The notes: generated from the sequence alone by a model not told the origin. Numbered from the stretch's first letter, positions 1-64,000 are shown. The stretch is 64,000 nt of DNA from Minisyncoccota bacterium (GCA_035548315.1 DASZTF010000010.1:1721-65720), one strand, 5' to 3'. A program made the numbers and translations.

Positions 1-393
1 GTTGCGGAGCTGGCGGCGGACTTCCTTGGATGCCTTCTCGCGGATGAAGTAGAGCTTCGCGCGGCGAACCTTGGAGCGACGGACGATGGTAATCGACTCA
101 ATAGCCGGAGAGTAGAGCGGGAAGATCTTCTCGACGCCGATGCCGCTCATCACCGCGCGTACAGTGAAGGTCGCGCCCGGCTCGGTGCCATGCTTCACCG
201 AGAGGACAAGGCCCTCGAACGCCTGGGTGCGGAAGGTCTGGGTGACCTTCTCCTTCTTGTCGGCGCCCTTCGATTTCTTCGCTTCCATGATCTTCTGCTC
301 CACGCGCACCGTATCGCCCGGGCGGATGCCGAGCTGTGCGCGTTCCTTTACTTTCACTGGGGAAATCACCCGAGAAATATTTTTACCTGACAT
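1..393 (-). CDS. rplS: 50S ribosomal protein L19 (C-terminal end runs off window start)
   Basis: Reverse translation from ATG at 393 gives MSGKNISRVISPVKVKERAQLGIRPGDTVRVEQKIMEAKK..., typical L19; truncated at window edge so absent from ORF track. Confidence 0.8.
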   Translation of the reverse strand, partial: MSGKNISRVISPVKVKERAQLGIRPGDTVRVEQKIMEAKKSKGADKKEKVTQTFRTQAFEGLVLSVKHGTEPGATFTVRAVMSGIGVEKIFPLYSPAIESITIVRRSKVRRAKLYFIREKASKEVRRQLRN

Positions 394-432
394 GTCGCAC
401 TACTGTACCATTCGCACCCTCAAAAAGCAAAG

Positions 433-1167
433 TCAGCCTATCTGCGCGAGTGCCGCGGCAAAATCGGCCGGGAATGGCGCCTCGAACACCTTTTTCTCTC
501 CTGACGGGAGCGTAATAGCGAGGGTGTAGGCATGGAGCGCGGGACGCGCAAAGCCGAGCACGGCCGGCCGGCCGGCCGCATAGAGCGGGTCGCAGACCAC
601 CGGATGATTCATATATTTAAAGTGCACGCGTATCTGGTGGGTGCGGCCCGTCTTGGGCACTGCCTCAAGCAGACTCACCTTCTCTCCCGTCGCCGCATCA
701 GCACCACGAGAAAGCACCTTCCACACAGTAACCGCTGCGCGGTGCTTCTTCTCTTCCCCAGCGCGGCGGATGCCCCAGCGCGGCGGTGTGGAGCGGATGC
801 GCACGATCTCGGCCTTGATCAGGCCCTTATCGCGTGCGGGATGCCCATACACAAACGCACGGTACGTCTTCTCCGTCGTGCGGTCCTGGAATTGCTGCTT
901 TAAGAATTCATACGCTTCCTGCGTCTTTGCGAGAATCACTACGCCCGAGGTCCCGCGGTCGAGCCGATGCACGATGCCCGGCCGCGCGATGACCTCACCC
1001 TGCGGCGATGTCCACGGTTCTCCCGCGGTAGCGGACTCCGGGTAGTGCTCCACCATCCACTCGGCGACCGACGGCTCCTCAGTCCGCCCATCCGAATGCA
1101 TGATCAGCCCTGCGGGTTTATTGATGACGACCAGATCGGTATCCTCATAGAGAATCGGCAACTCCAT
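433..1167 (-). CDS. RluA-family 23S rRNA/tRNA pseudouridine synthase
   Basis: 244 aa; HRLDRGTSGVVILAKT catalytic-Asp motif typical of RluA/RluD family. Confidence 0.85.
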   Translation of the reverse strand: MELPILYEDTDLVVINKPAGLIMHSDGRTEEPSVAEWMVEHYPESATAGEPWTSPQGEVIARPGIVHRLDRGTSGVVILAKTQEAYEFLKQQFQDRTTEKTYRAFVYGHPARDKGLIKAEIVRIRSTPPRWGIRRAGEEKKHRAAVTVWKVLSRGADAATGEKVSLLEAVPKTGRTHQIRVHFKYMNHPVVCDPLYAAGRPAVLGFARPALHAYTLAITLPSGEKKVFEAPFPADFAAALAQIG

Positions 1168-1258
1168 AGATTCACCATACTAGAGCGTTGACATAATTGC
1201 CATTTTTCGGCAGTATCCGGGCAGCCTAGTAATGGGCGGAAAACAACAGGAGTGCGTC

Positions 1259-1693
1259 ATGACGTTGAGATCAACAGCCGTCCTCGCCAGGTCAGACACC
1301 GGCACGAGCGGCGAGCGGTCAACACCAGCGACGAGTCCGCTGGCGGCCGTGAAAGCATCGCTCGCGGAATACATGCTCATCATGGGCCGCGTACAGGCGC
1401 TTACCAAAGCGATCAAGGAAGCGACCGACCGTACACCGACACAGTGCCTCATCCTGGTCGCACTGCTCGAGAAAGACGGCGTGAACCAGACCAACCTGGG
1501 CAAAAGAACGGGCATTCAACGCTCGTGTCTCGCCGAATGCGTCACTCGCATGGTCAGAAAGGAGCTGCTGCTGCGGAGCGACGTCGAAGGCGACAGCCGC
1601 CCGTGGAGTGTCACCCTCACCAACAGGGGTCGGGCCGTGGCGAGGAAACTCGTCATCGAGCTCGGCCACCTTCTGCCGCAAGAAGCAGAATGA
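1259..1693 (+). CDS. MarR-family winged-helix transcriptional regulator
   Basis: MarR-like HTH region (QTNLGKRTGIQRSCLAECVTRMVRKELL...WSVTLTNRGR); start moved to ATG at 1259 preceded by AGGAG. Confidence 0.55.
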   Translation: MTLRSTAVLARSDTGTSGERSTPATSPLAAVKASLAEYMLIMGRVQALTKAIKEATDRTPTQCLILVALLEKDGVNQTNLGKRTGIQRSCLAECVTRMVRKELLLRSDVEGDSRPWSVTLTNRGRAVARKLVIELGHLLPQEAE

Positions 1694-1738
1694 GGTCTCG
1701 GGTCGCCGAGGGAGTTCCCTTCGGCGACCCGGTCCGCA
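1694..1738 (+). terminator. GC-rich hairpin (ggtcgccgaggg ... cccttcggcgacc) after the MarR-like gene
   Basis: near-perfect 12-bp inverted repeat directly after stop codon. Confidence 0.55.
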
Positions 1739-2029
1739 CTATGCACCAAACCGCTCGGCTCTGCCGGCGGTTCGTTTTTTAATAGCGTGTGGGAAAAGAG
1801 AAAAGCCTACTAACCATGACGGTGTTCGGCCTTCCAGGGTGACCCCGCACTAGCATGAGAACCGTCAAGAGTTGGTGCACCCTCAGCGACACCGCTCGAA
1901 CTTTTCGATTTGGTGGCTGGGCATATAGACACAATACAGCTATGGAATGAGGCGGTCAAAGAGTTTTTAGCCCAAGAGTCCTTGGGAAATACGCTGTCGG
2001 TTCGCCTCTGAAATTGGTAAAATACGACC

Positions 2030-2311
2030 ATGGAAAAGAAGGACGCCCTCACGGATTTGGTGGAGTTTGTCCAAGGGACAGTCTCGACAGGGTCCGCCGG
2101 GTCCGGCCAAGTAGTGAATTCCCAAGGCGAAATCATCACCTTGGGCCATCCCGGCAAGGAAAGTGTATCTCCTCGGAGTAAGAGTGTTCCTCTCGAACTG
2201 GATGTTAGGGAATTTCAAGAGAAAGTCTCGACTCGAGTGCAAAAGAAACTCCTTTCGCTAATCGGAACCGCAAAAACCCGCGTTATAGGCGCGAGAATCA
2301 AAGAATCGTAA
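2030..2311 (+). CDS. hypothetical protein (island)
   Basis: 93-aa ORF, low-GC island, ATG start, abuts next ORF. Confidence 0.35.
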   Translation: MEKKDALTDLVEFVQGTVSTGSAGSGQVVNSQGEIITLGHPGKESVSPRSKSVPLELDVREFQEKVSTRVQKKLLSLIGTAKTRVIGARIKES

Positions 2312-2724
2312 TGCACCTCGACCATCTACCGAAAATGCACAAGCCGGAGGAATTCAAGCGGTTTGGCGCGTTCATGGCACTACCGAAGGAGGAACGGATG
2401 CTCGTCTTTGGCTTTACAACCGAAAAGCAGTTCGCGGAGCATTTCAAGGTCAGACCGGCAACCCTATCGGAATGGAAGCAACGAGAGGACTTTTGGAGCG
2501 TCAGGGACGCCTATTTGGCCCCGTTTAGGGCACATACGGCCCAAGTGATAGAAGCCCTTGCGAAACGGGCAGAGCGCACTGGAGACGCTTATCAGGTACT
2601 CACCTTTCTCAAGGTCGTAGAGGGATTTTCAGACAAGGGAAATGCCTTTTCTCTGAAGCAGAGGAAGCCGCCCTTCCGGGTTGAAATCGTGCACAATTTA
2701 GACCAAGCGTGCGCCGCTACTTGA
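2311..2724 (+). CDS. hypothetical protein, possible HTH (island)
   Basis: 137-aa ORF; segment ...VRPATLSEWKQRED... resembles phage small HTH proteins; weak. Confidence 0.35.
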   Translation: MHLDHLPKMHKPEEFKRFGAFMALPKEERMLVFGFTTEKQFAEHFKVRPATLSEWKQREDFWSVRDAYLAPFRAHTAQVIEALAKRAERTGDAYQVLTFLKVVEGFSDKGNAFSLKQRKPPFRVEIVHNLDQACAAT

Positions 2725-4531
2725 AGTCGGCGACATCTCCGTATACCTCGAGGAAAAGAGGTGAGCCGGTGAAAGAGAGTGGGGAAATCGGTCCGAAGAA
2801 CATGAACGGGAATTTCCGATTACTGCTCGGGTCGATGAACGACTTGTAGAGCTGAATCGCTGATGGATTATTCACGAACTCGCTGACCTTTCGGAGCTCG
2901 GAACCAGAGGTTAGGCCGTAGCCGAAGCCGAAAATTCTCATCTGCCGCAAAATCTCATCATCCAAGGACTCGATGGTCTGTGTGATGAACATATAGCCAA
3001 TTCCATATTTTCGAGTCGTGCGTACTGAGCCGATGATTTCTTGGGTGAGCTCCTTGATGCGGGGGTCCTGCGAAGTTGTGGAGATGAATCGATGGGCTTC
3101 GTCCATGACGATAAGGCAGTTTGCCTTCTTTCCATCCGCATAGAGTTGAGCCCCGAGCTCGACGATTTTTGCCTCAATCGTTTTGATAAAGACTGCTTGG
3201 AGGTTTTCGTTTTGAATCTCGCCGACTTGAGTGCCACTGATGTCGAGCACGATAAAATTCCCGTTCTCCAACACAACTTTTTTGACGAGTTCTTCAACAG
3301 TGAGTTTGTTTGTCTGGTCCTCTCGATTCTTGGTAAAAAGCTCGAGCGCGTTTCCCCATTTGCGCGTGATATTGGTTTCAGAGGCCAAGTGGTCCCGAAC
3401 ATGCTCCAACCTGTTCTGGAGACGCGTGCGCGTTTGTGGAGTTCCAAATATCGATATTACATAGGAGGTGAATCCGTCGGCCGTCTCCCGAGGTCCGGTC
3501 GGGGTAATAAACCGATTCAGCAATTCTTGAAGAAGTGCGGTCTTATTGGTAATTGAATTGAGGTTGAACCCGGGGACATTGGCACGCCCGCGAAGATACT
3601 CGACAACCGCGTCTCGCGCGGCCTCGACCTTGTCCGGGGTGTAGAGAGGACGGAAGGCCAGCTCGAGGAAGCCGTTATTTGCGAGCAAGTCGCCCAACAG
3701 CTCAAAGTTATCGCCCGGAAGACAGATGTCTTTCAGTACCTCGTACTTTTCGTACTTCATCCCGGCTTTTGTGATGTGGTCCTCCAATTTCTGGTCCGGT
3801 GGTAGCAAGTCCTTATCGGCGAAAAATTGCCGTTGCGGGTCAAGTACCAAGATGCTCATATTGTTCTTGTTCTTTGCATAGCCGAGAAGCATATAGGCCG
3901 CGGAAACGGTCTTGCCGGACCCGGTCCTGCCGAAGACGCCGATGTGGTACGCATCGCCAGCGCCCGTTTCGTTGTTCTCCTCGTCTGTCTTATCGAAATG
4001 TTTGAACCAAAACGGCAAGTCGACATCTGTGCCATAAACTTTACCCATGTAGGTAATGTCGCCGTCATGTTTCTTCATCAAGGCGGTCATGACCTCGTTA
4101 TTCATTTTTTGCACGCGCTCGCCGGTGGATGGTGAGGTTCCCAAGATGTGCCCCTCGGGATTCTCGGTGCCCAAGTTGTAGCAGGCTTGGACGCTTATCG
4201 TGGCAACGCGGTTGTCGGCCGTGCCGCTCAAGTGTGGAAGGCGACCATGGCGCTTGATGACGCCCTTGAATGAAGGGTCCTCATGCCATCGATTTTGTGT
4301 CTCTATACCGATGATTTGCCCGATGACGAGGATGTTCTGCCCGTCCTCGTTCACGACCACATAGACCATCTGACCCAAAGCCCGCTCGGCTTTGCTTTTC
4401 TCGGAAATGTCGATGACTATGTCGAGCGTCGTGCTCGGCGAGCCGGTGATGCCGATGAGCGTATCATCCTGATTCTTTATGACTTCGAGAAGGCTCTCGG
4501 AGATGGTCGGGTTTTGCGGGTCGTTTGCCAT
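2717..4531 (-). CDS. HerA-like ATPase (FtsK-HerA superfamily, DUF87-type)
   Basis: 604 aa; Walker A GVFGRTGSGKTVS at ~aa 200 and Walker B LIVMDEAHRF (hhhhDEAH) at ~aa 470, the HerA spacing and motif style; low-GC island. Confidence 0.7.
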   Translation of the reverse strand: MANDPQNPTISESLLEVIKNQDDTLIGITGSPSTTLDIVIDISEKSKAERALGQMVYVVVNEDGQNILVIGQIIGIETQNRWHEDPSFKGVIKRHGRLPHLSGTADNRVATISVQACYNLGTENPEGHILGTSPSTGERVQKMNNEVMTALMKKHDGDITYMGKVYGTDVDLPFWFKHFDKTDEENNETGAGDAYHIGVFGRTGSGKTVSAAYMLLGYAKNKNNMSILVLDPQRQFFADKDLLPPDQKLEDHITKAGMKYEKYEVLKDICLPGDNFELLGDLLANNGFLELAFRPLYTPDKVEAARDAVVEYLRGRANVPGFNLNSITNKTALLQELLNRFITPTGPRETADGFTSYVISIFGTPQTRTRLQNRLEHVRDHLASETNITRKWGNALELFTKNREDQTNKLTVEELVKKVVLENGNFIVLDISGTQVGEIQNENLQAVFIKTIEAKIVELGAQLYADGKKANCLIVMDEAHRFISTTSQDPRIKELTQEIIGSVRTTRKYGIGYMFITQTIESLDDEILRQMRIFGFGYGLTSGSELRKVSEFVNNPSAIQLYKSFIDPSSNRKFPFMFFGPISPLSFTGSPLFLEVYGDVADFK

Positions 4532-4533
4532 GG

Positions 4534-5721
4534 TTAGGTTCGATAAGAGAATAATAGACCAAACTTCCCTTGGTCAATTTTTAGGTCGGGCGAGAGGCGG
4601 ATGGCGTCGATGATGGCGAACATGCCAGTCGAGATGCTTTTCGCCATAAGGTCCACGAGGTACTGCGGGTATGGCTCCCGTATCTCCGGGAAGATGATTT
4701 GCTTCTTCAAGCTCCCGAGATAGCGCTCGAGCTTCGCGGAGTCCGTCGCCACCGCCTTTTTCAACTCGACGCGATAAGCTGGCCCGTCCATATATGGCCG
4801 GTAATAAGTGTAGTAAAGCTCCGACTCCTTTCCTCCTTTCGTCGTTATGGGCGCGATGGCATTCTTGAGTGCCGTGTTGAGAGCGTCCTTTTCGGGGATA
4901 TCCAAACTGCAAGCGATGTGAAGTTCGTTCCATATTTTCTCCCGCTCCTGCTTACTCTGCCCGACCGAGTGCGGAACGAGATACTCGTCTTCCGCCAAGC
5001 CGAGCGAGAAAAAGGTCTTATCATCGAGCTTTATTTCGCAGTCAGAAAGGAAGGCGTCGATGATGTCGGTAGAGGAACTGTATTTCGCGAGGGCGATAAT
5101 ATGTTCGTTGTTCTGCGCCGCGGTGATGATGTCCGGGATATCAGGAATGATTTTCGAGTATGTCTCCCGCAAGAAGTCGCGGAGGGCGGCCGCGTATTCA
5201 GGACCCGCACCTTCTTCCTTAGCGGACAACATGCTGTTTATCTTGAGTATCGGAGTGAAATGCGTCCCGTCCATTATGCGAATTTCGTGGTCGTCGTTCG
5301 CCAAGACGCTGAGCTCCATTAGGAACATGACCCCCTGTATGAGCCGCGCGTTCGCTTCGCCATGAGGTAGAACAGTCTGCCATTGATAGTACTGATTCTT
5401 GTCGGCGCCCCACGCCGTATCCTTGTCTTCAGACAGACCTTCAACGCCCACGGCGACGGCAAGGAGGACATCGGCGCCCGCTAGCTTCTCCGGGATATTG
5501 CCGCCATCGACAGCAATCAATGAATGAGAAGGTTCTACATCGGAAAGCTTCTTGATTTTCCCGGCGGCACGCAATTTCTCCATGCCTTTCGCTATCGGTT
5601 CGTCCTGTATATCAAACAGGCCATTCATTTTGTCGACCGTGTTCGGCACGCTCTCAAGAATCTTGCCCAAGAGTTCATCGGGCAAATGGGCGTAATTCCG
5701 GCTTTCTCCCTGCGGTGGCAT
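4534..5721 (-). CDS. NurA-like nuclease (putative partner of HerA)
   Basis: 395 aa; N-terminal SLIAVDGGN motif resembles NurA motif I (catalytic Asp in hhhhDGS); 2-nt gap to the HerA-like gene; tentative. Confidence 0.4.
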   Translation of the reverse strand: MPPQGESRNYAHLPDELLGKILESVPNTVDKMNGLFDIQDEPIAKGMEKLRAAGKIKKLSDVEPSHSLIAVDGGNIPEKLAGADVLLAVAVGVEGLSEDKDTAWGADKNQYYQWQTVLPHGEANARLIQGVMFLMELSVLANDDHEIRIMDGTHFTPILKINSMLSAKEEGAGPEYAAALRDFLRETYSKIIPDIPDIITAAQNNEHIIALAKYSSSTDIIDAFLSDCEIKLDDKTFFSLGLAEDEYLVPHSVGQSKQEREKIWNELHIACSLDIPEKDALNTALKNAIAPITTKGGKESELYYTYYRPYMDGPAYRVELKKAVATDSAKLERYLGSLKKQIIFPEIREPYPQYLVDLMAKSISTGMFAIIDAIRLSPDLKIDQGKFGLLFSYRT

Positions 5722-5724
5722 AGG

Positions 5725-6882
5725 CTAAATGTTTTTTGCTAGTTCCTCACATCGCTCGAGGTCAGAGATGGCATTCTCGACTAAACGGGTCGTGTCGATG
5801 GTCCGGTATGTCGAGTCTTTCTCTGCGCGCGGTTTCGCCCATTTCTCCTTCCAAAACTCTGCTAGCTCGTCGACAGAACGCCGATGCCATTTAGGTCGCG
5901 CATTCTTCTGAATGACATCCTTTACATTGCTCGCAAGCGGAAACAAGTAGACCGCCCGTTCGATGCCGTGGCTTGTTCCGTTAGGGAATCCGAGAAGGTC
6001 GAGAGCTTGAAGTATCAAACGCATCTTGCGCGAAGGCCCATTCCCGAAGCCGCGGCCTACCTCGTATCCTTTTTGCTCCAAGAAAGCGACCAAGTCCTCA
6101 TAAAGCGCATTTGGAATATGGAAAGACCCGGTCCCCCGCGTATAGCCGATGAATCGGGCGACCTCTTGCTCGTTGAACTTCAATCGGGAATACACGGGGC
6201 TCTTGCCGTATGCGCCGGTCGTAGTGAGGAACAGGAGACGGGCCGGGAGCTCCCGATTTTTGAGGAGTGTCTTCTTGCCGCGGTATTTGTCGGCAAACTT
6301 CTTTCTCACAACCTCCGAAGTCATGAGAGAAGCAACGAGCTTCCCGCCCAAAATGTAGTTGTAGGGCGGTAGGGCGCCGAGTCGTTGAGCGCTAAGCGAT
6401 TGATTGACCCAAAAATCCCTTTCCTCTGCGGGAATGCCCAAATGCTCATCGCGGACGCTCCAACTAAGGATGGGGCTTTGCAAGCCGATAAGACCGATGG
6501 GGCTCTTGTGGTACTCGTCCCAAACGACGAACCGCATTTGCCGGCCGTAAGATTGTTCATACGGCAGGCTCCACCAAGTCAGGTTCCACCAACGGAAAAT
6601 TGTCTCCCACTTCGTCCCGGTCTGAACCTCTATAAGGCGCGGCTTGATTTTCTCAACCTCCAATTTCCTGCCGTTTATGAAATGTTCCTTGATAAGCGGA
6701 GCGTTCCTTTCAACAAAATCCCGATGGCGAACGAGTCGTTCGGCCTTTGCGAAACGATGCGCGTCTTTCTTTGCCTCCCGGTCGTCTTGCTTGAGCGTGA
6801 ATGTGCCGAGCCGGGTGCTGTATCCCTGCTTACGCAAGATGCTCAATACATCACGCTTCAGTCTTGTCGCAGTCAGGGCCAT
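5725..6882 (-). CDS. hypothetical protein, first gene of the X-NurA-HerA operon
   Basis: 385-aa ORF ending 4 nt before the NurA-like gene; Trp-rich segment KWETIFRWWNLTWWSLPY; no family recognised with confidence. Confidence 0.5.
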   Translation of the reverse strand: MALTATRLKRDVLSILRKQGYSTRLGTFTLKQDDREAKKDAHRFAKAERLVRHRDFVERNAPLIKEHFINGRKLEVEKIKPRLIEVQTGTKWETIFRWWNLTWWSLPYEQSYGRQMRFVVWDEYHKSPIGLIGLQSPILSWSVRDEHLGIPAEERDFWVNQSLSAQRLGALPPYNYILGGKLVASLMTSEVVRKKFADKYRGKKTLLKNRELPARLLFLTTTGAYGKSPVYSRLKFNEQEVARFIGYTRGTGSFHIPNALYEDLVAFLEQKGYEVGRGFGNGPSRKMRLILQALDLLGFPNGTSHGIERAVYLFPLASNVKDVIQKNARPKWHRRSVDELAEFWKEKWAKPRAEKDSTYRTIDTTRLVENAISDLERCEELAKNI

Positions 6883-6919
6883 GTGTCCAAATTATAGCGC
6901 GGGAGGTGCCCCGTGCCTT

Positions 6920-7141
6920 TTACCTAAGAAAGTAGTCGACACTCTTTCCATACATCTTCGCAAACCGCTTGAGCTCGACGACATCGACCCTCTGCTGACC
7001 TGTTTCGACATTCGAGATGTGCGATTGGGGCCTGTCGAGCTTCTTTGCGGCCTGAGTCTGCGTCAAGCCCGCTTCAAGGCGCGCCGTCTTGAGTCGTCCC
7101 ACAAAGACGGCGTACTCCTTCGTGTGGATTGACTTCTTCAT
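6920..7141 (-). CDS. XRE-family (Cro/CI-type) HTH transcriptional regulator
   Basis: 73 aa; LTQTQAAKKLDRPQSHISNVETGQQRVDVVELKRFAKMYG is a canonical XRE HTH. Confidence 0.8.
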   Translation of the reverse strand: MKKSIHTKEYAVFVGRLKTARLEAGLTQTQAAKKLDRPQSHISNVETGQQRVDVVELKRFAKMYGKSVDYFLR

Positions 7142-7167
7142 AGGATAAATGCTCTATCCAAGAAGTC

Positions 7168-7190
7168 AATATCCAAAATCTGGATATTGT
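7168..7190. promoter_or_regulatory. perfect palindrome caATATCCAaaatcTGGATATtg in divergent promoter region (candidate operator)
   Basis: 9-bp arms, 5-bp spacer, between divergently transcribed XRE gene and the zinc-ribbon/recombinase genes. Confidence 0.5.
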
Positions 7191-7204
7191 GATACGCTAA
7201 CTAT

Positions 7205-7489
7205 ATGGCTACGAAACAAATCCAATGCCCGAACTGCAAGGGCTTCAATACCACGAGTATTTCGCCTCGCGCCGTCGCACGGATGATTTCGGTCGGACTT
7301 ATCATTCTCGGCTCGGTTTTTTCAGTTTTCATCATCGGCCTCCTTATCGGGATACCGATGTTTCTCCTCGGGCTTGTCCTCCTCCTCGTTTCTTTCTTCC
7401 TGCCCGAAAATGGCCGGATGCGGTGCCGCCAATGCCACTTCGTCTTTATGGCCAATTCTCAGGGTGAGGCGGGTCAGAAGGTCCCCTAG
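7205..7489 (+). CDS. small membrane protein with zinc ribbon (CPNC...CRQC) and two TM helices
   Basis: 94 aa; CxxC pairs flank two hydrophobic helices. Confidence 0.45.
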   Translation: MATKQIQCPNCKGFNTTSISPRAVARMISVGLIILGSVFSVFIIGLLIGIPMFLLGLVLLLVSFFLPENGRMRCRQCHFVFMANSQGEAGQKVP

Positions 7490-7538
7490 AGTCCGTAGCA
7501 AAGCGTAATAAAATGGGGATACCGGGCCCGGTATTTCA

Positions 7539-9173
7539 ATGGCAGACCTCACCACCACAAAGGAGCTTTTCGATACCCTAAAGCGCTTCTACGACCCCAC
7601 GGACGCAGACAAGGCAAACAAGCCATTGCGGTATGTCATCTATGCTCGAAAGAGCACGGATGACAGCGATAAGCAGACTCGCTCCCTTGGCGACCAGATG
7701 AGCGAGTGCTTGGAGTTTGCCGACCGGCACAACCTCTTGCTTGGTCGTCCCGCGCAGATTCAGGAAGCTATTAGTGCGAAGGTGAGCGACAAACGACCCG
7801 GGTTCCGAAGAATGATTGAGGATATCAAGAAGGGTCAGTACGACGGGATTATTGCATGGCACCCCGACCGGCTCGCTCGCAATATGAAGGATGCCGGAGA
7901 AATCATCGACCTCCTCGATAAGGGAACGATTAGGGACCTGCAGTTCGTTAGCTTCAATTTCGATAACACGCCCTCCGGGAAAATGAGTCTCGGGATTCAA
8001 TTCGTGATGTCCAAGCAATATAGCGACCAACTTTCCGTGAATGTATCGCGCGGCATCAGTCATTCGATTGAAGATGCGGAGTATATCAATCGCCCCAAGC
8101 ATGGGTACTTCAAGGATGACCGCCAATATCTCCGCCCGGACGGCCGGAATCATGGCCTCATAAAGAGCGCTTTTCAGCTCCGCCGACAAGGACGCACATT
8201 CAAGCAAATTGCTGATTGGTTGAACTCTCAACACTACGAACGCGCTTATGTAGACGGCTCGCATAAGTCCTTCAATTGGCGTCCGCAAATGGTCCAAAGG
8301 ATATTGCGGGACCCGGCATACGCGGGTGTCGTCGCGTATGGCGAGGGCCATCTTGTTGACCTGACAGAGGCTTACGACTTCGTTCCGGCCGTATCGGTGG
8401 CAGAGTTTTTCGAGTTGAATAATCTCCGTGGCGGAAACAAAGAACTCGCCAAGCTTGCACGCTCGTACCGCAAGGGAGACTCCATAAAAGCCGACCTCAT
8501 GCGCGGCATGGTGTATTGCTCTGAATGCGGCGAGCCCCGTTCTGCCGGCATTACCCGCAAGAAAGAAAAGGGTGGGACCACAAATTATTTTTATTATCGA
8601 TGCGAGACTCCCGGTTGCAAGCTCCGAAATCGGTCTACTCGAGCAAAGGTAGTGGTAGATTTCGTGAAAGCATTTCTTAGCAAGAAGCCTTTTTCTTCCA
8701 AGAAGGCATACGAACATTACGCGGCTGAGATGAAGCGTATAGAAGCGATGCGTGCGGAGGACAGGCGTGCATTACTAAGGACCCTTCAAGGAAAGGAAAA
8801 ATCACTTGCCTCTAAGCGAGAGCGCATCAAAGAATTCATTATCGACGAACAGAACCATGAATTCAGGGACGGCTTCAAGGGCGACCTTCTCAAGGCAGAG
8901 AAGGAGCATGAGGAAGTGCAAGCCGAAATCAAAAAGCTAAAGACGGCAATCGAGGCCGAAAAGAGCGCTATCCTCCTGATGCCGGAATTTCTCGAACAAA
9001 TGGATAAAATCGCCCAGATTATAGCTTCCCCGAAGAACATGCAGGAGCTCGACTTCTGCATCAAAAAGATGTTCTCGAACTTTTCGGTAGACCAAAAAAG
9101 CGTAGTATCTGCAACGCTCTCCGAGCCGTTCGCCCGACTCAAGGACCCGAAAGTTGCTTTAGGTGCGCGGTGA
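7539..9173 (+). CDS. large serine recombinase (integrase)
   Basis: 544 aa; resolvase N-terminal motif YVIYARKSTDDSDKQTRSLGDQ (Ser nucleophile), recombinase domain, zinc ribbon CSECGEP...YYRCETPGC, C-terminal coiled coil. Confidence 0.85.
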   Translation: MADLTTTKELFDTLKRFYDPTDADKANKPLRYVIYARKSTDDSDKQTRSLGDQMSECLEFADRHNLLLGRPAQIQEAISAKVSDKRPGFRRMIEDIKKGQYDGIIAWHPDRLARNMKDAGEIIDLLDKGTIRDLQFVSFNFDNTPSGKMSLGIQFVMSKQYSDQLSVNVSRGISHSIEDAEYINRPKHGYFKDDRQYLRPDGRNHGLIKSAFQLRRQGRTFKQIADWLNSQHYERAYVDGSHKSFNWRPQMVQRILRDPAYAGVVAYGEGHLVDLTEAYDFVPAVSVAEFFELNNLRGGNKELAKLARSYRKGDSIKADLMRGMVYCSECGEPRSAGITRKKEKGGTTNYFYYRCETPGCKLRNRSTRAKVVVDFVKAFLSKKPFSSKKAYEHYAAEMKRIEAMRAEDRRALLRTLQGKEKSLASKRERIKEFIIDEQNHEFRDGFKGDLLKAEKEHEEVQAEIKKLKTAIEAEKSAILLMPEFLEQMDKIAQIIASPKNMQELDFCIKKMFSNFSVDQKSVVSATLSEPFARLKDPKVALGAR

Positions 9174-9236
9174 GGGACTTGAACCCCCGACCATCCCGGT
9201 GTAAACGGGGTGCTCTACCAACTGAGCTAACCGCGC
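9164..9236 (-). tRNA. tRNA-Val (anticodon TAC)
   Basis: 73-nt cloverleaf folded by hand: acceptor GCGCGGT/ACCGCGC, anticodon loop TTTACAC, T-loop TTCAAGT; 3' end overlaps recombinase stop. Confidence 0.85.
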
Positions 9237-9269
9237 AGTAATGAAGTTGTAGCACATTTCACCTCGTTG

Positions 9270-9351
9270 TGGGCATGGGGAGACTCGAACTCCCAAGGAT
9301 TGCTCCATACGCTTCTGAGACGTACGCGTATACCAATTCCGCCACATGCCC
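9270..9351 (-). tRNA. tRNA-Leu (anticodon CAG), class II with long variable arm
   Basis: acceptor GGGCATG/CATGCCC, D-arm GCGGAATTGGTATACGC, anticodon loop CTCAGAA, variable arm, T-loop TTCGAGT. Confidence 0.8.
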
Positions 9352-9384
9352 GTGCGTACACTCTATCGTTGTCTATTAAAAGAA

Positions 9385-9421
9385 GGAAGCTGGCAGCGCT
9401 ATGTTTTGCGCTACCAGCTTC
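9385..9421 (-). terminator. hairpin GAAGCTGGCAGCGC-loop-GCGCTACCAGCTTC followed on the minus strand by CTTCTTTT
   Basis: 14-bp stem with one mismatch after the cupin gene stop. Confidence 0.5.
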
Positions 9422-9434
9422 GCATCGCACTGAC

Positions 9435-9902
9435 TTAAAGGTAATGCGTGTCGTCCGGTGCGATGGGAGGTAAAGAGCCCACCGCCACGAGCAAGGGATC
9501 TCCCTTGGTTCCTGGAATCCGGCGGAACCCGTGAGGGACGCCGGGATCGAGAATGATCGTTTGGCCGAGGTGAAGGGGCAACCACAGGTTGGTATTTGAG
9601 AGGCTGAACAACCCCTCAAAGTTCTTGTTGCCGCCGATTACCTGAACCACCGACCCGCTGCGGGTGTGGTAGTGAGGTCTCACATTCTCGACCTGAAGGC
9701 ATTCGAACTCGACACCGTCGAGCAGAGTTGTCTGATGGACAAGAGGCGCTGCAGCGCGGACTTGCCGGTCGAAATTGCAGTAGAGAACACCTTCTTCTTC
9801 GTTCCAATCCTCAGTACCCTCGAAGATACCGATCGGGCTCGCGTCACGAACCTGTTGAAGCGCGAGTGCGATAACACTCGATTTACTCATCGCACGTTCC
9901 AT
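9435..9902 (-). CDS. cupin-domain protein
   Basis: 155 aa; HYHTRSG ... PHGF histidine pattern of cupin fold. Confidence 0.5.
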   Translation of the reverse strand: MERAMSKSSVIALALQQVRDASPIGIFEGTEDWNEEEGVLYCNFDRQVRAAAPLVHQTTLLDGVEFECLQVENVRPHYHTRSGSVVQVIGGNKNFEGLFSLSNTNLWLPLHLGQTIILDPGVPHGFRRIPGTKGDPLLVAVGSLPPIAPDDTHYL

Positions 9903-9949
9903 AAAGGACTCCTATCTTGGTACGGGAATACTATACTATAAATGCTACA

Positions 9950-11632
9950 TTAATCAAGAAGCAGTCGTGCGAGGCGTATGTCGGCGTACGAGGCCTTGCC
10001 GTGCAGGGCGGCGAATATGGTCTTGAGTGCCTTCGACTTCTTTTTCCGGAACATCGCCTGGATGTCATCCAAGTGAGGCGCATCGTCTGCGAGGTACAGC
10101 ACCTCGCTACGCTCCACGCGCCCGGCCTCGCGCAGCTGCTCCAAGTGGTCGATGATCGTCTCCGGCTTCACGCCGCGCTCGTCTGCCATTTCCCCAAGCG
10201 GCATCTGCTCGCGCACGAGCGCGAGGGTCGCGTCGATGGTCGGCACCTTCGGCGCGCTTTTCTCCGCGCGGCGCTTAGCTGCAAGCGCGAGGTTCTCGGT
10301 GCCGCCGATAGCGAGTACGAATCGCTTCTCCAGCTTCTTGCGCTCGTCTTCTCCCATGTCGTCGAATGCTGCCTCTGCGCCCGCGGACGCGGCGCGGAAC
10401 TCTCGGTCCTTCTTCGCGATTTCCGGATGCACCAAAAGCGCGCGGTCATTCATCCCGTAGAGCGAGAGGCCATCGAGCGTGCGCACGCGCGAGAGCGCGA
10501 CGTAGCCCTGGCCGTATTCAAATGCTGCGGAGAGGTCGACCGTCGCCGCGTCGAGCGACATGCCCTGGCTCTTATGCACGGTGATGGCCCACGCAAGCCG
10601 CAGCGGGACTTGGCTGATGGTCGCGAGCGTCCTGCCGCCGTCTTCCATCTTCCACTCCACTGGTTCTGCCACGATCTCCTCACCCGTGACGAGCTCGACG
10701 ATCGGATACTTGTGCACCGCAGAGAATCCGAGAACGCTGCCGAGCGTGCCATTGGCGTAGCGATTCATCGGATCGTTCTTGGTGAACATCACGCGCGCGC
10801 CTTCTTTGAGCACCAATGTCTCTGGCGAGAGGCAGCCGCGCTTGAGATTCTCGACCAAGTGCGCGGCGCCCTTGCTCGTCATGATGAATCGCTCGCTGCG
10901 ACCGTCGATCGCCGCAAGCGCGGCATCGTTCATGCGGTCGACCGATGCGTTGTGCGTATAGAGGCGCGTCACTGGCGCATGCACATCACCGTCCATCACC
11001 GCTTCCCCATCCACCTGACGACTCTCGAGCAGCGCACGGTGCTGCGCCGTCACCGCCTCCGCACGAATAGCGGAGAGGAGCGCGAGGAGCGCGCTGTCTT
11101 CTTGGCGGTGCTGCTCGCTCAAGTAGCAGACCAGGGGATTCGCTGCTTTCCACGCATCCGCGTCGAATGCGAATGCTGCGCGGTGACTCTCGCGCGATAT
11201 CGGTGGCAGCTGAAAAAAGTCTCCGACGAACACCACCTGGAGTCCGCCGAATGGCCGCTCCGGGTTGCGGATCGCACGGCACACCTCCTCTACCATATCG
11301 AGCGTGTTCGCCGAGAGCATCGAAATCTCATCGATGATTAAAATGTGCGCAGACCGGACACGTTTGTTCACACGCTCGTTGTTCTGGATGCGGTCGAGGT
11401 CGTATGGCGTGAGCTGTTCGAGCACGCCAATCCCACTCCACGCGTGAATCGTCATGCCGCCGATGTGGGTCGCGGCGATGCCTGTGGAAGCCGTGATAGC
11501 AGGTTCGACTCCACGCTCGTGGAGCCATTTTACGTAGGCGTTTACCGTGTGCGTCTTGCCGCTCCCCGGCTCACCCGTGAGAAAGACATTCGCGCCGGTG
11601 GTGAGAATGGCGAGCGCTTCCCGTTGCGTCAT
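9950..11632 (-). CDS. RecD/PIF1-family ATP-dependent DNA helicase with C-terminal HTH
   Basis: 560 aa; Walker A FLTGEPGSGKTH, Walker B LIIDEISM, RecD-like C-terminal region. Confidence 0.75.
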   Translation of the reverse strand: MTQREALAILTTGANVFLTGEPGSGKTHTVNAYVKWLHERGVEPAITASTGIAATHIGGMTIHAWSGIGVLEQLTPYDLDRIQNNERVNKRVRSAHILIIDEISMLSANTLDMVEEVCRAIRNPERPFGGLQVVFVGDFFQLPPISRESHRAAFAFDADAWKAANPLVCYLSEQHRQEDSALLALLSAIRAEAVTAQHRALLESRQVDGEAVMDGDVHAPVTRLYTHNASVDRMNDAALAAIDGRSERFIMTSKGAAHLVENLKRGCLSPETLVLKEGARVMFTKNDPMNRYANGTLGSVLGFSAVHKYPIVELVTGEEIVAEPVEWKMEDGGRTLATISQVPLRLAWAITVHKSQGMSLDAATVDLSAAFEYGQGYVALSRVRTLDGLSLYGMNDRALLVHPEIAKKDREFRAASAGAEAAFDDMGEDERKKLEKRFVLAIGGTENLALAAKRRAEKSAPKVPTIDATLALVREQMPLGEMADERGVKPETIIDHLEQLREAGRVERSEVLYLADDAPHLDDIQAMFRKKKSKALKTIFAALHGKASYADIRLARLLLD

Positions 11633-11663
11633 CTCACTAGTGTACCAACTACTCTAAAATAGG

Positions 11664-11735
11664 TGCCCCCGCCTGGAATCGAACCAAGATCAAGAGCTTA
11701 GAAGTCTCCTGCACTATCCATTGTGCTACAGGGGC
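11664..11735 (-). tRNA. tRNA-Arg (anticodon TCT)
   Basis: acceptor GCCCCTG/CGGGGGC, D-arm GCAC-AATGGATA-GTGC, anticodon loop CTTCTAA, T-loop TTCGATT; one A-G mismatch at base of anticodon stem. Confidence 0.7.
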
Positions 11736-11752
11736 AGTGTTACCTTACCGCA

Positions 11753-12058
11753 CTACTTGGATGGGTCAACGAACTGATAGACCTTCTCATAATTCTGCAT
11801 CTCCGCAGCGCGCGTCTTGAATACCGCTTCCGCCGCGGTGACCGCGCTCGTGTCCGATGCGGGTGCGCTCGTCGACGTCATGCTCGACACCGCACTATTC
11901 TTCACGCTGGTGTAGATGAGCACGTTCGCCGCGACACTCGCACCAAGCAACACGACTGCGGCCACGAGCAGCACGAGCCAGTCGCGCACGGGATGCAGCC
12001 GTTCGCCGTAGCTGAACGTGGAGAGCGCGCGCTTCTCTATATCAGAAAGTGAGTTCAT
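11753..12058 (-). CDS. single-TM hypothetical protein downstream of pilMNO (PilP-position)
   Basis: 101 aa from internal ATG; one TM helix then Ala/Ser-rich region. Confidence 0.3.
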   Translation of the reverse strand: MNSLSDIEKRALSTFSYGERLHPVRDWLVLLVAAVVLLGASVAANVLIYTSVKNSAVSSMTSTSAPASDTSAVTAAEAVFKTRAAEMQNYEKVYQFVDPSK

Positions 12059-12588
12059 GGTGTTGTGGTGGCAGAGGAGGACGCCGTTCCCACCGAGAGC
12101 GTCATGGCGGCGGTCCACCCGGGTGTAGCGGTGGTATTGGTCGTACTCAAATTAAGCGAATGCACCGTGATGTCGTAGGGGCTGTACTCGATCGCGCCTA
12201 CGGTGCGCATGACTGCAGCGAACGACCCGCTGATCGCAAGGGCGAGGTCGAGGTGCGGTCGCGGATTCGGATTCGCCGTGACTGACACCACCGAGATCGC
12301 TGCACCGAGGCTCCGCCCAAGCGACTGCTGATCCTCAAGGAAGGTCACGATAGTGTCGGGGAGCACGGAATAATTCTGGATATCGCGCGCTGCAGGCGCG
12401 AGCTGCGCGAGTTCATCTGCGGCGTGGGCGGAACTCACTTCGTCCTGAGTGCGGCTGTTCACCTCTCCCACGAGTTGCGCTACTGCGGTCGTAGCCGCGG
12501 TCAGCATGGAATACCAGTAGGCATAGGCCCCAAGTGCGATTGCGAAGATCACGATCCACAGCACGAGCTGGTAGAGTGGGCGGTTCAT
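12055..12588 (-). CDS. PilO-like type IV pilus assembly protein
   Basis: 177 aa; N-terminal TM followed by periplasmic domain, downstream of pilN. Confidence 0.4.
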   Translation of the reverse strand: MNRPLYQLVLWIVIFAIALGAYAYWYSMLTAATTAVAQLVGEVNSRTQDEVSSAHAADELAQLAPAARDIQNYSVLPDTIVTFLEDQQSLGRSLGAAISVVSVTANPNPRPHLDLALAISGSFAAVMRTVGAIEYSPYDITVHSLNLSTTNTTATPGWTAAMTLSVGTASSSATTTP

Positions 12589-13154
12589 GGCATTGGTGCG
12601 AGCGTCCCAGTGATCGTCATCGAGAACGCGATGTCGGTATCCTCAGCGTACGCGCTAATCGGAAGGTCGACACTCGTGACAAACGGTGCTCCCGTGAGCG
12701 CGAGGTTGTAGCTGCGCAGTTCTTCGCGCGTAGCAGCGGTGCCCGAAAGCACCATTTTCGCGCTCTGTGCATTCCCGCCCGTTGGCGGCGTATAGGTGAT
12801 GCTCGCGAGCGAGACGCCTGGGTGCGGTACCCCAAGCACGACGCGCACGGCACCTGATGCAGATGGCGTGTTCTTGAGTTCAGCCAAGTGCGCCGCACTC
12901 GCCTTGAGCGTAGCGAGCTCGCTCGCGGCACTCTCTGCGGTTGCATCCGCATTCGCACTCGTGTTCACGAGCGCCGCTTGCTCTGCGCGGACCTCGGCGG
13001 TCGCATACAAGTACGACGGGAGAAGCAGGATGCCGTGGATCACCACCAGTGCGGTGAGCAGCATGAACGCTACCGTCGCGAGGCGGATGAAGTAATTCCG
13101 ACGGAATGCACGGCTGCGATCCGGCGGGAGCAAATTGATCATGTCATGGGACAT
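12585..13154 (-). CDS. pilN: type IV pilus assembly protein PilN
   Basis: start moved to MSHDMINLLPP; INLLP is the PilN signature, followed by a TM helix. Confidence 0.65.
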   Translation of the reverse strand: MSHDMINLLPPDRSRAFRRNYFIRLATVAFMLLTALVVIHGILLLPSYLYATAEVRAEQAALVNTSANADATAESAASELATLKASAAHLAELKNTPSASGAVRVVLGVPHPGVSLASITYTPPTGGNAQSAKMVLSGTAATREELRSYNLALTGAPFVTSVDLPISAYAEDTDIAFSMTITGTLAPMP

Positions 13155-14223
13155 ATTGTCGTAGCGCGAGCCCGATCGCGGTCGCGTATGCGAGCGACTC
13201 GGTGTAATCAATCGGCGGGAGCCAGTAGTCGCGTGAGGCGAAATTGGTAAACACGTCCCCGAGCTCGACCGGGATCTTGAGTCCCGCCGCAAGGTATTCC
13301 GGCAGACCCTTCACCGTCGCGTTCCCTCCCACGATGAGCGCGCGGGTGACGGGGTCGTGGCCACCACCCGCCACACCGCGCGTCTGCCAGTAATCAAGGC
13401 GCCGCGCAATCTCTTCCCGGATTGCTGACACCGTCGAGAGCATCGCCGCCAGATACTCGTCATTCCCATCACTCGCGACAAGCCCCCGGTCAGCCTTCAC
13501 GCGCTTCGCTTCTTCTTCGGTGACGCCAAAGTGTTTCTGCACCGCCATCGTAAGCGCGTGACCACCGATGTCGAGCGTGGTCGCGTAACGCGGGATGCGA
13601 TTCGCCACCACGATCAGTTTGGTGGTCGTGCGGCCGATGTCGATCACGAGCACGGTGGAAGGATCGCCGGGACGCAGGACAGCACGTGCGATTGAGAAAA
13701 GCTCGCTCTCGATCGCACGGATGCCGATACCAGCTTCATCAAACGCCTGGAGCGATTGCTCGATCACGCGACGCGCGTACCCCACGGCCACGAGGTGCGT
13801 CTGCTCCCCCACTTTTCCTGCTGCCATAAAGTCGTACGCGACTTCGGAGGGCGGGAGTGGTACGTATTCGTCGAGGTGCTGCTCGAGCGCCACCGACCAC
13901 GCTTCGGGTGTCTCGCCGGGAACGTCTGTCTCAAAGAGGTATGTACGCGATTCGGGCAGAGCAATATTGGCGAGTGCTGCGCCCTCACCGCGCGCGAGGG
14001 TAGAAATCCCCTTGGCCACCGCGCCGATGTCATTAATATCCGCTGAGGTGAAGGCGCCCTCCGGAAGTCGCGCTTCTTTGGCGGCCGCGAGCTCTATGCC
14101 GCGCGCCGTTTCCTTGAGCATCGCGAACTTGATGCTGCTTGCAGAGACGTCGATGCCCGCAGTGGGGAGCGTGAGGTAGCGCGGCGGCGCGAAGTTAACC
14201 GAAATGAAGCGCGGAAGCGACAT
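13144..14223 (-). CDS. pilM: type IV pilus assembly protein PilM (actin-like ATPase)
   Basis: 359 aa; GIDVSASSIKFAMLK N-terminus and actin/FtsA-like fold segments. Confidence 0.75.
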   Translation of the reverse strand: MSLPRFISVNFAPPRYLTLPTAGIDVSASSIKFAMLKETARGIELAAAKEARLPEGAFTSADINDIGAVAKGISTLARGEGAALANIALPESRTYLFETDVPGETPEAWSVALEQHLDEYVPLPPSEVAYDFMAAGKVGEQTHLVAVGYARRVIEQSLQAFDEAGIGIRAIESELFSIARAVLRPGDPSTVLVIDIGRTTTKLIVVANRIPRYATTLDIGGHALTMAVQKHFGVTEEEAKRVKADRGLVASDGNDEYLAAMLSTVSAIREEIARRLDYWQTRGVAGGGHDPVTRALIVGGNATVKGLPEYLAAGLKIPVELGDVFTNFASRDYWLPPIDYTESLAYATAIGLALRQYVP

Positions 14224-14253
14224 GCTTCCGCTAGTATACCGCGCTCGGGACGC

Positions 14254-14664
14254 TTAGTGTGCGCTCGTGCCCGGGGGAACCGGTCGATCGGGCGTAAGAA
14301 AGGCGAAGGTGTCGTCGTGTCCCACGGCAAAGAGCATGCCATTACTTTCGATGCCCTTGATCATGCGCGGCGCGAGGTTCGTGACATACGCAAACTGGTG
14401 CCCGACGAGCGACTCTGGCTCGGGCACGTACGCGGCGATACCCGAGACGATGGTGCGCGGCCCCGCTACTTCACCAAAGTCGACCGTGCACTTGATGAGC
14501 TTGTCCGTCTCCGGCACGCGCTCGGCGGCCTTCACGGTACCCACTTTCACTTCCACCTTTGCGAACTCGTCGATGGAAATCTTTGGTTCCGTCTTGGGCT
14601 CGGCCGTTGGCCCCTCTTCTTTCACTTCCCCTGCTGCCGGTACCGGATGCTGATCGTCAATCAT
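14254..14664 (-). CDS. tRNA-binding domain protein (CsaA/Trbp111/MetRS-C-like)
   Basis: 136 aa; FAKVEVKVGTVKAAERVPETDKLIKCTVDFGE...IVSGIAAY pattern of EMAP/tRNA-binding OB fold. Confidence 0.65.
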   Translation of the reverse strand: MIDDQHPVPAAGEVKEEGPTAEPKTEPKISIDEFAKVEVKVGTVKAAERVPETDKLIKCTVDFGEVAGPRTIVSGIAAYVPEPESLVGHQFAYVTNLAPRMIKGIESNGMLFAVGHDDTFAFLTPDRPVPPGTSAH

Positions 14665-15091
14665 GTTTTTTACTTAAATAGCTCGTAAGGATGAGTGCGG
14701 CGGCAGAGGCGTCGACGGCATCAGTGCTTTTCGGACTTCTGCCGGTAACCGACTCATCGCGCGCGCGGCGTGCCTCGGCACTCGTAAACATTTCTGGTTC
14801 ATAGTAAACCGGAACTTTTGCTTCATTCATTATGAACGTACCCAGCAACCGAGCAGCGTTAGCTATCGCATTGTCATTTCCTGCGAGATCCTTTGACTCT
14901 CCCATAACGACTGCGCCGACATTCTCACTCTTAATTATAAGGACGAGTTTGTCATAGAGCCCCGTATCATTTGGAATAATTTTATAAGGGAATCCCATGC
15001 TGCCGCCCTCGTCCGAGAGGGCGAGGCCGCATTTCCTGGTGCCGTAATCGATGCCGAGGTAGCGCATCCCCCTATGGTATACTCCCGGCAT
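14657..15091 (-). CDS. ruvX: YqgF/RuvX Holliday-junction-resolvase-like (pre-16S rRNA nuclease)
   Basis: 144 aa; LGIDYGTRKCGLALSD N-terminus typical of YqgF. Confidence 0.8.
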   Translation of the reverse strand: MPGVYHRGMRYLGIDYGTRKCGLALSDEGGSMGFPYKIIPNDTGLYDKLVLIIKSENVGAVVMGESKDLAGNDNAIANAARLLGTFIMNEAKVPVYYEPEMFTSAEARRARDESVTGRSPKSTDAVDASAAALILTSYLSKKHD

Positions 15092-15440
15092 GTATCATCC
15101 AATCGACGCAGGCATGTTTGGGTTCGGCCAGTTCGGTGCACTCTTCGGCGCGGGCTTTGCCGTATTCCTACTCGTCGCACTTATCTGGACGCTTCTATGG
15201 AAGGGTCTCGCGCTTTGGCACGCGGCACGCAGCGGTCAGTGGGTGTGGTTCATTGTGTTTCTTATCGTGAACACTGCCGGCATCCTCGAGATCGTATACC
15301 TGATCTGGTTCCGCGGAGACAAAAATAGCGAGAACCTCTTCCCCTTTGGTGCGGCACCGCAGCCGGTTACCCCAGCTACTACGGTGGTGGAAGAGGTCGT
15401 CGTCGTAGAAACGTCGTCAGACGATTCAGCGGCGGCGTAA
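15090..15440 (+). CDS. hypothetical small membrane protein
   Basis: 116 aa, three hydrophobic helices. Confidence 0.4.
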   Translation: MYHPIDAGMFGFGQFGALFGAGFAVFLLVALIWTLLWKGLALWHAARSGQWVWFIVFLIVNTAGILEIVYLIWFRGDKNSENLFPFGAAPQPVTPATTVVEEVVVVETSSDDSAAA

Positions 15441-15445
15441 GTGCG

Positions 15446-15530
15446 GGAGGAGTCGCATAGTGGTTTAGTGCACCGGTCTTGAAAACCGGAGTGTCGCAAG
15501 GCACCGCGAGTTCGAATCTCGCCTCCTCCG
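15446..15530 (+). tRNA. tRNA-Ser (anticodon TGA), class II
   Basis: acceptor GGAGGAG/CTCCTCC, anticodon stem-loop CCGGT-CTTGAAA-ACCGG, long variable arm, T-loop TTCGAAT. Confidence 0.85.
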
Positions 15531-15560
15531 CTTGTAGTGGTGGTATGATATTGCATAGGT

Positions 15561-16034
15561 ATGCCAAGACCGCCGATATTCGAGTGGGAAGGAACCGAAT
15601 ACACGTTCAAAGAAAAGACCGCTGACTGGTACTGGGCGGTCGGCATCATTGCGGTTGCCGCAGCGATTGCCTCACTTCTTTTTGGGAATGTCATCCTCGC
15701 TATCCTGATCATCGTCGCGGCGGCGTCGGTCGCCATCGCGGCTGCGAAGCAGCCGCGCGCGCATCGATTCGCCGTCACCGAGCAGGGACTCACTATTGGC
15801 GACCGTCTCTATCCGTACGACACGATGCTCCACTATTCCGTACTCGAATATGTCGACCTCGATCTTCCTCCTGCCCTCTCGATAAAGACGCGCAGCTTGT
15901 TCGCCCCACACCTCCTCATCCCGCTCGTGGATGTGGACCCCGACGAAGTCTATGAATACCTTTCACTCCATCTCGACGAGGGCAACCACCACACCTCCGT
16001 CGTCGATCGACTGGTAGAGATGTTCGAACTATAG
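15561..16034 (+). CDS. hypothetical membrane protein
   Basis: 157 aa, two TM helices near N-terminus. Confidence 0.4.
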   Translation: MPRPPIFEWEGTEYTFKEKTADWYWAVGIIAVAAAIASLLFGNVILAILIIVAAASVAIAAAKQPRAHRFAVTEQGLTIGDRLYPYDTMLHYSVLEYVDLDLPPALSIKTRSLFAPHLLIPLVDVDPDEVYEYLSLHLDEGNHHTSVVDRLVEMFEL

Positions 16035-16054
16035 TAGAGTCATTTCGTTAGCTC

Positions 16055-16126
16055 GCTCCCGTCGTTCAATGGATAGGACGTCTCCTTGCGGAGGAGATGA
16101 TGTGGGTTCGATTCCTGCCGGGAGCA
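16055..16126 (+). tRNA. tRNA-Arg, anticodon reads GCG (non-canonical for bacteria)
   Basis: acceptor GCTCCCG/CGGGAGC, anticodon stem TCTCC/GGAGA, loop TTGCGGA; backbone nearly identical to the adjacent tRNA-Arg(CCG). Confidence 0.65.
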
Positions 16127-16158
16127 CACCTGAGTGCAGTGTAGTATCGTGAGCGCAC

Positions 16159-16233
16159 GCTCTCGTCGTTCAATGGATAGGATATCTCCCTCCGAAGGAG
16201 GTGATGCTGGTTCGATTCCAGCCGAGAGCACCA
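16159..16233 (+). tRNA. tRNA-Arg (anticodon CCG), CCA encoded
   Basis: acceptor GCTCTCG/CGAGAGC, anticodon loop CTCCGAA, T-loop TTCGATT, genomic CCA at 16231-16233. Confidence 0.8.
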
Positions 16234-16237
16234 AAAG

Positions 16238-16270
16238 AAAACACCCGCTTTGTGCGGGTGTTTTCTTTTG
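16238..16270. terminator. bidirectional rho-independent terminator aaaacacccgc-TTTG-tgcgggtgttttctttt
   Basis: 9-bp GC-rich stem flanked by A-run and T-run; sits between tRNA-Arg (+) and rpsT (-). Confidence 0.7.
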
Positions 16271-16534
16271 TTAGGCCGATGCGCGCTTGAGGGCGGCGGC
16301 GAGGCGCGCCTTCTTGCGGGCTGCCGCGTTCGGCTTGATGATGCCGCGCTTGGCTGCCTTGTCGATGGCGCTGAACGCCTCCGAGAGTGCCTTCTGCGTA
16401 TCCTTGCCCTTCCCCGCGATAGCGGTCTTTGCGGCCTTGGTTGCGTCCGTGAGGGCGCGCTTGCGGCGCACGTTGAATACGCGCTTCTTGAGACTTGCGC
16501 GGTGGGCCTTCTTTGCTCCTTTAGTGATTGCCAT
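16271..16534 (-). CDS. rpsT: 30S ribosomal protein S20
   Basis: 87 aa basic protein MAITKGAKKAHRASLKKRVFNVRRKRALTDATKAAK... Confidence 0.85.
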   Translation of the reverse strand: MAITKGAKKAHRASLKKRVFNVRRKRALTDATKAAKTAIAGKGKDTQKALSEAFSAIDKAAKRGIIKPNAAARKKARLAAALKRASA

Positions 16535-16590
16535 GTAAGGCCTAATCTAAGCCATAGGACGAGAAACCGCAAGAGTGCTACGATTGGGCC

Positions 16591-17145
16591 ATGATTCGCG
16601 AGATCCACGGGAAGGTGCTTTCGGTCGAGCCCTTGGGGGCGGTCGTGGAGGTCGCGGGCTTTGGGATCTTCGTCCACTTGGCGAACCCTACCCTCGTTAC
16701 CGTGGGTGAACCGGCGCATATCAAGACCTATCTCGCAGTAAAGCAGGACGGGCTCGAGCTCTATGGATTCGTCGACGAAGCCGACCGCCGGTTCTTCGAG
16801 CTCGCGCTCTCGGTCTCGGGCGTCGGTCCCAAAACCGCCCTTTCCCTCCTGCGCCGCGCGCCGCGCGAGAAAATAGAAGAAGCAATTGGAAAGCGCGACG
16901 TGGCCTATCTCACTCGTGTAGTAGGCATGGGTAAAAAGAGCGCCGAGAAACTGGTCGTGGAGATCGGCGAGCGCATCAACCTCTCCGGAGAAAGCGCGGG
17001 CGGAGAAGACGCGGAGGTGTTTGACACGCTCGTCGCCCTTGGGTATACCGAGCGCGAAGCCCGCAGCGCGGTTTCCGCCATCCCCAAGGGCGTGAGCGGC
17101 AAGGACGCTCGGCTGCGCGCCGCGCTCTCGGGTGGACACAAGTAA
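16591..17145 (+). CDS. ruvA: Holliday junction branch-migration protein RuvA
   Basis: 184 aa; MIREIHGKVLSVEP...VEVAGFGIFVH N-terminal OB domain, HhH region, C-terminal domain. Confidence 0.85.
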   Translation: MIREIHGKVLSVEPLGAVVEVAGFGIFVHLANPTLVTVGEPAHIKTYLAVKQDGLELYGFVDEADRRFFELALSVSGVGPKTALSLLRRAPREKIEEAIGKRDVAYLTRVVGMGKKSAEKLVVEIGERINLSGESAGGEDAEVFDTLVALGYTEREARSAVSAIPKGVSGKDARLRAALSGGHK

Positions 17146-17148
17146 TTC

Positions 17149-18402
17149 ATGAAATCATTCCTGCAGTCATTCCTCCCTCGCGGAGCCTATCGCGCGCTCA
17201 CGCGCCCCTACCATTTTCTGTGGGCATTCTTTTCTGCGCTGCGGTACGGCATGCCAGCGCGCAAACTCACCGTAATCGGCGTCACCGGCACCAAGGGCAA
17301 GTCGTCGGTGTCGGAAATGCTGTTCGCCATACTCACCGCGGCGGGACACAAAACGGCAACCGCCGGCACCATCCGCTTTGCGATCGGCGCCGAGTCAGAA
17401 CCGAACAAATTTAAAATGACCGTGCCCGGCCACGGATTCTTGCAGAAATTCCTGCGGCGCGCCGTCAACGAGGGCGCGACCCACGCCGTGCTCGAGCTCA
17501 CGAGCGAAGCCGCGCTCCAGTACCGCCACCTGTTCCTCGACCTCGATGCGCTCGTGTTCACCAACCTCCAGCCCGAGCATCTCGAATCCCACGGAAGCAT
17601 GGAGAAGTATTTCCGTGCGAAGTTCTCGATCGGGGAATCGCTCGCGCGGTCGCCCAAGCGCCCGCGCGCCATCGTGGCAAATGCCGACGACGAATACGGC
17701 CGCCGATTCCTCGCGCTTCCCGTGGAGAAGCAGATTCCCTTCTCCTACACCGACGCTACCAACGGCATCATCAAGGACGGCAGCGTATCATTCATGTATA
17801 AAAATACGCGCTTTGATGTGCCCCACCCGGGTGCGATGAGTGTGATGAACGCGCTCGCTGCGGTGAAAGTTGCTGAGTTCCTCGGGGTCTCGCCCGAAGT
17901 GGCAGCACGTGCGCTCGCGAAGCTCGAGAAAATCCCGGGCCGCGCCGAGCGCATCGACCTCGGCCAGAACTTCCTCGCGATCGTCGACTACGCGCACACG
18001 CCCGATTCACTCAAGGCTCTCTACGCCGCGTACCCGCAGCACTACCGCAAGATCTGCGTACTCGGGAATACGGGCGGCGGTCGCGATACCTGGAAACGCC
18101 CACTCATGGGCAAGATCGCGGAGGAGTCGTGCGAAGAAGTAATTCTCACCAATGAAGACCCGTACGACGAGGATCCCGATGCAATCGTGAATGAAATGGC
18201 GGCGGGCATGGAAAAGAAGCCGCACATCGTGATGGACCGCCGCGAAGCAATTCGAAAGGCACTCTCGCTCGCCAAGGACGGTGACGTGGTGCTCGTGACG
18301 GGCAAGGGTACGGACCCCTTCATCATGGGCCCACGCGGGACCAAAGAGCCCTGGAGTGATGCACAGGTAGTCGAAGAAGAACTCGCGCAGCTGCTATCAT
18401 AA
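17149..18402 (+). CDS. Mur ligase family protein (MurE/MurT-like)
   Basis: 417 aa; P-loop VIGVTGTKGKSS, Mur-ligase middle-domain pattern FTNLQPEHLESHGSMEKYFRAK. Confidence 0.65.
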   Translation: MKSFLQSFLPRGAYRALTRPYHFLWAFFSALRYGMPARKLTVIGVTGTKGKSSVSEMLFAILTAAGHKTATAGTIRFAIGAESEPNKFKMTVPGHGFLQKFLRRAVNEGATHAVLELTSEAALQYRHLFLDLDALVFTNLQPEHLESHGSMEKYFRAKFSIGESLARSPKRPRAIVANADDEYGRRFLALPVEKQIPFSYTDATNGIIKDGSVSFMYKNTRFDVPHPGAMSVMNALAAVKVAEFLGVSPEVAARALAKLEKIPGRAERIDLGQNFLAIVDYAHTPDSLKALYAAYPQHYRKICVLGNTGGGRDTWKRPLMGKIAEESCEEVILTNEDPYDEDPDAIVNEMAAGMEKKPHIVMDRREAIRKALSLAKDGDVVLVTGKGTDPFIMGPRGTKEPWSDAQVVEEELAQLLS

Positions 18403-18408
18403 GGGCAC

Positions 18409-19359
18409 ATGCGCGGAGACGCCCTGCTTTTCATCGGCATCCTCGTCTTTCTCTTTATCGTGTGGGTCGCCATGGGCGGCACCGCGCACCCACTTTCCTT
18501 TAGCGGTATCGTCCCGCCATCAGCGACCGGCGTGGGTACCACGAGCAGCTTCAAGCTCGGCGCAAGCTGGGGCGTTTCATCATCGGGTCACAGCAGCAAT
18601 GCGAACGAGCTCGCGAAAGCGCAGCAAGGAGTCGTCGACCTTCAGGAGAACTATGTATCGAGCCAGCGGTTCGGCACGCCGTCGGTGTACAAAGGACTCG
18701 TCGCCATCCGGCACAGTGTGAGCCCATTTCTTTCCGAAGATCCCGACAAGGAATACCTCACCGTCACGGTCTCGAGCCGCGCACCCGAAGCCGGCGTCGA
18801 TATAAGCGGCTGGAGCGTGCTCGGCGAGGCAGAAGGTCGGTCGTTCACTATCCCGAACGGCGTGAACCTCCCCCATCTGGGGAATGTGAATCCCGCTGAG
18901 CCAGTGGTGCTCGCCCCAGGACAATCGGCCGTGATCACTATTGGCGATTCCCCGATCGGTATGTCATTCCGAGAAAATATGTGCAGCGGCTACTTCGACC
19001 AGTTCCAGGAATTCTCGCCACCGCTTCAGCACGCCTGCCCCGCACCCATGACCGACTTCAACCGCTCGTATCTCGGCGACCCCAAGAAATTAGACGCCTG
19101 CCGCGCGTATATCGAGGACGTGCGCGCCTGCACCGTGCCACTCGATGTGCCCGACGGACTCGGGAGTGATTGCAATCAGTTCATAGATCAATACCTGAAC
19201 TACAACGGCTGCGTAGACGCGCACTTGGGCGACCGCGGGTTCTTCGGCACTACCTGGCGCATCTATGTGGGGCGCAATAACGACTTCTTCACTAAAGACC
19301 ACGACACGGTAAAGCTGCTTGATAACGCAGGCAACACCGTCGACCTGCTGTCGTACTGA
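18409..19359 (+). CDS. hypothetical membrane-anchored or secreted protein, Cys-rich C-terminal half
   Basis: 316 aa; N-terminal TM helix; several Cys in C-terminal half. Confidence 0.4.
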   Translation: MRGDALLFIGILVFLFIVWVAMGGTAHPLSFSGIVPPSATGVGTTSSFKLGASWGVSSSGHSSNANELAKAQQGVVDLQENYVSSQRFGTPSVYKGLVAIRHSVSPFLSEDPDKEYLTVTVSSRAPEAGVDISGWSVLGEAEGRSFTIPNGVNLPHLGNVNPAEPVVLAPGQSAVITIGDSPIGMSFRENMCSGYFDQFQEFSPPLQHACPAPMTDFNRSYLGDPKKLDACRAYIEDVRACTVPLDVPDGLGSDCNQFIDQYLNYNGCVDAHLGDRGFFGTTWRIYVGRNNDFFTKDHDTVKLLDNAGNTVDLLSY

Positions 19360-19407
19360 CCTGTGCATTAGAAAAAGCATGGAGAAAGTGGTACAAATCA
19401 CACTATT

Positions 19408-19480
19408 GCGCCCGTAGCTCAGTCGGTAGAGCAGCTCCCTTTTAAGGAGACGGTCGGAGGTTCGAGCCCTCCCGGGCGCA
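19408..19480 (+). tRNA. tRNA-Lys (anticodon TTT)
   Basis: acceptor GCGCCCG/CGGGCGC, anticodon loop CTTTTAA, T-loop TTCGAGC. Confidence 0.85.
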
Positions 19481-19498
19481 CAGCGATATACTTCTCCT

Positions 19499-19972
19499 AT
19501 GGACCACGAGCACTACATGCGCATGGCGGTAGACGCAGCGCGACAAGCAGAAAAGGACGGTGCAGTAGCAATTGCTGCAATACTGGTAAAAGATGGCAAG
19601 GTTATTTCAAGCGGCGAAAGTACCACATGGATACAGAAAGATCCGTCAGGGCACGGCGAAATCAACTGCATACGTGCAGCGTGTAAGGAGCTGGATACAA
19701 CCGACCTGACCGGATGCGTTATGTACGGCACGCTTGAGCCTTGCGGCATGTGTTTGAGCTGCGCCGCGTGGGCGAACCTTGGCGCACTCTACTTTGGCGC
19801 GTACCGAAAAGATGTCGCAGGGAACGAATATGAAATTAAGGGCTGGAACTCCGAAGAAGCTGCAAAGAACATGCGACTCACCAACGGGGGTTCGATTCAA
19901 GTGACTGGCGGGATTCTGCGCGACGAGTGCGCGGCCTTGTTGAAAGAGTATAAAAACTGGACCAAACAATAA
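19499..19972 (+). CDS. CMP/dCMP-type nucleoside deaminase, TadA-like (tRNA adenosine deaminase) or guanine deaminase
   Basis: 157 aa; zinc-binding motifs HGE and TLEPCGMC; C-terminal GILRDECAALL closely resembles the TadA C-terminus. Confidence 0.65.
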   Translation: MDHEHYMRMAVDAARQAEKDGAVAIAAILVKDGKVISSGESTTWIQKDPSGHGEINCIRAACKELDTTDLTGCVMYGTLEPCGMCLSCAAWANLGALYFGAYRKDVAGNEYEIKGWNSEEAAKNMRLTNGGSIQVTGGILRDECAALLKEYKNWTKQ

Positions 19973-19975
19973 GCT

Positions 19976-20413
19976 ATGCCTAAAGAAATTTTTGAATTCC
20001 TGAACAGCAAACGCACCGGCGTTATCGCAATCCAGATGCTCGATGGAACACCGCACGCAGCGACAGTGCATTTCGCCAACACTACCCAGCCGGCTTTTAT
20101 CATTCTCACCAGTCCGACATACCGTAAGCTAGAGCCGCTTAATAAGAACGGTCGCGCACCGGCATCGTTGGTGATAGGTACTGAAGAAGAAATCCCGCAG
20201 AAGACACTCCAAATGGACGGTGAAGCAGTGTTGACCGACACTCCCGAAATTCGCGAAGTGTATTTCGCGAAGTTCCCCGATAAGAGTGGCAAGCACCCCG
20301 ATGATGTCTTTTTTACCTTCACCCCAACGTGGTGGCGATTTACTAAGTGGGAATCGAGCGGTAAAACAGTGATTACTTCAAACGGAAACACCGTCGTTAC
20401 CCCAAAGAGTTAA
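19976..20413 (+). CDS. pyridoxamine 5'-phosphate oxidase-like FMN-binding protein
   Basis: 145 aa; split-barrel PNPOx-like pattern (RTGVIAI...GTPHAATVHF...). Confidence 0.6.
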   Translation: MPKEIFEFLNSKRTGVIAIQMLDGTPHAATVHFANTTQPAFIILTSPTYRKLEPLNKNGRAPASLVIGTEEEIPQKTLQMDGEAVLTDTPEIREVYFAKFPDKSGKHPDDVFFTFTPTWWRFTKWESSGKTVITSNGNTVVTPKS

Positions 20414-21060
20414 AGCGACAGCGCCCACCGCTCAAGCGCGAGACCGAGGTCCAGAGATTCGGAGCGCGCGTCGGAGAGGAGCTCAATAAGATCCACAGAA
20501 AGTTTGCGAGATTCTGCCGGAGCCCATGCGCGGCTTCCTTTCTGCATCATGTCGCGCGCTTTCCAGTGGAGGAGGCCGTGGATCATTTCAGGTGCATCTC
20601 CCATACGGATCGCTTTCGCGATCTCTTCCCAGAGCGCTTCCCCATCCTTCGCAGCGAGCGCACTCACTAATTCAAAGTTAAATCCTCGCGACTCTTTCTT
20701 TTTTATAAGATCAAATTTAAATTCTTTCTCTGCTTTTGCTTCGAGCTTCTTGGTCTCGGCTGCTTTGAGTTTCGGCGCGACGATTGCAATCGGGTTTGGT
20801 GATTCCGCGAGCATCTTGAGTGCATCGAGCACCGCTTCCCCGCTGTCCTTGAGCGAGAATGGATCATCGATGAGCACTAACTGCTTGCAGAAAAAGAGTC
20901 CGCTCGCGCTCGCGGCATCCGCGAGCGCGTCCTCGGTCACGGCTTCGGGCGCAATACGCACGTACGGCGCATCGGGCTGCTTCTTGCGGGCCGCCTCTAC
21001 CCAGGCGAACGCCTTCGCACGTACCTTCCCCACATCCGAACCATGAAAGAGATACATCAT
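20410..21060 (-). CDS. holA: DNA polymerase III delta subunit-like (HolA)
   Basis: start moved to MMYLFHGSD preceded by AGGAGC; N-terminal pattern typical of short CPR-type HolA. Confidence 0.55.
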   Translation of the reverse strand: MMYLFHGSDVGKVRAKAFAWVEAARKKQPDAPYVRIAPEAVTEDALADAASASGLFFCKQLVLIDDPFSLKDSGEAVLDALKMLAESPNPIAIVAPKLKAAETKKLEAKAEKEFKFDLIKKKESRGFNFELVSALAAKDGEALWEEIAKAIRMGDAPEMIHGLLHWKARDMMQKGSRAWAPAESRKLSVDLIELLSDARSESLDLGLALERWALSL

Positions 21061-21110
21061 GCTCCTAGCATAGCAAAAGGCGCCCAGTGAAGAGGGCGCC
21101 ATTCGCGAGC

Positions 21111-21305
21111 TCAAAAGACGAGGTAGGCCACTGCTCCCCAGATCACTCCACACGTCGCAACGACGAAGGAGAATGTCAGGAGCGAGTGCCATTTCGCGGC
21201 TTCGTCCCTTTTCAGCCGCGCGGAAAGTTCGTCCGTTTTCAGTTGCGGGAAAAGTATGATTTGGGCCATTGCCGCCTCCATGTGTCTACGAGCATTATAT
21301 AGCAT
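21111..21305 (-). CDS. small hypothetical membrane protein
   Basis: 64 aa with one TM helix; may be spurious. Confidence 0.25.
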   Translation of the reverse strand: MLYNARRHMEAAMAQIILFPQLKTDELSARLKRDEAAKWHSLLTFSFVVATCGVIWGAVAYLVF

Positions 21306-21313
21306 TTGTTGCG

Positions 21314-23716
21314 TTAGTCTAGAGGCACCATCTCCCCCCAGCTCAACCCCGACTTGGCAGTAGCCAGAATTGGCACGCCTTTGGTTTGCTCAGGCATGAG
21401 CACTGTCTCCATGATTTCTTTGATCTTCTTCCATACGCTTAGATGCCCATCGGTCACTTCATACACGAGTTCGTCATGGACTTGGAGCAGCAGGTGCACG
21501 TCGTCCTGCGCACCTTCTTTCTTAAGGTATTCGTCGATGCGGACCATCGCGAGCTTGATGATGTCCGATTGCGTGCCCTGCATCGGCGCATTGATCGCCA
21601 TGCGCTCGCCCTGCGCGCGTACGTATGGCAGTGGCGATTTCATTTCTGGGAACTGGCGCCGGCGGCCAAACAGCGTCTCGGTGTACCCATGCTTGCGCGC
21701 GAACCCTTTGGTGCTCTCCAAGTATTCCGAGAGCGTCTTGAAGGTCGCAAAGTAGTCATCCAGGTACTGGTGCGCCTCTGCGATCGACGAGCCGAGTTGC
21801 TGTTTGAGCGCATTCGCACCCATACCGTAGAGGATGCCGAAGTTGATGATCTTCGCGCGGCGACGCATTTCGTGATCCACCTTTTCTGGGTCCACGCCGA
21901 GCACCATCGCTGCCACTTCTCGGTGAATGTCGCGCCCGCTCTTGAATATCGCGATCAGTTTCTCATCGCCCGAGAGAATCGCTGCGAGCCGCAGCTCGAT
22001 CTGCGAGTAATCGAGCCCCACAAGCGTCGAACCCTTGGGCGCGATGAATGCATCTCGAATAGCCCGCCCCCGCTCAGTGCGGATCGGGATATTCTGGATG
22101 CTCGGATTGGTCGTGGCCATGCGGCCCGTGACTGCGCCCGTCTGTATGAATTCGGGATGGATACGGTCGTGCGCATCGGCGAGCGCGGGCATCACGTCGA
22201 TATAGGTGGAAAGGAGCTTCCCGATCTCGCGGTACTCCATGATGTCGTCTACGATCGGATGGAGTTCGCGCAGCTTCTCGAGTTCCGACTCGCGCGTAGA
22301 GCGCTGCCCGCCCGCAGTCTTCTTCTGCCCTTTCACGACGAGCCCGAGTTTGTCGAACAGCACCTCACCGAGCTGCTTCGGTGAATTGATATTGAACTCG
22401 CCGCCCGCATGCTCATAAATGCGCGCCTGTACTGTCTCGAGTTCCGCGCGGTATTTCTTCCCCAGCTTCTCGAGCGCCTTCTTATCGATGAGGACACCAT
22501 ACTCCGTCGTCGACTGCAGCACCGGAATGAGTGGTCGTTCTATTTCTTCATACACCTCTTTCAATCTGCCCGTTGCGGCAATCTGCTTCTCGAGTTCTGC
22601 GTATGCAGCATCAAAGGTAGCGGCTTTGGTGAATGCCAGCACGTCTTCCTGCGACGGATTCGTGAAGTCGGACGCGAGCAGCCACAACATGACCTTGGCT
22701 TCGGCAAGCCGCGTCGGATCGACGTCGTCTTGCGCAGCAAGCGGTGCATCGTCACCACGTTCATCTTCTTCCTCCGGCGCTGCATTGCCACCGATCACGG
22801 CGCGCGCCCGCGCGCGGAGCGAGCGGAACCCGAGTTCATCAAACAGCGCGAGGATTTTATCGAGCCGATCGGTGACTTCCCAATCTTCCTTCGGCAGCTT
22901 GAATGCAATCGGCGCGTCGATGCGAATGGTCGCGAGCATTTTGGAGAAGAGCGCGTCTTCTTCGTGCTCCTTGAGGAGATTCACGATGCGCGGCTTGATG
23001 CCCTTGTCCGTGAGTTTCTTCTCGTCCTTCTTAACCGCTTTGTAAATAGCTTCGATACTGCCGAACTTCTGGATGAGCTCTGTGGCGGTCTTCTCACCGA
23101 TCCCCGGCACGCCCTTGATGTTGTCTGAAGGGTCACCGCGCAGACCCTTATAATCCGGCACGAGCTCCGGCGGGAATCCATAGCGTGCCTCCACGGCTTT
23201 CTCGTCGTACATGATGGTGTCATTGAGCCCTTTCTTGAGCGTGTACACCTTCACCCTACCCTTCTCCACGAGCTGGAGCGCGTCCATGTCACCGGAGGCG
23301 ATCACCACCTCAATGTTCGGCTGATCAGCGAGCTTCGCGACGATGGTGCCGATCACGTCGTCTGCTTCAAATCCTTCTTTCTCGTATACCGGGATGCAAA
23401 ATGCCTCGAGTACCCTGCGCGCTGTCGTGAGCTGCGCCACCAGCGCGTCTTCAAGCTGCGCGCGTGTGCCTTTGTAGTGTTCGTATGCTTCGTGACGCAC
23501 GGTGGGCTTCGGTAAGTCGTATGCTGCCACCACGTAGTCGGGCCGCAGGTCCTGCATGATCCGCAGGAGCATGGAAGCGAGTCCGAACAGCGCACCGGTC
23601 GGCTGGCCATCGGGCCCGGTGAATTCTGGAAGCGCATGGTACGCACGGTGGATGATCGCGTGAGAGTCGAGCACGATGAGCCGTTTCTTCCGGGTGATTT
23701 CTTTGGTCTTAGGCAT
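21314..23716 (-). CDS. polA: DNA polymerase I (5'-3' exonuclease plus polymerase domains)
   Basis: ~800 aa; FEN/5'-nuclease N-terminus (LVLDSHAIIHRAYHA), Pol A motifs (DYSQIELR, QVHDELV). Confidence 0.9.
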   Translation of the reverse strand: MPKTKEITRKKRLIVLDSHAIIHRAYHALPEFTGPDGQPTGALFGLASMLLRIMQDLRPDYVVAAYDLPKPTVRHEAYEHYKGTRAQLEDALVAQLTTARRVLEAFCIPVYEKEGFEADDVIGTIVAKLADQPNIEVVIASGDMDALQLVEKGRVKVYTLKKGLNDTIMYDEKAVEARYGFPPELVPDYKGLRGDPSDNIKGVPGIGEKTATELIQKFGSIEAIYKAVKKDEKKLTDKGIKPRIVNLLKEHEEDALFSKMLATIRIDAPIAFKLPKEDWEVTDRLDKILALFDELGFRSLRARARAVIGGNAAPEEEDERGDDAPLAAQDDVDPTRLAEAKVMLWLLASDFTNPSQEDVLAFTKAATFDAAYAELEKQIAATGRLKEVYEEIERPLIPVLQSTTEYGVLIDKKALEKLGKKYRAELETVQARIYEHAGGEFNINSPKQLGEVLFDKLGLVVKGQKKTAGGQRSTRESELEKLRELHPIVDDIMEYREIGKLLSTYIDVMPALADAHDRIHPEFIQTGAVTGRMATTNPSIQNIPIRTERGRAIRDAFIAPKGSTLVGLDYSQIELRLAAILSGDEKLIAIFKSGRDIHREVAAMVLGVDPEKVDHEMRRRAKIINFGILYGMGANALKQQLGSSIAEAHQYLDDYFATFKTLSEYLESTKGFARKHGYTETLFGRRRQFPEMKSPLPYVRAQGERMAINAPMQGTQSDIIKLAMVRIDEYLKKEGAQDDVHLLLQVHDELVYEVTDGHLSVWKKIKEIMETVLMPEQTKGVPILATAKSGLSWGEMVPLD

Positions 23717-24146
23717 AGGTGAGGTGGCGCGAACCATCGGCGTCTGGGACGAGTGCGATGCGCACATCAGCGGGCGGGAGTATCTCCTGCACCATCTCGG
23801 GCCATTCGAGCATGATCAAATTGTCCGCTTGTTTCAGCGTCTCGTCAAAATGCAGTGGGTTCAACTCTTGCCCGCTCTTCAAGCGATACGCATCTATATG
23901 AACGAGTGTTTTAAATGCTTGATCGTGGAGCGGATAATTCTTTTGTATGACAAAGGTGGGGCTCGTGAGTTCATCAGTGACTCCGAGCGCTCTCGCCACG
24001 GCTTTTGTAAATGCCGTCTTCCCTGCGCCGAGCTCTCCTGAGAGCGTGACGAGTGTGGCGCGGCCGTCAGCCGGGCGCAGTCCAGAGGCAAAGCGCGTCG
24101 CTTCAGCCGCAAGCGCTGCCACATCGGGGAGGACTTTCTCCATCAC
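23709..24146 (-). CDS. tsaE: tRNA t6A37 biosynthesis ATPase TsaE (YjeE)
   Basis: 145 aa; P-loop GELGAGKT and the TsaE-typical LTSPTFVIQKNYPL. Confidence 0.8.
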   Translation of the reverse strand: MMEKVLPDVAALAAEATRFASGLRPADGRATLVTLSGELGAGKTAFTKAVARALGVTDELTSPTFVIQKNYPLHDQAFKTLVHIDAYRLKSGQELNPLHFDETLKQADNLIMLEWPEMVQEILPPADVRIALVPDADGSRHLTYA

Positions 24147-24215
24147 CCCATTGTACTGGGTATAGAAAAACGCGCCTCACCTTTCGGCAAAGCGCGCTTA
24201 ACTCGTTTGGTACCG

Positions 24216-24782
24216 TCAGTGGTGACGGTACCGCGATCCGGGAGGTCCCCAGCCAGGTCCCACCGTCAGTCCCCGAGGAGGGGGCGAGCGGTAGTTGTGG
24301 AATTCGCGCTGACGCTCGTGGCGCCAGTACGGATCCACCGGCATGGTCGAGTCGTCGATGAGGACGACTCGGGTGTCGAGGACCGGGCGGCGACGCCAGG
24401 CGTACCCGACGATTACTCTGCCCGCTTCGCGATAGGTGCACTGCTCCCGGACGCCGGGGTAGGTGGTGCAGTGGGCCTTGTAGTTGACCTCCCACACTCT
24501 GCCCTCATCGTCCGGAGGCAGCACGCGATGCGCGGTGCCAGTCCTCACCAGGATCACCGCAGGCGCAGGCGCAGACACTTGAGGTGCCGGGGCCGACGCT
24601 ACCACGGGCGGAGCGCTGGTGCGCGACGCCGGAGTAGCTGCGGGAGGTGCGGCGGGCGCGGGGGCCTGCGACACGGGACGATCCTGGCCGACGAAGTCGC
24701 CGAGCATCAGGGGTGGCTTGGCATACGCCGCGCCAAACGAGATAGAAAGGACGATGACTGCGAGGCTACACACTGATTTCAT
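24216..24782 (-). CDS. hypothetical secreted Pro/Ala-rich protein
   Basis: 188 aa; signal peptide, then PAPAAPP repeats, then Cys-containing domain. Confidence 0.45.
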   Translation of the reverse strand: MKSVCSLAVIVLSISFGAAYAKPPLMLGDFVGQDRPVSQAPAPAAPPAATPASRTSAPPVVASAPAPQVSAPAPAVILVRTGTAHRVLPPDDEGRVWEVNYKAHCTTYPGVREQCTYREAGRVIVGYAWRRRPVLDTRVVLIDDSTMPVDPYWRHERQREFHNYRSPPPRGLTVGPGWGPPGSRYRHH

Positions 24783-24812
24783 GGCTTTCTCCTCCTAATA
24801 GCCTTACTGTAA

Positions 24813-24841
24813 ATATACACCTATTTAATATAAATGTCAAG
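24813..24841 (-). promoter_or_regulatory. sigma70-type promoter TTGACA-N17-TATATT plus AGGAGG SD for gene 24216..24782
   Basis: minus-strand consensus -35 and near-consensus -10 with 17-nt spacer, strong SD 8 nt before ATG. Confidence 0.5.
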
Positions 24842-24882
24842 TATTCCAAAATGGCGCCGCTGCGCGGTGGTATCATTTCGGT

Positions 24883-26553
24883 ATGTCGGTTCCTTTTGAT
24901 ACGAAAGCAGAGGATGAGAAACTGCACGCGCTGCATGAGGCGGAGGAAGAAGACGTCGCGCAGCTCCTCGCACAGAAGTATGGCCTCGAATATGCGAACC
25001 TCGTGGCCTCCCCTATCGACATGGACGCCCTGCGTCTCATCCCCGAGGAAAAAGCGCGCGCCGCACTCGCCGTCGCATTCCGCAAAGACGGCCCGCAGCT
25101 CGCGCTCGCGCTCGCGCAGCCCAATAACGAGCTGGTAAACGGACTCGTGGAAGAGCTCGGGAGTCGCGGACTCAAGGTGACGCAGTATTTGGTGACCAAG
25201 CGCAGCTTCGAGCACGCGCTCGAGCGGTACAAAGAGCTCTCCTATGCATCCGCGAGCCAGAAGGGTGTCTTCTCGATTTCAGAAGCAGAGCTCCAGAAGC
25301 TGGCGAGCTCGGTGACCGGGATCCCGGCACTCCAGCAGTATCTCTCAGCGACCCTCACCGATAAGCACACCGCGGAAGTCTCACGGCTTTTCGAAGGCAT
25401 TATGGGCACCGCCTTTGCCATGAAGGCGTCCGACATCCACATCGAGCCTGAAGAGACCGAAGTGCGCCTGCGCTTCCGCCTCGATGGCGTACTCACGGAT
25501 GTATTCACCTTCGATGCGCACACATACCGATTCCTCGCGTCCCGCATCAAACTGCTCTCCGGGCTTAAATTGAACGTGCACGATCGCGCGCAGGACGGAC
25601 GCTTCTCCGTGCTCGTGGGCGGTACCGAGATTGAAATCCGCACCTCGCTCATCCCGGGTAACTACGGTGAGTCATTCGTGATGCGCCTTCTTGACCCACG
25701 CTCGATCCGTATTCCGTTTGAATCGCTCGGCATCCACCCTAAATTGCTCGCACGCCTCGAGAAAGAAATCACGCGGCCTAACGGCATGCTGCTTACCACG
25801 GGCCCCACCGGTTCTGGTAAGACCACGACGCTCTACGCGTTCCTCCAGAAAATCCAGACGCCGGATATCAAAATAATTACGATCGAAGACCCGGTGGAAT
25901 ATCACCTCCAGGGCATCGTGCAGACGCAGACTAATGGCAAGGACTACACGTTCGCCTCGGGGCTCCGCTCGATCGTGCGCCAAGACCCGGACGTGATCAT
26001 GGTGGGAGAAATCCGCGATGGCGAAACGGCGGGTATCGCGATCCAAGCGGCGCTCACGGGCCACTTCGTGTTTTCCACCATCCACACGAACGACGCTGCG
26101 GGTACCTTCCCCCGCCTCGTGGACCTCGACGCGGACCCGAAGGAATTCGCATCGGCGATCACGGTGGCCATGGCACAGCGCCTCGTGCGCAAGCTCGACC
26201 CTGATGCACGTAAAGAAGTGCCGCTGGAGGGCGAGAATAAAAAGTTGGTAGAGAAAATTCTCGCATCAGTCGTAGATAAAACACTCCTTCCGGCAAAAAC
26301 CGATACGCTGTGGGTACCGGACCCCAAAGACGGCAGCAATGGATACAAAGGTCGCGTCGGTCTCTACGAAGCGATATTTATGGATGACCAGCTCGGCACG
26401 TTCCTGCGCGACAATCCGTCTGCGGCAGACATCCGCAAAGAAGTCGCGCGCCAGGGCTACCTCACGATGGCGCAGGACGGTGTGATCAAAGCGCTCCAAG
26501 GTCTCACCTCGCTTGAAGAAGTGCTCGATATCGTCGATATCCAGCGCGATTGA
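24883..26553 (+). CDS. pilB: type II secretion/type IV pilus assembly ATPase (GspE/PilB family)
   Basis: 556 aa; T2SSE N-domain, Walker A GPTGSGKTTT, Asp box and His box typical of GspE/PilB. Confidence 0.85.
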   Translation: MSVPFDTKAEDEKLHALHEAEEEDVAQLLAQKYGLEYANLVASPIDMDALRLIPEEKARAALAVAFRKDGPQLALALAQPNNELVNGLVEELGSRGLKVTQYLVTKRSFEHALERYKELSYASASQKGVFSISEAELQKLASSVTGIPALQQYLSATLTDKHTAEVSRLFEGIMGTAFAMKASDIHIEPEETEVRLRFRLDGVLTDVFTFDAHTYRFLASRIKLLSGLKLNVHDRAQDGRFSVLVGGTEIEIRTSLIPGNYGESFVMRLLDPRSIRIPFESLGIHPKLLARLEKEITRPNGMLLTTGPTGSGKTTTLYAFLQKIQTPDIKIITIEDPVEYHLQGIVQTQTNGKDYTFASGLRSIVRQDPDVIMVGEIRDGETAGIAIQAALTGHFVFSTIHTNDAAGTFPRLVDLDADPKEFASAITVAMAQRLVRKLDPDARKEVPLEGENKKLVEKILASVVDKTLLPAKTDTLWVPDPKDGSNGYKGRVGLYEAIFMDDQLGTFLRDNPSAADIRKEVARQGYLTMAQDGVIKALQGLTSLEEVLDIVDIQRD

Positions 26554-26789
26554 GTATGAAAAAGGAATGGCTACGAAGTACCATAAACGTTCTCTTGGCT
26601 ATCGGGGGAATAGTTCTTGTTGGAATATTTCTCAATAGCTGGGATGAAAGTAAGGGAGCGGAGCAAGCAAAGAACATTCAGCAATTTTGCTCTTCTTTTT
26701 TGGATAAGGACTCCTCACTTTATGATCGATGCATAGATAATGCTCAATCTTACTTCTACCCAAGCGGCTCGCCTTCTCAAGACTACTAA
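26550..26789 (+). CDS. small hypothetical membrane protein
   Basis: 79 aa, one TM helix, start overlaps pilB stop. Confidence 0.3.
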   Translation: MSMKKEWLRSTINVLLAIGGIVLVGIFLNSWDESKGAEQAKNIQQFCSSFLDKDSSLYDRCIDNAQSYFYPSGSPSQDY

Positions 26790-27073
26790 AATAGAAAAAT
26801 CCTGCGCGCTATCTTCGAGGCGATCGCATCAACATGTGATGCGTGGACAAATTGCCTGAGGATACCCCCAGCGCTCCGCACGAATGCGGTACCAGAGGGT
26901 CCTTGGGAAGAAGCCCGAAGCCGTCAAGCCTTGCCTCGAAGAGAGTGAGCAGGATTTCCTGAAGAATCCTATTTCACTTGGGTATTTTTAATCCGGGCAC
27001 CGCTTGCGCGATGTCCGGAAGGTTCTTTCGAGCCGCTTGCTCGTGTGATAGAATACTAGCATACCCTGTTTTT

Positions 27074-28078
27074 ATGTCAACCCCTCCCCAGGAAAATGCT
27101 AAGGTAGCCGACCAGCAATTGGACGCTGCACTGCGCCCCTCGTCCTGGGATGAATACGCCGGCCAGGCACATGTGAAAGCAAATGTGCGCATCGTCATCG
27201 ACGCCGCGCGACGCCGTAGCGGCATGCCCGAGCACTTTCTTTTCTACGGACCGCCAGGCGTTGGGAAAACGACCCTCGCGCACCTCATCGCGGTGTCGCT
27301 CGAAGCGCCGGTAAAGACGACTTCCGGTGTCGCGATCGAGCGCGCGGGCGATCTGGCCGCGATCCTCACCAACCTCGAGCCAAACACGGTGCTGTTTATC
27401 GATGAAATCCATCAGCTCTCACGCAAAATTGAGGAGCTCCTCTACCCCGCGCTTGAGTCCGGCCATCTCGACATCATCCTTGGTAAAGGGCCGTCCGCGC
27501 GCACGGTGGAACTCGCGCTCCCGCCGTTCACCCTCGTGGGTGCGACGACGAAAGTCGCCTCACTCTCTTCCCCACTGCGTTCGCGCTTCGGCGGTGGCGT
27601 ATACCAGCTCGATTTCTACTCAGACGAGGACATGCAGATGATTATCAAGCGCTCTGCAAAGAAACTCGGTCTCAAAGTGCCCGACGAAGTCATTGAAATG
27701 ATTGCGGCGCGCAGTCGCGCGACCCCGCGCATCGCGAATGCACTTCTCAAGCGCGTGCGCGACTTCTCAGAAGTGCAGGAACGTCCGATCACGCCAGAAC
27801 TCTGCGACGAAGCATGCAAACTGTTCGGCATCGATGAGCTCGGCCTTACCAAGGACGACCGCCGCTATCTTGAGACACTCGAGAAAGGATTCCGCGGTGG
27901 CCCGGCCGGCATCCGCGCCTTGGCAAGTTCCATGCATGAAGACGAGGAAACACTCGAGATGGTGTATGAGCCGTATCTCCTGCGCCTCGGGTTCATCGAG
28001 CGCTCGCTGCGCGGTCGTATGCTCACCCAAAAAGGCCACGCGTATCTAAAAGGTGAAGGTACTGAGACACTCCTATGA
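27074..28078 (+). CDS. ruvB: Holliday junction DNA helicase RuvB
   Basis: start moved to MSTPPQ; Walker A GPPGVGKTTLA, Walker B LFIDEIH, RuvB C-terminal winged helix. Confidence 0.9.
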   Translation: MSTPPQENAKVADQQLDAALRPSSWDEYAGQAHVKANVRIVIDAARRRSGMPEHFLFYGPPGVGKTTLAHLIAVSLEAPVKTTSGVAIERAGDLAAILTNLEPNTVLFIDEIHQLSRKIEELLYPALESGHLDIILGKGPSARTVELALPPFTLVGATTKVASLSSPLRSRFGGGVYQLDFYSDEDMQMIIKRSAKKLGLKVPDEVIEMIAARSRATPRIANALLKRVRDFSEVQERPITPELCDEACKLFGIDELGLTKDDRRYLETLEKGFRGGPAGIRALASSMHEDEETLEMVYEPYLLRLGFIERSLRGRMLTQKGHAYLKGEGTETLL

Positions 28079-28527
28079 ATCAGAGAGAGGTTGAGCAGCT
28101 AGTCGATTATATCGCTGAGCATGGCGCTAAGGCCCTTACTGAGAAAACCAACTCTCCCGCCGCCCTCGACTACGTAGCAGTTTTTAGCAAGAACTCAGCG
28201 GAGTTCGAGGAACTACTTGCATGTGCAAAGACGCTCGGAGAGGAGGTCGACAGCCTGACACAGAAAACTGGCCACACATTTAAGCTGCGTGCGCCGATGC
28301 ATACGTTAGTCGGCGACCTCTCCTTGCTTAAGGTAAGGAGGCCAGACATCACGAGGCCGCAGCGAGGAGCTCCCGATTTTGTCGTACCCGATTATGAAGG
28401 ATTCAAGAAAACGTATCTACCGACCAGCGGCGATTTCACCCTCATGTTTCATCCGCACGCAGAGATGGTCGAATTGAAAGGTGACGATGTTCTTGTGTAT
28501 ATTAAGGAACGACATTTAACTCTTTAG
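28075..28527 (+). CDS. hypothetical protein
   Basis: 150-aa ORF overlapping the ruvB stop; no recognisable motif. Confidence 0.4.
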   Translation: MNQREVEQLVDYIAEHGAKALTEKTNSPAALDYVAVFSKNSAEFEELLACAKTLGEEVDSLTQKTGHTFKLRAPMHTLVGDLSLLKVRRPDITRPQRGAPDFVVPDYEGFKKTYLPTSGDFTLMFHPHAEMVELKGDDVLVYIKERHLTL

Positions 28528-28529
28528 AT

Positions 28530-29096
28530 ATGGCGGGACACAGCAAATGGGCACAAATTAAGCGAGCGAAGGCGGTGACGGACGCTGCGAGGAGCCGCGT
28601 GTTCTCGCGTTTTGCTCGACTGATTACGCTTGAATCCAAGAAGACCGGCGGGAAAGTAGACTCCCCTACGCTCAAAGCCGTCATCGACCGCGCGAAGGCG
28701 GCGAACATGCCCAAGGACAACATCGAGCGCGCCGTGGCGAAAGGTATTTCCAAAGACTCTGGAGACCTCGAGCAGGTCGTGTATGAAGCATACGGACCAG
28801 GGGGCGTCGCGATTGTCGTCGATGCGCTTACTGATAGCAGGAACCGCACCACGCAGGAAGTGAAGCTGGTATTTACGAAAAACGAAATTGAGATGGCGAC
28901 ACCAGGCAGCGCTTCATGGGCATTCACCAAGTCGTACGAAGGATTCACGGCGAACGAACCGCTCATGGATATCGCGGGCGAAGACGAAGAAAAACTCCAG
29001 AACCTCCTTTCCCAGCTCGATGAGCAGGACGATGTGCAGGCCGTGTACACAAATGCTCGTGGCTATGAATCGACCGCAGAAAGTGAGGGTGAGTAA
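28530..29096 (+). CDS. yebC: YebC/PmpR-family transcriptional regulator
   Basis: 188 aa; MAGHSKWAQIKRAK N-terminus is diagnostic. Confidence 0.85.
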   Translation: MAGHSKWAQIKRAKAVTDAARSRVFSRFARLITLESKKTGGKVDSPTLKAVIDRAKAANMPKDNIERAVAKGISKDSGDLEQVVYEAYGPGGVAIVVDALTDSRNRTTQEVKLVFTKNEIEMATPGSASWAFTKSYEGFTANEPLMDIAGEDEEKLQNLLSQLDEQDDVQAVYTNARGYESTAESEGE

Positions 29097-29562
29097 CCGC
29101 GTACTCGCGGTGGACCCAGGATACGACCGACTCGGACTCGCCGTGCTTGAAGGCGACCCGAGTAAACCCACACTCGTGTGGAGCGACTGCGTGACTCCAG
29201 AGAAAGGTGACGCATACGAGCGGCTCGGCGCGGTGCTTGGAGCAGTGGAGAGCGCGATCAAGAAACACAAACCAAATGCGCTCGCGATCGAGACACTGTT
29301 CTTCAGTAAAAATGTGAAGACCGCACTCGGTGTGGCGGAAGCGCGGGGGGCGATACTGGCCGCAGCCGGGAAGGCAGGGCTGCGCGTGATGGAATTCTCC
29401 CCTGCCCATGTGAAGATCGCGGTGACTGGATATGGCAACGCAGATAAAAAGGCCGTGGCGAGTATGGTGCCCAAACTCGTCACGCTTTCAAAAAAGAAGC
29501 GGCTCGACGACGAGCTCGACGCCATCGCCGTGGGCATCGCAGCGTTGCCATCGCTTCGGTAA
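29065..29562 (+). CDS. ruvC: crossover junction endodeoxyribonuclease RuvC
   Basis: LAVDPGYDRLGLAV catalytic-Asp N-terminus and RuvC fold; start ambiguous (ATG 29065 or GTG ~29089). Confidence 0.8.
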   Translation: MNRPQKVRVSNRVLAVDPGYDRLGLAVLEGDPSKPTLVWSDCVTPEKGDAYERLGAVLGAVESAIKKHKPNALAIETLFFSKNVKTALGVAEARGAILAAAGKAGLRVMEFSPAHVKIAVTGYGNADKKAVASMVPKLVTLSKKKRLDDELDAIAVGIAALPSLR

Positions 29563-29754
29563 CCTTCCCGAGACAGCCGCGGCGCGGAGCAGGCATTGTC
29601 CGAGCAGGGGCTGACTGCCGAGCGGCATGAGCGTACCCTGCGAGGGCGATGCCTGCGGAGCGCCGGCTATCCACACACCGACTTTTACACACTTGCCAAT
29701 GGCAATCGGTTTGAGAAACTAGGGACACTCCGATGCGGAGTTAACTAATTTCAC

Positions 29755-29859
29755 ATGGACGAACAGGACAAGGACATGGGCGACGAGATGGAGAGCGAGG
29801 ACGAGATGGGCGGAGACGCCGATGAGTCCGAGGAAGAAGGCGACGACGCAGCGATGTGA
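29755..29859 (+). CDS. candidate 34-aa highly acidic micro-protein
   Basis: ATG with GGAG 10 nt upstream; MDEQDKDMGDEMESEDEMGGDADESEEEGDDAAM; immediately followed by a strong terminator. Confidence 0.3.
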   Translation: MDEQDKDMGDEMESEDEMGGDADESEEEGDDAAM

Positions 29860-29860
29860 C

Positions 29861-29892
29861 CAAAAAGCCCCGCACTACGCGGGGCTTTTTCG
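29861..29892 (+). terminator. rho-independent terminator aaaaagccccgc-acta-cgcggggctttttcg
   Basis: 8-bp GC stem plus T-run. Confidence 0.7.
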
Positions 29893-29907
29893 TGGTAGCA
29901 TGCCCGC

Positions 29908-32040
29908 ATGGCGCGCAAGCACCACCCCATCCGCGATCCGCACCCCGTGCTGAAAATTGTGTTCTTCGCTGTCGGCATCGGACTCGTGCTCGGCGCGCTC
30001 GGCATCCTCTGGATCGCGCTCACCCCTACCCCGGACCTCTCCTCGTTTGAAAATCGTAAGATCACTGAGTCGACCAAGATCTACGACCGCACCGGCACCA
30101 CCGTGCTCTACGACCTCGACACCGACGCCAAGCGCGATAGCGTCTCGCTCTCCGATATCGCACCCAATGTCCAGCACGCGACGATCGCTATCGAGGACGC
30201 TGGGTTCTACCAGCACGGTGGCATCAGCATCACGGGCATCATCCGCTCGCTCATCGCAGACATATTCTCAGGAGGGTTCAGCCAGGGCGGGTCCACCATA
30301 ACCCAGCAGGTGGTGAAGAACACGCTGCTTACCGGTGATAAAAGCATCTCGCGCAAGATCCATGAGTGGATCCTCGCGATCAAACTGGAACAGGTGTACA
30401 GCAAAGACCAAATCCTCGAGTTCTACCTGAACGACACGCCCTACGGCGGCCCCTACTACGGCGTGGAGGCAGCGTCGGAAGCGTTCTTCGGCAAGTCCGC
30501 GAAGGATGTCGACCTCGCAGAGGCCGCATACCTCGCCGCGCTCCCCCAGGCACCCACCTACTACTCGCCGTATGGCGATAACCGCGCCGCGCTCGACGCA
30601 CGCAAGAACACCGTACTCGACCGCATGCTCGAGCTCGGCTACATCACGCAGGACGAGCGCGACCAGGCGAAGGCAGAAGTAGTGGCGTTCAACCCGCAGT
30701 CATCATCCTCCATCATCGCGCCGCACTTCGTCTTCTACATCGAGCAGTACCTCGAGAATAAATACGGGCCAGACGCCGTCGATAGCGGGCTCAAGGTGAT
30801 CACCACGCTCGATACCGACCTCCAGCACGATGTGGAGACCACCGTCGCGCAGTACGCACCGGGGAATCTCAAGAATTTCAAAGCAAGCAATGAAGCCGTC
30901 GTGGCAATCGATCCCAAGACCGGTCAGATACTCGCGATGCTCGGTAGTAAGAATTACTTCGACCCGACAATCGACGGTAATTACAACTCCGCGCTGGCTA
31001 ATCGCCAGCCAGGATCGTCCTTCAAGCCATTCGTGTATGCGGCTGCGCTCGCCAAGGGCTACACGCCAGACACGGCGATATTCGACTTGCCCACGCAGTT
31101 CTCCACCTCCTGCTCGCCGACCGACAACACGAACGACACCCCGCCCTGCTATTCTCCGAGCGACTACGATGGAAAGTTCCGTGGCCCGATGACATTCACC
31201 ACCGCGCTCGCGCAGTCGATCAACGTCCCGGCGGTGAAGGTGCTCTACCTCGCGGGTATCCAGAACGTGATCAATCTCGCCACCGCTGCGGGTATCAGTA
31301 CGCTCGACACACCCGCGCACTACGGCCTCTCGCTCGCGCTCGGTGCGGCAGAAGTGAAACTGCTCGATCTCACCGACGCCTACGCGACGCTCGCGAATGG
31401 CGGCGTACATAATCCGCCGACCGGCATCCTCTCGGTCACGGACGCAAGCGGCAATGTGCTCGAGCAGTACCAGCCCCAGCAGACACAGGTGATCGACCCG
31501 AGTGTGGCCGCGGGTGTGTCGTCGATGCTCTCGAATAACGCAGCACGCTTCCCCGAATATCCACCGGATAACCCGCTCAATTTCAGCGGCTACGACGTGG
31601 CCGTGAAGACGGGTACGACGAACGACTACCGCGACGCATGGACCGTGGGCTACTCGCCGAACATCGTGATCGGTGCGTGGGCGGGTAACAATGACAACAG
31701 CCCGATGGTGAAGGAAATCGCAGGGTACATCGTGGCGCCGATGTGGCACGCCATCATGGCGCAGGCGCTCGCCAAGTATCCGGTCGCATATTTCGACCAG
31801 CCACCAGCCACGCCGCAGGATGCAAAGCCCGTGTTCTTCGGTAACTACTCCGCGAGCGGCGTCCACAGCCTGCTCTACTATGTGAACCGCAGCGATCCCA
31901 CCGGCCCCACGCCGTCATTCCCCGCGAGCGATCCGCAGTACACCTACTGGGAATACCCTGTCCAGCTCTGGGCCGCTGGCAATCCCGGCGCTGCGCAGCA
32001 GAATCAAAACCAGTTCACCTCAACTACGACCGGTCAGTAG
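29908..32040 (+). CDS. penicillin-binding protein 1A (bifunctional transglycosylase/transpeptidase)
   Basis: 710 aa; N-terminal TM, GT51 motifs (EDAGFYQHGG, TITQQ), transpeptidase SxxK/KTG motifs. Confidence 0.85.
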   Translation: MARKHHPIRDPHPVLKIVFFAVGIGLVLGALGILWIALTPTPDLSSFENRKITESTKIYDRTGTTVLYDLDTDAKRDSVSLSDIAPNVQHATIAIEDAGFYQHGGISITGIIRSLIADIFSGGFSQGGSTITQQVVKNTLLTGDKSISRKIHEWILAIKLEQVYSKDQILEFYLNDTPYGGPYYGVEAASEAFFGKSAKDVDLAEAAYLAALPQAPTYYSPYGDNRAALDARKNTVLDRMLELGYITQDERDQAKAEVVAFNPQSSSSIIAPHFVFYIEQYLENKYGPDAVDSGLKVITTLDTDLQHDVETTVAQYAPGNLKNFKASNEAVVAIDPKTGQILAMLGSKNYFDPTIDGNYNSALANRQPGSSFKPFVYAAALAKGYTPDTAIFDLPTQFSTSCSPTDNTNDTPPCYSPSDYDGKFRGPMTFTTALAQSINVPAVKVLYLAGIQNVINLATAAGISTLDTPAHYGLSLALGAAEVKLLDLTDAYATLANGGVHNPPTGILSVTDASGNVLEQYQPQQTQVIDPSVAAGVSSMLSNNAARFPEYPPDNPLNFSGYDVAVKTGTTNDYRDAWTVGYSPNIVIGAWAGNNDNSPMVKEIAGYIVAPMWHAIMAQALAKYPVAYFDQPPATPQDAKPVFFGNYSASGVHSLLYYVNRSDPTGPTPSFPASDPQYTYWEYPVQLWAAGNPGAAQQNQNQFTSTTTGQ

Positions 32041-32041
32041 G

Positions 32042-32614
32042 TTAGTTGCTTCTAGCAGCCGCCTTCTTCCAACCACCTCTAAGAGTCAGCGAGTCTGGTT
32101 TCTGGTAAATAATTTTGGCCATACTTATTAATTTCTGATTGACGGTCAACCCCCATCCCTTCATGCCACCGTTCCAATACTTCAAGGCCATAAATTGATC
32201 CCAAGTTAGCTCAAGGATTAAGTCTGCCTGTAGGTCCCGGTCGAGGACAACAATTACCACGTACTCGAATTTCTGTTCTGTCGGTTCTTGATGACTTTCG
32301 GCAAGACCGGCAAATATTCCCGTGTTCACGGTCTTTTGCGAAACAGTTTTTATGGTATACCGCTTCCCCTCTCCACTAAGAGCGTCGACGTTCTTAGTTA
32401 GCTCTCGTGCTGCTTGGAGTTTCGGGAGGCCTATTGTCTCTTTGTAAGCCTTTATCGCCAGAAACTCTCCGCGCTCGCCTGTTATATTGCGCGTTCGGAC
32501 CAACTTTCTATCCCTTAACTCTTGAACTAGGTGCGCGTATAAACCCCAAACCGTATCATCAGAAACTTTTGCTACTTCCTTCTTCAAATTCTCGAGTTCG
32601 AGATTTTTGCTCAT
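32042..32614 (-). CDS. hypothetical protein, low-GC single-gene insertion (possible nuclease fold)
   Basis: 190 aa; ~45% GC versus ~62% flanks; ATG overlaps dnaN stop (ATGA); no confident family assignment. Confidence 0.5.
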   Translation of the reverse strand: MSKNLELENLKKEVAKVSDDTVWGLYAHLVQELRDRKLVRTRNITGERGEFLAIKAYKETIGLPKLQAARELTKNVDALSGEGKRYTIKTVSQKTVNTGIFAGLAESHQEPTEQKFEYVVIVVLDRDLQADLILELTWDQFMALKYWNGGMKGWGLTVNQKLISMAKIIYQKPDSLTLRGGWKKAAARSN

Positions 32615-33711
32615 TGATTCATCGGCATTACTAAGTAGAGGAAGGAGGCGTCGCCTTGGCCACGGATGACGAGGGGGCGCCCGATACCGCCTGAGGAGAG
32701 GGTGAGGTTCTCGGTAGAGATGAGCGGGAGCGGCGCGGCGAGGTACCGGTGGTTGAATGAGAGCTCGACTCCCTCCCCCGTGGTGGCTGCAGCGATGTCC
32801 TCACTCGACTCGCCCACGTCGGAATTGCGCGAGGAGAACACAAGGTGCTTGCCTTTTATATCGAACCCAAGCCGCACCTTCTGGAATGAGTCTGAGAACA
32901 CCGACACGCGGCGCACTGCCGCTTCAAAGTCCTTCCGGAGCACCGTCGCTTCCGCAGCAAAGTGCTTCGGGATGATCTGGGTGTAGTCCGGGTACTGCGC
33001 CGCGACGAGGCGCGTCGTGATCACCCCTCCCTTCCATGCGCACGCGCACTGGTGTTCATCCACCGTGAGAGTCACGTCTACACCCTCTGGAAGCGTCCCT
33101 AGGATGTCTGCCGCATTCTTTGCAGGGATGAGTACTTTAAATGGTTTACCGCCCTTTTCCGCCGGAATTTTCTTCTCTGAGAGGCGGAATGAGTCTGATG
33201 CCGCCGCGATAAGCATGCCGCCCTCGCTCGCAAGCATCACACTCGCGAGTTCTGGGCGCACGGTGGAGGTCGACGCACACGCTACTACCGAGCCGATAAG
33301 GCTCCCGAGCGTGCTCGAGGGTAGGGTGAAAGTGAGGTCGCCGGACTTGGGTATAGGAATGACTGGGAAATCCTCGGCGGGGAGTGTCTTGAGGGTGCTT
33401 TTCCCCGCGCCCGTGATGACGGCAGTGTCCCCCGCGTGCTCGATGGTGATAGAGCCCGAGCCGGAAAGAGATCCTGCCACCTCGCGGAGGATATTGGCCG
33501 GGAGTACCATCACTCCCTCACTCTTGATCAAGCCCTCGACCCGCAGGTCGATACCGGTCTCGAGGTTCGTAGCGCGCATTTTGATGCCGTCATCCCCTGC
33601 GACAATCGCAATGCCTGAAAGCGCAGGAAGGGTCGCCGAGCGCCGCTCCGCGAATCGAGCTGCGATGTGGACTGCGTCTTTGAATGCATTTTTTTCTATA
33701 GTGATAACCAT
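32611..33711 (-). CDS. dnaN: DNA polymerase III beta sliding clamp
   Basis: 366 aa, three-domain clamp; position downstream of dnaA. Confidence 0.85.
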   Translation of the reverse strand: MVITIEKNAFKDAVHIAARFAERRSATLPALSGIAIVAGDDGIKMRATNLETGIDLRVEGLIKSEGVMVLPANILREVAGSLSGSGSITIEHAGDTAVITGAGKSTLKTLPAEDFPVIPIPKSGDLTFTLPSSTLGSLIGSVVACASTSTVRPELASVMLASEGGMLIAAASDSFRLSEKKIPAEKGGKPFKVLIPAKNAADILGTLPEGVDVTLTVDEHQCACAWKGGVITTRLVAAQYPDYTQIIPKHFAAEATVLRKDFEAAVRRVSVFSDSFQKVRLGFDIKGKHLVFSSRNSDVGESSEDIAAATTGEGVELSFNHRYLAAPLPLISTENLTLSSGGIGRPLVIRGQGDASFLYLVMPMNQ

Positions 33712-33927
33712 ACCTATGTTTATTATTAGGGGTGTTGATATGGGGAGAACCCAATTTCACGGCTTATTTCCAAGCTATCCTGGCGACTCTCTATTTGATA
33801 ACTCACGGAAAGAGCTGGGACAGCACTGGGGAAACTTTCACCCGACCCCATGGTCCTTAGAAAACCCCTCATTTCTTCCCCACCCGTTTTCATCATTGTC
33901 CGCAGGTTTTCCATACCATTATCCCCA
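33712..33927. promoter_or_regulatory. candidate oriC / DnaA-box region (AT-rich dnaA-dnaN spacer)
   Basis: 216-bp AT-rich spacer with DnaA-box-like 9-mers ttatcccca (33919-33927), ttttccata (33907-33915), ttgtccgca (33896-33904). Confidence 0.4.
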
Positions 33928-35274
33928 TCATACCAACAGCCCACGCACGTTCTGTATCTCCTTCGCAAGCACGGCGTCCTCGGCTACCTCCTTCTTTATT
34001 TTCTCGCAGGAGTGGATCACGGTCGTGTGGTCCCTACCCCCGAGCTTGGTCCCGATCGCGGGATAAGAGACGTTGAAGTCCTCGCGCAGGATGTACATGA
34101 TCACCTGGCGCGGGCGCACAATCTCCTTACGCCGTGTCTTTTCATAGATCGATTCCTCATCGATGCCGTAGAATTCCGCCACCTTCGATACTACGTTCTT
34201 AATCGACACCGTCTTTGCAGGGCGCGAGAAGGAGCGCAGCGACTGGCGGATCTCAGCGAGATCGGGCGCGGTACCCTTCACCTGCGCGTGGCACACCACT
34301 GAATTGATCACACCCTCGAGTTCGCGGATCGAACCTGGGACCGAGGTCGCGATGTACTCGATGACGTCTTCCCCAAGCGTAATGCCATGGATAGCGACCT
34401 TTTTCCGTACGATGGCGATGCGGCTCTCAGTATCGGGTTCCCCGATATCGATGGTCATACCGCTCGCGAGGCGCCCGCGCAGGCGCTCGGCGATATCAGG
34501 GATGGACGCGGGCGATCTATCGGACGAGAAGATGATCTGCTTGTTGTTGTCGTAGAGGGCGTTGAAGAGGTGGAAGAGCTCCTCCTGCATTTTTTCTTTC
34601 TTCGAGAGGAACTGGATGTCGTCCATGATAAGGAGGTCGTACTGGCGGTACTTCTCCTTGAAACGGTTGGCGGTACCGGAGCCGATCGAGTCGGTGTAGT
34701 CGACGCCGAACTTCTCCGAGGTGAGATAGAAGACCTTTCTGTTGGGATAGAGCTTCTTGTACTGGTTCCCGATGGCCTGGATGAGGTGGGTCTTACCGCG
34801 CCCCGTGTCTCCGTAGAGGAAGAGTGGGTTGTAGGTGATCCCGGGGCGGTTGATCGCTGCCTCTGCTGCCTTGTACGCGAGTTCATTAAAGGCGCCGATC
34901 ACGAACGTATCGAAGGTGTAGCGGGGGTTGAGGTTGTCGCTCTTATTAATATAGAACTCGTCGAGCGGGAGTTTGCTCTCTTCTCGGGAGACCTTTACTT
35001 CCTTGGGTTTGCGGCGGTCGTCTTTGACGATGAGGTACTCGATATTGCGGTACTCATACGACACGGTGCGGACGATCTTGAGAAGGAGGGTATGAAACTT
35101 CCGGAGGTACCAGTCCCGGAAGAACTGGCTCGGGACGCCTACGTAGACGATGCCGTCCTCGATTTTCACTATGGAGGAGTCGCGGAACCAGGTGTTGAAG
35201 TTCGCTGGACTGACCGAGAGCTCTACCTGGGTGAGCATATGTTCCCAGAGTTCTCGAGGGTCGGAGCGATTCAT
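33928..35274 (-). CDS. dnaA: chromosomal replication initiator DnaA
   Basis: 448 aa; AAA+ Walker [11 protein letters not shown] and C-terminal DnaA-box-binding domain. Confidence 0.9.
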
Positions 35275-35361
35275 GCCCCGTCATTATACGCTTGCCGCTC
35301 ACAAGCGAAAGCCCGAGCTTTCTTGCGTACCGGTGGGGAAACTGTTAACATCCTGTGCATA

Positions 35362-35499
35362 ATGGCGAAGCGAACATACCAGCCCAAGAAACGGAAGCGC
35401 GCTCGCACGCACGGCTATCGCAGCCGCGCGACGTCCTCGACGGGTCGCCGGGTCATCTCCCGTCGCCGCCGCAAGGGCCGCGCTCGCCTCACGGTCTAG
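35362..35499 (+). CDS. rpmH: 50S ribosomal protein L34
   Basis: [45 protein letters not shown]; the long ORF-track entry 34387..35499 is antisense to dnaA and only its last 46 codons are real. Confidence 0.85.
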
Positions 35500-35502
35500 C
35501 CT

Positions 35503-35814
35503 ATGCTGAAACGGACCTCCCGCCTCCCGCGGGAGGGCTTTCAGTCTGTCGCAGGGGGAAGGCGCCTTATTGCGCCGCATTTCAGCATTTCCTACCGCCC
35601 TGGGGCTGGCCAGGGGGCCGTGGTGGTGTCTAAGAAGGCCGCGCCCAAGTCCGTGGATCGCCACCTGGTGAAGCGTCGGGTCATGGACCTCATCCGCCCC
35701 CACATCGGGCACGGGGTATCGTTCATCGTCTATGCTCGCAAGGGCGCCGCTGCCCTGCCCTTCCGCGCTATCCGCGGGGAACTTGAGCCCTTATTTGCTA
35801 CACTGCACGTATGA
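35503..35814 (+). CDS. rnpA: ribonuclease P protein component
   Basis: 103 aa basic protein after rpmH; KRRVMDLIRP-type RnpA region. Confidence 0.8.
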   Translation: MLKRTSRLPREGFQSVAGGRRLIAPHFSISYRPGAGQGAVVVSKKAAPKSVDRHLVKRRVMDLIRPHIGHGVSFIVYARKGAAALPFRAIRGELEPLFATLHV

Positions 35815-36563
35815 TCGGCGCGCTCTTCCACACCTACCTCAGCATCCCTATCTATAACCTCCTCGTATTTTTTATCGGCATCATGCCTGGCGGCGATGTG
35901 GGTCTTGCCGTAATCGCAGTCACGCTCGTGGTGAAGATCATCATCCTCCCCCTTTCCTACTCTGCGGTGCGCACCCAGCGCGCGATGAAAGTGATCGAGC
36001 CCGAGCTCGCGGCTATCAAGGAAAAGTTCAAGAACGACAGCGGCGAACAAGCCCGCGAGCAGTTCGCGCTTTATAAAAAGTACAAAATCAATCCATTCGC
36101 AAGTTTCTTCACGCTGCTCATCCAGCTCCCCATCCTGCTCGCGCTTTACTGGGTATTCCGCGGTGAGGCGCTCCCCGCGATCGACGTGACCTCGCTCTAT
36201 TCATTCGTCTCGATTCCGGTCCACATCTCTACACAGCTGCTTGGCGTGTTCTTGGTCGTGGGCAAGAGCATCACGCTCGCGGTGCTCGCGGGCATCACGC
36301 AGTACCTCCAGGCGGTGTTCGCGATACCCACGCCACCTAAGACCAAGAACGGCGGCATGACCGAAGACTTTGGTCGTGCGATGGCGATGCAGGCACGTTT
36401 TGTGATCCCGTTCATCATCGCGCTCGTGTCCTATGAGACTTCAGGTGCCGTCGCGCTATACTTCGTCACGAGCAATATCGTGACACTCTTCCAGGAATTT
36501 CTCGTGCGCAAGCGCCCGCTCATCCCGCACACGGCCCGCACGGTAGAGGCAGTAGAAGTTTAA
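35811..36563 (+). CDS. yidC: membrane protein insertase YidC/Oxa1 (short form)
   Basis: 250 aa, five TM helices, conserved YidC core; rpmH-rnpA-yidC synteny. Confidence 0.85.
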   Translation: MIGALFHTYLSIPIYNLLVFFIGIMPGGDVGLAVIAVTLVVKIIILPLSYSAVRTQRAMKVIEPELAAIKEKFKNDSGEQAREQFALYKKYKINPFASFFTLLIQLPILLALYWVFRGEALPAIDVTSLYSFVSIPVHISTQLLGVFLVVGKSITLAVLAGITQYLQAVFAIPTPPKTKNGGMTEDFGRAMAMQARFVIPFIIALVSYETSGAVALYFVTSNIVTLFQEFLVRKRPLIPHTARTVEAVEV

Positions 36564-37816
36564 AGGCTGTACGCCCAGAGCGTATCATCGCGCTTGTTCA
36601 TGAACACGAGCGTGCTTTCGTTCGCGTCGATCGTGAGGGAGACCGCGTCGATGGGTGCGGAGACGAGCGTGGGCAGGTCGGCGACCTGGGTCGCGACGCG
36701 TGCCGTGAAGTCTATTTTCCAGATGCGGTCGGTGAACGCCGTGGTGCCGAGGTACCAGTCATCGGGAAGCGTGCCCGTGGGCACCGAGACCGGTGACGCG
36801 CAGAAGGCGCTCGCGCCGTCTGGAGCCCACACGCATTTATCAGTGAAAGTAGAGAGCGGAAGTAGCGTCGTGGCGTGGTTACTCGTATCATAGTATGCCA
36901 GACGCACTACGCCACTGCCGTCTACGTAGCTCATGAGGATGCGGGTACCGGACGGGCTCGGCAGCACAGAGAGGCCTTTCAAGGGGCCGAGGATAGAGGT
37001 GAAAACACCCGTCTTTTGGTTCACCAGGAATGCGTAACCATTTAAGTTCGCAGAGGGTTTCGTGTAGGCGACCATTGCGCCTGCGGAGCTGCGTACGGTG
37101 ATAGCGGAAAGTTGCGAGGTAAAGAGTACGGTCGGATTCATGCCGTCGGGCTGCTCGAGGTAGCCGATGGAGCCGGCGCTATTGGGTGAGAGGGTGAACA
37201 CACTCGTTAGGTTCTGCGGAATCACTTGCATGAGGTCTTCGGCGAGGAATGCGCCATCGCTGCCGTCCGCGGGGAGTTCATAGGTATTCACGTGCTCGTC
37301 GCTTCCCTGCCCTGGCGTGATGAAGCGCAAGAACGCCGCGGTGCCATTCGGGAGCCAGCTTACTTCCTGCACGCCCGGTACGGTGTGATTGGTGAGCCGC
37401 GTCGACGCGTTTGACGCGGTTGAGTACTCATACATATTTCCGCTCTCTCGATCGATATAGCGCACCGCCGCGCCCGTGGTGACCTCGCTCGTCGATGCCG
37501 TTGTGCTAGCTACAGGGTCAAGCACGATGAATCCTTTCCCGACCGGTGCATTAGTGACCTGGACCAGTTTCGGTGCGACCTGTGCGGGGATGTTGCCGCT
37601 CTCGCTCGTCCCGGTGTCGCCAGGAGCGCTGGCGTTGCCGGTATTCGTGGCCGCACTGCCCGAATCGCCAAATGGATTACCCGACGACGCGGTGTCCGCG
37701 GTGAGCGTAGGCCCCGGCTTGTAGAAGAAGAAAAAGTACACGCCGGCAATGATCCCGAGGACGACGACCGTAGTGGCGGTGATGGCGACGATTTGTTTCA
37801 TAGCTATGGCTTGCAT
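36560..37816 (-). CDS. hypothetical membrane-anchored extracytoplasmic protein (last gene of T4SS-like operon)
   Basis: 418 aa; N-terminal TM then Thr/Ser-rich beta-rich domain; start overlaps upstream gene. Confidence 0.4.
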   Translation of the reverse strand: MQAIAMKQIVAITATTVVVLGIIAGVYFFFFYKPGPTLTADTASSGNPFGDSGSAATNTGNASAPGDTGTSESGNIPAQVAPKLVQVTNAPVGKGFIVLDPVASTTASTSEVTTGAAVRYIDRESGNMYEYSTASNASTRLTNHTVPGVQEVSWLPNGTAAFLRFITPGQGSDEHVNTYELPADGSDGAFLAEDLMQVIPQNLTSVFTLSPNSAGSIGYLEQPDGMNPTVLFTSQLSAITVRSSAGAMVAYTKPSANLNGYAFLVNQKTGVFTSILGPLKGLSVLPSPSGTRILMSYVDGSGVVRLAYYDTSNHATTLLPLSTFTDKCVWAPDGASAFCASPVSVPTGTLPDDWYLGTTAFTDRIWKIDFTARVATQVADLPTLVSAPIDAVSLTIDANESTLVFMNKRDDTLWAYSL

Positions 37817-38886
37817 TGCGTGTAGAGATCGTTTTGAAGGTCACATCCGAATTGCCCGCCTGCGTGCACGGCGGATTTAATATTTTTTGTTTTCCGGTCG
37901 CGACAAATATGGTCATAGACAGTGCCGGGCGGGGTATTCGTTGTGCATTTTTGATCAGACGCAGAGCACGTTCCCCATACCCCCTGGTCGCTTGTGGACT
38001 CATCGCACATGTAGAAGTTGTATCCCCCGTCGTAATACCACTGGTCGCCCTTCGTGCCCTTATAACAATCGATGTAGTTGTAGCTGCCCTCAGCACATTT
38101 ATATGGCGGATTTACCGGGGTGTACTCTCCCGTCTGCTGGTCTCGGCAGACGTAACTTGCTGTCCCACCGCCTGCTTCACACGTATTCTTCTGGGGCTCA
38201 CAGCTGTCTTGGTTACATCGTAGGTATTGGTGGCCGTCATCGCCATTTTGAGCCCCGCTCGTGCCGTCGTTGTTGCTTCCGGCACCTGGACCAGCGGACT
38301 GGTATCCGCTGTTGGAGCCGTTTACGTTCACTGTGAGTCCACTGGTGTTGATGTTCAAAGTGAGTATGGCTGGGTTGATGAGCTTGAAGACGAGGTACGG
38401 AGAGAGCACGAGCACGAGACCCAAGACCGATGCCCCGATGAGGTGTCGGGCCTCTTCCTTGCTCGTAAGGCTTTCCGCGAGCATGTAGGTGATGCCCGCG
38501 CGCGCGAGCTGGAGCACGGCGATTACTACAGCGATGCCGATGCAGATGTAGTAAATCGAGTTGAGTGCGACCGGGAGGCCTGCGCTTGGGTTGAAACTGG
38601 TAAAGACCGGGATGTCGGTAAGCGGGACAAATGGCTGGTTGTCTCCCACCTGAGTATTCCCGCCGGGTGTTTGGGTGCCGCCACCTCCTCCCGGTGCGTC
38701 ACCCCACGGCGTACAGATGCCCGTCGTGTTACCGGGTGTTTTGTAGCAGCCGTACTGGATATTGCCCTGGTCGTCACACTCTTCATCATTGGAGCAAGTA
38801 CCATTTGGTCCCACTGCGAATACCGCGGTCGGTAGAGAGAGCGCGAGTGGGAGGCACAGGAGCAGCGCTAGGAGTAATTTTTTCAT
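37804..38886 (-). CDS. pilin-like / Cys-rich surface protein (VirB2-like hydrophobic hairpin plus Cys-rich C-terminal domain)
   Basis: 360 aa; signal peptide, two adjacent TM helices, then a C-terminal domain with more than 20 Cys. Confidence 0.4.
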   Translation of the reverse strand: MKKLLLALLLCLPLALSLPTAVFAVGPNGTCSNDEECDDQGNIQYGCYKTPGNTTGICTPWGDAPGGGGGTQTPGGNTQVGDNQPFVPLTDIPVFTSFNPSAGLPVALNSIYYICIGIAVVIAVLQLARAGITYMLAESLTSKEEARHLIGASVLGLVLVLSPYLVFKLINPAILTLNINTSGLTVNVNGSNSGYQSAGPGAGSNNDGTSGAQNGDDGHQYLRCNQDSCEPQKNTCEAGGGTASYVCRDQQTGEYTPVNPPYKCAEGSYNYIDCYKGTKGDQWYYDGGYNFYMCDESTSDQGVWGTCSASDQKCTTNTPPGTVYDHICRDRKTKNIKSAVHAGGQFGCDLQNDLYTQCKP

Positions 38887-39884
38887 AGGCCGAAGATGCT
38901 ATGGCTGGTCGATTGCCCAAACTGGACGGTCATTTCTCGAGACGCGCTGACGTAGCTTCCGGGGAACGACGCGGTCGCGGATACCGTCGCGCTTCCTGCA
39001 CCCGTGCCCGTAGGGCGCAGCGTAATGGTGGGTTGCGAGACGCTTGGAGTGCCATTCACGCTCCAATTAATTGTGGGGAAGGTCGAGAATGAGTACCCTA
39101 CGGCGCGGAAGCTGTCTTCGTCTCCCACGAGCGAGTAAAAGTCGCCAATTGCGGTGTCGAAATTGGGGCCGATGAGCGGCCCATCGCGGTAGAACAAAAT
39201 AGTGGGATCGGTAGGTGCGAGTGTGGCGCTCGCGCTCCCGGTGATGCTGCCGTCCTGGGTCGAGACCGTAACCGACACGGTCTCATCTCGGTACTGCATC
39301 GGGGCGACCACACTCACCGAGGACTTCCCAATGCCCGAGTTGCTCTCGAGCGCTTGGCTGTCGACATGCCAGGAGTAGACCAGTTTCGCAGGGTCAAGCG
39401 GGGCGCCGTTTGCGCTCGTACGCAGGTCCGCCATGGCTACGAAGCGGACTTCCCCCTGTATGGCTACTTGCGCAGCGCCTTCGTAGAAAGGATGCGTCGT
39501 GGATACGGGTTCCTCTATGAGGGCGACGTTCGTGGGGTGTACGGTGGCAGTCGTTTGGTAGCTGCCCTCGGGTGAATTCGCCGACACCGTGATAGTGTTG
39601 CTCGATCCCGCGCCGCCGGCGGTAAATGATGCGCTCCCCCCGCCCGTGCTCTGGGCCACTACTTTCCCATCTACCGATATGGTGACAGTCGCGCGTGCGA
39701 GGTCGATGAGCGTACTCTGCGGTGTCACCGTCACCGTCTGATAGGGTGCCGGATATTGCGGCGAAAGGAGAATAGTAAGCGGCTGTGCACCGAGCACTTG
39801 TGCATGCGTTGCGCTCGTACTCAAAAGAAAGAGCAAGCTCAGCAGCCCCGCCGTTTTCCTCATGGATGTATTATACAGCCCCAT
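38883..39884 (-). CDS. hypothetical secreted protein
   Basis: 333 aa with signal peptide MRKTAGLLSLLFLLSTSATHA. Confidence 0.4.
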   Translation of the reverse strand: MGLYNTSMRKTAGLLSLLFLLSTSATHAQVLGAQPLTILLSPQYPAPYQTVTVTPQSTLIDLARATVTISVDGKVVAQSTGGGSASFTAGGAGSSNTITVSANSPEGSYQTTATVHPTNVALIEEPVSTTHPFYEGAAQVAIQGEVRFVAMADLRTSANGAPLDPAKLVYSWHVDSQALESNSGIGKSSVSVVAPMQYRDETVSVTVSTQDGSITGSASATLAPTDPTILFYRDGPLIGPNFDTAIGDFYSLVGDEDSFRAVGYSFSTFPTINWSVNGTPSVSQPTITLRPTGTGAGSATVSATASFPGSYVSASREMTVQFGQSTSHSIFGL

Positions 39885-39901
39885 ACTCCATGAATAGGCA
39901 A

Positions 39902-40738
39902 TTATCTACCGCGACCACGAGCACGCACGAGCTGTTGACTTGGATCGGGTGGAGGAGGTGCTTCCGGTGGTAGTCGCATCCCGTACTTATTGCGCCGCGG
40001 TTCGATTTGGCGTCGCATCGCTTCGAGCTCTTCGGGGGTACGTGAACTCCGGGGCGGGGGGCGTAGCGCCGTTCTTGTGCGCATCGGCGTAGCCGCCTTG
40101 CCATGGTTTCCACCAAACGGGTTGTCGTTTGCTGGTGCGCCCGCCGGGGGGCGCTGTGGAGACGGGGTATGCTGGTGCGTTGTACTCGTGGCGGGAGAGG
40201 CGCTTGGCTTAGGGAGTGCACGTCCGACACTGCCTCCTACTCGCGCACCGCCCGCACTCGAGGCAAGCCCGCCGGCTGCCTTCCCTGCTGCACCACCCAC
40301 CGCGGAGGCCGCGCCCGCTACCGCACCACCGATCTTCGCAAGCCCTCCGAGAATCCCTGAGCCACTTGAGGCGTATGCTTTAACGATCATGTAGAAAACC
40401 GTGGGAGAAGTGAAGGGGAAATCATCGATCTCGGGCACGAGGTCTGCTGCCGAGACGCCGAGCGTGAGCAAGAAATAGGCATTTGAATTTTTTGGTGATT
40501 TATAGATCCCCACCATCCAGAGTCCACCGAAGACGACGACCACTTCCACCACTGATATGTAGAACGAGAGGACTACACTCAGCGGTATTCCGACCTCAGG
40601 AATAAGTTGGACAAAGAAAACCGCGCCCTTCGCGAGGTCGCACACGAGCGCCACAATGAAGAACAGCCAAGCGAACGGGCTCACGCGGTTATCGTTTGCG
40701 GGGTCGAGGCTGTTGTCGTTTGCCGATGACGGAGGCAT
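39902..40738 (-). CDS. hypothetical polytopic membrane protein with Gly/Ala-rich tail
   Basis: 278 aa; three to four TM helices then GGAAGKAAGG repeats and Pro-rich C-terminus. Confidence 0.4.
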   Translation of the reverse strand: MPPSSANDNSLDPANDNRVSPFAWLFFIVALVCDLAKGAVFFVQLIPEVGIPLSVVLSFYISVVEVVVVFGGLWMVGIYKSPKNSNAYFLLTLGVSAADLVPEIDDFPFTSPTVFYMIVKAYASSGSGILGGLAKIGGAVAGAASAVGGAAGKAAGGLASSAGGARVGGSVGRALPKPSASPATSTTHQHTPSPQRPPAGAPANDNPFGGNHGKAATPMRTRTALRPPPRSSRTPEELEAMRRQIEPRRNKYGMRLPPEAPPPPDPSQQLVRARGRGR

Positions 40739-40741
40739 GGC

Positions 40742-42565
40742 TTATGCAGCGCCGCCGGATTCGAGCCGGCCCTTCTCGCGCTGGATGGAGAGGAGCTGCG
40801 ACGGGTCGGAAGTGATGATCTGGTCCTCGGTGTAGGAGGCGACGATCTTAATTGCGACATGTTTGAGTCCTGCGAAGAACAGCCCCTCCCCTACTCCGGA
40901 CTCAAGGAGCAGATACTTTTCCTCATCGGTGAGGTTGAAGGTCTGCTGGAGCACATCGATCGTGGTCGGTGACTGCTTGAGCAGCAGCTGGATCGAGGAG
41001 TTCGTGAGGATCGGGCGGCCGTAGGAAGAACGCAGGAAGTCTTCCACGTCCTGCGTGATCGTGGAGACGCCGAGATAATATTTGCGGCCGCGCTTCGCGA
41101 GGCTGTAGAGGAAGGAAGCGGTATCTTCCGACTTCATCATCCACCAGGCTTCGTCGATCACGAGGAGGCGCCTCTTGAGCTCGCGGCGGATCGCATTCCA
41201 GATGTAGTGCGTGATGATGTACATCGCGACCGGTTTGAGCTCGTCCTCCATGTCGCGCACCGAGAACACGATGAACTGGCGATTGATGTCGATGTTGGTC
41301 GCCTGATTCATGAATCCGGCCCACGTACCGCGGGTGTACTTGCTCAAGCGCTCCACGAGCGATTCCGATCCCTCCATGCCCGAGAGCACCGACTCAAAGT
41401 CGGAGAGGAGGGGCGGTTCGACGCCGGTGAAATCCCGGTCACCGGTGATGTCCTTGAGCGCGTATGTTTCAGTGATCGCGCGGTCGATGATCGCGTCTTC
41501 TTCTGGCGTGAGGCCCCCGAGCATGATGCGGAAGAGGCCGACCAAATTGATGATGTTGTTGCGCAGGATATCGCCTGGCTCCTCGTCCTCGCGCACCGCA
41601 GGAAGGTCGAACGGATTGATGTGATGCTCGGACGAAAGCGAGATATTGAAGTTGCGCCCGCCCGCCGCTTCTGCGAGGTTCTCGTATTCGCGCTCGGGAT
41701 CGATCACGATGACGTCGGTATCGAACATCAGGGAACGCAGGATCTCGAGTTTCACCGCGTACGATTTACCGGAGCCCGACTTCGCGAAGGTCACGGAATT
41801 GTAGTTCTCAAGCGAGAACCGATCGAAAAGGATGAGTGAAGAATTGTGACGGTTGATGCCAAAGAGGATGCCGCGGTCGCTCGTGAGGTCAAAGGACACG
41901 AATGGAAAGTACGATGAAAGTGAGGATGTCTTTTGTTTGATGTCGACTGCAAGCTCGTCGTTGCCCAGCGGGAGCGTTGAGCGGAACCCCTGTTCCTGCT
42001 GGAAGAGGGCGGGTTTGGTGTAGACAAGTCGTTGACTTAGCGTGCCAGAGATTTCGCTTTCTACTTTGTCGAGTTCTTCCTTAGAATCAGCGTAAATCGT
42101 GATGTAGAGGCCAACGTCGAATACCTTCTCCTGCGCTTGCTGGAGCTCATCGCGCAGCTGCTCGATATTGCTATTTGCCGCTTCGAGCATAGGATCGCGG
42201 ACGATGCCCTTAGCCTCTTTCTCGTTGATCTGACTCTCTACTTCTGCAACTTTCTTCTGGAGCTGGCGCAACATAACACCGGTCTCTACAGGGTGGATGA
42301 AGATGCCTATATCCATCACCTTGTCCGTGTTGATGATCGGCGAGAGCCAGCTGTCCGCGAGGAACGCTGGATACGAGATCGTGTACAGCGTGCGCGCGAA
42401 TTTCTCCCCGAGCTCGAGCTCGCGCGCGCCCACTTTAAGCGCCGCCGGTGCGATCATGTCGGCGAGCTCGAGCTCCCCCTGCGCGTAGATGTCTTTGGGG
42501 AGCACCGGCGCTACGGGCGGCGTTTCGTCTTTTTTATTGCGGTTGAGGAAATCGAGGAGTGCCAT
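40742..42565 (-). CDS. VirB4/TraC-family type IV secretion ATPase (ATPase domain part)
   Basis: 607 aa; Walker A AKSGSGKSY, Walker B RLLVIDEAWW, conserved VirB4 C-terminal motifs; starts 1 codon after an in-frame TAA. Confidence 0.8.
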   Translation of the reverse strand: MALLDFLNRNKKDETPPVAPVLPKDIYAQGELELADMIAPAALKVGARELELGEKFARTLYTISYPAFLADSWLSPIINTDKVMDIGIFIHPVETGVMLRQLQKKVAEVESQINEKEAKGIVRDPMLEAANSNIEQLRDELQQAQEKVFDVGLYITIYADSKEELDKVESEISGTLSQRLVYTKPALFQQEQGFRSTLPLGNDELAVDIKQKTSSLSSYFPFVSFDLTSDRGILFGINRHNSSLILFDRFSLENYNSVTFAKSGSGKSYAVKLEILRSLMFDTDVIVIDPEREYENLAEAAGGRNFNISLSSEHHINPFDLPAVREDEEPGDILRNNIINLVGLFRIMLGGLTPEEDAIIDRAITETYALKDITGDRDFTGVEPPLLSDFESVLSGMEGSESLVERLSKYTRGTWAGFMNQATNIDINRQFIVFSVRDMEDELKPVAMYIITHYIWNAIRRELKRRLLVIDEAWWMMKSEDTASFLYSLAKRGRKYYLGVSTITQDVEDFLRSSYGRPILTNSSIQLLLKQSPTTIDVLQQTFNLTDEEKYLLLESGVGEGLFFAGLKHVAIKIVASYTEDQIITSDPSQLLSIQREKGRLESGGAA

Positions 42566-42568
42566 AGA

Positions 42569-43201
42569 TTAAGTGCGTGAGAGGCGGATAGGATTCTCGA
42601 GCTCGCCCAGGTTGAACGAGCGGTATAAGAGCTCGATGATTTCTTCGGTACCGAGCGCGGCGGCGCGCACGCCCGATTGCGCGAGGCCACCCGCCACAAG
42701 CGACATGCGCTGTTCGAGCTGGATGCGGTGCTCTTCAAAGTCGTCCGAAGTGTTCGTTTGGGTCGCCGGTCCGCGGTTGAGGAAAGGAATTGCACTTTTA
42801 ACCGCCGTTACCACGGCCGGGGTATATGGGACCACCACGTAGAACGTCTTGGTCATGATATTTGCTTGCTCTGCAAATCCCCGCACGAACTGCTCGTACT
42901 CACGGATCTGGATGCGCATAAGATCAGTTTGCTGCTTATCCTCGCGTGCGCGTAGCAGCTCGAGGTAGGGGCGGATGTCCATTTTGCGTGAGTGCACCAC
43001 GATCTCTACGGAAAAATCGAGCGTGTTGAGGAAGTTCTGGAAGCCGCCGATGATACCCTTCTGTTCGTCGTCTGATTTGAGGGCGAAGTTCACGGACGAG
43101 CACATCAGGATACCGCGGTAGCCGCCCTCTTTGAGGATAATAGTGCCGCTCCGGACTTCTTTTACCGGGACGAAGGCTTGGGCTGGTTGAGAAGCAGGCA
43201 T
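42569..43201 (-). CDS. VirB4 N-terminal-domain-like protein (split from the ATPase by an in-frame TAA)
   Basis: 210 aa; pattern KEVRSGTIILKEGGYRGILMCSSVNFALKSDDEQ resembles the N-terminus of Gram-positive-type VirB4 proteins; same reading frame as 40742..42565. Confidence 0.5.
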   Translation of the reverse strand: MPASQPAQAFVPVKEVRSGTIILKEGGYRGILMCSSVNFALKSDDEQKGIIGGFQNFLNTLDFSVEIVVHSRKMDIRPYLELLRAREDKQQTDLMRIQIREYEQFVRGFAEQANIMTKTFYVVVPYTPAVVTAVKSAIPFLNRGPATQTNTSDDFEEHRIQLEQRMSLVAGGLAQSGVRAAALGTEEIIELLYRSFNLGELENPIRLSRT

Positions 43202-43204
43202 ACG

Positions 43205-43633
43205 TTATGGTTGTGGGTTCTCGCGGTCCTGGATATCGAGCGACCAGGCAAGGTCATGCAGTTTCCCTCGATCAAGTGCGATTGCTGGGCGTGCAGGGGC
43301 AGCAGGCACCGGATTCTGCGGGAGCGTCGAGGGTGCTTTGTCTGTCTTCGGCTCCTTACGCCAGAGGTAGAGGCGGCTCCCCGTGATGTAGTAGTTGAAT
43401 CCAGCTTCGAGGATGTCTTCGAAGGGCTTGTTGTTCACTTTGTAGAATGCGAGTGCGCCCGCGAGTCCTGCGATCGGGATCGCGACCACGATCGCGATGA
43501 CGAGGGGGAGATAGAAGAAGGCAATCGCGCACATACCGACGCCGCCCGCCACGTAGATGAACTGCTTCAGCGTAAACGGGCCAAAAATTTTGTCTTCCAC
43601 CTCAATGAACTGCGGCACTTGGTATTCCATCAC
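43205..43633 (-). CDS. VirB3-like small two-TM protein
   Basis: 142 aa, two TM helices, immediately upstream of VirB4. Confidence 0.4.
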   Translation of the reverse strand: MMEYQVPQFIEVEDKIFGPFTLKQFIYVAGGVGMCAIAFFYLPLVIAIVVAIPIAGLAGALAFYKVNNKPFEDILEAGFNYYITGSRLYLWRKEPKTDKAPSTLPQNPVPAAPARPAIALDRGKLHDLAWSLDIQDRENPQP

Positions 43634-43691
43634 TCACTAGTATAGCAAGATGCGGGCCGTTGCCCGCATCTGGCGACTGCGTGTATTTCGA

Positions 43692-44282
43692 TTAATGGCC
43701 GCCGTGATTTCCTCCTCCCCCGCTGTGCCCGCCGCCGATGCTCACGCTCGCGCCGCCCACGGCTTTATTAATGTATTGGAGTAGATTCGCAATGATCCAG
43801 GGCGATGCAAGTGCGATGCCTACTGGTGCGAGAAATTTTCCTGCAATAATAGCAGCGCCCTTGATAGCCGCGCCGCTCACGAGAGGGTGCCCCACAAGCC
43901 ACGTGGAGACGAAGTTCACGACCCCCATGCCAGCCGTGCCCTCCATAAGCATGAACGCTGCCGCGCCTTCTACCACCACCCCAGCACCGAGCAACATCCC
44001 GGAGGCTCCCTTCGTGGCTTTCCAGATAGCCTTCCCCATTGTCTTCTCTTTCGGCGCGTCAGCGATATTTTTCGCCTGCTCTTGGAAGAAGTTGGGCGGC
44101 TTGCGATGTTCGTGGCCTGCCTGCGGGCCTTCATGGCGGCGGAGCCGCTCGAGCCTTGAAGCGGCTTCGGCTACGTCTGCGGCGCTCCGGTTGACGTTCA
44201 CCGGAGCTGTCTCACCCATACGAGAAGGGGAGCTGGTATGTGCTCGTTCTGCGGAATTTGTCGCTGGGCGTTCTGCACTCAT
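43692..44282 (-). CDS. hypothetical membrane protein (possible VirB2-like pilin)
   Basis: 196 aa; Gly/Ala-rich hydrophobic core with two TM segments. Confidence 0.3.
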   Translation of the reverse strand: MSAERPATNSAERAHTSSPSRMGETAPVNVNRSAADVAEAASRLERLRRHEGPQAGHEHRKPPNFFQEQAKNIADAPKEKTMGKAIWKATKGASGMLLGAGVVVEGAAAFMLMEGTAGMGVVNFVSTWLVGHPLVSGAAIKGAAIIAGKFLAPVGIALASPWIIANLLQYINKAVGGASVSIGGGHSGGGGNHGGH

Positions 44283-44297
44283 GGCCCAATCCTAGCA

Positions 44298-45035
44298 CTA
44301 TTCTGGCGCTTCGCGGTACGGGTCGACGCCGTATGACTTGAGTACATCGTGGAGCGCAGACTTGTTAGCTGCGGACCCGGTTTCGATGGGCGGCATAGCT
44401 CCGGGAAGATTCTCGGGCGGCATGCCGGTACGTGCCGCTGGTGCTGGCGGCATGGGAGCGCGTGGCGTTGGCGCAGGCATCGGGGCTGGTGCCGGCCGCG
44501 GTGCGGGAGGCGGTGGTGGTATCGGTCGCGGCGCTGGCGGGGGTACCACTGGTTGCACAGGAGCGGGTGCCGGAGCCATCGTAACTGCGGGCGGCGGGAC
44601 CATCGGCTGGGGTGCTCGCGGTGCCGGTACGGGCGTAGGTGCCGCAGGTGGTGGAACGGCTGCTGCGGATACTGGTGCAGAAGCGGGTTCTTCTGCCTCA
44701 GGTTCAGCTGGTGCGGGCGGTGCAGCCATCACTTTATCGTGGAGCGGCTTGAATATTTTCGTATTGAGCTCCGCGATGACAGCCTTTGCGATCTGGGCGT
44801 CTACGTCACGAGACACCAATTCCCCGAGTATCTCGGTCGGTGTGACGAGCCCGCAGAGCATATAGCTTGTCGCTTGGGAAAGCGCGCCGGTCGTGTCGAC
44901 GTGGAGATTAAACTGCTGGCCAATGGCTTGGACATCAGCATTGAATTCCTTACTGAGCAGGTATGCGCGCACGGTTTCCGGCAATTTGCCGAATGCTTCT
45001 AGTAACTGGTCTTGTGAGAATGTAATCATGGCCAT
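44298..45035 (-). CDS. hypothetical protein with extended Pro/Ala-rich linker
   Basis: 245 aa; globular N-domain then ~100-aa PAPAP-rich region. Confidence 0.4.
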   Translation of the reverse strand: MAMITFSQDQLLEAFGKLPETVRAYLLSKEFNADVQAIGQQFNLHVDTTGALSQATSYMLCGLVTPTEILGELVSRDVDAQIAKAVIAELNTKIFKPLHDKVMAAPPAPAEPEAEEPASAPVSAAAVPPPAAPTPVPAPRAPQPMVPPPAVTMAPAPAPVQPVVPPPAPRPIPPPPPAPRPAPAPMPAPTPRAPMPPAPAARTGMPPENLPGAMPPIETGSAANKSALHDVLKSYGVDPYREAPE

Positions 45036-47239
45036 CCACCTATGAGACCTGACTGGAGGTTCGTATCTTTATCAAAGAAAGCATCAAGCTCCTTTCCTGC
45101 GGGGGTACCTCGCTTTTTCAACAGAGCAGTCTTCATCTTTGCAAGTTGAGCCTTATTGAATTTTGATTTCACCAGCGCAGCATTCACGTCAGGGGCGTTG
45201 AAGGTATCAAGCAGTTCGGAGTTATCTGCGATTGTGCTTGCCTTCACCTTCATCTTATCCTCGGCCGTCAGGTTTTCAAAGAGAGCAACGGCATCAGCAT
45301 GCTTAGCGGTTCCGATCCAGTTCTCCACGCGACCTGCTTTGGAATTCTGCTTCGCGAGCTGGCGGACCTCGCGCGAGACGTTATTGCTCTTGGCCACGAA
45401 CTCATTCTGCTCGTCACTAAACAGACTTTCTTTCTCGCTGTTTGAAGACGCGATGATTTTAGAGAAGAGTCGGCTGTCGTACTTCGCGAGGAGCTCAGCG
45501 TCCTTGGTGCCGAGGTCGCGCAGGCGCTTCTGGAGGTCCTTGCGTTTATCATCCGGCATCGTGTCAATGTCGACGTTCTTAAGATAGTCGAACGATCCAA
45601 ACCGGCCACGACTAAGCGAGTGCTGCGCTTCCGGAGACACGTCCTTGTCGTTCATGAGTTTGTCGTACGTGTCGGCACTGAGGATCTCGCCGAGCATCTG
45701 GAGCTGCGCGTCGTTGCACTTGGTGATGGTCTCCTTGAGCGTCGAGAGGCTCATCTTCTGGGCGATCTTCTCCGCCAAGTCTGCACGGCCGGCAGCGAGT
45801 GCTTCCCTAAGCTCTGCTGCTTCCGCCGCATGCTTTGAATGATCGGCAAACTGCTTCTTCTCCTTCTGGTAGTCGTCGTATGAGGTATGGCCACCCACCT
45901 TTGCCTTCGCAGGAGCCTTGAGGGCGCCGTAGATAGCCTGGTCAGCTCCCGTGAACTTGAGGACGGCCGCGGTGCGATTGCCCCACTTCGAGCGCTTCTT
46001 CTTATCGCGACCCACCCAGTTCTGGACGCGCTCAGCGCCCTTATTGCCAAGCCAGCTCACCGGCCGGCTCACCAGTGCGAACGGATACGAGACCGCGCTC
46101 GTGGCCATGCCGATCGCGAACTGGGCGCCGATAGCGCCGAGCTGCTTTGCCGACATGAGCGCAGCGACGAGGAATCCGATGATCACGGCGAAGATCACTA
46201 CTGATCCAATTGCGGTGACGTTGCCGTAGGCGAGTGCGTTCATGAGGTTCACGTTCTGCCCCGCGATACCCTGTGCTACTTTAAGCCCCACGAGCACGAG
46301 GAGTATATAGATGGGCGCGAAGAACGCCTGGGAGAGGAGTTTATCCCACCACATGTGCGCGTATTTCTCGAGCGGCGGCACCGCGAGCCCGGCGAACCCG
46401 AGCGGCGACAGCACCATGAGGAACGCGAGCAGAATGCCGCGTGCCACCAGCATGACCACACCCGCAAGGAGCACCACAGAGAGTATCGTCACGAATATCG
46501 CCATGCCGATATACGCGATGCCCCAGTGGGTGTGGTCGGGAGAAGCGCCCTCGTTACTCGTGTTTGCCGAGAACGTACTTGCGATACCCGAGAGCTGGAA
46601 CACCGCGCCCGAAATGCCGCTGCTACTCCCCCCGCTCGCACACTGTTGCTGGGTTCCACTGGTACAGGTCTGGCTCGCCTGATTGTAGAGGAGCGCGGCG
46701 AATGCGTTCGCGGTATCGATCACCGCTTCCGACGCGAGCAGACTGAAATTGAGCAGGATTGCAAAGATAATGAGGCGCGGTAGCGTCTTCTTTACTTCGT
46801 AGCCGTGTATGTCGAGGATCGTCGCGACGCCAAGCATCACGAACCCGAAAATGAGGATGATGTTCGCGACGTCGCGCAGCACGCCCCAGCCCGCAAGTAG
46901 TCCCGCAGAATTGCCGAAGTAATCGCCGAACTGGAACACCGTATAAATAATGACCTCATTGAAGAGCGCGCCGACCATATAGATGAGTAGGTTCGCGATG
47001 GAGAGGACCACGAGTCCGATGCCCTCGATGAGGAGACCGAACGTCCAGTCGGCGGCTTTCCCCGCGAGCCAGCCGAGAAAGTCGGCGTGCGCAGTGTGCG
47101 GTATGCCGAAGACAAAGAGGACAAGTATCAGAGCTGCTGATGCGCCGAATACCGAGCGGAAGATCGCTGAGGTGCCGCGGACCGTATCGAGTATGGCGAG
47201 GAGTTTTGCTTTCATAGTATTAGCCGCCGCATTGCGCAA
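45026..47239 (-). CDS. VirB6/TrbL-like polytopic membrane protein with long cytoplasmic C-terminal domain
   Basis: 737 aa; at least 7 TM helices in the first ~400 aa, charged coiled-coil-like C-terminus. Confidence 0.55.
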   Translation of the reverse strand: MRNAAANTMKAKLLAILDTVRGTSAIFRSVFGASAALILVLFVFGIPHTAHADFLGWLAGKAADWTFGLLIEGIGLVVLSIANLLIYMVGALFNEVIIYTVFQFGDYFGNSAGLLAGWGVLRDVANIILIFGFVMLGVATILDIHGYEVKKTLPRLIIFAILLNFSLLASEAVIDTANAFAALLYNQASQTCTSGTQQQCASGGSSSGISGAVFQLSGIASTFSANTSNEGASPDHTHWGIAYIGMAIFVTILSVVLLAGVVMLVARGILLAFLMVLSPLGFAGLAVPPLEKYAHMWWDKLLSQAFFAPIYILLVLVGLKVAQGIAGQNVNLMNALAYGNVTAIGSVVIFAVIIGFLVAALMSAKQLGAIGAQFAIGMATSAVSYPFALVSRPVSWLGNKGAERVQNWVGRDKKKRSKWGNRTAAVLKFTGADQAIYGALKAPAKAKVGGHTSYDDYQKEKKQFADHSKHAAEAAELREALAAGRADLAEKIAQKMSLSTLKETITKCNDAQLQMLGEILSADTYDKLMNDKDVSPEAQHSLSRGRFGSFDYLKNVDIDTMPDDKRKDLQKRLRDLGTKDAELLAKYDSRLFSKIIASSNSEKESLFSDEQNEFVAKSNNVSREVRQLAKQNSKAGRVENWIGTAKHADAVALFENLTAEDKMKVKASTIADNSELLDTFNAPDVNAALVKSKFNKAQLAKMKTALLKKRGTPAGKELDAFFDKDTNLQSGLIGGWP

Positions 47240-48827
47240 GCTGCTTCAGGTAGTCGAGAAGCGTCTGCAGGTATCCCGTGCCCCCGCTCCCTCCGGTGGT
47301 GTCTCCTGACTGTATTTGCTGCGCCTCTTGGTGGGCATTCGCTATGTCGGTATTGCTTGGGGTTGCGGGGCTCGCAAGAAACGCCTGGAATTCAGTCGAA
47401 ACTTGGGTGATACTCGGCAGACTTGACGTCACGGTAGAGAGTCCGGTGCCAGCGCCTGCGAGCGCCGCCGTCGCATCATTTGAGATCTTCTGCAGTCCAG
47501 CTATCGCCGTCGCTGTCTTTGCCTGCTCGGCCTGGATCTGGGTAATGATGCCCGCGATGCCGTTCTCGGTGGTAGAGCCGGTGTTGTTACATTGTCCTGC
47601 GGCGAGTTTACCCTGCTGCGCGGCCGTGAGAACGGTGCCGAGGTCAGTCTGGTATTGCTGGAGTGATTGCAGCTCGCTGTTAATAGACGTCGCAAGCGTA
47701 GCGTTTTCGGTGGAGGTTGCTTGCGCACCCGTGATCTGGCTTGGGTCAGTCGCGCGGGCGAGATAGCCGGAAGACGAAACACCCGAGAGACCAGTGCCGC
47801 CGAGCACCTGTGACACGAGCTGCGAGAGCAGCGCACCGATCACCTCATTGAATTCATCTGCCGTGACGAGCGTGTCGCCCTGGATGCCGAGCGTCTTGTT
47901 GAGCTGTGCCTGAATTACCGAGCCCGGTGTCTGTATGGTGCCGGTAGCACCGTCCTTGGTGGTGCACGTCTGGGCAGTGGTGCCATCGAGCTGCGGGTCT
48001 ACCGCGCAGTGCCCTTCCGGGGGGTCGACACACGCAAGCGACCCGGCGCAGTCATCGTCGGTGTGGCACGAGCCGCCTTCATTTGCACCACCACCACCAC
48101 CGGTCGCGTCACCGCACCAGGAAAGGAATCCCTGGCCCCAGCTTGCCTGGGTTGTGTGCTGCGCTTGTGCCTTGTCGATCTGGGCCTGGAGCGCAGAGGC
48201 AGCGACGAGGCGCGCGCCGAGCGGATTATTCTGTGGGTACTGGCTTGCGGCATACCACGCACCCCACCCACCCTGCGAGAAATTACCTGCAAGGAATGCG
48301 CTGTCGTTGCTCGTGATTTTGTTGAGTCCATACGCGATCGATGTGAAGAAGCCCGTCTGGCTCGAGCCAAGCGCATACTGCTGCGCGGTTGCTTGTGCCA
48401 CCTGGGATTGAAATGGTGACTTGAGTGCGCTGTTGGAACTCAGCTGGCTGATGAAGCTGTGCGCGGTCACGTCCGCGACCTGGGTGAGGAATCCCTGGAA
48501 GTTCGTGATGAACGACGGTGAACCTTTGAAGCCCGAGTTGATCCAGTTCACCACACTTTTGGTCATCATCTGGATAGCTATCTTCCCGATCGTCCAGCCA
48601 AGTGTGTCGAGACTGATGCCGGTGCCGAGCGGTCCTTTGCGTGCCTGATACGCAGCCGCGAGTGTAGTATTAACCGCGAGGTTAGCCGGATCGAGCGTAA
48701 CGCTGCCCGGAAGGGTGATTACGGCGTCTACGCCAATTGCGTACGCAGGGCGCGGTGCGGTCACGATCGAGCCACCGAGCGTCGCGAGCATGAGGACGAT
48801 GAGCGTCGTGCGCGTGAAGTACGTCAT
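47220..48827 (-). CDS. large hypothetical secreted protein (Thr/Gly/Ala-rich, Cys cluster)
   Basis: 535 aa; signal peptide ...SIVTAPRPAYA; internal cluster CGDATGGGGGANEGGSCHTDDDCAGSLAC. Confidence 0.45.
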   Translation of the reverse strand: MTYFTRTTLIVLMLATLGGSIVTAPRPAYAIGVDAVITLPGSVTLDPANLAVNTTLAAAYQARKGPLGTGISLDTLGWTIGKIAIQMMTKSVVNWINSGFKGSPSFITNFQGFLTQVADVTAHSFISQLSSNSALKSPFQSQVAQATAQQYALGSSQTGFFTSIAYGLNKITSNDSAFLAGNFSQGGWGAWYAASQYPQNNPLGARLVAASALQAQIDKAQAQHTTQASWGQGFLSWCGDATGGGGGANEGGSCHTDDDCAGSLACVDPPEGHCAVDPQLDGTTAQTCTTKDGATGTIQTPGSVIQAQLNKTLGIQGDTLVTADEFNEVIGALLSQLVSQVLGGTGLSGVSSSGYLARATDPSQITGAQATSTENATLATSINSELQSLQQYQTDLGTVLTAAQQGKLAAGQCNNTGSTTENGIAGIITQIQAEQAKTATAIAGLQKISNDATAALAGAGTGLSTVTSSLPSITQVSTEFQAFLASPATPSNTDIANAHQEAQQIQSGDTTGGSGGTGYLQTLLDYLKQLAQCGG

Positions 48828-49837
48828 GGGGTGGTAGCGGCCGCAACCTGCGCTTCAGCGACGTTTGTGAGATGGAAGAACGAGTGGCCGGGGTCCGTGT
48901 CTGTGAGTGTCACTCCGTCGGCAACAAACACCGCGTTCATTGTCTGGAGGGCGGTCGCGAGCTGCGCCGCGTCATCGGGGTACTGTTGGAGTCCGAGCAT
49001 TGCGCGGATGGGATCATTCGTCACCGATCCGAGGTCGGTAATGGTAGACCCGAGCTGCGCCATCGCATTCACCACTGCAAGGTGCGCTGCGGCTGCTTCT
49101 TCGGGCACGGGGACTTTTACTGCGGCTTGCGCGATCTTTGCATACGCAGCGCCAATTTCCTGCACATGGGCAAGTGCTGTCGAATCGTTCTTCTCCACTG
49201 CGTCGCTGAAGTAGGTCAGTTCGTCATAGGGGAGCTGCACGGTATTGCCGGCGAACGCGTTGTCCATGCCCGCTGCGTAGGCTTTGAGCACATCGGCACC
49301 CTGCCCTTTTACTATCGTGTCGCTCGTACTGTAGGCAGACGTGTGCAGGCGGCTCGCTTCAAGCTCCGTGATAGCGTCTTGAACAAACGACTGCATTTCA
49401 TCTGAGGTTGGGGGTGTTGCGCCGCGCTGATTCATGTAGGTGCTAAAGAACAGCTGGGAGAACTGATCCGTAATAGACCCAGCTGCTGCTGTAGGTCCGG
49501 GCACGGTCTGTGTTTTTGGCGTATGGGCGGTCGCCGCAGTGTTCGTATATGTCGGGGTGACGAGTCCCTGCGCCACTGCTTGGCTGTCAGTCACACTCGC
49601 ACGCACGGAGTGCGCGTTATTGGGGTCGGTGCCGTAGAGGGTTTCTTCCCAGTCGGGGAGGCCGTCGCCATCGCTGTCCTTTGCGGCGTAGGCTTTGAGG
49701 AGTTCCTGTGTCGATTCAGCGCTTGCTGGTGTGGAGAGCGAGAGGGTATGGCCTGAAAAGTAGAATGCGCCGACGATAAGCACTACCGCAACTACAAGCG
49801 ATAGTCCAATCGTCCTCGATCGTGTGTCAGGTGCCAC
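48824..49837 (-). CDS. hypothetical membrane-anchored protein with DSDGDGLPDWEE calcium-binding-like motif (GTG start)
   Basis: 337 aa; N-terminal TM; thrombospondin-type-3-like DxDxDGxxDxxE motif; first gene of the operon. Confidence 0.45.
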   Translation of the reverse strand: MAPDTRSRTIGLSLVVAVVLIVGAFYFSGHTLSLSTPASAESTQELLKAYAAKDSDGDGLPDWEETLYGTDPNNAHSVRASVTDSQAVAQGLVTPTYTNTAATAHTPKTQTVPGPTAAAGSITDQFSQLFFSTYMNQRGATPPTSDEMQSFVQDAITELEASRLHTSAYSTSDTIVKGQGADVLKAYAAGMDNAFAGNTVQLPYDELTYFSDAVEKNDSTALAHVQEIGAAYAKIAQAAVKVPVPEEAAAAHLAVVNAMAQLGSTITDLGSVTNDPIRAMLGLQQYPDDAAQLATALQTMNAVFVADGVTLTDTDPGHSFFHLTNVAEAQVAAATTP

Positions 49838-49883
49838 GGCGAATACGTATAAATAGTATCACGCAAGTCGCTTAACAAGCCCT

Positions 49884-50678
49884 TCATTGTGCATTACTAC
49901 GCGAGGTTAGAAGCTTTTCTGAAAACGATTGCCAGGTTTTGAGTGAAAGGTCTTCCGCCCGGGCCTTTTCGGGTATCCCCGCTGCGGCAAATGCATTCAA
50001 AATCGTTTCTCGGGTTGCAATGTCAGTGAGGTTACTTGCCAAGAGCTTGCGCTTATGTGCAAATCCGGCCCTGACGACCTTGAAAAAGTGGGTTTCCGCG
50101 TGGCGCGAGGCAAAGGGCGAGCGAATATTTCGTATAGAAATGACTGCGGAGTCCACATTCGGGGCTGGCTTGAACGCGCCGCGCGGCACCGTGAACTCGT
50201 ATTTGGGTACCCCGTACACTTTCACAGAAATCGAGAGCAAGCTTTCTTTTTTACTCCGCGCGATTCTTTCGGCAACTTCTTTTTGCACGAGCAGTGTCAT
50301 CGAGGCCGGCTTGTGGTCAGCGGTAAGGAACGTGCGGATGATCTCCCCCGTGAGGTAGTACGGAATATTTGCGACGAGCGCATAGGCGCCAGTAATAGAT
50401 GAAGGGTCGAACGCGCGGATGTCGCTCGCGATAAGTGTGAGCTTCTTTTCTTTGATCTCATGCGCGAATGTTTCTTCGAGCACATCGACTAGCTCCGTGT
50501 CAGCTTCCACGGCGATCACGTGCTTCGCGCGCGCGAGAAGTGGCTTCGTGAGGAGTCCGGTGCCCGGCCCGATTTCAAGCACGGTGTCGTGTTCCTCGAT
50601 GCCGCTAGCAAGCGCGATGCGCTCAGCCGTCTGCGCGTGCATGAGGAAGTTCTGCCCGAGCGACTTTTTAGCCTTCAT
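49884..50678 (-). CDS. rsmA: 16S rRNA (adenine1518/1519-N6)-dimethyltransferase
   Basis: 264 aa; LGQNFL start and SAM motif VLEIGPGTGLLT. Confidence 0.85.
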   Translation of the reverse strand: MKAKKSLGQNFLMHAQTAERIALASGIEEHDTVLEIGPGTGLLTKPLLARAKHVIAVEADTELVDVLEETFAHEIKEKKLTLIASDIRAFDPSSITGAYALVANIPYYLTGEIIRTFLTADHKPASMTLLVQKEVAERIARSKKESLLSISVKVYGVPKYEFTVPRGAFKPAPNVDSAVISIRNIRSPFASRHAETHFFKVVRAGFAHKRKLLASNLTDIATRETILNAFAAAGIPEKARAEDLSLKTWQSFSEKLLTSRSNAQ

Positions 50679-50680
50679 AG

Positions 50681-52612
50681 TTAGAGGTATATCGAGGGGA
50701 GCGTATCACGTTCGCTCTCCGAATACACGGCGAGCGCGTCGCCGAGATCACTGAGGAATGCTGACGGCTCCGATACATAATCGCTTCCGTAGATACGACG
50801 TATGCGCGCGAGCGTGAGGTACACACGCTTTTTTGCGCGCGTCACCGCCACGTAAAAGAGTCGCCGCTCCTCTTCTTGGTCGCGGTCTTCGTCTTCCATA
50901 CCTTCGTGCGGGAAGAGTCCTTGTTCCATACCGGTGACAAATACGGTGTCGAACTCGAGCCCTTTCGCTGCGTGCACCGTCATGAGTGTCACGCCACGCG
51001 CTTCTTTTTTGCGATCCATTTCGTCTTGATCGCTCGCGAGCGCGGCATCGGCGAGGAATGCGGAGATGCCGTCCTTGCCCGGCATTTCATCGTACCGGCT
51101 TGCGAAGGTCGCGAGCTCCTGGATATTCTCCAACCGCTCGGCGTCGTCTTCCCCGCCCTTCTTGAGCGCGTCTTCAAGGCCGCTTTTCTCGATGATGGTC
51201 TTCACGAAGGCCGAGGGGAACGCCGCCTCTGCAGTCCGAGAAAGCGAGGCAATTACTGCGTCAAATGCCTCTACCTTAGCCCGTTCCGCGGGCTTGAGCG
51301 TATCGTATTTTCCCGCGAGCACCTTGCCGAGTGTGACTTTCCCGATGCCGCGCGAGGGCGCTTGGACGGCACGAACCTTATCAGCTTCGCGCTCTGGGTC
51401 GACTGCGAGTCGCGCCCACGCGAGCACGTCTTTTACTTCTTTGCGGTCGAAGAACCGCGTACCGAGCAGTCGATACGGCAATCCTTCGTGGAGAAATGCT
51501 TCTTCGAGCGCGCGCGATTGGAAATTGGTGCGGAAGAGCACCGCCATTGTTTCCGGTGCTTCGCCTGCGCGTACGAGACGCTTCGCTTCCTGCGCAATCC
51601 ACGCTGCTTCTCCCTCCGCGGTGTCCGCAGCGTGGATGCGGATGAGTTCACCTTCTGCATTTTGCGTCACCGACTTTTTCTCTTTGCGATTTTTATTTTT
51701 CTCGATGATACGGTTCCCTGCTTCCACGATGCGCTTGGTCGAGCGGTAGTTTTCTTCGAGGATGATCGTCTTCGCATCGGGATAGGTTTCGTCGAACGTG
51801 AGCAGGTTGTCGATGGTCGCGCCACGCCACGTATAAATAGTCTGGTCGATGTCACCCACCACGAAAAGGTTGCGATGCTTTGCCGCGAGCATCGTCGCGA
51901 GCTCTCCCTGCAGTGCGTTCGTGTCTTGATATTCATCGATGTGAATGTAATCCCAGCGTTCTTGCGCATCGCGCCGTGCACTCTCGTGTTCGCGCAAGAG
52001 CTGCACCGGCTTCGTGATGAGGTCGTCGAAGTCGAGGGCTTTTTCTTTCGCGAGCACGGTGTCGTACTTCTCCCACACCTGCGCCGCCACGCGCGAGCGG
52101 AATGATTCGTGTGCGTGACGTGATTGGAATGCTTCGCGGGTGAGTCCCTCGCCCTTTGCACTACTGATACGTCCGAGTATCGCGCGCGGCGGAACTTCTT
52201 TTGGGTCGATGGCGAGTTCCTTGAGCGCTTCCTTCACTGCACGTTCGGAGTCATCACGATCAAATATGGAAAAATACCGCGGCACCCCGATGGCGCGACC
52301 ATAGGTCTCAAGGAGTTCGCGCCCGAGTCCGTGGAAGGTCGCGACGAACGGCAGCTCGCGCGAGCGGCGACCGGGCTCGTAGGAGAACCCAAGCAGTGCA
52401 GCGATACGCTCGCGCATCTCTCGGGCGGCCTTATTGGTGAAGGTCACTGCGAGTATCTTCTCGGGGAGTACGCCCTCGCGGATGAGGTGGTAGATCCGGG
52501 TGGTGAGTACCCGTGTTTTCCCTGACCCGGCTCCGGCGAGCACGGAAATCGGTCCCGAGGTCGAAAGAACAGCGTCTTTCTGCGCATGATTAAGACCATC
52601 GAGGTACGACAT
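50681..52612 (-). CDS. uvrD: UvrD/PcrA-family ATP-dependent DNA helicase
   Basis: start at MSYLDGLNHAQKDAV; Walker A AGAGSGKTRVL, UvrD motifs throughout. Confidence 0.85.
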   Translation of the reverse strand: MSYLDGLNHAQKDAVLSTSGPISVLAGAGSGKTRVLTTRIYHLIREGVLPEKILAVTFTNKAAREMRERIAALLGFSYEPGRRSRELPFVATFHGLGRELLETYGRAIGVPRYFSIFDRDDSERAVKEALKELAIDPKEVPPRAILGRISSAKGEGLTREAFQSRHAHESFRSRVAAQVWEKYDTVLAKEKALDFDDLITKPVQLLREHESARRDAQERWDYIHIDEYQDTNALQGELATMLAAKHRNLFVVGDIDQTIYTWRGATIDNLLTFDETYPDAKTIILEENYRSTKRIVEAGNRIIEKNKNRKEKKSVTQNAEGELIRIHAADTAEGEAAWIAQEAKRLVRAGEAPETMAVLFRTNFQSRALEEAFLHEGLPYRLLGTRFFDRKEVKDVLAWARLAVDPEREADKVRAVQAPSRGIGKVTLGKVLAGKYDTLKPAERAKVEAFDAVIASLSRTAEAAFPSAFVKTIIEKSGLEDALKKGGEDDAERLENIQELATFASRYDEMPGKDGISAFLADAALASDQDEMDRKKEARGVTLMTVHAAKGLEFDTVFVTGMEQGLFPHEGMEDEDRDQEEERRLFYVAVTRAKKRVYLTLARIRRIYGSDYVSEPSAFLSDLGDALAVYSESERDTLPSIYL

Positions 52613-52896
52613 CGCTTCACTATACGCTATCGCTGAAAAAGCTAGCAAATAAGCCGTATTTTTATCCCTTCCCCGCCTGTCCACACGGAGTGTCCCCAGT
52701 GGTTGACCCGGGTCTTCATCTCCGCTACACTTTGAGGATTGCCTGACACGGATGCACGAAAGTGGCTTAGGTAAGCCATAGTTTACGGAAGAACGACTCT
52801 CGACCCTACCTGCGTATCAATTTTCACCCCAAACTGTTCCGCGCGACTGCAAAAGGCAGCAGCAGAACTGCATACTGGTTCGGAGGTGTTACTCTA

Positions 52897-53964
52897 GTGG
52901 CCGCGCTTGCCCTAAGCACCGTGGCTTTTGCCTTTCCTAAGCAAACCCACGCACTTTGCTTCCTCACCTGCTTTACCCCTTCTGCCGAGGCGAACTCGGG
53001 TGCGGTGGTCCCCGATAGTGGGCTCGCGCTTTTGACGGCGGCCACCAACCCTGACCCGAATCCGGCGAAGGGCGCAAGCGACCTTAACCTCACTGAGGGT
53101 TCTGCCCTTATCGCCGAGGCGGGCCCCGGCGGTTCCGCTCCGGACACCATTTCCGTACCCAAGAGCTCGAGCATTTCGAGCTACACCGTCGTCGAGGGCG
53201 ATACGCTCTCCGAGATCGCCGAGAAGTTCGGCGTTTCTACTAATACGATCCTGTGGGCGAACAACCTCACTCTCAAATCGACCATCAAGCCGGGCATGAC
53301 ACTCCTCATCCTCCCGGTCTCGGGCGTGGAGCATACGGTGCTTTCGGGGGAAACGCTCGCGTCGCTCGCGACAAAGTACCACGCTGACGCGACAGAAATT
53401 GCGACGTACAACGGTCTTGAATCGAGCGCATCGCTTACTGCGGGCACCAAGATCATCATCCCGGGCGGCGAGATCGCGTCGACAGCGTCGAGTGCAAAAT
53501 CGAGCTCGACGGTCAAGAGTAGCTCCGCGAAGTCGCCATCTACACCGAGGGGCCTCTCCGGTTCTGGTGGTAGAGACCTTTCTTCCTTCTGGACCAGTAA
53601 TCCGCTTCCTCATGCCATTCTCACGCAGGGCATCCACGACACGAACGCCGTCGACCTCGGCTCTCCGGTTGGCACGCCGATCAGCGCTATCGGCCCGGGC
53701 AAGGTCATCTTCGTCTCGCGTAACGGCAGCTACAACCACGGCTGGGGTAACGATGTGATCATCGACCACGGCAATGGCGTGCAGACGCTCTACGCGCATA
53801 TGAGCACCGTCTCCGTATCGGTGGGCCAGAGCGTTTCGGGCGGCACGGTGATCGGCGCGGTCGGTATGACGGGCGACACCACGGGCCCGCATCTCCATAT
53901 CGAAGTCCGCGGTGCCCTAAGTCCATTCGCCAAGTGCACCCTCCGTTCCCTCTGCACGCTCTAA
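52897..53964 (+). CDS. LysM-domain peptidase M23 (peptidoglycan endopeptidase)
   Basis: 355 aa; signal peptide, LysM repeats (YTVVEGDTLSEIAEKFGV...), M23 motifs HxxxD and HLHIEV. Confidence 0.8.
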   Translation: MAALALSTVAFAFPKQTHALCFLTCFTPSAEANSGAVVPDSGLALLTAATNPDPNPAKGASDLNLTEGSALIAEAGPGGSAPDTISVPKSSSISSYTVVEGDTLSEIAEKFGVSTNTILWANNLTLKSTIKPGMTLLILPVSGVEHTVLSGETLASLATKYHADATEIATYNGLESSASLTAGTKIIIPGGEIASTASSAKSSSTVKSSSAKSPSTPRGLSGSGGRDLSSFWTSNPLPHAILTQGIHDTNAVDLGSPVGTPISAIGPGKVIFVSRNGSYNHGWGNDVIIDHGNGVQTLYAHMSTVSVSVGQSVSGGTVIGAVGMTGDTTGPHLHIEVRGALSPFAKCTLRSLCTL

Positions 53965-54070
53965 TTGCGTAGGGATTTTGTTATACACACCGGCCGCGCC
54001 TGTACTAACGGAGCGCTGCTACTTTGGGTCTAGAACGTGCGACTCGCGTGCGTTTAGAAAGGGGCATACG

Positions 54071-54436
54071 ATGCGTTCTTTATCACTCGGATTGCTTTTC
54101 GCCGCTGTCGCTTTTGTTGGAGACGTGCACGCCGTTGAGCAGAAAACCATCACTGTCGTTAACGACACGCCCTACTCGATCGTCGAATTCAACGTATGGC
54201 CTGAGTCCGATGGACCGTCGTCTCAAGTCACACCCTTTACCGGCTTTCCGGATGACAACGGCATGGTGACTGGATCACTCGGCGCGCTCGAGACAGCTCG
54301 TGTGTATGTCGACAAGCGCCACTGCATGTATCTGTTTACTGGAGAAACCGATTTCGGGCGTCTGTTTACGGGAGAAATTAATACGTGTGATCCTGCAGTC
54401 ACCGGTGTCCGTCTCTCGACCACCATGTCTGCATGA
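54071..54436 (+). CDS. hypothetical small secreted protein
   Basis: 121 aa from MRSLSLGLLFAAVAFVGDVHA signal peptide. Confidence 0.4.
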   Translation: MRSLSLGLLFAAVAFVGDVHAVEQKTITVVNDTPYSIVEFNVWPESDGPSSQVTPFTGFPDDNGMVTGSLGALETARVYVDKRHCMYLFTGETDFGRLFTGEINTCDPAVTGVRLSTTMSA

Positions 54437-54488
54437 TCTGTTGAATACGAATGGGCCGGCTTCGCACGAAGTCGGCCTCTTCTTTTTG

Positions 54489-56057
54489 CTATTCAAATCC
54501 AAACAGCCCGCGCGGGCGGTACTGGAGCGCTTCGGAGACGTGCACGGAGATAACGTCATCGGCGCCCGCGAGGTCGGCGATAGTGCGCGCGACCCGCATG
54601 ATGCGGTGGTAGGCGCGCGGGGAGAGGTCGAGCCGGTATGCGGCAGAGAGCAGCGTCTCTTTTGCTTCGGGTGTGAAGCGTGCTCGTTCGTCGAGCTCCT
54701 TGCCCGAGAGCCGGCCATTTACCGCGCCGACTTTCCCCATGCGCGCTTCTGCGCGGGCTCGCGCGGCCACGACGCGCTCGCGCACGCAGTAGGAAGCCTC
54801 GCCTTCCTTAAGACTCGCGAGCGTCTCGTGGGGGATGTGCGGCACTTCTATCCACAGGTCGAGCCGGTCCACAATCGGTCGTGAGATTTTCCGCGCCTGC
54901 TTCATCGCTTGGCGCACGGCTACGTCGCGGTCGACCGAGAGTGTGTCCGCGGGATTCATCGCCGCCACGATCATGCAGTCTGCGGGGAATGTGATGGTCG
55001 CACGTGCGCGCGATATGGTGACGTTCCTATCCTCGAGCGGTTGCCGCAGCGACTCGAGCACGCGCGATTCGAACTCTACGAACTCATCGAGGAACAGCAC
55101 GCCCTTGTGCGCGAGCGTTACTTCTCCGGCCTTGGGATACGTACCGCCGCCCACGATCGCCGTATGCGAGATCGTGTGGTGCGGCGCGCGGAACGGCGGC
55201 CAGAGTATCGCTTCCCCACCGCTCAGCGTGCCTGCGGTCGAGTGGATCGCGGTGGCCTCGAGTATTTCGTCGGGCGTGAGCGGCGGAAGTATTCCCGGGA
55301 GCGCACGAGCCAAGAGCGTCTTGCCCGTGCCCGGCGGGCCATACAGCACGAGATTATGTCGGCCGGCTGCGGCGATCTCGAGCGCACGCTTCGCGCTCTC
55401 CTGCCCTTTCACTTCTGCGAGGTCAATGGCGATGGGCGCAGTAGCACGGCGTTTCTCGGGCGTGTGCACGATAAGAATTTTCTCGCCATGTAAATGTGCG
55501 ACCACCTCACGGAGGTGTTTCGGTGCATACACCCGCATGCCTTCGGCGAGCGCGGCTTCGTCTGCATTCCCGGGCGGCACGTACACGGTATCGATGCCCG
55601 CGCGTTTCGCTGCGAGCACTTGCGGGAGTATGCCGCGGGTACTGCGCAGCGATCCATCGAGTGCGAGTTCACCGGCAAACAGCGCCGCGTCTTTCTGCTC
55701 TTCCAAATCTCCTGCCGCGATTAGGTAGCACAGTGCGAGCGGAAGATCGTAGTGTGACCCCTCTTTCTTCAGGTCTGCTGGAGAGAGCGAAAGGATGATG
55801 CGCTTGTTCTGCATCTTCGGCGACTTGAATCCTGAATGCCGTATCGCCGCGCTGATGCGGTCCCGCGCTTCCTCGACGGCCTTGTCCGCGAGTCCCACGA
55901 CCGAGAATGAATGCAGTCCGCGCGTGAGATCTGCTTCGATCGTCACGATTTCTGCAGCAGCGCCAATCGGTTGCGCAGCACGGAGCGCCGCGTAGCCGCG
56001 GGTGCTTGGATCCTGCTTCTTGGTAACCGGTGCGAGCGGTTCGGGCACTGCAGGCAA
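54489..56057 (-). CDS. comM: YifB/ComM-family Mg-chelatase-like AAA+ ATPase
   Basis: 522 aa; Lon-like N-domain, Walker [13 protein letters not shown], Walker [11 protein letters not shown]-terminal ChlI domain. Confidence 0.85.
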
Positions 56058-56117
56058 GTATATCGGTAAAACACAGCCACGCCCGCATGTGCGGGCGCGG
56101 CTGTGTTGATTACTTTG

Positions 56118-56804
56118 TTACTCCGCTTGGACAAGCGGCAGCGTTTCTTGTCCTCCTCCGAGTATGCGGTAGGCGTGCACTATCGCGAACGTAGTCACAG
56201 GGATCGTTACGAGAAGCCCCACGAGGATCGCGATCGCGCCCAGGATATTTAGAAGGACGAACGTAAGGAAGAGTCCGAGGATGCGAAGCCGGTGTCCCTT
56301 GGTGATGCGGATGCTTTCTTTAATCGCTGCTACCGAGCCGAGATTCTTCTCGATCACCACGTAGTACATGAATGCGAATGACGCGATCACGAAGAGTCCC
56401 GGGATGATGAGCAGTACAAGGCCGAGGACGACGGCGATAGTCCCGAGGATCATCACGCCGAGGTAGTGCCAGAAGCGGTCGAGACGGGGCTTGAGGTCCG
56501 CGAGAGTGACGTTGAGCGGTGCATCGTGCGCGTGCAGCGAGAAAGAGACCCCCGCCATGCTCACGAGCGCGCTGCCACCGATCATCACGACGACAGAGAC
56601 GATGCCCCCCACCACGCCGAACACATCCGGGTGCGCGCCGAGTACGTTCGCGACCCAGCGCACGATGATGTCAGCCAGAGTGACGAGGACGAACGCGCCG
56701 ATGAACAGGCCTGGTCGCGACCAGAATGTCTTCCACCCGAATCGCACGCACTCGCCGATGGTGAAAGTAGCGGGCATAGGGATTACGCCATGTGCGCTTT
56801 GCAC
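56118..56804 (-). CDS. hypothetical polytopic membrane protein
   Basis: 228 aa, about six TM helices. Confidence 0.4.
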   Translation of the reverse strand: MQSAHGVIPMPATFTIGECVRFGWKTFWSRPGLFIGAFVLVTLADIIVRWVANVLGAHPDVFGVVGGIVSVVVMIGGSALVSMAGVSFSLHAHDAPLNVTLADLKPRLDRFWHYLGVMILGTIAVVLGLVLLIIPGLFVIASFAFMYYVVIEKNLGSVAAIKESIRITKGHRLRILGLFLTFVLLNILGAIAILVGLLVTIPVTTFAIVHAYRILGGGQETLPLVQAE

Positions 56805-57130
56805 GTGCGCGCTGCGGGATCAGCATCGAGGCGGTCTTCTTCGATCGCTTCCCCACTCACTTCGCACGTGCCATAGGTGCCGTGCTCGATACGCGCGAGT
56901 GCGTCATTCACTTCCGCATAGCGCTTTTCGAGGTCGGTGAGGATGGCGTCGTTGGTGCCGAACTCTTGCTGGTTCGTCGCCTCATCATTTGGATCAGCTT
57001 CCATTTCATCGGGTGCTGCCGCCTCCCAGTCGCTTCCCTTTCCTGGATTCTTGCGGCCCACGCTCGCAAGCTCGCTTTCCAACTTCACTTTCTCCGCCGT
57101 AAGGCGCTTTTTATATTCGGTGGTTTCCAT
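56783..57130 (-). CDS. DksA/TraR-family C4 zinc-finger protein
   Basis: 115 aa; coiled-coil N-terminus and CEVSG...CKAHMA zinc finger. Confidence 0.65.
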   Translation of the reverse strand: METTEYKKRLTAEKVKLESELASVGRKNPGKGSDWEAAAPDEMEADPNDEATNQQEFGTNDAILTDLEKRYAEVNDALARIEHGTYGTCEVSGEAIEEDRLDADPAARTCKAHMA

Positions 57131-57147
57131 GCCCCGTATGGTAGCAC

Positions 57148-58809
57148 CTACTGTGATGCCGACAACCGAGCGAGGAGCGTGGTGAATGCGGTTTCATCGC
57201 GCGCGATGATGAGCGTGTTCTGATCGCGGAATCCATACAAGAGGACGGTCCGATTCTGGCTGTCTTTGAGTGCACGTACATCGTGGTTCGCGACGGTCTC
57301 GTCCACAAAGCGCGGTGGGAGTGGCACCGCGGGGGTCGTCGATGCGTTCGGGTCTTGGGTGATAGCGTAGCTCGGGTAGAGCTGCGCGAGGTCTTGGCCG
57401 ATCGTCGGCTCCCACGAGAGCATGCCCGCGAATGTTCGTTCGTACGAGGTCGCAGCAAGTATGAAGAATACCCGCGTCTCGTCGCCTGCGTGGATTACGC
57501 CCACGCTGCTTGCGTCGCTTATATTGCGCAGCAGGATGCTCGGCGCGGGGAGCTGCAGCGCGTTGACCAGTGCTCCCCCGCCCTCCGTGCTCGTCCCGAC
57601 CGTAAGGTACACGAGCGCTACGTCACCCTGCGGAACGCCGTTTGCGGCGACGCCGGAGAGTGCGCTCATGAGCTGGCTTCCGTTCCCGGAGATCGTGGTG
57701 CTGGTGTCGCCCGTGATGGTGCCGGTGGGCGCGGTAGCGATGACTTCGACCGGGCTGCGAGCCACAAAGTAGTTGTAGGTGAAGTAGAGCACGAGCGAAC
57801 CACCGACCAGAAGCACGGTCGCGGCCAGCGCATAGGCAAGTCCGTGATTGCTGCGCGTCTGGACGGTGGTCGTCTGGGTAACTGCTCGCGGTGCGTCTGC
57901 TTGCGCTGCAAGAATGGAGAATGCAGACTCGCGCCCGTTACGAGTTTCGCTACGCACGTCGCCGCTAAAGGTGCGCAGACGTTCCGGCGTTACTACACCA
58001 GTGACACTTTGTTGGCCGTAAGATGTTGCAGAAGGCCGCAGGTACTGGGTATCTGGGAGAGGGGTCGGAAATGTCTCCGGTGTTGTGACACTTTTTTCCG
58101 GATACGAGGAAACGCGGGCACGCAAGCGCGCGAGTACCGCCTCGCGTTCAGCAGCTTCTTCTGCAGCTGCCGTCGAGGGAATCTGCGAGCCAATCGGTGG
58201 CTCGATGCCGGTGACCTGCGCGGGCACGGGTGGCGGCACATAGCTCGGGGTATAGCTTGGCGTGGCTGCGATAATCGGCGGTGCCGGCGTCGCGGGGCGC
58301 GAGCTAAAGAGCGCGTAAAAGAGCCGAGAGAAAAATGACGGCGGCCGCTCCTCGACGAATCGCTCGGTAATCGGTGCGGGCGCTGTGCGCGGGACTGGCG
58401 GCGGCACGGCTTCCGGACGCTGCACGTACATGGCCCCTTCTTTATGAAGCGGTGGGAGGCCAGCGGGGGTCGGTGGTTCGGGTGCGCGCGCAGATTCCGT
58501 CGGCATGCTGATGTTCGATACGGCTTCCTGGAGTGTCGCGTGCGGTCGTGGTGCTGACGGCATCGGTGCAGGTCGCGGCGTGGGCGGTGGCGTGGACGCT
58601 GCAGCGGACGGTGATGTCGGCGCCGTCTGCGTCCTCGGCATCGGTGCCGCACCGCTTTGGAGTGCTTCTAGGTCCGAAGCGAACGTGCGGATCACGCGCT
58701 TTGGGTTTGCGGGGAGTTGGTCGCTTGCAAGTCGCGCGACCGGCATACCGCCCGACCAAACGGGCTGCGCCGGTTGCTGTGTCGTCTCGTTTATGGGAGC
58801 GTCTGCCAT
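57148..58809 (-). CDS. hypothetical protein, Pro-rich N-terminus, one TM, C-terminal globular domain
   Basis: 553 aa; PAPMPSAP repeats, one TM helix near aa 330. Confidence 0.4.
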   Translation of the reverse strand: MADAPINETTQQPAQPVWSGGMPVARLASDQLPANPKRVIRTFASDLEALQSGAAPMPRTQTAPTSPSAAASTPPPTPRPAPMPSAPRPHATLQEAVSNISMPTESARAPEPPTPAGLPPLHKEGAMYVQRPEAVPPPVPRTAPAPITERFVEERPPSFFSRLFYALFSSRPATPAPPIIAATPSYTPSYVPPPVPAQVTGIEPPIGSQIPSTAAAEEAAEREAVLARLRARVSSYPEKSVTTPETFPTPLPDTQYLRPSATSYGQQSVTGVVTPERLRTFSGDVRSETRNGRESAFSILAAQADAPRAVTQTTTVQTRSNHGLAYALAATVLLVGGSLVLYFTYNYFVARSPVEVIATAPTGTITGDTSTTISGNGSQLMSALSGVAANGVPQGDVALVYLTVGTSTEGGGALVNALQLPAPSILLRNISDASSVGVIHAGDETRVFFILAATSYERTFAGMLSWEPTIGQDLAQLYPSYAITQDPNASTTPAVPLPPRFVDETVANHDVRALKDSQNRTVLLYGFRDQNTLIIARDETAFTTLLARLSASQ

Positions 58810-58866
58810 TGCTCACTTTATTCTAACCCACTGTTCGTGATGCTTGGTACGAAATCACCGCCGCAG

Positions 58867-59220
58867 TCATACAGACTCCGGCAGTGCATTTTCGAGTTCG
58901 GGTGTGGTGGGATCAAGGATGGCGCGACAATAGTCGAGGATTTTTTTCGGACACGTGTGCGGTCCGTAGCGGAATGCTGCGAAGGTTTCGTAGCTGTTTC
59001 CAAATCCTGCAGCGACAAACACTGCGACATCATCCATGTCCCGCTCTTCTTTCATGCGATTGAAGATCCCGAGAACCATTGTTCCGGTGAATTGCTCTTC
59101 CTGCGTAAGTGGTGGCTTGGGCCACGGAAACTGCGAACGGAAGATTTCCACTCGTTGGTATCGGAGCATGGCTTTTGAGCTGAGAAGAGCAGCTCGGTGC
59201 GTGTCAGCAACTGCTTCCAT
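58867..59220 (-). CDS. hypothetical protein
   Basis: ORF from MEAVADTHRAALL; start chosen to avoid overlap with the neighbouring small ORF. Confidence 0.3.
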   Translation of the reverse strand: MEAVADTHRAALLSSKAMLRYQRVEIFRSQFPWPKPPLTQEEQFTGTMVLGIFNRMKEERDMDDVAVFVAAGFGNSYETFAAFRYGPHTCPKKILDYCRAILDPTTPELENALPESV

Positions 59221-59270
59221 AGCGCACCTCCTTTCTGCAGTAGTAAACCACCGATATCTGCGGTGGGTTA

Positions 59271-59453
59271 CTAGCGCCGGCGTTTCCGCCCGCTCCCCGA
59301 CTTCTTCCCACCACCGCTTTCTTTGTTCACGGTCGCCCACGCGCGGCGCTCGGCTTCTTTCTTGCTGGTGCCGCGCTTTTCATATCCTTCTTCAATATGT
59401 TCTGCCTCACGCTTCTGCTTGTCGGTATATTTTGATTTGCTTCCTCGTGCCAT
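59271..59453 (-). CDS. small Lys/Glu-rich hypothetical protein
   Basis: 60 aa, MARGSKSKYTDKQKREAEHIEEGYEKRGTSKKEAERRAWATVNKESGGGKK; composition typical of small stress-type proteins. Confidence 0.35.
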   Translation of the reverse strand: MARGSKSKYTDKQKREAEHIEEGYEKRGTSKKEAERRAWATVNKESGGGKKSGSGRKRRR

Positions 59454-59539
59454 ACGTGAAAGTTAGTAGGTAATGAAACTCACGTAAGTATCGTTTCTAC
59501 GGGGTGAAAAATAAGTGAGCGTTCTGGTATCATGCGCGC

Positions 59540-60334
59540 ATGCGTATCGCTTCCTGGAATGTGAACGGCATCCGCGCCGTGCACCGCAAGGGTCTCTTTG
59601 TGCCGTTCGTACATAAAGTAAAGCCAGACATTATCTGTCTCCAGGAGACCAAGGCAAAAGAAGATCAGTCAGAAGTCGACCTCCCCGACTACCACGAGTA
59701 CTGGAATTCTGCAGAGAAAGCTGGCTACAGCGGCACCGCGATTTTCTCTAAAGAAGAGGCGCTCGATGTGCGTCTCGGGCTCCCCGATGACCTCGCGGAG
59801 AAGTACGGCCTCCATACCGATTCGTATGGCGACCCCAACTCCGAGGGCCGCGTGATCACTGCGGAATATGAAGATTTCTTCGTCGTGAGTGCGTACACGC
59901 CAAACGCCAAGCCCGACCTATCTCGCCTCTCGCTCCGCCACACGCAGTGGGATCCAGCGTTCCTTGAATATATGAAGCGCTTGGAAGAAGATAAGCCGGT
60001 GGTGTTCTGTGGCGATCTCAACGTCGCGCATATGGAAGACGACCTCGCGAACCCTAAATCCAATAAAGGCGAACACGGGTTCACCGATGAAGAGCGCGAG
60101 GGCATCGACCTCATACTCGGTGCCGGATTCGTGGACACCTTCCGCCTCTTTCACCAGGGCAAGGGTTTCTATACCTGGTGGAGCCACTTCGGCCATGCGC
60201 GCGAGCGCAACGTGGGCTGGCGCATCGACTACATATTCGTGAGCAAGGCGCTCAAGAATAAAGTAAAGAAAGCAGCAATCTACCCCGACCTCCTCGGCTC
60301 CGACCACTGCCCTGTCTCTGCGGATATTGCCTAA
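59540..60334 (+). CDS. xth: exodeoxyribonuclease III (AP endonuclease)
   Basis: 264 aa; MRIASWNVNGIRA start and conserved SDHCPV C-terminus. Confidence 0.9.
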   Translation: MRIASWNVNGIRAVHRKGLFVPFVHKVKPDIICLQETKAKEDQSEVDLPDYHEYWNSAEKAGYSGTAIFSKEEALDVRLGLPDDLAEKYGLHTDSYGDPNSEGRVITAEYEDFFVVSAYTPNAKPDLSRLSLRHTQWDPAFLEYMKRLEEDKPVVFCGDLNVAHMEDDLANPKSNKGEHGFTDEEREGIDLILGAGFVDTFRLFHQGKGFYTWWSHFGHARERNVGWRIDYIFVSKALKNKVKKAAIYPDLLGSDHCPVSADIA

Positions 60335-61146
60335 GACTTAACCCGCGCTAAGCGCGCGTCGAATATTGTATCCTCGGCTAGCGCCAATGTTTCAACGGTG
60401 CTGAATCCAGCAGATCGTAGTGAAGATTCAAGCTCCGGGAATGTGAGATCGTAGGATACATTCGGTGTCGCCAAAATAGTTCCATCTTCTTGCTCGCGCA
60501 CCATCGATGCGTTGCGTATTTTCTGTTCGGGGAGTCGCTCGGTCCAGAAGATAAGTTTTTGCTTCCCTTCGCCTGGTGCCGTTATTTCCGCTACTTGGTC
60601 TCGATGGGAATGTTCCTCATCTTTAAATTTGTCGATGTACAGGAGACCACCAGGCCTGAGTAGTTTTTTAAATATATCGGCCGTTTCAGCATAGGTAGCA
60701 AGTGCTGTAGCTGGATCAATGGAAATGTCGCTATTCCAGCCCCCAAGTGCGTATACGAACGAGTTGCCGCGGCACAAAATTAAATCGTATGAGTTCGATT
60801 CGTATGCCGAAAGCAAATCTTTCCAGAGAACTTGTTTTGCCACAGAAGAAAGACCCCGCTCAGTCGCGCGCCTGTTGTACAGAGCCACTTCGTCCGCGAA
60901 TCCATCAGAGCTCTCTACGTTGTAACCCCGCTTTATAAGTTCAAGAGACGGGAATCCGCCGCCTGCGGCGACGTCGAGTATCTTTGAATCTTTGGTAATA
61001 CCGTTTGCGGCGAATACGGTTTCAAGCTCGTCACAATATGCGCGCTCATTATAGAGAAATTTATATACACACATCTCCCACAACTCAGCGAATGTGGGTT
61101 TGTGATCGAAGCGCTCAATATTTTTATGATTTGGTATTGATTCCAT
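60331..61146 (-). CDS. class I SAM-dependent methyltransferase
   Basis: 271 aa; SAM motif I ILDVAAGGGFPSLEL. Confidence 0.8.
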   Translation of the reverse strand: MESIPNHKNIERFDHKPTFAELWEMCVYKFLYNERAYCDELETVFAANGITKDSKILDVAAGGGFPSLELIKRGYNVESSDGFADEVALYNRRATERGLSSVAKQVLWKDLLSAYESNSYDLILCRGNSFVYALGGWNSDISIDPATALATYAETADIFKKLLRPGGLLYIDKFKDEEHSHRDQVAEITAPGEGKQKLIFWTERLPEQKIRNASMVREQEDGTILATPNVSYDLTFPELESSLRSAGFSTVETLALAEDTIFDARLARVKS

Positions 61147-61154
61147 AAGGATTT

Positions 61155-61228
61155 ACTCGATGAGGCCTCGAATTGCTTCAAGCTCTCAATAGAGGGGAGA
61201 AGTCTCACCTTCCCCCAGATTCAGCCGC
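61155..61228 (-). repeat. hairpin-containing intergenic element, copy A (ctcgatgagg ... ctcaat-agaggggagaag-tctcac-cttccccc-ag)
   Basis: shares the ctcgatgagg box and a GGGGAGAAG/CTTCTCCC hairpin with copy B. Confidence 0.5.
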
Positions 61229-61559
61229 CTTTCTCTGTGTGACGAACATGTTTACCACGAACAGCAGGTTCCTCTTGCTGTCTGCCCCGGTTGCGCCCGC
61301 TTCGATGGCGTGCCGATTTTTCGCGGCATCATCCGACAAGAAGTAAACCGGAGGGAGCATTTTGCTTTGCGCCCGCCACTCCTGCAACACTTTCGGCGAG
61401 GCTAGTGCACCGTCGAGGATGACGAAGTCAAAGCAGTCCTTCCCAAGCGCCTTAGCAGCCTCCTCGGTTGTGGGCACATATATCGCTTGGTCGCAGTCCC
61501 GAAGAAACATGTTGAACGCGCATTTACTGCAGTTAGAATCGAGGACTAGTAGTTTCATG
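61205..61559 (-). CDS. single-domain receiver (CheY-like) protein
   Basis: 118 aa from MKLLVLD; conserved acidic positions (LVLDSN, FVILDG); upstream in-frame codons belong to the conserved leader. Confidence 0.45.
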
Positions 61560-61596
61560 ATGGCCTCCCAGGCGTTGGTTTGAAAGATCAATTTCT

Positions 61597-61675
61597 CGAT
61601 GAGGATTCCATTCGTAAGAATCGTCTCCTCAATGAAGGGGAGAAGTTTTAGCTTCTCCCAGTTTGATAGTTTCTT
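61597..61675 (-). repeat. hairpin-containing intergenic element, copy B (ctcgatgagg ... ctcaat-gaaggggagaag-ttttag-cttctccc-ag)
   Basis: perfect 8-bp stem GGGAGAAG/CTTCTCCC; same flanking boxes as copy A. Confidence 0.5.
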
Positions 61676-61700
61676 TCGGCGGGATATCAGCCCGCTCCAC

Positions 61701-62270
61701 TCACTTCTTGGTTTTCACGCCTTCCATCAGTTCGTCCAATGCCCGGCGCCAGTTCTTCACCCGAAGCAGACCATGGAAGTCGAGCCATTTCTCCGCTGGA
61801 GGATATTTTTTCTTACCCTCTTCGCTCTCGAGAAACTCATAGCTCACTTCCGTGCCAGCGAGGGGATCGATCCACGTCTGAAACTGGTCTTGGCCGAACA
61901 GGACGAGAGCGTCGCCAACCGCGAATACCCCACCCCAGGTTAAATAGTCTGTCGCTGCAGACGCTGGATGGTTGTGGTGATTGGTCTGCGTCAGAACTGC
62001 CACCCGCTTCACGCCCTTTTTGAGAGCGAAGAATGCAGTGATGGTTCCGAGAGGCATTTCCTGCCCCACAAACTTGTACGCATCTGGTGCGAGGGTTTCC
62101 TTTGAAGCTGGAAGCATCAGGTCGCCCAGGTAAGCGTCGATGTTCCCCTTGTTCAGGAGTCTGCACACCTCCTCGCCGTAGGTCTCGACGATTGTAACGT
62201 CGTGCCCCTTAAGCAGAATCGCGGCAGCCTTACGGTTTGCCTCGGAGTCGTCAAGAACGAGAATCTTCAT
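61701..62270 (-). CDS. response-regulator receiver domain protein with ~90-aa C-terminal domain of unknown function
   Basis: 189 aa; MKILVLDDSEANRK...YLGDLMLP receiver motifs. Confidence 0.55.
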   Translation of the reverse strand: MKILVLDDSEANRKAAAILLKGHDVTIVETYGEEVCRLLNKGNIDAYLGDLMLPASKETLAPDAYKFVGQEMPLGTITAFFALKKGVKRVAVLTQTNHHNHPASAATDYLTWGGVFAVGDALVLFGQDQFQTWIDPLAGTEVSYEFLESEEGKKKYPPAEKWLDFHGLLRVKNWRRALDELMEGVKTKK

Positions 62271-62339
62271 GGTAGTGCCCTCCTTGGGCGGTGGCGGCGA
62301 AGCGCCGGTTTCAGTGGACTTGATTTCTGCTATAAGTAT

Positions 62340-62410
62340 AGCTTAATCATACATAATGTCAAGTATTAATGATGATGAAATATTGACAAGAAACGTATGA
62401 AAATATAGAG
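62340..62410. promoter_or_regulatory. divergent sigma70-type promoters (minus: TTGACA-N16-TATACT plus GGAGG SD; plus: TTGACA-N16-TATAGA)
   Basis: AT-rich 150-bp divergent region; consensus -35 hexamers on both strands. Confidence 0.4.
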
Positions 62411-62422
62411 TATTTTGCATAG

Positions 62423-63193
62423 ATGTCAGGAAAGATTGATGAAATTTCAGAAAAGGATTTGCTCGATAAGCTTAAAGATATAGGCCTTTCCGATAAGGAT
62501 TCTCTGGTCTATTTAGCCCTTCTCCCCCGCCACGACGTCGGCTCCTCGAAGATAATCAATGCCACCGGCCTCCATGGGCAGTTTGTATACGATTCTCTAG
62601 AACGCTTGGAAAAAATGGGCCTTGCTAAGCACGTTATCCAGAACGGCCGTAAGAAATTCAGTGCCAACCCGCCCATGCGTCTAGTGTCGATCGTCGAGGA
62701 GAAGCGCCTGGCAGCCCAGTCTATTGCTAAACAGCTGCAGGAGCGGTACAGCGGTCAGCACGAGCAAGACTTCGAGGTGTTCCAGGGCGAAAGTGCCTTT
62801 ATGGCCCACCAGTACGACATGCTCGAGAATGTCGCCGAAGGTAGTGAAGTAGTTGCTATATGCGGTCCTACGGAAAAGTACCTGTTCACTTTTGGCGCCG
62901 AAGCAGATGCCTTCGAAGAACGTCGTATAGAAAAGCGCATGAGCGTGCGCTACATCGGCATGGAGCCTATGCGCGAGCGCCTCGCAGAGATGCGCAAGTG
63001 GCGCAAGCTCTGGGAATATCGGATCCTTCCTGGCGGTATGTCCACCGGGCTCGTGGATACGGATATCTGGCCCGATAACATCACGCTGAATATGTTCGGC
63101 GACCCCATTCTCTCTTTTACAATCACCAATAAAGCGATGGCAGAGGGGTACCGCGAGTTCTTCGAAGCGCTCTGGAAACTTTCCAAGCCATAA
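62423..63193 (+). CDS. TrmB-family transcriptional regulator
   Basis: 256 aa; N-terminal winged helix (LSDKDSLVYLALL...INATGLHGQFVYDSLERLEKMGL) and TrmB-like C-terminal domain. Confidence 0.55.
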   Translation: MSGKIDEISEKDLLDKLKDIGLSDKDSLVYLALLPRHDVGSSKIINATGLHGQFVYDSLERLEKMGLAKHVIQNGRKKFSANPPMRLVSIVEEKRLAAQSIAKQLQERYSGQHEQDFEVFQGESAFMAHQYDMLENVAEGSEVVAICGPTEKYLFTFGAEADAFEERRIEKRMSVRYIGMEPMRERLAEMRKWRKLWEYRILPGGMSTGLVDTDIWPDNITLNMFGDPILSFTITNKAMAEGYREFFEALWKLSKP

Positions 63194-63225
63194 AGGACAC
63201 TTATGCACAGGGCGTGTCCTTTACA
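63194..63225 (+). terminator. hairpin AGGACAC-loop-GTGTCCT followed by TTTAC
   Basis: 7-bp stem with 12-nt loop directly after the TrmB-like gene; weak T-tract. Confidence 0.35.
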
Positions 63226-63546
63226 GTGTCTGATAGAGGAATACAATGTCTTTTAGGTGGGCGCGCGGAGTACCTTGCTAGATCTATCGTGCGAGCGCCA
63301 ATGCGTAACGGCAAAACAAAGACCACGGGGCTGACCCGTATGAAATCAACGTTTTCGCTCACTACCGCAGAAACGCTAGTTTTCTGGATTGTTCTTTGTT
63401 TCTATAAAGAACCGCCCAAACAGACACGCTTCTACGCGACGACTGCCAAACAACTGCCCCTTCCCCAATCAATTGAAGTCGCCGCCGTGTCTCGGGCGGT
63501 TCTCTTATTTCTATAGAGTGTTGCACGTGAAAACTAGCCCTCAGGA

Positions 63547-64000: not shown

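Follow-up and report, generated by a model that had tools for sequence, protein, structure and literature searches.

The window analysed here, a 64-kb stretch from a metagenome-assembled genome (MAG) of Candidatus Paceibacterota (Patescibacteria/CPR), carries between positions 36560 and 49837 twelve tightly packed, co-directional ORFs on the minus strand, from g1 (beginning at 49837) to g12 (ending at 36560; Table 1). Adjacent ORFs either overlap by 4 nt or are separated by 2-58 nt. NCBI PGAP annotates the same gene run in the source MAG (locus tags VHC20_00410-00460), with slightly different start codons for g3, g12 (Table 1) and g4 (45029). The GC3 of the twelve ORFs, 0.57-0.77, is similar to that of neighbouring core genes, and the GC content of the block is uniform with its flanks and matches the chromosome. 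As the initial annotation had it, rsmA and uvrD lie directly upstream on the same strand; at the other end yidC is convergent just past g12, the distance from the block to dnaA is about 1.3 kb, and rnpA, rpmH and ksgA are also in the neighbourhood. The order uvrD-rsmA-g1..g12, convergent yidC, dnaA is found again in up to 80 other genomes, representing about 80 species of Paceibacteria, and a tblastn/HMM survey of related loci shows the flanking genes retained in as many as 65 of them. Since orthologs keep this order across so many genomes, the arrangement is not due to chance and the genes are real, and the twelve-gene block first proposed from the sequence is upheld by this synteny as well as by PGAP.

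Table 1. The twelve ORFs of the block in their order on the minus strand, with window coordinates and product features
Gene	Coordinates	Strand	Product and features
g1	48824..49837	-	337 aa, GTG start; membrane anchor or long signal peptide, TSP3-type motif at residues 54-75, Ala-rich extracytoplasmic domain
g2	47220..48827	-	535 aa, secreted, mostly helical; small Cys-containing insert, long coiled-coil hairpin
g3	45026..47239	-	Extended VirB6/TrbL-like polytopic membrane protein (weak assignment), 737 aa; PGAP start 47215 (729 aa)
g4	44298..45035	-	245-aa soluble protein; conserved N-terminal domain of ~100 aa, linker with 22% proline, C-terminal DPYRE motif
g5	43692..44282	-	196-aa Gly/Ala-rich small membrane protein, 2-3 hydrophobic segments
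g6	43205..43633	-	PrgI-family (VirB3-like), two-helix membrane hairpin
g7	42569..43201	-	TrsD-like; N-terminal part (~180 residues) of a CD1110-type VirB4, detached from the ATPase
g8	40742..42565	-	VirB4-family ATPase, monoderm MPF-FATA/CD1110 type; motor of the system
g9	39902..40738	-	278-aa small polytopic membrane protein; Gly-rich, then Pro-rich tail
g10	38883..39884	-	Secreted or anchored; about three Ig-like beta-sandwich domains; signal-peptide-like N-terminus
g11	37804..38886	-	Signal peptide, short Cys-rich insert, VirB2/TrbC-type pilin core, 185-aa tail
g12	36560..37816	-	N-terminally anchored extracytoplasmic beta-propeller; PGAP start 37801 (413 aa)

The identity of the block is clearest in its motor genes. 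The claimed VirB4-family ATPase is g8, which scores above the NCBIfam cut-off for conju_CD1110 (385.6 bits, cut-off 325; E=4.5e-115), matches P-loop_TraG (1.2e-24), AAA_10 and DUF87 in Pfam, and aligns by BLASTP with TrsE of pGO1 over nearly the whole protein (1e-39, query residues 34-573). Its Walker A motif, AKSGSGKS, lies at residue 261 and its Walker B motif, LLVIDE, at 467. More than 8000 homologs are found, and the best 120, as ranked by similarity, all belong to Patescibacteria/Paceibacteria (81-89% identity). The preceding gene, g7, matches VirB4_plasma of NCBIfam (E=2.1e-7) and also conju_CD1110 (E=6.6e-6), where its residues 11-161 fall on profile positions 5-155 and g8 covers positions 182-733; the TrsD family NF041427 is matched at E=0.015, the hhalign match to pGO1 TrsD is weak (E=0.008), and 79 of the 81 sequences match the g7 HMM, with identities of 45-71%. 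The two-TM VirB3-like protein of the initial annotation is g6, above the threshold of Pfam PrgI (PF12666; E=4.6e-12, 46.8 bits, cut-off 27). It was wrongly placed just upstream of virB4, however: the TrsD-like VirB4 piece g7 sits between them, and in 75 of the 80 loci g6 precedes virB4 by two genes. Its N-terminal block, YQVPQFIEVEDKIFGP, is nearly invariant across 75 sequences.

The assignments of the channel protein and the pilin draw on their orthologs as well as on the window copies. The first half of g3 (residues 1-365) holds seven hydrophobic segments and is followed by a charged, hydrophilic C-terminal domain of about 370 aa. Its match to Pfam TrbL covers profile positions 17-213 of 215 and falls under the cut-off (E=0.0049, 17.1 bits), so that of the claimed VirB6/TrbL-like polytopic protein the topology stood but the window copy fell short of the family threshold. 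TrbL is matched by 9 of 44 aligned orthologs (best 1.9e-7) and TrbL_4 by one; hhalign pairs g3 with pGO1 TrsL on a conserved R..L..LM..SP motif (E=7.5e-4), and a PDB profile search gave no VirB6 match. An extended VirB6/TrbL is a weak but consistent assignment. In g11 the pilin core spans residues ~85-175 with two membrane helices, and PGAP names the exact protein "pilin" (HVX90110.1). The window copy alone is sub-threshold against T4SS_pilin (PF18895, E=0.09), a family matched by 37 of 45 aligned syntenic orthologs (best 5.9e-11), with TrbC/VirB2 (PF04956) matched by 18 of the 45. The pilin-like hairpin and the Cys-rich character of this protein were read correctly from the start; the domain of more than 20 cysteines was not, as there are 18 in total, 12 of them after the hairpin. 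Within the family a core of about 92 aa is constant and the C-terminal tail ranges from 7 to 297 aa with mostly even Cys counts. This C-terminal domain is variable and, as predicted from its Cys content, rich in disulfides.

The other genes encode a set of accessory proteins. The calcium-binding-type motif noticed at first is found in g1, whose residues 54-65, DSDGDGLPDWEE, match the Pfam TSP3_bac repeat above cut-off (E=1.4e-6); the protein has a single hydrophobic segment at 9-27, is found by tblastn in 33 loci, always just after rsmA, and keeps the motif D.D.DGL.DW.E...GTDP.N in at least half of 33 sequences. The signal peptide of g2 ends AYA|IG, and the rest of the protein belongs to no Pfam or NCBIfam family. 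An AF2 model (pLDDT 71, pTM 0.42) predicts helices together with inserted beta structure (237-300) and a hairpin over residues 373-459, a fold that Foldseek does not match in the PDB (best E=0.15). A block, WINSGF.GSP.FVTDL, is conserved in 90 homologs, the g2 HMM finds 48 sequences (47 loci and the window), always directly upstream of g3, and some orthologs carry added F5/8-type-C or Ig-like domains; g2 is a candidate tip or adhesin component. No hydrophobic segment and no Pfam or NCBIfam family was found in g4, which has homologs between g3 and g6 in 49 loci after one HMM iteration.

Two genes answer to the small membrane proteins that had been described, g5 and g9. The first has no detectable homolog in any surveyed locus by tblastn or HMM, its exact sequence is absent from the protein collection, and in the closest genome its position is taken by an equally long ORF without significant similarity; g5 is fast-evolving, and its place as a conserved component is uncertain. 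Hydrophobic segments of g9 lie at 19-69, and the identical protein carries the annotation hypothetical protein VHC20_00425. Homologs occupy the same slot between virB4 and g10 in 34 loci (one HMM iteration), and in about 25 loci the slot is empty and g8 abuts g10. The g10 family, found by HMM in 80 of 81 sequences, matches the Ig-like domains of phage T4 Hoc in two stretches (E=5.9e-5), and its orthologs give weak matches to BiPBP_C (18 of 55), Cadherin-like, PKD, Ig_3 and Big_2. The last gene before convergent yidC, g12, is found in 68 of 81 sequences; its AF2 model (pLDDT 88.6, pTM 0.79) predicts a helix at 2-31, a disordered linker and an all-beta domain at 78-418 that resembles WD40/TolB-type propellers in the PDB (Foldseek, E about 1e-9), and its family profile matches TolB at E=7e-4. 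Signal peptides had been attributed to several products: this holds for g2, g10 and g11, whereas g1 and g12 have N-terminal membrane anchors and no clear cleavable signal peptide. That most components could not be annotated was an overstatement, given that families were assigned for five of the twelve and a fold or motif for three others.

Among ORFs of at least 150 aa in the 64-kb window, Pfam and NCBIfam give no match to a relaxase, VirD4 or VirB11, as had been claimed. Nor is there an adjacent relaxase, T4CP or integrase in the syntenic loci, where core genes lie on both sides. A relaxase or coupling protein next to the block, or failure of the VirB3 and VirB6 assignments, had been named beforehand as evidence against the reading; no such neighbour was found, VirB3 stands above its Pfam threshold, and VirB6 is weak but supported by orthologs. 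Neither a VirB1-type wall hydrolase (CHAP/SLT) nor a VirB8-like protein (NTF2-fold) is matched by g1-g12 in Pfam or NCBIfam; a LysM-M23 peptidase is encoded outside the block on the other strand (52897-53964). PilB, which the initial annotation placed elsewhere in the window, is at 24883-26553, and PilM is also present. A HerA-like ATPase at 2717-4531 gives a marginal match to T4SS-DNA_transf (20.3 bits), but it adjoins NurA and lies 32 kb away, and is not credible as a coupling protein.

These features identify the block as an ordinary copy of the chromosomal, relaxase-less T4SS that the ultra-small Patescibacteria (CPR) carry near the replication origin, already described in 2023-2025. In the main text of Quinonero-Coronel et al. 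(2025, Microb Genom 11:001409; PMC12102498), a Patescibacteria VirB4 clade that includes Paceibacteria has the same components, no relaxase, and a position near dnaA. The equivalent system of a Saccharimonadia strain (SEML1_0006-0019) was essential for epibiotic growth by Tn-seq (Wang et al. 2023, Cell 186:4803; PMC10633639), and in Southlakia epibionticum the T4SS is essential and comEC dispensable (PMC10633639; PMC12857230). The published system shares with the window a VirB4 of MPF-FATA ancestry with a TrsD-like gene beside it, PrgI/VirB3, a VirB2-like pilin (PF18895), the lack of a nearby relaxase or T4CP, a chromosomal location beside dnaA, dnaN, rnpA, rpmH and ksgA and, on the weak assignment of g3, VirB6. 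The window differs in its pilin, encoded by one gene and ending in a long Cys-rich tail, where Southlakia has a six-gene pilin array, and in the absence of peptidase or lysozyme genes directly downstream of virB4. The initial annotation, a non-conjugative surface or host-interaction T4SS of episymbiotic small-genome bacteria, is supported by the Paceibacterota source, the published component set and the lack of a nearby relaxase or T4CP; it was right but not new.

What the analysis adds to the published description is an ATPase conserved beyond DnaA, the variable disulfide-rich pilin tail and several accessory genes conserved across the class. Where DnaA proteins are 54% identical, g8 is 73% identical, and g1, g2, g3, g10 and g12 are 24-30% identical; judged by these sequences, the pattern is that of a conserved motor with fast-evolving putative surface parts. 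Conservation within Paceibacteria applies to the accessory genes g1, g2, g4, g9, g10 and g12, and the main text of neither PMC12102498 nor PMC10633639 names them.

In the monoderm conjugative T4SS of the pGO1/pSK41 subclass (TrsA-TrsM) the order TrsC(VirB3)-TrsD-TrsE(VirB4) is that of g6-g7-g8, and a TrbL-family protein is present as in the window. However, pGO1 is a plasmid with a relaxase, the VirD4-like T4CP TrsK, the CHAP hydrolase TrsG, topoisomerase III and SSB, none of which is in the block, and it lacks the VirB2-type pilin and surface protein set found here; hhalign of the pilin family with pGO1 TrsB is not significant (E=0.15). Of the parts of conjugative MPF-FATA systems (pGO1, pCF10, CTn2 and ICESaNEM316 types), profiles detect no relaxase and no credible VirD4/TcpA-type coupling protein in the 64-kb window, and no VirB1 or VirB8 among g1-g12. 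Archaeal Ced and Helicobacter ComB, which are DNA-uptake systems, combine a VirB4-type ATPase with a VirB6-type protein (and a VirB2-like pilin), have no relaxase or T4CP, and act in import; the likeness is a functional analogy for what the locus may do. The similarity of g8 to CedB is confined to the P-loop (E=1.7e-8, 33.6 bits, cut-off 700), ComB needs the diderm VirB7/9/10 core, and the Saccharimonadia T4SS is essential although ComEC-dependent transformation is dispensable.

With no coupling protein or relaxase near the locus, the system therefore probably does not conjugate. The best explanation, to which we give a probability of about 80%, is a non-conjugative T4SS, a vertically inherited derivative of monoderm MPF-FATA conjugation machinery minus the DNA-processing parts, and a probable conduit for host contact. 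By inference from studied T4SSs, g6 and g7 would dock the hexameric ATPase at the membrane beside the g3 platform, and the ATPase would extract the Sec/YidC-inserted pilin from the membrane and drive its polymerisation, giving a pilus or tube of the VirB2 type. The fast-evolving g1, g2, g10 and g12, together with the variable disulfide-rich pilin tail, may form or decorate the section that spans the wall and makes contact with the host cell. Host contact is the most likely role, and the uptake of host macromolecules seems more likely than the injection of cytoplasmic effectors; host-penetrating tubular structures and host RNA uptake are described for a member of the phylum grown in culture (bioRxiv 10.64898/2026.06.21.733656). 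A more specific proposal is tentative and unlikely as it stands: the Paceibacteria version would be a receptor-decorated feeding tube importing host RNA, DNA or other macromolecules, with the disulfide-bonded domain of its single pilin coating the filament exterior, if that pilin polymerised like known conjugative pilins, and g1, g2, g4, g9, g10 and g12 replacing VirB8, VirB1 and VirB5. If true, it would make the Paceibacteria system more than a stripped-down conjugation machine.

Could the same machine work as an exporter and, like effector-translocating T4SSs, deliver epibiont proteins such as effectors or toxins to the interior or surface of the host cell? The Saccharimonadia system, in the words of Wang et al. 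(2023), "may instead export proteins" (PMC10633639), T4CP-less exporters are known in Ptl and Brucella VirB (PMC12102498), and several products of the block (g1, g2, g10 and g12) are secreted or surface proteins. Yet no coupling protein that could bring in substrates from the cytoplasm is detected in the window, the block has no effector or toxin domain recognisable by Pfam or NCBIfam, and a monoderm offers no periplasmic pool on which a Ptl-like system could draw, so export appears rather unlikely. VirB2, VirB3, VirB4 and VirB6, the parts recognisable here, are the pilus-biogenesis set in studied T4SSs (VirB and F systems), which would suit a purely adhesive structure, a pilus or surface fibre holding the cell to its host with nothing translocated through it, as would the variable disulfide-rich pilin tail and the Ig-like and beta-propeller surface proteins. 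Attachment alone is nevertheless quite unlikely: adhesion is already provided for by type IV pili, of which the window encodes PilM and PilB, the T4P and T4SS of Saccharimonadia are separately essential (PMC10633639; PMC12857230), and the conservation of VirB4 above that of DnaA hints, if only suggestively, at more.

The block might also belong to an ordinary conjugative system, with relaxase, oriT and coupling protein located beyond the window. This reading would agree with the VirB4 family being otherwise found on conjugative elements, with an inspection that covers 64 kb, and with the VirD4-like genes found elsewhere in most Patescibacteria genomes (PMC12102498). It is made highly improbable by a locus fixed beside dnaA in up to 80 species, flanked by core genes, with no integrase, relaxase or T4CP and the GC content of the chromosome; PMC12102498 further reports relaxases in just 103 of 3,035 genomes surveyed, rarely near virB4, and a VirB4 that follows class-level phylogeny in Patescibacteria. 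Finally, the block may not be one functional unit, with g6-g12 as the T4SS core and g1-g5 as a separate neighbouring envelope module. Among loci whose upstream sequence is long enough, about 17, all of one subclade, give no match to the g2 and g3 HMMs within 10 kb upstream of g6, and the block is therefore made of two separable modules rather than one obligate operon; the 58-nt gap before g6 is also its largest, with TATACT just upstream of the start codon. Scans for promoters and terminators gave no informative signal. Functional independence of the two remains improbable, as g3 is the VirB6-like component that a T4SS needs and the g2/g3 module of the split lineages may lie elsewhere in the genome. 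In the remaining loci with enough upstream sequence, both modules are contiguous and co-directional.

The initial annotation had described the block at 36560-49837 as a co-directional operon resembling a type IV secretion system (T4SS), directly downstream of rsmA-uvrD on the same strand. Its open reading frames, family matches and conserved gene order all confirm that description. The twelve minus-strand ORFs (g1-g12 in transcription order) are joined by 4-nt overlaps or by gaps of 2-58 nt, and their composition (GC3 0.57-0.77, overall GC 0.57-0.60) matches that of the flanking core genes. NCBI PGAP annotates the same gene run in the MAG as VHC20_00410-00460, with slightly shifted starts for g3, g4 and g12, naming g11 'pilin' and g8 'DUF87 domain-containing protein'. 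A scan of 35500-53200 returned promoter-like sites at chance level and placed 4 of 26 terminator-like sites on the operon's minus strand.

Features of the window discussed in the text, in coordinate order
Feature	Coordinates	Strand	Remark
HerA-like ATPase	2717-4531		low-GC stretch
NurA	4534-5721		low-GC stretch
Druantia DruA protein	5725-6882		low-GC stretch
Large serine recombinase	7539-9173	plus	low-GC stretch
PilM (type IV pilus)	13144-14223		apart from T4SS block
PilB/GspE (type IV pilus)	24883-26553		apart from T4SS block
dnaA	33928-35274		beyond yidC, with rnpA, rpmH and dnaN
yidC	35811-36563		convergent to block, directly downstream; 4-nt overlap with end of g12
g11, pilin	37804-38886	minus	in T4SS block
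g8, VirB4 ATPase	40742-42565	minus	in T4SS block
rsmA/ksgA	49884-50678	minus	directly upstream of g1
uvrD	50681-52684	minus	upstream of block, beyond rsmA
LysM + M23 peptidase	52897-53964	plus	divergent from uvrD

The synteny comparison proposed with the initial annotation scanned one genome per species and gave 80 loci (given L numbers below), spanning Kaiser-, Nomura-, Taylor-, Campbell- and Zambryskibacteria and other Paceibacteria. By tblastn and family HMMs, they share the order uvrD-rsmA-g1-g2-g3-g4-(small ORF)-g6-g7-g8-(g9)-g10-g11-g12, followed by convergent yidC and dnaA, almost everywhere that contigs extend far enough. The locus is chromosomal and vertically inherited rather than a mobile element. 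Among 81 sequences (the 80 loci and the window), HMM matches were found for g10 in 80, g7 in 79, g11 in 71, g12 in 68, g3 in 53 and g2 in 48. Homologs of g4 were recovered from 49 loci in one search iteration, the slot after virB4 holds a g9 homolog in 34 loci and is empty in about 25, and no g5 homolog was detectable in the loci even by position-restricted searches. One subclade (L017-L033, L036 and L078) has neither g2 nor g3 within 10 kb upstream of g6 by HMM, so the block can be separated into two modules, one of g1-g5 and the other of g6-g12. In this subclade unrelated genes occupy the place of the g1-g4 module, with its VirB6-like gene, upstream of the g6 ortholog (at ~8.9 kb). The largest gap inside the window's block (58 nt, 43634-43691) precedes g6, and in it a TATACT ends 6 nt upstream of a GTG/ATG start. 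This site, on the boundary between the modules, may be an internal promoter or mark a leaderless start.

The motor is encoded by g6-g8. The g8 product scores 385.6 bits (cut-off 325) against the NCBIfam CD1110-family VirB4-like conjugal ATPase model over profile positions 182-733, has intact Walker A and B motifs, and aligns over almost its full length (query residues 34-573) with TrsE of pGO1, a conjugative staphylococcal plasmid (BLASTP 1e-39). The g7 product matches positions 5-155 of the CD1110 model (E=6.6e-6) and a mycoplasma VirB4 model (E=2.1e-7); its match to the TrsD model is weak (E=0.015). Because g7 and g8 cover complementary parts of the CD1110 profile, they amount to a single VirB4 that is split behind the N-terminal ~180 residues. 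TrsD and TrsE of pGO1 show the same split, and the order TrsC(VirB3)-TrsD-TrsE parallels g6-g7-g8. The VirB3-like protein first placed just upstream of VirB4 is g6, whose match to PrgI, the VirB3 of monoderms, passes the Pfam threshold (E=4.6e-12), although g7 separates it from g8. The g7 profile matched no PDB sequence, and BLASTP gave no significant match between g6 and pGO1 TrsC.

Seven hydrophobic segments lie within the first 365 residues of the g3 product, ahead of a charged 370-residue tail, and the protein is likely to be of the VirB6 type. Its own match to TrbL is sub-threshold (E=0.0049) with near-complete profile coverage, 9 of 44 alignable orthologs match TrbL (best 1.9e-7), and the g3 profile meets pGO1 TrsL on the same conserved motif (E=7.5e-4); against PDB sequences it gave no VirB6 match. 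The window copy of g11 is also sub-threshold (PF18895, E=0.09); among the 45 syntenic orthologs aligned, 37 match T4SS_pilin (best 5.9e-11) and 18 match TrbC/VirB2. Among PDB sequences the g11 profile reached VirB2 (8cue) no better than E=2.1, and the family's match to pGO1 TrsB ('CagC family') was not significant (E=0.15). Each locus has a single VirB2-type pilin, and in the orthologs of L001-L075 its core of ~92 aa is constant while the C-terminal tail ranges from 7 to 297 aa, its cysteines mostly being even in number (2 to 16). This pattern suggests that the pilin is fused to an extracellular domain that evolves fast and is held by disulfide bonds. In addition, the window copy carries a 4-Cys insert between signal peptide and core; the initial annotation was right to see a Cys-rich, pilin-like protein here, although its count of more than 20 cysteines becomes 18 in total, 12 of them in the tail.

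Accessory genes make up the rest of the block. The calcium-binding-type motif DSDGDGLPDWEE picked out at first reading belongs to a TSP3-type repeat in g1, behind an N-terminal anchor, and is kept in orthologs. The g10 product has a signal peptide and about three Ig-like domains; its family profile matches T4 Hoc (E=5.9e-5), and weak matches to Ig, PKD and cadherin-like domains are scattered among its orthologs. For g12 the predicted structure, of high confidence (pLDDT 88.6, pTM 0.79), has a transmembrane helix joined by a linker to a beta-propeller, and the model matches WD40/TolB-type propellers at about 1e-9. The g2 product is secreted and helical, with a coiled-coil hairpin, and its AF2 model, of moderate confidence, has no fold match in the PDB. 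A VirB5/TrbJ-like identity for g2 was tried and is not supported: a few homologs match DUF4141 (PF13605), in the signal-peptide region only and mostly below cut-off. Finally, g4 encodes a soluble protein whose linker is rich in proline, and the products of g5 and g9 are small membrane proteins. Neither a VirB8-like nor a VirB1-like gene was recognised within the block.

Sequence divergence is very uneven across these parts. In a distant genome group, median identities are 73% for g8, 52% for g7, 47% for g6 and 24-30% for g1, g2, g3, g10 and g12, with DnaA at 54%, UvrD at 48% and YidC at 42%. Compared with the window, L037-L080 keep VirB4 at 72-75% identity where DnaA stands at 52-57%, UvrD at ~48% and YidC at ~42%. 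Homologs of g8 number more than 8000 at E<1e-10, the best 120 being all from Patescibacteria, ~607 aa long and 81-89% identical. Constraint on g8 is unusually strong for a T4SS ATPase and exceeds that on DnaA. The gradient is compatible with a conserved motor and with diversifying pressure on the parts that face the host.

Pfam and NCBIfam scans of window ORFs of at least 150 aa (64 kb) found no relaxase, VirD4/TcpA or VirB11, in agreement with the initial annotation, which had also correctly set PilB/GspE apart from the block. Around PilM, at 11753-15793, several ORFs lack annotation. The HerA-like ATPase was tried as a hidden VirD4-type coupling protein (T4CP) and rejected: its T4SS-DNA_transf match is marginal, its partner is NurA, and the models that it matches best (HerA, VirB4 and CedD-type ATPase) all score far below their cut-offs. 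The stretch 2717-9173, with a GC content of 0.52-0.53 against about 0.58 elsewhere in the window, resembles an integrated island, either a defence island or a mobile one. The LysM-M23 peptidase could be the system's wall hydrolase or merely a cell-division enzyme; a published survey (PMC12102498) notes, chiefly for Paceibacteria, VirB1-like matches near virB4 that carry M23/LysM domains.

That survey covers 3,035 Patescibacteria genomes (Quinonero-Coronel et al. 2025, PMC12102498). It describes a monophyletic VirB4 clade nested in MPF-FATA, neighboured by TrsD, PrgI/VirB3, VirB6 and VirB2-like pilins (PF04956/PF18895), with relaxases or linked T4CPs almost absent and, in Paceibacteria and Microgenomatia, a locus adjoining dnaA, dnaN, rnpA, ksgA and rpmH. 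The window block shares this gene set (with VirB6 as a likely member), the proximity to dnaA and the lack of a linked relaxase or T4CP; it is an ordinary member of a known system and no new kind. Since these features are already described for Patescibacteria, the first interpretation, a non-conjugative T4SS of the episymbiont type, was correct.

By analogy with family roles in studied T4SSs, g6 and g7 would keep the g8 hexamer on the membrane, next to a platform formed by g3. The ATPase would extract membrane-inserted g11 and polymerise it into a filament or tube of the VirB2 type, and the pilin tail and rapidly evolving extracytoplasmic proteins may build or decorate a wall-spanning, host-contacting part. 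A non-conjugative conduit is favoured because neither a T4CP nor a relaxase was detected near the block in the 64-kb window. In which direction would it work? The survey's authors propose import of host DNA or other macromolecules (PMC12102498). In Southlakia epibionticum an equivalent cluster, pilins included, is reported by Tn-seq as essential for epibiotic growth (Wang et al. 2023, PMC10633639), and ComEC is dispensable according to a 2025 FEMS review (PMC12857230). A 2026 preprint describes host-penetrating tubular structures together with host RNA uptake in one cultivated representative of Patescibacteria (bioRxiv 10.64898/2026.06.21.733656). Effector export from epibiont to host through the same machine is an unlikely reading. 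Adhesion only, without translocation, is slightly less probable still. Between the two directions, import would be favoured over export.

The system matters because it is among the few machines common to almost all Patescibacteria, is essential in the one strain tested, and is the foremost candidate for the route by which such bacteria obtain material from hosts. Patescibacteria are unable to make nucleotides, amino acids or lipids, and Paceibacteria are the least-studied large class. The window locus is a clean, complete Paceibacteria example, and the ortholog sets suggest targets for testing, namely six accessory genes that most related loci retain, the Cys-tailed pilin and the ATPase. Its additions are small: a class-wide accessory set, a pilin with a variable and probably disulfide-rich tail, an ATPase conserved beyond DnaA, and an apparent head-on orientation.

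Gene content (dnaN, dnaA, rpmH, rnpA and yidC, 32611-36563) and a weak cumulative GC-skew minimum at 32-36 kb of the window would put the replication origin just left of the operon. DnaA boxes are no more numerous than expected by chance, so this position rests on gene order and the skew minimum. The operon, rsmA and uvrD (36560-52684) lie on the minus strand and would therefore be transcribed toward the presumed origin, apparently head-on with replication, an odd orientation for a block thought to gain from origin-proximal dosage. The same layout is kept in about 60 loci.
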